Of a DNA stretch of 34,647 nucleotides, positions 1 through 34,647 are shown piece after piece. Made by a program: the position numbers and the translations under genes. Below the pieces are notes generated by a model. It did not search any database. It was not told where the DNA came from and worked only from the letters and a program-made list of their open reading frames with translations. Numbering within the stretch: position 1 is the first letter of the stretch; each line of letters starts with the position of its first letter. The stretch comes from Perkinsus olseni (Eukaryota), in contig JABANN010000371.1 in assembly GCA_013115125.1 (NCBI GenBank), positions 1 to 34,647 of the forward strand, given 5' to 3'.

Positions 1-100
1 AACATACAATGGGAAAAGAGCTCAAGTCGCGAATCGATCAGCCGGGGAGGAGACACTCCTACCAGGCGACCCCTCCCCTGAGGGAGGGACGGGTGGGTCA

Positions 101-149
101 ACTGGTTACCATCGACCACCTAAGTCTTAGGTGGTCGATGGTAACCAGT
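101..149. repeat. Perfect 24-bp inverted repeat with 1-nt spacer
   Basis: actggttaccatcgaccacctaag (101-124), t (125), then cttaggtggtcgatggtaaccagt (126-149), the exact reverse complement. Confidence 0.95.
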
Positions 150-156
150 GGTTACT

Positions 157-293
157 AACTACCAAAGTAATACGTAACGTAATAGAGCTCTTGTATGATG
201 ATTAATGATCAAATCCACAGCTAGCGTACTAGCGTCAGGATACTTAGGCCACCAACAGAGTGTCTCAACGACAACAGGAGAACCTGGGGAAAA
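157..293. repeat. Dispersed repeat copy A (possible retroelement terminus)
   Basis: ccacagctagcgtactagcgtcaggatacttaggccaccaacag...gacaacag...ggggaaaa aligns by eye with 2064-2135. Weaker similarity extends left (aactacc..agtaa, attaatg). Confidence 0.6.
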
Positions 294-875
294 CCTACTG
301 TTACTTGACCATGAACGTCGTACTGCTGTCACAAAGCGGAAGACTTCCACCGGAAGTTGTCGCAATGGTCAGATTGATCAGTTCAACCCACGGCCTAAGT
401 GCGTGGAACTCCTCTCGGACTGAGCTTTCCATACCAGTTCTCAGAACTGGGAAGTCTCCTGCACGTTCAAGTTCCACCGAGTCACTCGGTCCGAGCGGAA
501 CTTTTAGATGTAACGGTGTAGTTCGTGTCCGATTGCATGTGTATTTCCTCTATGTGTTGCTTCTCATCACGTCTCATTTTTCTCGCATTTTTTACCTCTC
601 GTCGCCATTTTCTTCCTGTTTCTATCCACCCTCTGTTTTTCTTATTTTTTCTAGGAAACATAGACGTTCTTTCCCTTCCGGAAAAAAACTTTTCTTTCCG
701 AAGGAGAGAAAGAAAAAAAGGAAGAACGGCCATGAATAACTCGTGATAGCCCAACCAGTTTCAGGAACTCTCCAGCCTGAAACTCACTAAATTCGACCTC
801 AATTCTCCAACCCATCAGCATGAGAGACGGCGGAGGAAAGAAGGCGGTTTTCTCCGTTTCATCAGTAGTCTTCCA

Positions 876-1275
876 ATGTCTATCCGCTCAGTCGTCTTTG
901 CCGTTTTCCTGAGCACGGCAGCCTGTCAGAGAAACATTGTGAGATATTCTGAGAAAGGCTTTCTCAGAGGAGATTTCCTTTCCAGAACGGCACCATTACT
1001 CCATGTGGTCAACATTACTCGTTCGCGTCCCGTTTTCGCCTCAGCTGAACTTCAGGCACACTAAGGCGTAATCAGACACTTCAACTCGATGATGCCGTAT
1101 CGCCCATATCGCAATTTCTTCATCTCTGTTGAACTCGAGCTCAGTTGACTCAACCGAGGTCGATCATTGTAGGTTCTGGCGGCTCCAGAATTCTTGCCAC
1201 GACTGGCGAAGCATGAGTCTTCTGTGGATAGGGCTCTGCATCGATTTGAAGGCCAGAGTCTCATTTCCGTCTAGG
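876..1275 (+). pseudogene. Truncated, degenerate paralog of the secreted phytase-like esterase gene at 3846-5608
   Basis: MSIRSVVFAV vs MSIHSVLFAA; QRRFPFQNG vs QKRVPFQSA; GTLRRNQTLQLDD vs GTLRLIQTLELQD; TRAQLTQPRSIIVGSGGSRILATTGE vs TKSQFEELSSMIVTSKGEEMLATNDDG. It has an in-frame TGA, a frameshift near 940-968 and no downstream exons found. Confidence 0.65.
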
Positions 1276-2003
1276 CATTCATCACTGTGGAGCTTGAACG
1301 ACCTTCCCGCCGTCAGTTTGATTTGTCGCAAGCTATAGTATAGCGGCTATACCTCATGCGTGATCCTCAAGGGCAGATAGAAATATTATGACTTTCTAGC
1401 TCAGCAGCACTTGAAGGTGCTGGTATTGAACATTTGCTCCAGCGACAGACCCTCTGCCGAAGACATGGATCCGGAAGGGAGCTCTCTGCTTGGCACTCCA
1501 CAACTTCCAAGGTGACCTCGCCGAGGTCTTTTGGCACTTTTCCCGTCCCGTAGACCGAAAGACTCAACTGCTCCCTGGCAGGGAGGATTATTTTCCCCGG
1601 AATCGTGACATCAGCTTGATGATATAATACCCGCATCACATCCTGTAACATCTTGACCGTTGGCCAAGAAGATCCTCCGAACTGTTGTGGATGGAAGTGA
1701 CTCAATATTCACGCGAGCCAGAGTCTAAAGCACTGGAGCTCTTAAACTCGCCCAGTAGGCAGTCCCGGTCATTGAGTCAACACAAGGCAAACTTAGTGTG
1801 GGTAGCGGCTTGGCAAATGTTCGCTCCGACGTTGGGGATCAGCCTTTGGAACGCCGTCCGCTGGGACCTTCACCCCCTTCTGTCTGCGGGGCTCGTTTGC
1901 TTGCGCAGCTTCGCACTGTCTAGGTCGCGAGTTAGCGAGATCATAGTCAAAGTTTTAAGGCTGATCCTAACTTCAAGTTAGTAACTTTTAACTACGGTAG
2001 TTA

Positions 2004-2135
2004 AACTACCGAGTAAAAGGTGGTGCACACTCTTACTTGATTATTAATGCCTAGTGGTTGTCCCCACAGCTAGCGCACTAGCGTATGGGTACCTCGGCCA
2101 CCCACAGCGTCTGAAGGACAACAGAATGGGGAAAA
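2004..2135. repeat. Dispersed repeat copy B (possible retroelement terminus)
   Basis: ccacagctagcgcactagcgtatgggtacctcggccacccacag...gacaacagaatggggaaaa is similar to 215-293. Confidence 0.6.
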
Positions 2136-2516
2136 TCGACAATCAATATAATCGTCGAGACTCCATTATTTGTGTCTCTCTGGGACGCAACACCGTACTA
2201 GGGCGGGAGTGGATATCTTAGCGTTATTAGATTTCTTAAGGACTCGTAGTTCTGTTCTCTTGGATTACCTTTTACTGCCCGCGTCAGAGGGGATCCTGCA
2301 CTTCCATGTTTACGTGTGCGTGCAATTTGCCGAACAGTACAGGCAATGATGGAACGTTGTAACCGAAGGTGCGGGCGTAGAACGTTCGCAGCCCTTAGCA
2401 ATAGACGGTGAATCCTCAAACCAAAGACAAGCTGGCAAGATCGATATGATTCAGGCTGGTGAACAGAATCCCCAATTACTCAACGACTTCCGACTAACGA
2501 ACAGATTCTCGCGTCA

Positions 2517-3140
2517 CCAGCGGGCCGTCCACTCATCATCGACGCCACTTGCTCATTCATTGGTGCACATGACCCTGACATCTTCGAATCACTCATAGGG
2601 TCGTATGAGCCTCGAAGGGGATTCCTTCTCTTGCTCCCATGGGCAGTATATGAGTGTGTATCATTGCTATGATGGCCGATAGTGGGACCGTGCGTTCGGA
2701 GAGAGTGACGCTGTCAGACCAGTCAGTCTCTCAGTTTTTTCATGAGTTCTCACACAACACGTTAAGAATTGGAGAATTTCGCTCTGTCATCACCGCATCT
2801 TTCTCGTGTGGTGCTTGTAGACGTCTCCGTACAGATTCTTCAGCGGGCATTGAGGCTTCTGTAGCCTATGTTAGCGGCGGTCTGACAAAGGCAAGCGTAC
2901 ACTTTTAAGCTGGTTTCGCTATGCACTAGCGTGTCACGATCAGCTGTGGGAAGACTAGTGAATTCAATTCAATTTCGGTTCGCCCGGCGAACTTCGCCGC
3001 GTATTGGCCATCAGCTATTAGTCTTATTCATGACCCTTTGACGTCACTAGCAACAGTGGGAATGAGCCGGTGTTGCCCACCGGCGACGAAGCGACTCACT
3101 TCAAGCGCGCATTTCGCCTGGCACTTGATCACACTTTCCG
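2517..3140 (+). pseudogene. Possible degenerate PIN-domain (SWT1/PIN_4-like) gene fragment
   Basis: Translation PLIIDATCSFIGAHDPDIFESLIG...FLLLLPWAVYE (2517-2654) resembles the PIN beta1 Asp and the hhhP..V..E motif. VLPTGDEATHFKRA (~3070-3110) resembles the hhTxD..L..KA motif. The frames are broken. Confidence 0.3.
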
Positions 3141-3200
3141 GAGAGTCCAGTGGGGGATGTGGTCCCAGGACTCGCCGGTTTTATACTGTTATCACCGCAT

Positions 3201-3473
3201 CTCCCTAATGGTATACTATTGTTATGCTGCCCAGCACCTCCCTAATGGCATACTATCGTTATGCTGCCCAGCACCTCCCTAATGGCATACTATCGTTATG
3301 CTGCCCAGCGCCTCCCTAATGGCATACTATTGTTATGCCGCCCAGCACCTCCCTAATGGTATACTATTGTTATGCTGCCCAGCAGCACCTCCCTAATGGT
3401 ATACTATTGTTATGCTGCCCAGCAGCACCTCCCTAATGGTATACTATTGTTATGCTGCCCAGCACCTCCCTAA
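3201..3473. repeat. 37-bp minisatellite, ~7.3 copies
   Basis: Unit ctccctaatgg(t/c)atactat(t/c)gttatgctgcccagcac starts at 3201, 3238, 3275, 3312, 3349, 3389, 3429 and (partial) 3466. Two units carry an extra cag. A further partial copy lies at ~3483-3503. Confidence 0.95.
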
Positions 3474-3845
3474 GCATTGGGGCCTAATGGCATACTATTG
3501 TTGTACTCAATCCCTTCGAGATCTGGTCGACCGTGATTGCCGATGACATAAACGTGGAGTATATCTTTCATCCTCCAACTACCATGCCTGCCTGATAGCA
3601 GAGCTATAGGACAGGCCGTCTTCTGACACTCCCTTTGTGCCGGGTATATCTTTGACGATGCCGTGCTCCTACCGCCATGAACTCATTCACTCGATCAGGG
3701 CTGGTCATGAAACTGTAATTTTAGCTCCCATCACATATTTTGACATCACTTGAGTCCAATTCTGCCACTCCATGATGAGCCCCATTGGCTTTGGAGGATG
3801 TAAAGGAAGATGCCCACTTCAGTTATTGCCGGCGCTATTATTATT

Positions 3846-5608
3846 ATGTCTATCCACTCAGTTCTCTTCGCGGCTGTTGTCGGAGCAGTAGTCGGCCAGG
3901 AAAATACCGTCAGTGTCCTCCAGAAGAGGGTCCCTTTTCAAAGCGCAAGCACTCGCGATATATTCACTTCCCCGTCAGGTGAGTTGGACAGTAGGTCCCA
4001 GTGGTACCCCAGACCTTTCGCCAATTCTCCCTCGGCATCAGGCACACTGAGGCTCATTCAGACGCTCGAACTCCAAGACGAAGTCCCACTAACTGCAAGT
4101 CTACGAAGTCCCAGTTCGAAGAACTAAGTTCGATGATCGTGACATCGAAGGGTGAAGAAATGCTCGCTACCAACGATGATGGGTGAGTCGCGTCTAATGA
4201 CCACGCCCTAGCTTTCAGTATGCACCTATCTGTTTTTTGCCAGGTTATTTATCCGCATGAAGCTCGAGGAGACCTTCGATGATCAGTTTGATGTCTCGCA
4301 AGCTTTTGTATCCCCGATGCGCGATCCCCAAGGAGACCGTCTCACTAACGAGGATGACCTGGGTGAGCACTACTAGCCTTCGGAACTGCTGAATCCGTTC
4401 CCAGTCATCGCCGGGAATGGGAACCTCTGCTGTCAAAATTGTCAATGTTCGACATTTCATGTACTTTTTTACTATCCGCCACTCGTGCATTCTTCAGACA
4501 CTGCCCGTGGTTTGGCCATCGATGGTGCTTATGGTGGCGGAGGTAGGGGTGAGCTATTCGTTAGTTACACGGAGGGCAAGAGGATGTTGAAGTAGGTGGA
4601 AACGATTCAACTTGAGCACGAATTAATCACAACCCTGCCGTGTGTTAGATTCCCCATCGGAGTTGATTCGCGGACGAGTACTGAAGTGGACATCTCTCTC
4701 GTCTTAGATGAGTGTGAATACGCTCCGCAAGCAATTGACATTATGCGTAGCCTCGGAAGTGAACTTGTCCTAGTTTGTATCTTCGCTTACTGCCAGGTCC
4801 GGATCCACTCCTCCCTGCGTACCTCAGCATGATCTGCGATAAGCGTACTAGGAGACGTGGAAGTATCTATCCCGCTTTTGCATATGCCGGAGACGTGCCC
4901 ATTCGGTTTGAGGTCGAGGTAAGTCGATCGCTAGCTATGAGCACTTAGTTCATAGGTGGTAGGAGGTAGGTTCAGAGCCAGAGAGAGGTTCGAGTTTAGG
5001 TTAGGAGTTAGTTCAGAACCATGAGTCATAGTCTATGACGGATCCCTATGATCCTTATGTGAATCACGTGACGTGATGGTCTGCCGCTATCGCCGGAACT
5101 TGTTAGCCTGACCCTCAGGCACTGTGCATTGTCTATCCCATCTTCGCTCCTCTTGCCTCAGTCGGACGACGGTTTCTTCCCCGTCGATATGGCAGGGCTC
5201 AGTGACGGCAGCCTCATGATACTTTTCAGAGGGTGAGTTTGCCATTGGCCATATTACAGGTTGCTCGAGTGCCTTCTTCCTGATAAGGCCCAACAGAAGA
5301 TCTGGCAGACGTACGATGAGGATCGGTTTGGCCTCGTCGAGAGATCTGTCTTTGGCTATGCGTCGTCGTGGAGGAACAGTGGCACCTCAGATCATCCTTG
5401 AAGTCGCGGAGAGTGATGGGTAAGTAACGCGTTATGTATCATACTCTTGACAGATGACTTTGTTCTAACCGCTAAGCACAATAGTAGGTTCAACATCGGT
5501 CTCACCTCTGGGTTGGCTACCCGAGAGCATGATGACAGAATCTTCGTTTACATCGTCAACGATGGAACCCCCATCACTTATCTCACGACTTTCGAGTGGG
5601 TACCGTGA
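3846..5608 (+). pseudogene. Multi-exon secreted 'esterase-like activity of phytase' family beta-propeller protein with two apparent frameshifts
   Basis: Signal-peptide-like MSIHSVLFAAVVGAVVG. GT-AG introns (e.g. 3979-4041). Spliced blocks FEELSSMIVTSKGEEMLATNDDG/LFIRMKL, PMRDPQGDRL...D/TARGLAIDG, DGFFPVDMAGLSDGSLMILFR and YIVNDGTPITYLTTFEWVP* follow the motif order recalled for this family. Frameshifts near 4090 and 5547. Confidence 0.55.
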
Positions 5609-6212
5609 AGCCATCACTCACTTGAAGTCTCGCTCAAGCGAAGCCTCAACAGCTCGACATTTTCTCACCTACAAGCTGGAACTGGTGTATCATACTCAAG
5701 AGGCTAACATGAACCTTCAAGCCTTCATCGTGAAATACCATGTCGAGCGAATAGTCTCAAGCTGACTTCGCCTTATACAGCCTTCGCAGCTCCCTCAACA
5801 CTTGAGACAGTTGAGACTCAACTGCGCGAAAGCTGAGTTTCACCATCTCTTCTTATTTCATTGTCATTGACCTTTCACACGGTTCTCGTGTTGCCGCACT
5901 GGATAAGCCATTGCGAAAGCTTTTGCAGCTTTGATGATCTGTTGTGTTCAGTCTAGTTAGGGAGAATTGACACCTATCATAACTCCTACATTCTACGGCC
6001 TTTCATGTGTAGGGCAACATGTTGCGCGTAGCGTAAAATAGCGGTGCGCCCGGGAGTTGATCCTTGTGCGTGCAATTGTGTACACAACCGTTTCGTCGAC
6101 CGCCTCGGGTGTCGCGTTCACATGGCCGACGAACTCGGTGAGTACTCGTGTCTCGCGTAGTTGTGTGTCGCTCTGACACGTTTCTTTTTTTCGACTGTAC
6201 GATCGGTACGGC

Positions 6213-6700
6213 GTGGACGGCATGTTTTATGAAGTATGCGTTGCATACTATGCGACGGCTCTCTTACTGGCTGATCAAGACTCCAAATCCCCTAACATCG
6301 AGATGTTCACGTTATGGTCGTACCAGATGACTATCAGCATGACGGCGGCTAGGAAGCACGTTGAGGCCAGATGTGTGGAAGGCACTATCTCACTGCTTTG
6401 GTAGACTATACTAGGCTGGCGGAGATCACCGTCGACAAATCCCCATCGAGTCACCAAGCTCCGTCGTCTCCATCCACGGCAAGTTGCCGTCGGCAACGAG
6501 TATTGGTATGACCGGCAACAACAACGGTCCGCCCGGTGGGAAGGGGAAAAGAGGCACCAAGCGGTCTAATAATGCTCAGGGTCTATGCTACGAGTTCCTG
6601 GAGAACGGTGTGTGTTCGAGGCCCTCTTGCCGGTTCCGCCACGAGAGTCCGAGCGACGACGGTAAGCAGAAGAAACAGAAGACGGATGCGAAGAAGTGTG
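6213..6700 (+). pseudogene. gag-like ORF remnant with C-terminal CCCH zinc finger
   Basis: LWSYQMTISMTAARKHVEARCVE block followed by basic GGKGKRGTKR and CYEFLENGVCSRPSCRFRH (C-x8-C-x4-C-x3-H). Confidence 0.7.
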
Positions 6701-6861
6701 TGCGTGCAGCTCTCTACGGGCACTCCGAGGCAGGCGCGATGATCGCTTGCCTCGCTTCGTTTCTTACTTCTGAACTTTATCGATATACTGCCCTTTTGTG
6801 ATTGACGAGTTCTGGTATTGCATTACGTGTCTTGCGTTAAAGTCCGGCGTAGCGGGTCGAT

Positions 6862-8670
6862 ATGCCCCTATGTGGCCGGGCGGCCCCTCGCGTAGAAAGG
6901 TTTTTGGCCTTACGACGCCTCAGGAGGGGTAATGTGCATCGAGGAGTAACACGCCTGATTCGAAATGTCAGGGGGGGTTTTCCTGATGCGGCGGGCGTAC
7001 TAGGCGTCCGATGGCGACTCTTGGACCGTGGAAACGGGGCTATGAGTGCCTTCGCGGAGGATCAAAGTACAGCGCAGAACACGCTGTGTGCCAGACTTGC
7101 CATTTTTTCCGCATGTTGGAAAGCGTGGCGTTTCTGAGGCGTGAAATTCGACGCATGTCGTCGCAGTTTCATTTCCCGCTCTCTCAAACGTGATAGTCGT
7201 CCATCTCAGCGCATGTATTTGCCTGGTGGAGCGGATCTGTCTATTGGGATGTGCGGTCTCGAGGAACGCAATAGGGCGAGAAGCGGTCACGTGCCCCGAC
7301 ACAAACGTGTGCCAGGAGTAATCGGTGGCCGAGGCTGCTCAGGAATCCTCGCGCATGGTGTCGTCTTCGTCATATTTATCGTCTCTCTCTCTTTCGTTCT
7401 TTCTTGGGCTCTGCCTCGGTAGAGGGGTACGCCGGTGCTATTACGCACTGATGAGGCGTGAAAGCACGCGAGCGTCGCTCGCCGAGCGAGTTGGCCGAAA
7501 AAGCCCTCTCGCATGCGAAGGAAGATCTGCGTCAGGGTCGCGCCGACCTTACCGACGGTACAGGTCTCTTTGGCTCCCTCGAGCAACTCCCCTCGGCGGC
7601 CTCGTTGTTTTTGCTGTAACCGCGTCAATGGAAGGATGGTATGTCGCACCGCCTTGCCCTTCGGGGCGGCATCGAGTCCTCTCCATTTCTGTCGGTTATC
7701 CGGGTCAGAGTCGGTGATATGCATGGTAATGCTTCAGCTATACCTTCAGTCGGTTGATGACCGTGCCATACCTACGAAATTGCGGGATGCCCCAACGATC
7801 GTCCTCGTATCGGTTCTGGTGGACCTAATATGCGACTTCGAACCGGCCTTCGATAAGCTGTTCGTCTTGCCCCCACCACATTGCTTGGGGTTCATCCTAA
7901 ACCCGGCGAACATGATAATCACCCTCTCCGACGATAAGATCTCTACTTTCCGGTCGGACCTGGCAAGTGTATTCGTCCAGGGTCGGACGGTGAAGACGAA
8001 GGCCCGCGAACGATTGCTCGGTCGAGTGTCGTGGGTAGCGATGCCTTTCATAAGGCTTCGCCCTTTCTTGAAGCCGTTCCATTTTTCTCTTGCCGTAGGC
8101 AAGTCACGGAATCTCCCTTCCGTGAGGGTCGGGAAGGAGTGGGCGGATGCGGCTCGGTTCCTGTACCGGTTCTTTGGGTCGGGAGCATCGGTTCCTATGC
8201 ACAGTCTCCTACCGGATATGGGAGGGATGAACCGGACTGTGGTGATAACCGATGCATCTGTCGGGTCTATCGGCGGTGCTATTCAACCGACGATTCAACC
8301 CACACGGCACGGAGCAGAGAATGTTTCGGCGCAAGGTAGAGACGACCGATACCGTTCTATTAGAGTTCCTGGGTGACTGTCTCGGGGGGCGATACGGGCC
8401 GACGATATTGGTAGCCCAGAGGTGTGCCTACTTGAACTCACGGCGCTGTTGGTGGGGGCGCTTCAGTCGCCCACGACAACCACGAAGCTTCGTGGTGGCG
8501 GTTACTGACAATAAGGCATGCTCGTGTGTCATCAAGTCTTTGCGAAGCAAGTCGGCACATTTGGCCCGTCTGAGCTCATCGTCGTCAGGCCTGGGTTAGG
8601 CGGACGTAATTTCACGTCAGTTCATGTTCGAAGGGAAACGGAACCCCCTAGCCGACTGGCCGTCGCGGTC
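6862..8670 (+). pseudogene. Reverse transcriptase-RNase H remnant
   Basis: RT motif B ALPFGAASSPLHFCRL, degenerate motif C QSVDD and motif E HCLGFILN. RNase H VITDASVGSIGG, LELTALL (~8430), VTDNKA and HVRRE../NPLADWPSR (~8623-8668). Split by several frameshifts. Confidence 0.85.
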
Positions 8671-8699
8671 TACCATCACAGAGATAAGGGGTCACATCA

Positions 8700-9600
8700 T
8701 GGGCCATGTGACTCATATGGCCCAGATCCCCCACTGCCAAGAGCTTGATGCGCGACCTCTTTGAGGATGCTGAAGGATGCGCAAGTGCGCTGAGTTACAG
8801 GATGGCATCACGAATTATTTTATGCTTCCGTTTTGGACTGTGATTCGAGTTTGACATCACCACGTATGTTTTGGGTGCCAGAAGGGTTCGTTGTACGTTG
8901 TCAACAATGTTCATACCATCGTGCCAGCAGGAGCTGCGCGGCCGTAAGCGGCCCGTGGCCCAGATGGTCCCCGAGAAGGAGCGTTCTCCGTCGGCAGTCA
9001 GGGCGGGAACGAGCAAGTGCTTACGCTCGCAGAAATACGGGAGGGGAAGTGTGGGCTGTACGTTGCGGCTTCCTCTTGGGCTTGAGCTGTGTGCTACGAC
9101 TCGGTGAATTGCTAGCGTTATCATGGGAGGATCTGACTATCGACACTGAGGCGAAGTCTGGGTTGTGTTTGTATACGCGGAGGCAAGACCGATCAACAGG
9201 GAAGAGGGTCACTCGTATACTTTGGATGCGTCTGCGATGATCTGAGCCCTCGTCTGGCATGTCCCTTCCACCACCTGCTGGGATGGAGGGAAAGTCACAC
9301 AGCGATCGCTAACAATACGAAGATGTTTGACGTTACAAGAAGCGAATTCACCAGCGGGATTGGGCGTGTGGTTAGCACGGCTCTCGGCAACACCGGGCTA
9401 TCGGAGGATTACTCTGGCCACTGTATGAGAAGATCGGCAGCACAGATCTTATTTCATAGCGGAGTGAGTATCGAGCACATCGTCGAGCTAGGTAGGTGGC
9501 GGTCATCGAGTTCCTTGAGCTTGGCTTATCCGAGAGGTGGGGTTTATCAGAAGATCCGCCAAACGGCCTTGACGAACGTGCTGCTACAGGATGTCGGCGT
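8700..9600 (+). pseudogene. Tyrosine recombinase remnant
   Basis: Box I FLLGLSCVLRLGELLALSWEDL. Box II YSGHCMRRSAA...GVSIEHIVELGRWRSSSSLSLAY gives the R...HxxR...W...Y set. Split across frames. Confidence 0.88.
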
Positions 9601-10858
9601 TCCGACGTTCGCACCGAGTAAGGGAGAGAGTGGGAGGAGACCGGATACCGGCACTTCATGGCGCGTCGAGCGTCACTCGGACAGGCGTGAAATAGCTACC
9701 ATCGTGAGCGATTCGGTGGAAATGCTCTACGAGTCGTTTCACGCTGCTCTAGGATGAGTGCACGGTCCCCGGCCTCGTGTTACGCAGTTATGACGGTTCA
9801 GGTATTCCCACCGTCACTCCTGCGTTCCACCTCTCCCAAACTCCCGGGAAGTAAAGCGGCTTTTATAGGAAGATCGGAAGCTCTCTAAAGTAAATTTAAG
9901 TTTCGAAGTAACAGCAAGATGAAGATACAAACGACGGATCGCGACCTGCACCGTGCTAGCCTTTGCCAATACGTTTAAGACGGAGCTTCTACATTCACGA
10001 CGTAGCGGAGTTGTGGAATTTCTCTGTATCACGAGATATTGCAATATCAGTGAAGGTACAGCCATGTAGAATAGGACGAACTCGAGTGAACCCGCCACGC
10101 GCGGGAATGGGAAACTGTCGGGCGAGCGAGCGAACACGGGGTCGTGGAGTTAGTAATGTATTTCTGGGGCTGTGATAACAATGCTGATAACACAGCCCGG
10201 GATGCGTACGGGACTACGATCTGAATCGGTGATGAATACGTTAAGATTCTGTACACTGTACAGGCTTCTTGTCTAACTTTTGATGATGTCCGCTGGCGCC
10301 AAAAATGAGCGTAAATGATACGTGCCCTCGCCCAACTGTCACACGGAACCAGAATCGATTCTGGATTTCAGAATTGGTTTGCTGAGCACCCCCATTAGTA
10401 GTGGGCCATTACTCCATTGTTGCGATTTAAGGAGGTCGGACAGGAAAGGTGACATCCGCTGTTGGGCGTTTACACGCAAGTGTTGAAAGCACTCTTCTAG
10501 ACATAGCGGATGGGAAAATATATATAACTTCTCAACCCAAGGTGAACGGTCATACTTAGAAACACACTCGATCCAGCAGAGTAAAAGGATGAGCTTATTC
10601 TACAATACAAAACAGCATCAACGAAGCACAGAATTGGGAGACAGCGAGGCGAGTCAGTCAGCATGGTGTTTCCCACCCGAAGTAGCTGACGTCGTTCTCT
10701 GAATTCGAGACGCTCTTCCATCATCTCAGTCGGACAGCCTCCTCTTCAGGCATTGATCTTTAGAAGATCGTGAGTACTTCTACTCTCCGCGCTCGAGCAG
10801 AGTTCATAATTTCCTGGCGGTGCCGCTGCTACCGACAAGCAAGCGAAACTAGTACAGT

Positions 10859-12250
10859 TCACCACATGGCAACAGGGGAATGAGTCGACATGATCCTCTG
10901 AGAGATCATCTTCCTCAGCGTTGGACATTCGTAATGCCTGAGCATCGGGATCAATGGTATAAAAGCAATTACACAGAGTACAGAGAAGATGGTAGCGATG
11001 TAGAAGTTGGCTCCGTGACCCCAATGCTCATAGACTGGACCAGCCCAAGGCGTTGCTATCAAATTACCAACACTCAAAACGAAATTGAAGTACCCCGTGA
11101 ACTCTCCACCACGACCAGGCGGCGAGATGGTTGCGACCAGCTGAGGGAGCGTCCCGAATATTAGTGGGCCGGCAAGCGCCACGATGTATTTCACAACAAG
11201 GAGACCCGCGATGCTGTTGAAGCACAGGGGGGCGAAGGCCGACACGACGTAAGACGCACAAGCGCTGAGGGCGATGACGGAGACTCTGATCTTCAAATCG
11301 GTAGCCAGGACCATGTACATCCAGTTGCCGACGAAGACGAGAAGACCATCTCCGATACCAGTCGCACCGGCGAGGAAGGGAGAGAAACCGAACTCGTCTT
11401 TGAGCACTAATGGGAAGTTGAGGAAATCAGTCATGTACATACAATTGGAGAGGAGGGCCAGAGTGAACACCAGGAAATACATGAACTTGTCGCTGGACCG
11501 GCGTCCAGAGGGGAGGGAGGAGTCCTCGGGATTTGGGATGGTCAGCGACTCTGGCTGCGACGGCGATGCTTCTGCGAGATGCTTCCAGCTCATCACAGAA
11601 ACCAACAGCGCCAGGATTGCAACGAAGGCAGGCGGGAACATGGGCCCACACAAACCGACCAGCAGCCCTCCTAGGGGAGGACCAATCGCGAAGGACAACG
11701 CCGGTGCCATGTTCATCCAGGCTAAAGCTCTGATCTGCTCATCACCGTTCTTTGTAAGATCGCAGATGTACGCGCTGGCGACAGGACGACCACCGCCGAG
11801 GAGACCAATCAGAAATCTGACGCTTGCGAAAACCCAGAAGTTCAGAGCCACGGCCTGGAGCGCATAGGCTACCGTAAGGCCGATAATTGAGACCAGGAGG
11901 AGCGGTCGTCTGCCGTATATATCAGAGAGCTTGCCGAACAGAGGAGGAGAGAAAAGCATACCAAATGTATAGAAAAACATGAGAATAGAGTAAGCGGTGC
12001 CTTGGTCAAGATTACCCATGCCATAGAGGCAAGATGGCAGGGAGGGATCGACGAGGATGGGCATGACGTTGGTAAAAATAGAGACCCCGACGAAATCAAT
12101 GAAGACGATGGCGTAGACTAGCAGGAGCTTGCTGGTATGGGACTGTCTCCCTCTACGGCTGCTTGAAGGGGCCGCTGCCTTGGGGATAGTTTCGTGACTG
12201 GAGTCGTAGGGACGGTCGGTGAGGCGCGTGTACGTTTGACGATTCGACAT
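10859..12250 (-). CDS. MFS transporter, DHA1/TetA-like drug:H+ antiporter family, 463 aa, intronless
   Basis: Single ORF with likely start MSNRQ at ATG 12250. About 12 hydrophobic segments, motif A GKLSDIYGRRP, RFLIGLLGG, ASAYICD and motif C GPPLGG. Confidence 0.92.
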   Translation of the reverse strand: MSNRQTYTRLTDRPYDSSHETIPKAAAPSSSRRGRQSHTSKLLLVYAIVFIDFVGVSIFTNVMPILVDPSLPSCLYGMGNLDQGTAYSILMFFYTFGMLFSPPLFGKLSDIYGRRPLLLVSIIGLTVAYALQAVALNFWVFASVRFLIGLLGGGRPVASAYICDLTKNGDEQIRALAWMNMAPALSFAIGPPLGGLLVGLCGPMFPPAFVAILALLVSVMSWKHLAEASPSQPESLTIPNPEDSSLPSGRRSSDKFMYFLVFTLALLSNCMYMTDFLNFPLVLKDEFGFSPFLAGATGIGDGLLVFVGNWMYMVLATDLKIRVSVIALSACASYVVSAFAPLCFNSIAGLLVVKYIVALAGPLIFGTLPQLVATISPPGRGGEFTGYFNFVLSVGNLIATPWAGPVYEHWGHGANFYIATIFSVLCVIAFIPLIPMLRHYECPTLRKMISQRIMSTHSPVAMW

Positions 12251-12659
12251 CGAAATAGGGCGAGTCGTAATGAAACCTGAAGTCGCGAGGCAAACAGATA
12301 GGTCCTTTGAGCGCAGCAGCCACTTCCGCGTTGTGATATCCCACCCTGGTTCGATTCCCGGCCCCTGCGTTTCTAAACCACTCCGGAAGTCCCATAGCTG
12401 ATGGGTCCACTTGCCGAGACCCACCAGATGCACGCCTACTCACTCCTCTGCTATCATGTGAAGTCGATGTTCATAGCCGATACCATGCATCACCAACCTC
12501 AGCCACCACTCCTCGCCCCTCAACCACGTTAACCATCCTACTAAACCATCGCCTAGCCTCTGTCACAATGGGACGCTAGACAGTGTCCCCGGCAGGCTCT
12601 CATGAGAACTCGAACAGTCTGGTGAGCATAAAATGCATGCTTGGGCAAATTCACCACAA

Positions 12660-13365
12660 TTAAGCACAGTAACGGGTCTCTTCTGTACCAGTAATACCAC
12701 CGACGACAGCAGCTCGTCGACAACACTTCATCATAAATCTATGGCCTAAGTCGATTCGGCATCGTGCCGACGGCACGCATTAAGGTTAGGAGCAGAAGCT
12801 GATAGGTCAAGGCTGCCAATGAGAGCTATTCCTCTGTTGGCTACATTGAGGCTTACCCTGATGGTCAACTGGCTGAGCGATCCAGCGTCCCGGTATATTG
12901 TCGGGCCGTAGTGGCAAGGTCGACCATAAAGACACGCTCAAGTGGGCCCTCCCTCGAGTACTCTGATTCTTACAAACCCTCACGTTCCACACCAGGCGGA
13001 CACGGAATTAGAATTAGCCTTCCTTTCATCGCTCCTGGTGTCCTCCTCTGCTGCCAATGATCTAGCAACAGAATGACTGCATAGGAGCACTACTGTAGTA
13101 ACAGAATCGCAGCGAGCTTCATCTCTGACTTCCTCCAGCGGCGGCCGTCCTCGCTGAGAGACAATTTGTGCCGCCCCGGCAGCTCGGATTCCCACCTCGT
13201 CTGACTCGGTCGACAGAGACCAAGCTATCGCGTCGGCCGCGGTGGACGCAAGTAGCCGCCTCGCTACACTGAGCTGCTCAGTGGCGGCGTCAATCTCCCC
13301 TGAAGCCAGAAGAGGGAAGATTCAAATTTACCTTCGAATCCGGATCATCAGCAATGGCGTCAACC
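12660..13365 (-). pseudogene. Decayed duplicate of the DCC1 3' exons
   Basis: SVARRLLASTAADA...DEVGIRAAGAAQIVSQRG vs SVVRRLLASIATDA...DEARIRAARAAQIVCQRG. MMKCCRRAAVVGGITGTEETRYCA* vs LMKCCRRVVVKDGISGTEETRYCAKF*. It has frameshifts and an ~300-bp internal deletion. Confidence 0.8.
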
Positions 13366-13445
13366 TGTCACAGTAAATGACGCATGGACGGCAGTAGAGC
13401 CCTTCGGAGTCCCCGCGAGATTGATTCGAGAAGCGTTGTTTCAAC

Positions 13446-13517
13446 GGTTCTATGGTGTAACGGTTAGCACTCCAGACTCTGAATCTGGCGATCTGGGTTC
13501 AAATCCCGGTAGAACCT
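13446..13517 (+). tRNA. tRNA-Gln (CTG)
   Basis: Full cloverleaf: acceptor ggttcta/tagaacc, anticodon arm ccaga-ctCTGaa-tctgg, T arm ctggg-ttcaaat-cccgg. Confidence 0.96.
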
Positions 13518-13871
13518 ATTATTACCAGTTTACCATCACTCCGACACGCCAAGTGCATCACGAATTCGGCGTGGGTGGTCCACCCCTTCGAAGCGAACAC
13601 ACCGGCCCACGAAGACCCCAATACCGGTACTATGTGCTAGGCATCAGAGCGCCCAAGAGTTACACAGATTGATACAACCGAAGAAGCATACATATCACAA
13701 ACGCATCCAGTTAATGAAAGACAACACCGATAGGCTATCGGCGATAGCCGAGTCTTTCCTCAGTTACAATGTTCTGCTTAGTTATATTGTTACAATGACC
13801 TTGCGACCGGCAGGCTCCGAAACGAACTCGAACAGTCAGGTGAGAAGAAAATGCATGCTTGAGCGAATTGA

Positions 13872-16529
13872 TCAAAATTTCGCACAGTAACGGGTCTCTT
13901 CTGTACCACTAATGCCGTCCTTGACAACAACCCGTCGACAGCACTTCATCAGAAAACTATCGACTCTGACGTTAGGCGGTAGAACCTGACAAGCCATGGC
14001 TGATCCCAATGCCAACGGAGATGCCCCACCTCCCCGATCCACTGACTGAGAGATTCAGCGTCCCAGTACTTCCGCAGGCCTAGCAGCACCTTCAAGCGGG
14101 CTCTCGGCTCAGGCGGCAAAGTCGACCTGAAAGATGCGCTCGAGCCGATCTCCGCGACGCGTCGTATCGCTTACCTATCCACGTGTACCACAACAGGCGG
14201 GGATGCTCGATCATCTATGACGGCCCTGTCTCGAACCATGGAGTAGATCAAGTCCCGAACTTCGCCTTCTTCCCGTGCCTCTTGCTCCCCCCTTTCGCAG
14301 CCAATCGTGTTGGCGACCGAGTGACTGCGTGAAAACGCTAATAGTGAAAACCGATCGGGAAAGTCCTACACGAATTGCTCTTCGAACTCCCTCAATGACA
14401 GACTTCCCCGCTGACAGACGATCTGTGCAGCCCGGGCAGCTCGGATTCTCGCCTCGTCCAACTCTATGTTCGTCCGAGACTTAGCCGTGGCGTCCGTCGC
14501 GATGGACGCCAGTAGCCGTCTCACCACACTGAGCGGCGGCGTCGACCGTCCCTGGAGCCACAGCGGGGAAGCAGCGAATTACTTCCTCCACGTCAAGTTC
14601 ACCCAACGAGCATAACCGATTGAGAGCTCGAAGTAGCGGAAAAAGGACGAAGGAACCAACCTCCGAGGAGCAAGTCGAATCCACAGTCTGCCAGCATTCC
14701 TCGACGTCAACGCTGATGCGACCACCATCTCCCTCGGCGGCGGCATCACAACACTCTGGGAGCACTGACAGTATCTGGAGCCCTCGCTGTAATGCCGAAG
14801 CCCCGAGGGGAGACCCACCAAATCCAAAGTCTCGACGATGTAGCTCTCGTCCATAACGATCAAGTTGCCGCTATTGTCGATGACAATCTTGGACTCCGGA
14901 TCATCAATAAAAGCGTCGACCTACCACATTGGAAACCCCATCGACGCCAGCAAATTCCAAGCAGAGTCCTCAGCAAGAGCGCTCCGAGCATTTAGCCTTC
15001 AGCGGTTCTATGGTGTAACGGTTAGCACTCCAGACTCTGAATCTGGCGATCTGGGTTCAAATCCCGGTAGAACCTATCTAAGAGGTCCAATTATCCAGAG
15101 TTGATTTATCTATCTTTCCAAGACGAATTCGGCCCGGGTGATCCAACCCTTCAAATCGAGGACTCACCCAACAGAGACACCAATGCCGGTGCTCTCTGTA
15201 AGGCGACAGACCTCTACATAGTTACACAAATGATACAACCGAAATTGCTCGCCCCCGCGCCCGCCCCGACCTGTCTTTGCGGCAATGCCGCAAAGCTCTG
15301 GGAGAACCAGCTCGCCAAGGGAACTTTCCTCGAGAGACCCGGTTTTAATAAGCTTCCGCATCGGAGCGTAACAGGGCGCAGCTCAACCTTCGGCAGGGCT
15401 TTCCCCCTTTATCAACGGTGGAGGATGTCCTACTGAGATTGCCAAACTCCAAACTGCTGAAAGCGCATCAACCTTCAACGGTTCTATCATAGAACTTCTA
15501 TGGTGTAACGGTTAGCACTCCAGACTCTGAATCTGGCGATCTGGGTTCAAATCCCGGTAGAACCTTTCCCCAGAGAGAAATTCTATCCACATTACTTCAT
15601 CGTCACTCGCTTGCAGAGAGTACTTCAGCCGCTTCCTATCATTCATTCCCTCCACTTCTCCACATCGGGACTCTAGCGCCGATGCAATCTGCAAGGAATT
15701 GGACTCGCAAATCACAGCTCTCCAGAGTTACCCAAGAATATATTCTCACAGTCACATGCAGTCACGAACAATGAAAAGCTGAAGTCTCCGGCCCCGCTCG
15801 ACTACAGCATCCTGGTTGATCCTGGGCCCGATCGGAGCCAAGACGAAAGTGTCCTGCTGGTTGCATGCTACTTGAACCTTTCCTCCAACCACCCTAACGA
15901 GAGACGAAGAGCTGCCTCCTCCTCCTCCTGCAGCGGCCGAAGATGTGCTTACTGACAGACTAAACGGGCGTTGGAGTTGTTCAGGGACTTCATCTCGAAG
16001 GACTTCCCGCCAATGCACGCCACCGCCGGCTCGTCTGGAGCACCTAGCAGTCGTTGCAACCACCTAATAACTCACCAGAGGTACGGCATTCGACGACTAT
16101 GGGGACCGAAGGAAGCTCCATGAGTCCGCGAGCGCTACCGTGTGCAAGGGAATGCTGTACACCATCCACTGTCTTGACGCATGATTCCTCTTTTGACCGC
16201 CTTCCTTGCTAGCCTAGCTCATTCACTGGCGTTATCATGACATTTGTCACTCGAGAACCACTTTATAAACGACCCTTATAGAGTCGAATAGCACCGTGTA
16301 CGCAGATAGAGCAGGTCGAAGCATGCATTAGACATGAAAAAAGATTCCCTCCCCTTCTACCCTTGATCACTAGTATCCTTTGTGGCTGCTCTCCTTCGAT
16401 CTCCACCCCTTCCGGGAGCTCGAACAACTTCAGCCCACTATCACTATAAGTCTCGGAGTACTTGATAGGCAGACCCCTACCCGCTGATGGTAGATGATGC
16501 AGGAGAGGATGATCCACATGAGACGGCAT
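13872..16529 (-). CDS. DCC1: Sister chromatid cohesion protein DCC1 (Ctf18-RFC subunit) homolog, ~10 exons
   Basis: Manually spliced in frame: 16529-16361, 16043-15953, 15893-15806, 15688-15596, 14920-14819, 14774-14661, 14551-~14372 and three further exons to TGA at 13872. The peptide LKLFELP...LVIKG/APDEPAVACIGGKSFEMKSLNNSNARL...LQASDDE/VDAF...YIVETLDL/IL...LDEARI...LREFEEQF...LPPEPRARLKVLLGLRKYW...VDSFLMKCCR...RYCAKF follows the conserved Dcc1 motif order. Confidence 0.8.
15004..15075 (+). tRNA. tRNA-Gln (CTG), antisense within a DCC1 intron
   Basis: 72 nt identical to 13446-13517. Confidence 0.96.
15480..15565 (+). pseudogene. tRNA-Gln (CTG) with acceptor stem disrupted by a 14-nt insertion
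   Basis: Reads ggttctat-catagaac-ttctat-ggtgtaacgg. The body 15496-15565 is identical to the other copies, but the contiguous 5' strand becomes acttcta, mispairing positions 1-2. Confidence 0.8.
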
Positions 16530-16997
16530 GATAAGAACCAACTGCAAGATAAAAATTTCTGCGCCCCGTCATTGCGCCAGCTACGATGATCCACTACGTT
16601 CTACTATACTGCTGTCCGTTACTAGTGATGCCTGGGTATCGAGTTACCAACTACAGAGGGATATCAACTCTGCACGCATGCACATCATCTACGTGAGGCC
16701 TAGCGGAGCGAAGCAGTCCATCAGGGTGATACTCCGAACCAGTACGTATGCTCAACACCGTCCTCTTTAATGACAACACTCATGAAAATACGTCATGCAG
16801 GGATCGAACCCATGCTCTCCGCCGACACCTGATTCCCTATACTGAGCAGCATATCTTCGAATTCCGCCTGACCAGAAAAGATACTCCAACCTCTGTTCCC
16901 CCGCTTGAGCTTAAGATACTCAAAGATATGCCCCACGAAAGCAAGTATCTCAGCTTCGCCTCACCTCAGCCTCAGACATACTTTGAAAGTATGTCTG

Positions 16998-17271
16998 AGA
17001 AAGTATTACTCAGACTATTACTATTACTATATTAGAAAGTATTAGTANNNNNNNNNNNNNNNNNNNNNNNNNNNNNNNNNNNNNNNNNNNNNNNNNNNNN
17101 NNNNNNNNNNNNNNNNNNNNNNNNNNNNNNNNNNNNNNNNNNNNGTATCACAGAAAGTATTACTCAGACTATTACTATTACTATATTAGAAAGTATTAGT
17201 ATCACAGAAAGTATTACTCAGACTATTACTATTACTATATTAGAAAGTATTAGTATCACAGAAAGTATTAC
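16998..17271. repeat. 54-bp AT-rich tandem repeat spanning assembly gap 17048-17144
   Basis: agaaagtattactcagactattactattactatattagaaagtattagtatcac repeats at 16998, 17152 and 17206. Confidence 0.9.
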
Positions 17272-17349
17272 TTCCTGTGCTCGACAAACTCGCTTAAACT
17301 CCTTCCTCTTCAAACGAGATGTCGGTACTACGACTAGACCACGCCAGAC

Positions 17350-18455
17350 TAGAGCTAGCAGCAAGAAAAACACGATATTCCGAATGTACTCGGACAACTG
17401 TAGTCTGACTAAGCCGCCTTTCGGCGTTGGACTAAAACTCACACAGACCTCGCTGCTCGATAAGCTGATTCCTAAACTAAGAATTGATTCTATTACCTTC
17501 CAGAATCAGTTTATTGAACACCGCAATAAACCTCACGCCCGCGGGTTTAGAATGCATACCGCGGGGATCGAACTCGGGACCTACCTTCTCTTCCGCTAGC
17601 ACCATCTGCTTCTGTGAATTCTTAACCCAGCAGGTCCTCGTAAGATGCTCCGCTATGCTGTCCTCTATCCACTTCCTATCGCCCACCGTGAGGGGCCCTA
17701 CGCCACTCGAAGTCCCCTTCGAGAGATCCTGCAAAACAGCGGCCAAGGTCGCGTGTATCTCCTACGGGAAATGACGAACGACTCCCAAGCAGACTTCCGC
17801 AAAGTCCACCAACGGAAGAGCGCTAATCAATCAGCATCGGGATAGTGCTCGAAGACCTCATCGCAGCTACTCCCGCTAGTCTTCAACCGCCAGACTGGGA
17901 GTTCGACGAAATCGACAACCGAGTTTATTTTTCGTGAACGGTCGTCCAAGGTTCCTCAGCTCCGAGTACCATCAGTATTTTCAAACTCTATGAAAGCCAG
18001 ACGATGTAGAAGGACGATAAAAGCCAAGTAAAAGTGTGTAAGCTGTCTGCGACTATCTCAGCCTAGCGGCAGGGGAGCCTACTATTGACTGTATTCATAG
18101 GGGGAATCACCCAGAACATCACGTCAAGCGTGATATCGGATCGGAGACACATAATTTGCACCGCGGGTAAGAGAACTCAAACTGAAGCCGGTGCATCCCG
18201 AACGTTGACAGCATCACAGCCCGATAAGATCTTCCCGTTAGTCCTCTAGTGCAGTATACTCATAATGGGCGATACGAAAGGGACAACACTAGAGAGTATC
18301 TTTTCACCCGTCACCTGCCAGAGTTCAAGCTCCCTGAGCTCAGGATACAGTCTGATAGCTTCCAGCTGTTGCCTCTCCTCCCTCGTCAACGTCTCCCTCC
18401 TCAGCACGTCGTCTCTCATGCCGGTACTCGACTGAAGGCTCTCCGTGCTCGACAT
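17350..18455 (-). CDS. Putative small multi-exon hypothetical protein
   Basis: Exon-like blocks MSSTESLQSSTGMRDDVLRRETLTREERQQLEAIRLYPELRELELWQ|gtgacg and ag|EIHATLAAVLQDLSKG...KWIEDSIAEHL have splice-like borders. The full model was not resolved. Confidence 0.35.
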
Positions 18456-21400
18456 CACCAACCGCTCTCCGATGTCCGCTGGGGGGTCGAACCCAACCTG
18501 GGAAGATCGAGAATCTTTTCTTCCGCCACTTGCACCAATCAACCTTCCAATACAATCTGAGACGATGTTCTAAACAACGTTGATCGCTAAAGAGCCTCCG
18601 CGGTGCTCGAAAGAAACTCCTTCCTGCCATCAGATCTCGAAGCTGGCTGAAGCATTCTGTGAAAACTCTGGTCGCATTTTTCCCAGCCTGGGTAATTCAT
18701 GATAACATAAACATGCAGCCCGTACCTGTAATTTTCAGTTTTTTTTTCATTTTTTCATCAGTAGATTTACTAATAAGAAAAAATAAAAAAACATATCGGA
18801 AAAAAATAAATGGTTGCTATCAATCAACTTGGCTGTATGCGCAAACCTCTGCCCGATCGAATTCCGACTTGTAACTTCCGTTTCGCCTATCGAATTGATC
18901 GCGCAATGTCTACCGCCAGGAAGGGAGCTGAGTTCGGATTGCACCCGCGGCGTATGTGAGCTTCAAGTCAACGCCGAGAACCAGCTTAGACAGACTAGCA
19001 CCACCGGCGTCTCTTGTTTCCAAAGGGATGAGCTCAGGGAGTTAACAAGGCATCTGCAGCACTGCTAGACGGGGCCGATGAAATGGTTTACTAATTTAAT
19101 GCCTGTAACCAAATATTGATACCTCATCTCTGTGGGAGTGACTGAGTATACCAATTGACGGAAACAGTTTCCTTGAAAAGGAGGTCTCACCACTATTGAT
19201 AGTAAGCAATAAATTCTCATCCTCATATCATACATGTCGTCAACGTGAAAGACCACGCCTGGCGGGGCCAAGTCCACTCGACCTGATCGCAGCGGAGGAC
19301 GGAGAAGGGGGGAGTTGAAAGTTGAGTTGAGTTGAAGTGGTATCAACAACATTCACTACAGCTAGAGCCACGATTTGGATCGCGAAGTTCCGATACAGGA
19401 CAGATATGAAAATGGATAGGACCCCATATTCAGAAACCGTCGACAAAGCAGGATCAATGAAAAAGATTGATCATTTCGCCAGTGATGAATTAAGTATGAT
19501 TTCAGTACAGCCAGGAGAGTACGATGTGGAAGAAATGTGGTATGGCGCATCACCATACCATACCTTGCTGAGCAAGGCTTGCTCACATCGTATTCATCGT
19601 ATTATTGCCAGAGATGCACAGGCGATGCTTTCTTGAAGGCGAAACAGTTGGAAGCTTGTAGCAGCCGGAAAATCACAAGCCCTCATTCGTATATTTCGAT
19701 TCGGAATCCACAAATTTGTCGAAAATTGGAAACTATTTTCAATGAATCGCATCATCCAACCAGAGCCGGAAAGGTATCTTAGGTTGACTCATGAAAGTTT
19801 CAAAGCCGTCCTCTTCAATCGCCCATTCTCGCATACATCACATGCCAACCTCGCGAGTGTACCCGCAGTATCACGAGGCTTGAAGCCCCTTCAAAGCTTA
19901 GGAGTAGAAAACAGGTCAAGCAGTCGGTGGAACCACAAGGGCACCCGAACGCGCACAGCAACGAGAGCTCACCAGAATTGGTATCAGAGCAGTTCTCGGA
20001 CGATCCCATGGAGGCTCCATGTTGACTTGTAGAGGCGGAAAGAACTGTAGGATTCCAAGGTCGATTCCTGTAAGATACGGAATATGTCGAGCTCGCACTC
20101 GACGTATCCGAAGATACGTCGGTTCTAGAACGCACTGTCGTAGGCGTTGGACTTCGAGCTCACACATAAAAGCGAATGCTCGACCTGCCCCCTTCGGGAC
20201 TAGAGCCCCTCTCAGCGGCTTACACATCCTTAATCGTTCCATCTCCGTTAACAGCCCCCATACTGCGCTGTTCCCGTACAAGGAGATCCAGCAGAAGCTT
20301 CACGCCGCTTCTCAAGGTTATCTACATGAACCATCCTCCATGAGAGGTGAAGTCTTTCCGATAAAGCCTCACAGGTGAGTTCCACTGAAGAAACTGTAGG
20401 CGAGCGAGGGCAGAGGTTTCGAGTAGGTCATTGAGGCAGCCGATGATCTGAAGTGCGGAATACTTAGAGGACAGACCAAATGGGAGCCTCCCAAGGACAG
20501 CCAAAACAATGTTTTGGTCAGTGTGGTGATTTTTCCACACTGGTAAATTTTTCATGTTTTGAAAACATCCTCTGGCCTCAGAGTAGCTCAGCGAGCAGTG
20601 TCCATCCTCAAAGTTGCACACAAACGCCTACTGTCTGCATCTCGCAATATCGACTGGAAGGTTGAGGAGCTCGGAGTCTTCCATGAGACTAATGGTTCTA
20701 TGATTCACTCTCTCGGTGGAGACGAGGATGGTGAGGTGTCGGTTGTTGATGGAAGTTGTGTTCGGCCTTTCCTTGGCTATGGATGTCTTTGCGTTATTCG
20801 ACTATATAATCAGGGTCGACAAGGTTTCTACTATGGTCTCATCGATATTTCCAACGCCATCGCTCTTGAAAACAATCACAATCGTTCACCCTCTTCCCTT
20901 TTATCTATATCCTATCTCGCCTGGGTTGCGGCAGATGATCCGAGTTGGATAAGCATTATTCAACTACAATCGGGTCATCCGCATGCCACCGCTACCCCTT
21001 CACATTCAACCGCTTGCTTACATTTTTCACTGCCAACTCGTCAGTAAAAAACAGAATGCCGAACAAGGAATCCCTCTTCGTGTTGGTCTCGAAGCGGCAG
21101 CGTGAAAGCAGCTAAGCGTCGCCATCCCAAAATGCTTTTACCAAACCACTAGTAATTTCCCAAGACGCACAGTAGCATCCTCGAGACTTTAAAGATGTCA
21201 TATCCCGTCTCACCTGTCTCTTCAATACTCTCGGTCCGACCTCTAGGCACTCCAACAGATGCCCTACCCCATTGAAATTGATAATAAATCCTTCCTCCGA
21301 TTTCTTGCAGCCCAGAATGCAGCTCCACACGCAATCAACCGCGCACACTCCCAATGATAACCTGCAAATACCAAATCCTCATAATCCTCGTGCCAGTTCT

Positions 21401-21642
21401 CTATTTCGCATGCCGCGATTGGCGGGTTATGATAGACCGTCCGAGGGCGCGCGAGATTTCTCCCTCGAGTTCCAAAGCATTTAGCCCAATCTGTGTAGCT
21501 AGCAACGCGAGAATTTCAGGCTCATGCCATTCTGAAAACTGATGGGTTCATTATTACATGAATAAAACAGACCTACGCCACCATAGACCGGCCGTTGGGG
21601 CTCCGGGCGATGAGTTTTTATCGGGCTCCGCGTAAGTGTTAG

Positions 21643-22073
21643 TAGCACGTTTTTTTCAGGTTCAACACTCTCAAATTGAAATCCGTGAGAATCGAGTCTC
21701 AATTTTCAATATTACGAATAAGAGACTCGTGTATTATNNNNNNNNNNNNNNNNNNNNNNNNNNNNNNNNNNNNNNNNNNNNNNNNNNNNNNNNNNNNNNN
21801 NNNNNNNNNNNNNNNNNNNNNNNNNNNNNNGTATTATAGATGCATTAGTGAAAAGAATAACTGGCGGGAAAGTATATTAAATAATCTTTCTTGAAATAAT
21901 AGTATTTTAGCACTTTTTTTCAGGTTCAAAACTCTCAAATTGAAATCCGTGAGAATCGAGTCTCAATTTTCAATATTACGAAAAAGAGACTCATGTATTA
22001 TAGATGCATTAGTGAAAAGAATAACTGGCGGGAAAGTATATTAAATAATCTTTCTTGAAATAATAGTATTTTA
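21643..22073. repeat. ~164-bp AT-rich tandem repeat spanning assembly gap 21738-21830
   Basis: gtattatagatgcattagtgaaaag... at 21831 and 21995; ttttttcaggttcaa.actctcaaattgaaatccgtgagaatcgagtctc at ~21651 and ~21915. Confidence 0.88.
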
Positions 22074-22931
22074 TACTTCAGGACCACCGATCGAATCCTG
22101 CGACATAATTCTGTAGAGGGACCCATAGCTCGCTGCACGCATCGCTAGCGTCAACGTCTTGCCGACAGTTGATTCTCGCGAGCTGCTCACATGCCATCGA
22201 CATCTCCATCATCATCACCATCACCATCACCTACTCTCCAGGATGTCGAGGGTACCGGAACAGGGTCTCGTCCAGATGAATATCTGCCACCAAATCGATC
22301 AATCGGGCGAGCGCTAACCCGAGAACAGCAGCTTACCTTCGGAGTTGTCTCACTATTATTTTCACACCGTCACTCTTCCTCAGTTGCTTCATCCGCTTCT
22401 GATCCCCATTGCATAAAATACTCAAACATTGCATTGCCAGCCCTCGACACTCCTGAGGCGAAAACAGGCGCCGATCGGTTGATTGTGTAAATGTAGCACA
22501 AAAAATAATTTTTCGATTTCTCGATTTCTGCTAGCGCTGCTGGGAATATCGTAAAACTTTTATTGATATTAAATTTATTATTATATCAAAATAAGAATAC
22601 ATTAGTATAATTTACATGCATTAGTTTATTCTAAAATGCTCCAGAAAATTATGAGTTCGAACCTGCTTCTCAGAAAATAAAATTCCAGTCACTAGGACTG
22701 GCAAAAGTTTCCAGTCCGAAGCCTGAGCTCCGGGCCGCAGGCATAAACTCAGGGCCTTACGAGACAGGCCGGGTCCCCCCGATTCCTAGCCCCGCGGAAG
22801 GCAAACGAAACGAGCCCAGGTAAGTAGTACGCCACTAAAACTGAAACTGACTGGAAGTTAAACTTCTAAACTAGATCTTCTAGCTTCAGTCTGAAAATAC
22901 GATTAACGTTGTCCTCTGTTACTAAGAAGTC

Positions 22932-23637
22932 TTAGCAAGCACCTTCATCAGCCATAATTCTCGCCGGAACAGGCCGGCGATAGGCCGCTTCCACACAGAG
23001 CGCAGCACCGCGATTCGCCGTAGCCGCCATGGCGACGACCTCAGCCAGGTACCGAGTAAGACGCAGGAACTCCCCATCGCAGTCACACAGCCAATCATCC
23101 GCCGCAACAGGCACAACTGCCTCATCCGCCGGAACGAACGTTATGCCGTATTTCGACTTCTGTTCGGGCACTGAAAATGTATCAACTAGGATCTCGACCG
23201 TATCACCCGAGACTGTGGTGGTACGAGTAGCCGCCCACGACTGGCCGTCGGAGAATTTGAACTCTTGCAGCTCAACGAACTCCCCATTCTTCAATCTCGA
23301 CACCATCTTGATCGGTGGGATGAGACTGGACGGTATACTACAGCCCAACTTGGCCGTCAGCTTCTCAAGCAACTCCTTGAAGTCGACGACTCGCTGCTTC
23401 GCAGTTGACTTCCAGGCTTTCACAGCGGCTAAAGCAATGCATCGGTCCAGTTCGTTGGCCACAGCCACAGCACTGGGCCAGTGCCACTGGCCACTGGCCA
23501 CCAGTAACTGGCGAACAGCGGCTTCATCCTCGACACTGCCGAGGATGGCGGTAGCCCTAGCGGCCCAGAACTCCTTATCGCGCTTCGAGACCACCAGAAG
23601 ACTGAGGCCGGCCACGGACTTTCGTAGAGCTTCCATC
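22932..23637 (-). mobile_element. gag-like ORF of a second YR (DIRS/Ngaro-type) retroelement, no pol downstream
   Basis: Intronless ORF (open frame extends to 23915). It contains IPPIKMVSRLKNGEFVELQEF, resembling the KI..GEFVDL gag motif, and LTRYLAEVVAMAATANRGAALCVEAAYRR, resembling LWSYQMTISMTAARKHVEARCVE of the 6.2-kb gag. Confidence 0.55.
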
Positions 23638-24189
23638 ACCAGTGACCACTGCCTCGAATATCTTGTTGACGATGTCTTGATCACACATGGCGCAGACAAC
23701 AAACTACCACACGGGAACAGCGAAACGCACGGTCCCGACGCCAGGGCTCCCACGCCCTGCAGACCCCTCCGGCACCACATCGAGGAGAGGGCGTGGTCAT
23801 CGGGAAAGGCCACAGGCAAGAGTCGCCACAACTCGGCCAACCAAGCCCGAACTTGAAAAAAGGCCCTTCTGCAAGGCGAGAGAGGAGGATCATTAAAGGC
23901 CCTACCACCACTCAAGGATCACCAGTAACTGTAGCTGGAAACCGGCGCACCGGTAGCACACAACATTCGTCCCTGCCTGCGCGGGCGGTTGTCTCCCCTG
24001 CGTCCACGGAATTTCACATCAGATTGGACATAGCCTCATTTTGCACGTTGCAAACAACGGCAACATGGACTCATCAGTGCAGATGCACCCGTAAAAGCGA
24101 GGAGTTGTGAAGTGATACAACTGCACACTGTAACGCGCGCTCAACGCCAAAACGCGCACTGCACATTACTGCGTTAGAAAAACGCGTTT

Positions 24190-27100
24190 AACACAACAAC
24201 ACGGGTGCAACTCCAGTGTACCCATCAGCGACTAACTGACCGAGCCGCCGGGCAGGATTGCTATTTTCCTCCGCCCCCTCCCCGCTTACTTGCGGTACAA
24301 TCCCCCTGTTCATGTCATCATCATCAGTGAGACTGATCACAGGCGGGCTGTTGATGGTCGGAAGATCCTCTACGGATGAAGGCTGCGGCGGCTGGTTGAC
24401 CATCGGCGGCAAAGCGTCTGAAGATAGACACGACTCATCTACGTACTACTATACTAAGAGCAGTCGGAACCCACCAGGGCGCGCGAGATCACTTCAAGCG
24501 CAGTAAAATAACAACATAAAGCACCATAATGATGACAATTCTCACCTGAGCGTTTCTCGAAGTCGCCATCAGCTGCGATGATACCGCAAAGGAGTGGTAT
24601 AGCTTCGGCAGCGGCCTCTTGCTTCCCGTCTAATCCCACAAACTCGAGCCCTGCCAAAAATACAGGATCACGCCAACTACAGGAAAAACAGAGGAAAAAA
24701 ATACCAAACATAAAATTTTTTCCTCGGTGCATTGAACAAGATCCTCGGAGCCATGCACTGGGATCTAGTTGTGCCAACCACTGACGCACCAATAATCGTT
24801 TGGGTGAGAAATTCCGTCTAAAACGCCGGCTGGCAGGCTACCAAATCAATACTGCCCCCTAGTTTCTCCTACCGCCGATTCCGAAATGCTTGCCTCGCCA
24901 AGCATCATGGGAACTTCTCAAAAGAACCGTCCTCAAAGCAAATAATAGTCTAACGATAGCAAATAATCGTTTGAGTGATAAATTCCGCATAAATCGTCCG
25001 CAATCGACAATTAATATTTTTCAATAATCGTCCTAAGACTTTCTCAAACCGCCGAACCATCTTACCAATCATCAGCGCACTCAAGGACTTCCTCAAAAGA
25101 TCTGATTTTTTACGATAGCTAATCATGTCCCCACTGATCCCTCCAGAACGTAATTCGGAAGCCAATCCTCGTACAAAGCGTAGCAGCACGCTCACACCAC
25201 ACGCCTGAACATGAAATCTTGCAATCTTGCAAACTCTCGCAGTTTCTCAATGACGAAGTAACGAGAATCTTTCTCGCTTCGCTTACATCCGCAAAGGCTC
25301 TCCTCAGCCCCACATCTCCCTCCAGTAGACGGGAGAGTGCCGAAAAGGCAGCATCTTCGAGCCTTGTCGCGTACTCGGTTGAACCTCCGGATACGTCACC
25401 ACCTGCTAATGTTGCCAGTAGTGTTTTGACAAAACCTGGCAGTAGTGCACAGAGTCAGTGCTGAAAGAGCGGAAAATGAATACTCAGCAGAAATTTTCCG
25501 AGATTTTCGGAATTCAACCGAATGAACTACTGAAAATTATGCAAAAAAATATAAAATCTATATTAATGACACAAAATAAGAATGAAGGATAGTAGATTCA
25601 TCAATACTCCATCATCAGCAATTATTGATTTTCATTTTCCGCGTGCCACCTTTCAGCAGTAAAAAATCCATTCCCGAATCGTCTTCGACTTTCGGAAGGA
25701 TTTCGACAAACCAATACTCTCACGAGAAGCCAAGTCTCTCCACCGTTCTTCCCACGTTCTTAGTCAAAATTCCGATTCGTAAAATTTCGGAGTTTTACTC
25801 ACCAAAATTCTCAGCTTCCTCAGCACACTGCTCATCACTGCTAGCAGCCAAAGCTGTCGCGCGCCACGAAATTATTCGAAATTGGACATCTTCGGCAGAA
25901 CCCATCCTGCCGGCTCGCAAGGAGCTGATGTCAAATATCGTCTGAAAAAACAGCAGCGAGGGCTGGTCCGAAGTCACCGTCACCGCGCCACGAAATTCTC
26001 ATGATCGCCGACCTGTGGATTCGTGAGCGGCTTTAGATGGCGGACTCGCTGTTGCGCCAACTCCCTCATTCGGTTGTAATCCGCGGGGCTCTCCACAATC
26101 TTCGTCCAGAATAGTAGCAGCGACAGCAGGCCCGACGAGGCGAGCTGCTGATGAATCTTCGCACTCTGAAGATCTTTATCGAACCGCTAACTGGCGGATT
26201 GAAATTTGCAAAAAGGGAGATCTGTAGTTCTTGTACGAAAACGATTGTCAGGCAGGAAATGCCTGCCGCAGGCATTTCCTGCTGGCCTACTATGTCGATT
26301 CTTGCCAGGAATGCAAATTTTTTTACAAATTTTCCCCATTTTCTCGGTAGATTTTCCAGGCCAAGAAGACCTACGACACCGAGACTAACGTGCCAGTCTG
26401 TGAGAAGACGAGTGGGACAATGTCCGGAAACTCCGATCGTGGAGCCCCTGCTGGTGATTAGCAATCATGAAGCGACAAGAGGAAAGGGGACTCGTCGCGA
26501 CACCCGCTGCCACGTCCGTATAGCGAGAAGCTCATCATGGCGACTCCGATTCAGCTTACCCCATTCTCAATGATCAGCATCACGATGGCCGCCAGGTCAT
26601 TCCGGCATATCTTATATTTTACCGCAGAGAATGATACGAGCTCATTGAGAATGTCAGAGACAACCTAAGGTATGCCGTCCCCCAGGCAGCCCAATGTCGA
26701 CCTACTTCGAAAAAATCCGCGCTGCCACAGGCAGCCGACGCATTAACAGCATCGAGCTCGAGGAAGGTCCCAAGAAGCTCCGTCGCAACTAGGACCACCT
26801 ACAAGGAGCAGCGGAGCATTTTCCGAGACAAGTGCCCCAACACAGATTGCTGTGAGCAGCAGCAGCAGCAGCAGCCCGGCTGGGAACTCCCCTAGTGCTA
26901 CATAGTTTGACGACGGAAAGGGTCGAGGGGAATTATCAAGAGGCGAGATTAGTAGAGGTGAGCTTCCTAGAAGAACTAATATCATCTTCATGAGAATGTC
27001 TTTTTGCAATGAGATAGAGTTGCCGTGTATTCCTGCAGCTAGTATCTCAGGGTGAGCTAGTCTGAGACACTGCAGTCTCATATTGTTGAGTATTGTTGAA

Positions 27101-28956
27101 GACCAACAATCCAGTCCGAGTTGAGGTATAGTGAGTAGCGACAACATTCGCTACGATTCGCTTAGACGGGAGGGGGATGCTTCTCATGGACAATTTTCCA
27201 ATTTTCTTCAGAGTTTTCAGGAACATCAGAGATGTTTTTCGATAGCAAAGGAGCCGCCGAGGTAATACCCAATCATAGTACCCGCTAGGATCTTGTTTTA
27301 AAACCATCATTGCAACGGCGAAGAAGCTCTCGCGAGATTATACACGACTTCTCACCTCGCCCGTCTTATGCAGGTTAACTCTCAGGAGACGAACGACGAG
27401 GATGGGCAGACCGAGATTGACAAGCCTCTCACAGAGCGGACGAAAAACAGCTAAGTCGCGAAACATAAGGAGCATCTTCACGGCCTGAAAACAGCTGGAG
27501 GTGTCAGAAAGCGAAGACCAGCGACACAGCTGCTCACCACAGATGGCTCAGTCTCTCTTCTAAATTCTTCCACGAGCTGATCGAGAACGTCACGCGCCTC
27601 AAAAATAACTCTGAGATTTGCGGTCCCGGTCGCGGCGAGGACGCTTCGAGCGGCTTCTTGCGATACCTCCCTTTCCGCAACTTCCGACTGACCCGTCCTG
27701 AAACCCACCGCGAAGAGCACGGCAATTTCGTGGCGCGTGACGGAAGCCGTGGTGGAGGTGGAATCTCACTTTGCCAGAGCGGTCATAAATTCTGCAATAA
27801 CTGAGCGAAGGTTCTTCTTGCCCTCAGCCACCTCGGGGGTGTCCTGATAATTGAGGAATAAGTTATGTGAAATACACAGGGAGAATTGTGGAGGAACTCA
27901 GCCGAATTTAACTTCATGAAAGAACATGCTTCATGCCGCGTATCCAATACACGCATAAGGCCAATCACCAACGACCCTCAGTGGAAAGACCCGACGAGTT
28001 TCAAATCTAAAATCTCGGGAAATCACAGTTTTCTCTTGGTGAATAATTTCTCGTCCGCTCATTATGCGCCGATCGCATTGTGCATGCGTGCATAGCTGAT
28101 GCTCCGGCCCGCGAATAGAACTAGGTAAAAGACTTTACACTCCTTCTCGCCCCGCGTTGACTATGAGGAACAACGAAGAAGCAACAGAGTCGCAAGAATG
28201 CTCTCGCCAAATTGTTGCGCCGATCCTCTTGTGCATGCGTGCAAGCTGATTCCTCTTCAGAGAGAAAGCTTAGCAAGCAGGAAAACTTTACACTCCTTCT
28301 CGCCTTGCGTTGACGATGAGCAACAGCGAAGAAGCAACAGCTACTCTTACGGAAGCGCGCGGACGATCCCTCGCTCACTTCCCCAGCAGCACTGGCAGTG
28401 GGCAGCACGCAAGTTCCGACAGCTTCGACAAGCCTTGGCAGCTCCCTTCCATATACCATAACATCCGACGCCTTCTCAGAAATGAACGGACGGCAGCAGT
28501 TTCCCAGAAGCTGGAGAGATCAGGGCCACAATTTCGTGGCGCGCGACATTTTCTCAGCGCTCACTTGCCGGATCGCGTTGAGAATTTCGACTTCCCGTCG
28601 ATCGTCAAATAACTTGACCAACCTCTCCAAGAGCTCGGTCAAATCGGACAGTTCCGAATAGCGCCATCCTTCACTTCGACTGAAATGACCGCGCGCCACG
28701 AAATTACCCAAGGCCAGCAACATGACGCGACCCACCTCGAAGCGATGTACTCGGCAACCTCCACATGCCTCTCGAGGAGACCTGCTGTGTGAGGCGCTTC
28801 CAACTGGAAGAAGATGAGATCAAAAGTCGGGTGGTGGCCTCGAACGACGGAGGACATAGGTGGACTGGGCGGCACTGCGGCGAGGGACGTTGCAGTAAGA
28901 ACGAATCTTTGGATGGTTGCGCTCGAAACGAGGCTTCCGCTGAGACGCATCATCAT
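24190..28956 (-). CDS. Large multi-exon hypothetical protein, alpha-helical (HEAT/ARM-like) composition
   Basis: Series of co-oriented exon-like blocks ending at GT donors: LSDLTELLERLVKLFDDRREVEILNAIRQ|gtgagc, LLGNCC...SAAGE|gtgagc, EAENF|gtgagt, FEKRS|gtgaga, IVPQ|gtaagc. Start, end and exon chain are approximate. Confidence 0.5.
28065..28340. repeat. Imperfect ~150-bp tandem duplication
   Basis: gcgccgatc..tgtgcatgcgtgca.agctgat...actttacactccttctcgcc..gcgttgac.atgag.aaca.cgaagaagcaacag occurs twice (~28066 and ~28217). Confidence 0.85.
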
Positions 28957-29199
28957 AGCTCTGAGATTAGAGAGCTCAAATGAATGGAATTGGTTTGCTG
29001 ATACTTGTTATTGATAGTGTTGACCAAGAAGCATCATTCTCTTGCTCCAATCGATGCCTATGCACCCATCACGTATCTTAGGTTTATCATGGGTAAACAC
29101 GAATTCTCCGTCCCTCCGATATTCCAATATTAGATTGAATCAGTAACAGTAACTCAAAAAGCAAGTTAATAAGGAAGCGTGATCACGTCATGGTGAGTG

Positions 29200-31000
29200 A
29201 ACGAAAGTCGAAGTCGCCAGCACGCGGGTCGATACTTTGCATGAGCTCCTCCAAACTCCGTCGAGTCTCCTGCCAATTATCTTCTCGGAGCCTGGGAGAG
29301 CTGAAAGGAGACGGACGCTATAGTCCTCACTATCAGCAAATTCTTCGTTGGTAGCGCGTAAATACCTTGCTCGCTATCCTTTCAATGGCGTAGAGTGATG
29401 ACCCGCGGACGAGCAAGGCCTCCAATTTCCCCGTAAAATTCATTTTTTTTCACCTCGTACCACAGTCCTGTAGGTGAGATACTCATGCCGCTAGCAAGCC
29501 TCCCTTGCTCCGAGAACGACCTACGTTGACTGCCGCGCTGGCGAAGGAAGTCCGTGAGACATGGCCCCGGCGATGATCTCGATCCATCAGTCTCCAGTGA
29601 TGTGTGACATTTTCACTCTAGTTGGTTTTGGTTTTTGCTTTAATATCGCGAGATGATTCAATGGCAATTCACCCAAATCTAATCTGGTCAGATATTTTTA
29701 TGCTCCATACTATGGAGTCCATAGCCTGTGCCAATTTCCCAAAACCATAATTTTCGCCTGGACTGCTAGCTATCATCACACAACTTCCTCAGCACGAGAA
29801 AACCCCCACGAGATGCCATCTCACAATCGGTCATCAATAGCTTCCCACCTCTCAAAATTGGAACTGATGTCGTTTTTCGGAGTACTGCTATCGATCATGA
29901 TCATCTCTTGTGGGCGATGAACAGTCAATGGCCGCTTGAAGTCACAACTCTCATGCAGCACCGATTTCCTGTAAAACAAGGATCAACCTCGGATACGACC
30001 GGGCGGAATACGCTGCTAGCGGAAGCCAATATTTCTTAATGAGGAGGCAGCAGCAGCAGCAGCAGCCACTATGATGCCACATGCAATAATAATGAGGCAG
30101 CCATTGACGATACTGTTGAGCAGCCTGTCCTAATCAGCTCAGCAAGCGAAGACAGAAGAATTGTCGGTAGCCCAGGGGTACGTTGCGCCAGTCATAGGAT
30201 TCACTTGTGTAGCGTCAAAGTTAACGTTTCTTACACAGGAGTTGTCGAGTCGGCTGGCTGGCTTGTCGACCGGGAACGCTCACTGGCACACCTTGCAGGA
30301 GAGTATCTCAACCGTCGCGCGCCACAAAATTACCGCTGCAGTTGCCTCTCCAATATGAAAATCCGATGATGAGCATCTCGCAGTTGTCCCCGCAGTAAAA
30401 GATTCTCTTCCACCACACCTAAGCGGTGACATCGACTTTTCTTTACGCCTAATTTCGCCACGAAATTTCCGTGGCGCGTGACAGATCTTTGCCCAAACCC
30501 ATGGTGGGGACCTCTTAGTGCTGCGTCTGGCCTCCGCTTCCTTGGAGTCCTCTCCTTGCCGGGATCTTCAGCGGACTGGGGCTGTTGAAAACGATAATCT
30601 GAAGGTGTTCCCGGAGATAGAACATACTGTGCTTCTCTCCACCAAATTTCTACCCTTGCCACATCAAAATTCAATTTTCCCATAATTCATCGCTATCTAT
30701 GGCAATCCTTCAGAGAACCGGCAGAATGGTCGCCAAATTTCCGCAATACTTCTCCTACGATCCGCAGCTGCGCACACGGAGCAATCTGCTGTCGTCCGAC
30801 AGCCCGCGTTACTACGAAGATCCCGAGCACTATCATGCGCTCCTTCACCGGGTGACAATCAGCAGCGCAAAGGTCGTTTGAGCCGGTATAACTGATTTCT
30901 CACCCGAGAACTCATCCCCGGCCATCGTATACTACCATTCGCATCGCCACCCTTCATAGTTTCCCTGGTCGCTGAGCGGCTCATCGGCGGTTGGCGATTC
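29200..31000 (+). CDS. Putative multi-exon hypothetical protein, divergent from the 24-29 kb gene
   Basis: Exon-like blocks cag|LPLQYENPMMSISQLSP|gtaaa, cag|IFAQTHGGDLLVLRLAS...DNLK|gt and ...YYEDPEHYHALLHR|gtgac. The model is unresolved. Confidence 0.3.
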
Positions 31001-32034
31001 ACTCTCTCCAAAAAGCTGTCTATAACCCCTTCTGTGTCACACGCAACGCTCTCGTGACGCGCCATAATATTCAAAGAGGATTTACTGCGACCAGCAGGGT
31101 CCAGAAGGGCTTCCACCTAAATAGGACTAACGGAGTCAGAGTGATTGCTGCGGGAATCGGGATGGTGCCCGTAGTTGTATCGGAGAAAACAAGAATAATG
31201 TTCAAGACAGTTTGACTCTAGCCTGGTAGCACAAAATTGAAGATGTCGATCGAATCGTTATTTGGCCTAGTGCGCGTGGACTTCAATTTTCATATTCCAA
31301 TCGCCCTTAGTGTGCCACCGGGACGAGTACCACCTTTTCCCATCTTCTCAAAGACCACACGACATGCCTTTGCAGAGGTGTGAGATCCTCTTTGGAAGGG
31401 GCCTTATCGAGAGGTGTCAGAAAGTGACCTAAGTTGATCGGCCGGTAAACCCACCAGCTGCTTCTGCTGTTGTGTACCAGTGACGCAGCCTTGTTTCAGT
31501 AGGAGAGCATAGTGGTTCCGAGTCTGTTGCAATGAGACTTGCCGTCCGCACTGGTGTGCTCGGAGACGCTGTAACCACAGACTAGCGCGAACCTGCAGAT
31601 CCCAAGTTATATAGCCTAATAGCCAACTTCATCTTGAAATCTGCAGTAATCCAGAATGATATTCTATTAAGTAACATCAAGTATGACTCATCATAGTGTC
31701 AAGGAACGTGACAACGCAGGCTAACGCTTTGATAAAGTCAAGATCATACGGTATGATCTCGGGAGGGTTGGTATGATTCATACCAACCCTCCCGTGTACG
31801 AGCGCAGCGAATTGACTTGCTCGCTGGTATCTTACTTTTGCGTGTCGTTCATGGGCCGACCTCGGCTTCCACCGCCCCAGGAGTCTCTCGACGTCTCTCG
31901 TTAAGGCTTTGAAATCTACATCAAGTTGAACGCTATGAGGTCGTTTAGAGCTGACGATGGTGGGAGATAGGACAGCATGACCGGACATAGACGAGAGGCC
32001 CACAACTACGAGAGCTGTTCTAACCCTCACTGCG

Positions 32035-32084
<50 letters not shown>
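32035..32084. repeat. (ATC)16 microsatellite
   Basis: Perfect trinucleotide run. It produces the artefactual poly-Met ORF start. Confidence 0.97.
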
Positions 32085-32139
32085 GTCTCGCTCAGCAAAG
32101 TTAAAAATCTATTTTGATAGAAAGTGTATGATGAGTTTG

Positions 32140-32495
32140 AGATAAGGTCCTCAACACCTACACCGACAACCACAGGACGGCCTCTGCTTCGAACAGCCGA
32201 TGTGACGACACTCTCCCAGAATTCAGGAAGACACTCCCGCTGCTCGCTCACTGCAACGATCATCACCGGGAGTATAGCGAAGCCAAAAGGGAAAGACTTA
32301 CCGATGTATGCTTTTACAGCTTCAGAATGCGTCACGCGAGCACATCTCGTTCAAGTTGAGCGTTCAAGTTGAACGGTTCAACACAGTTTGAGATCTACTT
32401 GGAAAGTTGTCCTCAGCACCTATACCAACAGCCGACAGGACGGCCTCTGGTTCAAACAGCTGGGATGCTATTATCGCAGAATTCAGGAAGTGACG
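32140..32495. repeat. Degenerate ~260-bp tandem duplication
   Basis: acaggacggcctctg.ttc.aacagc...cagaattcaggaag at ~32172-32230 and ~32436-32490. Confidence 0.7.
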
Positions 32496-33453
32496 TTCTA
32501 TCGTTAAGAGTCGCCACTGCTAGTTTCAGCTACTGTTTCAGTTCAACTGTACCGAGGAGAGTCGTTGCCGCCGCTGATTGGTCGCGGCAGTAGCAGTGAG
32601 AAGGCTGCTGCCGCGGATACTGTATTACTCGCCAAACAGCCACAATGAGGACGATGGGCTTCGTCATGGATAGTAAGCGAGTGCTGTTGAAAGCAGTACC
32701 AGTCGTGTAGTAGCAGACGACCAATCAGCCCGCTTAGCGAAAGCTGTAAAATCGATCGTGCAGCGCAACTTCGCCTGGGCGAGCGGCAGAGCGGCGGTTA
32801 GAATTCGAAGCGGCCTGAGCTAGGGATGCTCAAAGATGTTCCGCTCTGCCCCGTCCATAGCCAACTTCCCACGATCATAGTGGACGTAGCCAATGGTTAC
32901 TAGCCACCACTAGCAGCAACACTACAAGAGGCGCACTTGAACAGCACATCAACAACCATGATTCATACAAAAAATGAATCCCATTCGATCAATGGGATTC
33001 ATTGATCGAACTTCTCGATCAATGAATCCCGATCGAATCGAACTTCTCGTTCCATGCATGGATCTTACGAAGTCGTTCGTCGTGCGTGTCCCTCAAGAAC
33101 TGCAGGAAGCCTTCAACGCCCTTCTTGTAATTGCGTGGGGGAGTGGGCATGACTGCATCGAATAGCTTCTTGCAATGGATGGTGGGCGTGAGGTAAGACA
33201 GAGCCTTCTTCTTGAGATGGGGAACAGATGGTGGAAAGGATTAACAGATTTGAACTCAGCCTCGAAGTCTCTCGTGGGGCCTTCGGCGCTTTGGAAGCCA
33301 CTCGGAGGGTGGTAGTAAATGCTGGTTTTACTCTCACTACGATCCTCACTTGATCCAAATCTTGGATTCCAAAATCTCATAACGCAAGAACCGAGCACGA
33401 ATATACACAATCGAATCAATCACACTCATGCATGGGACACCTATCTTCGACCT

Positions 33454-34291
33454 TCAGCCTTCGGGTGGTACCTGAAGAGGAATGTCAAGTAAAACAAAAC
33501 CATCACCAAGCGAATTTAAAACTATTTCTTCCTCGGCCTTGTCCACTCTCCAGATGTTCATGCTTCCCTTCCCGTCTTCGGCCGCCAGCGTCAGCTCATT
33601 TACCTGAGAAGGAGGAGCAGGCACATCGAAGCAAGGAGAATCCTTACGAGGCGAGTAAACCAACCACCTCCCATCAACCATACCTTTGGAGTGGGTGGCC
33701 AGCCCAGACCTACCTCTCCCACCAGCCCGCCTAGGCTCCCGACCACCGTGCTTTTGGCACAGTTGTCGGGGGCCTGGGCGGGCAGCGGTGGTACAGCCAT
33801 CCACAGTGCATCTCCTCCCTCCGCCGTGGGCCTTGCAGCGATTGCTGCTGCCCACGGCACTCTTCGTGCAGCTTGGGACCTCGCATCGACGGCCACCACC
33901 GTGGCTGATGCAGTGCGAACTACCGTCGCGAGCCTGAAAAAGAAACACCATCTAATCGAAGAAAGGAAGAAAACTAGAAGGCCGTCGAATTATGCTTACC
34001 TGTTTCAGGCATCCCTGCTTAGCACAGAGCTTCCTCTTGTTTGTCGCCTTCGGTCCGCGAGGAACTGGACCGAGGCCAATCTTGACGCGATTTACCTGCA
34101 TAAGTCGCAAATTTAAATGTATCAAGAGATACCTGGGGTTTGGTTGCATCTCGCTCGCCCGTAAGTTCACGGTTTCGCGCCACTTCGGGCGAGCGCGATT
34201 TAGGATGCGCGGATTTGCCCCTTCCGCGTGCGTGCAAGATTCCCGAACTGTATCTTGTAGACTCAGTGGATTCTACTGCTAAGGGACGCAT
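33454..34291 (-). CDS. GGGRRC zinc-finger-repeat protein (WRKY19-like repeats without a WRKY domain)
   Basis: Splicing out introns 34096-34132 and 33934-33999 gives RKLCAKQGCLKQ/ARDGSSHCISHGGGRRCEVPSCTKSAVGSSNRCKAHGGGRRCTVDGCTTAARPGPRQLCQKHGG, three C-x4-C-x10/11-C-x2-H repeats. The 5' end is uncertain and a further 3' intron is possible. Confidence 0.8.
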
Positions 34292-34647
34292 TTTTGATGA
34301 TCCTCCGTGCGAGATCCCTCATGCTCCTACTCCCAGGTGCTATGGCCCTTCAAAGTAGCGCCAGCAAGAGTCAAACTGATGTGCACTTCATTCACCAATC
34401 GCTATTTTGGCAGTTGGGACTGCTTTTCAGTTGTCGTCGATCCCGAGGCAAATTGCTGACTTGGCTGGGCGAATCAGTTCTATAGAGAATGCTGTTAGGG
34501 ACATGTCGGTGAGTTTCCCGGGCGAAACCCTTTAGAATCTTGGGTTGAAGGTAGATGAACCCACGCATGTCACTGTGTCCAGATCCCGAACTCCGATGGA
34601 TCTGGAAGTTAGCGATCGCCCGAGATATCCGAAACGGCTGGCCGACC

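Follow-up and report, generated by a model that had tools for sequence, protein, structure and literature searches.

An exact 18-nucleotide word recurring in short introns of two neighbouring Perkinsus olseni genes

Two adjacent genes in a 34,647-nt stretch of the Perkinsus olseni genome (contig JABANN010000371.1; "the window" denotes this whole stretch) carry the same short word repeatedly, on both strands and mostly within very small introns. The locus raises the question of why a single word should recur there almost unchanged: as a site read by a protein, as an element acting in RNA, or as the product of a copying process. The first-pass annotation had described the word as a 14-mer forming a dispersed, region-specific signal.

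Unit length and distribution of the word

Five exact matches to the 14-mer CGCGCCACGAAATT are present in the 34,647-nt window, compared with 0.00 expected from 100 dinucleotide-preserving shuffles. They lie at 25860-25873 (+), 25984-25997 (+), 27724-27737 (-), 28530-28543 (-) and 28692-28705 (+), in agreement with the coordinates and strands listed in the first-pass annotation. With up to two mismatches allowed, the whole window contains eight matches (0.23 expected), the additional three lying at 30318-30331 (+, one mismatch), 30454-30467 (+, two mismatches) and 30465-30478 (-, two mismatches). All eight are packed into 4.6 kb, and the window scan found no match with two or fewer mismatches before position 25860, bearing out the earlier remark that the first 25 kb lack an exact copy. 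Among the variants proposed previously, that at 30318-30331 is genuine and so is the overlapping pair, although the pair starts at 30454 and had been placed at 30456-30478. The variant proposed at 31058-31071 has three mismatches, which is chance level: five 14-mer matches with exactly three mismatches occur in the window, and 2.64 ± 1.73 are expected for three or fewer.

The 14-mer is therefore a real word, but the conserved length is 18 nt. The 18-mer GTCRCGCGCCACGAAATT has seven matches with up to three mismatches, compared with 0.03 expected for the whole window, and this ungapped scan misses one further copy (copy 2, 25980-25997), the left part of which carries a 1-nt insertion. The first 12 nt of GTCRCGCGCCACGAAATT form a near-palindrome and the remainder does not. 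The E2F consensus has a T-run directly abutting a GC core. When the motif was compared with that consensus by eye, the GC core was present and two other bases lay between the core and the T-run; the likeness appears loose.

The flanks of all eight window copies are unrelated. In the assembly of another strain (run X6), at least 27 contigs have only ~20 nt in common with the window motif, a lower bound counted at one motif edge. These contigs diverge exactly at the edges of the motif (27 before 27724, 12 and 11 behind 27742/27743, nine behind 25875 and seven behind 28705), and letter agreement in their loose ends is 0.36-0.5, indicating that the flanks of these copies are also unrelated. The limits of the motif are sharp on both sides, at 18-20 nt. 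By simple arithmetic, chance would give fewer than one occurrence of a random 14-mer in a genome of tens of Mb. In a more divergent data set (run X8), eight and five contigs also end at motif edges, showing that the family is common to a lineage differing by several percent. At other loci, the copies include direct tandem arrangements with 5- to 8-nt spacers, as well as head-to-head and tail-to-tail pairs.

A flank comparison had been proposed as the check that might reduce the copies to pieces of a longer dispersed repeat or MITE. That candidate is rejected, as the eight copies resemble one another only within the motif and the contigs diverge at its edges. The 14-mer counts, 18-mer counts and contig edges instead agree on a stand-alone dispersed motif, present on both strands far beyond chance, as originally described, whereas its characterization as "region-specific" is not supported, at least 27 contigs from elsewhere in the other strain's assembly carrying it too. 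An exact motif with unrelated flanks at many loci calls for one shared reader or one shared origin.

A metagenome scan for the 18-mer found no relatives among the matches listed (at least 120 loci), which were all single with a median GC of 0.64 and are read as chance matches in bacterial contigs; a second near-copy was present at two of the 120 loci listed, one of which (L082) is an unrelated tandem array. Three single matches in a viral scan are likewise read as chance. No paper turned up in an exact-sequence literature search covering four motif forms, and literature searches on Perkinsus motifs and promoters, genome and repeats, introns and splice sites, and introners listed nothing on the word.

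Host genes and placement in short introns

Both host genes are on the minus strand. Gene 1 (22878..28857) is a multi-exon gene like that for cilia- and flagella-associated protein 69 (CFAP69) and holds copies 1 to 5, while gene 2 (29848..31988) has eight introns and a DUF4485 domain, also present in human CEP112, and holds copy 6 and a head-to-head pair. Exon/intron structures were taken from protein-guided gene models; that of gene 1 is confident for 14 introns down to 24236 and less sure in its 3' part. Two gene 1 introns match spliced contigs of run X10, and splicing of the six motif-bearing introns is predicted from their GT-AG ends, from the reading frame and from alignments to homologues that contain no gaps. 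Contigs of run X7, which is RNA only by guess, cover the motif gene unspliced and at low depth and are set aside as evidence on expression. The first 25 kb of the window, including the MFS transporter gene, contain no motif copy. Of 88 window ORFs compared with Pfam, three had matches (MFS, a sub-threshold tyrosine-recombinase-like match and Zf_WRKY19), and a sequence search of solved structures with protein P0036 returned nothing below E = 0.24.

Within gene 1, copy 1 (25856..25873, +) is an exact 18-mer in a coding exon, antisense to the gene. Copy 2 (25980..25997, +), an exact 14-mer with the insertion noted above, is antisense in a 71-nt intron (25942-26012). Copy 3 (27724..27741, -; exact 18-mer, A variant) and copy 4 (28530..28547, -; exact 18-mer) are in the sense orientation in introns of 72 nt (27698-27769) and 54 nt (28511-28564), respectively. 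Copy 5 (28688..28705, +), an exact 14-mer with two mismatches to the 18-mer in its left part, is antisense in a 56-nt intron (28680-28735). In gene 2, copy 6 (30314..30331, +; one mismatch to the 18-mer) is antisense in a 42-nt intron (30292-30333), of which it occupies most, adjoining the GT donor. The overlapping head-to-head pair (30454..30482, both strands), each member with two mismatches to the 14-mer, lies in a 93-nt intron (30419-30511). A possible degenerate copy with 3/18 mismatches (27589..27606, +), weakly assigned, falls inside a gene 1 coding exon.

Thus, as the first-pass annotation claimed, the motif is present in both introns and exon: seven of the eight matches with up to two mismatches are inside six of the 12 short introns (42-93 nt) of the two genes, and one is coding. 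No match at this threshold was found in the 10 long introns (3413 nt) or in the 990-nt spacer upstream of gene 1. Short introns account for 761 of the 5164 nt of non-coding sequence yet carry all seven non-coding matches (P ~1.5e-6 per nucleotide; Fisher's test, 0.012 per intron). The distance of the motif from the splice sites is variable, and the motif is the sole 9-mer family common to at least three of the 22 introns.

Copy 1 falls in a stretch of peptide that CFAP69 homologues conserve, and its reported read-through as IISWRAT was corroborated by the gene model. In the relatives P0037 and P0039 (57% identical), the corresponding peptide is IILWRAV, and the two differing residues are those required for a 19-nt match. 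The position of this copy in a homologue-conserved peptide indicates that it arose by substitution rather than insertion, and the identity of the differing residues suggests that something drives the sequence toward the motif at the cost of conserved residues. Judged from these alignments, a substitutional origin would fit either selection or conversion.

Relative to transcription, three of the eight copies are sense and five antisense (three and four, respectively, among the intronic seven), and both orientations occur in each gene (two sense and three antisense in gene 1; one sense and two antisense in gene 2). This use of both orientations fits reading on DNA rather than RNA.

Candidate explanations

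Both a protein-binding origin and a templated-mutation origin of the motif are possible. The explanation favoured here, tentatively and as possible rather than probable, is that the 18-mer is recognized at the DNA level by one sequence-specific protein, its sites being clustered within genes. Such a protein would read GTCRCGCGCCACGAAATT on double-stranded DNA, at a many-copy site cluster inside the transcribed bodies of the neighbouring minus-strand CFAP69-like and DUF4485/CEP112-like genes, and, once bound, would act locally on the motif-bearing genes. It might co-regulate a cilium/centrosome gene set, or it might act during transcription as a roadblock and so tune how the adjacent tiny introns are spliced. 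The protein itself and the effect of its binding are the parts that we infer. Long near-exact conservation with unrelated flanks argues for this reading, as do the head-to-head pair and the tandem and paired copies elsewhere, an arrangement typical of protein-binding arrays, and local clustering of near-identical sites beyond chance (eight in 4.6 kb). Both motif-bearing genes also have cilium/centrosome-type domains, but this gene-class argument draws on two genes only, with no other named window ORFs for comparison. Placement in short introns is odd for a transcription factor site and demands the added assumption that the site must adjoin exons. Furthermore, near-perfect identity over 18 nt exceeds that of most binding sites, and recent copying would give the same result.

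Pairing at the RNA level is a rather unlikely alternative to a DNA recognition site. Sense and antisense intronic copies of one pre-mRNA would form duplexes of 16-21 bp, looping out exons or hiding splice sites; this could control intron retention, exon skipping or back-splicing, and cross-transcript pairing could feed a double-stranded-RNA pathway. It would explain intronic placement, where the word is transcribed and then removed, and the occurrence of both orientations in each gene. Copies 5 and 4, in the introns on both sides of the 115-nt exon 2, are inverted, with 16 nt 100% complementary (inverted pair I21), and in the fold predicted for 28500-28745 they join in a long stem that encloses the exon (-103.1 kcal/mol, z = -4.05, 0/200 shuffles as stable). 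The pair in gene 2 intron 6 (30454-30482) would, if transcribed, fold into a local hairpin, with 9 bp predicted. However, the exon 2 fold follows by construction from the inverted repeat, and single motif introns have no unusual predicted structure (z from -1.5 to +1.35 in all six); the values for the six motif-free short introns (z from -1.72 to -0.26) are such that neither set stands out. RNA pairing needs only complementarity, not one sequence common to at least 27 other loci, and it leaves the direct tandem arrays at those other loci unexplained. Rfam identified only three tRNAs in the window at the gathering threshold, and nothing on or adjoining the motif in 25000-34647 at E values up to 1.

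Copy-and-paste spread is similarly given a low probability. The word would then be what is conserved of a tiny mobile element or captured sequence, similar to solo terminal repeats, bacterial REP/REPIN units or introner-type insertions, that survived where it was spliced out or harmless and is functionless now. Exact identity over 18-20 nt with sharp edges at many loci is in keeping with such spread, as are the two orientations, inverted pairs and small arrays, and the introns fit precisely against homologues, the four gene 1 junctions being free of gaps, which is compatible with intron gain. Nevertheless, the flanks inside the introns are unrelated, no target-site duplications flank inverted pairs I5, I12 and I21, and no intron-end duplications are specific to motif introns. 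Contigs from other loci end at motif edges rather than intron edges, and whole-intron copies, the hallmark of introners, were not seen among them. Motif introns (56, 54, 72, 71, 42 and 93 nt) are no longer than motif-free short introns (53, 83, 82, 54, 49 and 52 nt), leaving insertion of 18 nt into older introns unsupported, and the exonic copy reflects substitution in a conserved peptide, not insertion. Neutral insertions would also be expected in long introns and spacer, yet none are there.

Templated short-patch conversion without selection, in which repair or replication would copy ~18-20 nt from another copy or an array into partly similar sequence and yield exact copies with no change in length, appears distinctly improbable, and we know of no such process in the perkinsid group. 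It would account for an exonic copy whose only differences from homologues are substitutions, placed where identity requires them, for the absence of a length excess in motif introns, for the local clustering of eight copies in 4.6 kb, and for the 19 identical nt in inverted orientation that copies 1 and 4 have in common (inverted pair I5). Intronic copies, however, lack flanking similarity to guide conversion, and neither the restriction to short introns nor the presence of at least 27 copies on unrelated contigs is explained. Intronization, in which the motif was inserted into an exon and its flanks became intron, is rejected given the lack of gaps relative to homologues at four gene 1 junctions.

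Comparison with known systems and significance

Binding-site clusters are known for DNA-binding proteins with long recognition sequences, including insulator sites, zinc-finger array sites, nematode pairing-centre motifs and dosage-compensation motifs. The Perkinsus word resembles them as a short exact word present on both strands, in clusters or small arrays with unrelated flanks, in introns and other DNA, and at many loci. It differs in that its sites avoid spacer and long introns and occupy introns only 42-93 nt in length, and its reader protein is hypothetical; we know of no insulator-type or nematode site clusters confined to very short introns. Dispersed bacterial words, among them uptake sequences and HIP1, to which the first-pass annotation likened the motif, and REP/REPIN units, are highly over-represented on both strands and sometimes coding. 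Like these, the motif turns up on either strand, singly, in inverted pairs or in small arrays, and can be part of coding sequence, but the host is a eukaryote with spliceosomal introns, the copies counted so far are on at least 27 other contigs rather than on thousands, and the near-palindrome covers the first 12 nt only. In animals, intronic inverted repeats flanking exons promote exon looping and circular RNA formation; the repeats there are lengthy copies of transposons, and complementarity between any two is enough. Copies 5 and 4, inverted around exon 2 and predicted to pair, are comparable, whereas one fixed 18-mer recurring at many loci is not.

Introners of Amoebophrya share sequence over the whole intron, with inverted repeats at the intron ends and direct repeats of 3-5 nt at the boundaries (PMC7789003). 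The likeness lies in a repeated sequence in short introns, in either orientation and with foldable inverted repeats, in a dinoflagellate-related alveolate, while the present introns have only 18 nt in common, a variable position of the motif within the intron and no boundary repeats. Seven of the eight copies do lie, in either orientation, in six short GT-AG introns whose splicing is predicted as above, but only the 18-mer, rather than the whole length, is common to them. No known system yet explains the 18-mer. There is some chance, though a small one, that it represents a new class of intron-resident tag, kept exact in either orientation within very short introns of particular genes and even forced onto a conserved coding stretch through amino-acid changes. 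A dedicated factor would read such a tag as DNA and link transcription with whether tiny introns are spliced or retained, which might hold back cilium/centrosome transcripts until the flagellated stage; alternatively, a new short-patch copying process would spread and maintain the word.

To our knowledge, little is understood of how genes are regulated in perkinsids and related dinoflagellates, and few cis-elements are known from them. The 18-mer also bears on the recognition and evolution of very short introns. Public Perkinsus genomes and RNA data from several species would make the main alternatives separable computationally. Even as a functionless copied fragment, the 18-mer would still serve to mark an unusual mutational process. 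A fixed 18-nt word marking short introns of particular genes, present at many loci and prevailing over conserved residues in an exon, would give concrete access to a regulator, or to a process that copies sequence, in perkinsids.

An 18-nucleotide word and its copies in the window

An exact scan of the whole window located CGCGCCACGAAATT at the five positions listed in the first-pass annotation (25860+, 25984+, 27724-, 28530-, and 28692+), and no exact copy was expected from 100 dinucleotide-preserving shuffles. With ≤2 mismatches the count rises to eight (0.23 expected), the additional matches being 30318+ and an overlapping head-to-head pair at 30454+ and 30465-. The same annotation had seen no exact copy in the first 25 kb, which holds even at ≤2 mismatches, as nothing was found upstream of 25860. 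Its proposed variant at 31058, with 3 mismatches, does not exceed chance, since 2.64 ± 1.73 matches are expected at ≤3 mismatches. Listing the flanks of the window copies extended the conserved unit to 18 nt, GTCRCGCGCCACGAAATT, which is nearly palindromic over its first 12 nt. This 18-mer has seven matches at ≤3 mismatches (0.03 expected), including a possible degenerate copy within an exon at 27589 to 27606. A second 14-mer, ATCTCGCGCGCCCT, has two exact copies (21444 to 21457 and 24476 to 24489, both on the minus strand; 0.01 expected), shares the core TCGCGCGCC with the main motif, and in the latter case sits in a 128-nt intron (24418 to 24545) of the CFAP69-like gene described below.

Host genes and placement of the copies

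Proteins were placed on the window by tblastn and a custom spliced-alignment script. P. olseni has two annotated proteins, 826 and 798 amino acids long, that match the open reading frame (ORF) at 28523 to 28819(-), and both contain the cilia- and flagella-associated protein 69 (CFAP69) ARM-repeat domain; the ORF at 30333 to 30686(-) matches a 295-amino-acid DUF4485 protein. The N-terminal domain of the human centrosomal protein CEP112 is drawn as DUF4485 in one account (PMC11443074). The CFAP69-like gene (gene 1) occupies the minus strand from 28857 to ~22878 and has 14 GT-AG introns that are well supported, as far as 24236; the DUF4485/CEP112-like gene (gene 2) is on the same strand, from 31988 to 29848, with eight introns. 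Spliced contigs of one public sequencing run (X10) agree with the gene 1 introns at 24418 to 24545 and 25205 to 25286, and a third fits the acceptor at 27485. The 3' part of gene 1 is less surely modelled: at ~22878 to 24211, several short introns are poorly supported in the guided model, and an in-frame stop, which may reflect a haplotype difference, sequencing error, or mis-modelling, lies ~20 codons from the end, at a position that is tyrosine in the annotated relative. An ORF at 10859 to 12436(-) shares 99% identity with an MFS protein of P. olseni. From 12000 to 34647, 20 of the 22 1-kb bins have negative GC skew and 19 have positive AT skew; together with the shared minus strand of both genes and of the MFS ORF just before this interval, these skews suggest a same-direction gene array.

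Four copies lie in short introns of gene 1: 28688 to 28705(+) in an intron of 56 nt, 28530 to 28547(-) in one of 54 nt, 27724 to 27741(-) in one of 72 nt, and 25980 to 25997(+) in one of 71 nt. Gene 2 carries a copy at 30314 to 30331(+) that adjoins the GT donor of a 42-nt intron, and the head-to-head pair (30454 to 30482, both strands) occupies a 93-nt intron. The remaining copy, at 25856 to 25873(+), is in a coding exon of gene 1. Thus, seven of the eight matches fall in introns of <100 nt in the two modelled genes; 6 of these 12 short introns carry the motif, and all 12 together make up 761 nt, or 9.8% of the 7,753-nt span. The motif is absent from the 10 longer introns (3,413 nt) and from the 990-nt intergenic spacer. 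For this pattern, which was noticed post hoc, the probability per nucleotide is ~6e-7 when the whole span is considered and ~1.5e-6 for noncoding DNA. Counted per intron (6/12 versus 0/10), the Fisher P value of the same post hoc pattern is 0.012. The motif-bearing introns are predicted to be real, because retention would give stops or frameshifts, because they have GT-AG ends and pyrimidine-rich 3' ends, and because alignment to homologues is gap-free. They are not longer than the motif-free short introns (53, 83, 82, 54, 49, and 52 nt), and no boundary duplications specific to them were found at intron ends. The position of the motif varies among introns, from 2 to 30 nt past the donor. Of the eight matches, three are in sense and five in antisense orientation to transcription.

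The 826-amino-acid protein was searched against 1.84 billion representative proteins and had 22 relatives at an E value of ≤0.001, among them a pair sharing 57% identity and several more distant CFAP69-like proteins (~29%). The FRIISWRATALAA of the window aligns within a conserved stretch that reads LRIILWRAVA in the 57% relatives and retains a similar R-I/M/L-x-x-W pattern in the distant CFAP69-like ones. As this stretch is aligned in relatives, the 19-nt exon match is not an insertion; substitutions occur at exactly two residues, those that complete the motif. Conversion of exon flanks into intron was ruled out for the four motif-bearing introns of gene 1, whose junctions align to the relatives without gaps.

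Copies at other loci and other repeats

The first-pass annotation had proposed that the motif would fail as an independent signal if its copies were fragments of one longer repeat or MITE; the flanks of all window copies proved unrelated up to the motif edge. The motif is also the only 9-mer family common to at least 3 of the 22 modelled introns. Contigs of four public runs were aligned to window positions 22500 to 34647, so that the evidence covers one 34.6-kb window and these contigs; contig depth was not taken as copy number. In X6, a run from another strain, a single contig spans 22500 to 32027 at even depth, and the locus is therefore single copy. Many further X6 contigs match for ~20 nt only and then diverge at motif edges: 27 before 27724, 12 and 11 behind 27742/27743, 9 behind 25875, and 7 behind 28705, with loose-letter agreement of 0.36 to 0.5. 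Contigs of the divergent run X8 likewise end at motif edges (8 and 5). Because contigs from elsewhere share the motif only, it is a stand-alone unit at no fewer than tens of other loci. The joints listed in the comparison had sides of 18 to 35 letters; those starting or ending at motif copies had sides of 20 to 23 letters (the motif plus a few bases) and were read as other loci with two copies close together, as direct tandems (5- to 8-nt spacers), head to head, or tail to tail. When metagenome and viral collections were scanned, the matches listed were single and chance-like.

A longer repeat occurs in the 535-nt gene 1 intron at 27844 to 28378, where a unit of ~125 to 150 nt is tandemly duplicated (28058 to 28186 and 28219 to 28340; 90% identity over 59 nt). 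It includes TGTGCATGCGTGCA, with an inverted match at 16663 to 16684, has no Rfam match, and recurs at many other loci, with X6, X8, and X10 contigs breaking at 28058, 28097/28100, and 28186. Summed contig depth in run X7 exceeds 200 at the repeat at 27765 to 28574 and reaches ~10,000 at 32220 to 33029, especially 32553 to 32668 (most other bins, 4 to 50). Sequencing-adaptor letters stand directly before 32552/32553/32572 and behind 32668/32670 in X7, which therefore contains a short, ~116-nt fragment in very high abundance; 32220 to 33029 matched no RNA family. CCAAT-type boxes form an inverted pair at 32573 to 32584 and 32718 to 32729. Elsewhere, the window holds a tandem array at 3164 to 3506 (period, 37 to 40 nt; ~8 copies), three tRNA-Gln(CTG) genes within 2.1 kb (13446 to 15566) with partly duplicated flanks, and N runs of 97 and 93 bases (17048 to 17144 and 21738 to 21830) within AT-rich repeat blocks. 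The ORF at 9137 to 9754(+) has a weak phage-integrase (tyrosine recombinase) match (20.9 bits, below the cutoff of 27.1) and is perhaps left over from a mobile element of the recombinase type.

Possible roles of the motif

Each of the four explanations considered has a weak point. We tentatively favor recognition of the 18-mer on DNA by one putative sequence-specific protein. What suggests it is that a single fixed word recurs at many loci in both orientations, that copies are paired and arrayed, that the left half is near-palindromic, and that a conserved coding stretch is pulled toward the motif. Pairing of sense and antisense copies as RNA would account for their location in introns, and the inverted copies at 28688 to 28705 and 28530 to 28547 are predicted to pair (z = -4.05; 0 of 200 shuffles) around the 115-nt exon 2 of gene 1, which spans 28565 to 28679. 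It is nevertheless rather unlikely, as it leaves unexplained both the direct arrays and one word common to the genome's many loci, and single introns have no special predicted structure. A tiny copy-paste element would explain the exactness and sharp edges of the copies but is doubtful, fitting poorly with their unrelated flanks, the absent length excess of motif-bearing introns, the exon copy made by substitution, and the motif-free long introns; the copies are also unlike introners, at least as one account describes them for Amoebophrya (PMC7789003). Templated short-patch conversion is compatible with the exon copy and with the length neutrality but is quite improbable, as the introns lack homology that could guide it and the restriction of the copies to short introns is left unexplained. 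There is a small chance that some other explanation applies.

For a protein reading the motif on DNA, the restriction to short introns would require the site to act beside exons; a bound protein might, for example, slow the polymerase near tiny introns. An ordinary promoter or enhancer site would not be expected to show this restriction or to be missing from the spacer upstream of gene 1. The cilium/centrosome type of the host genes, only two in number, hints at a gene-set element. Literature searches by exact sequence and by topic, which did not extend to the P. olseni genome paper and supplements, returned no paper on the 18-mer. The motif can be classed as a dispersed cis-word, a known kind of element, its unusual feature being residence in short introns.
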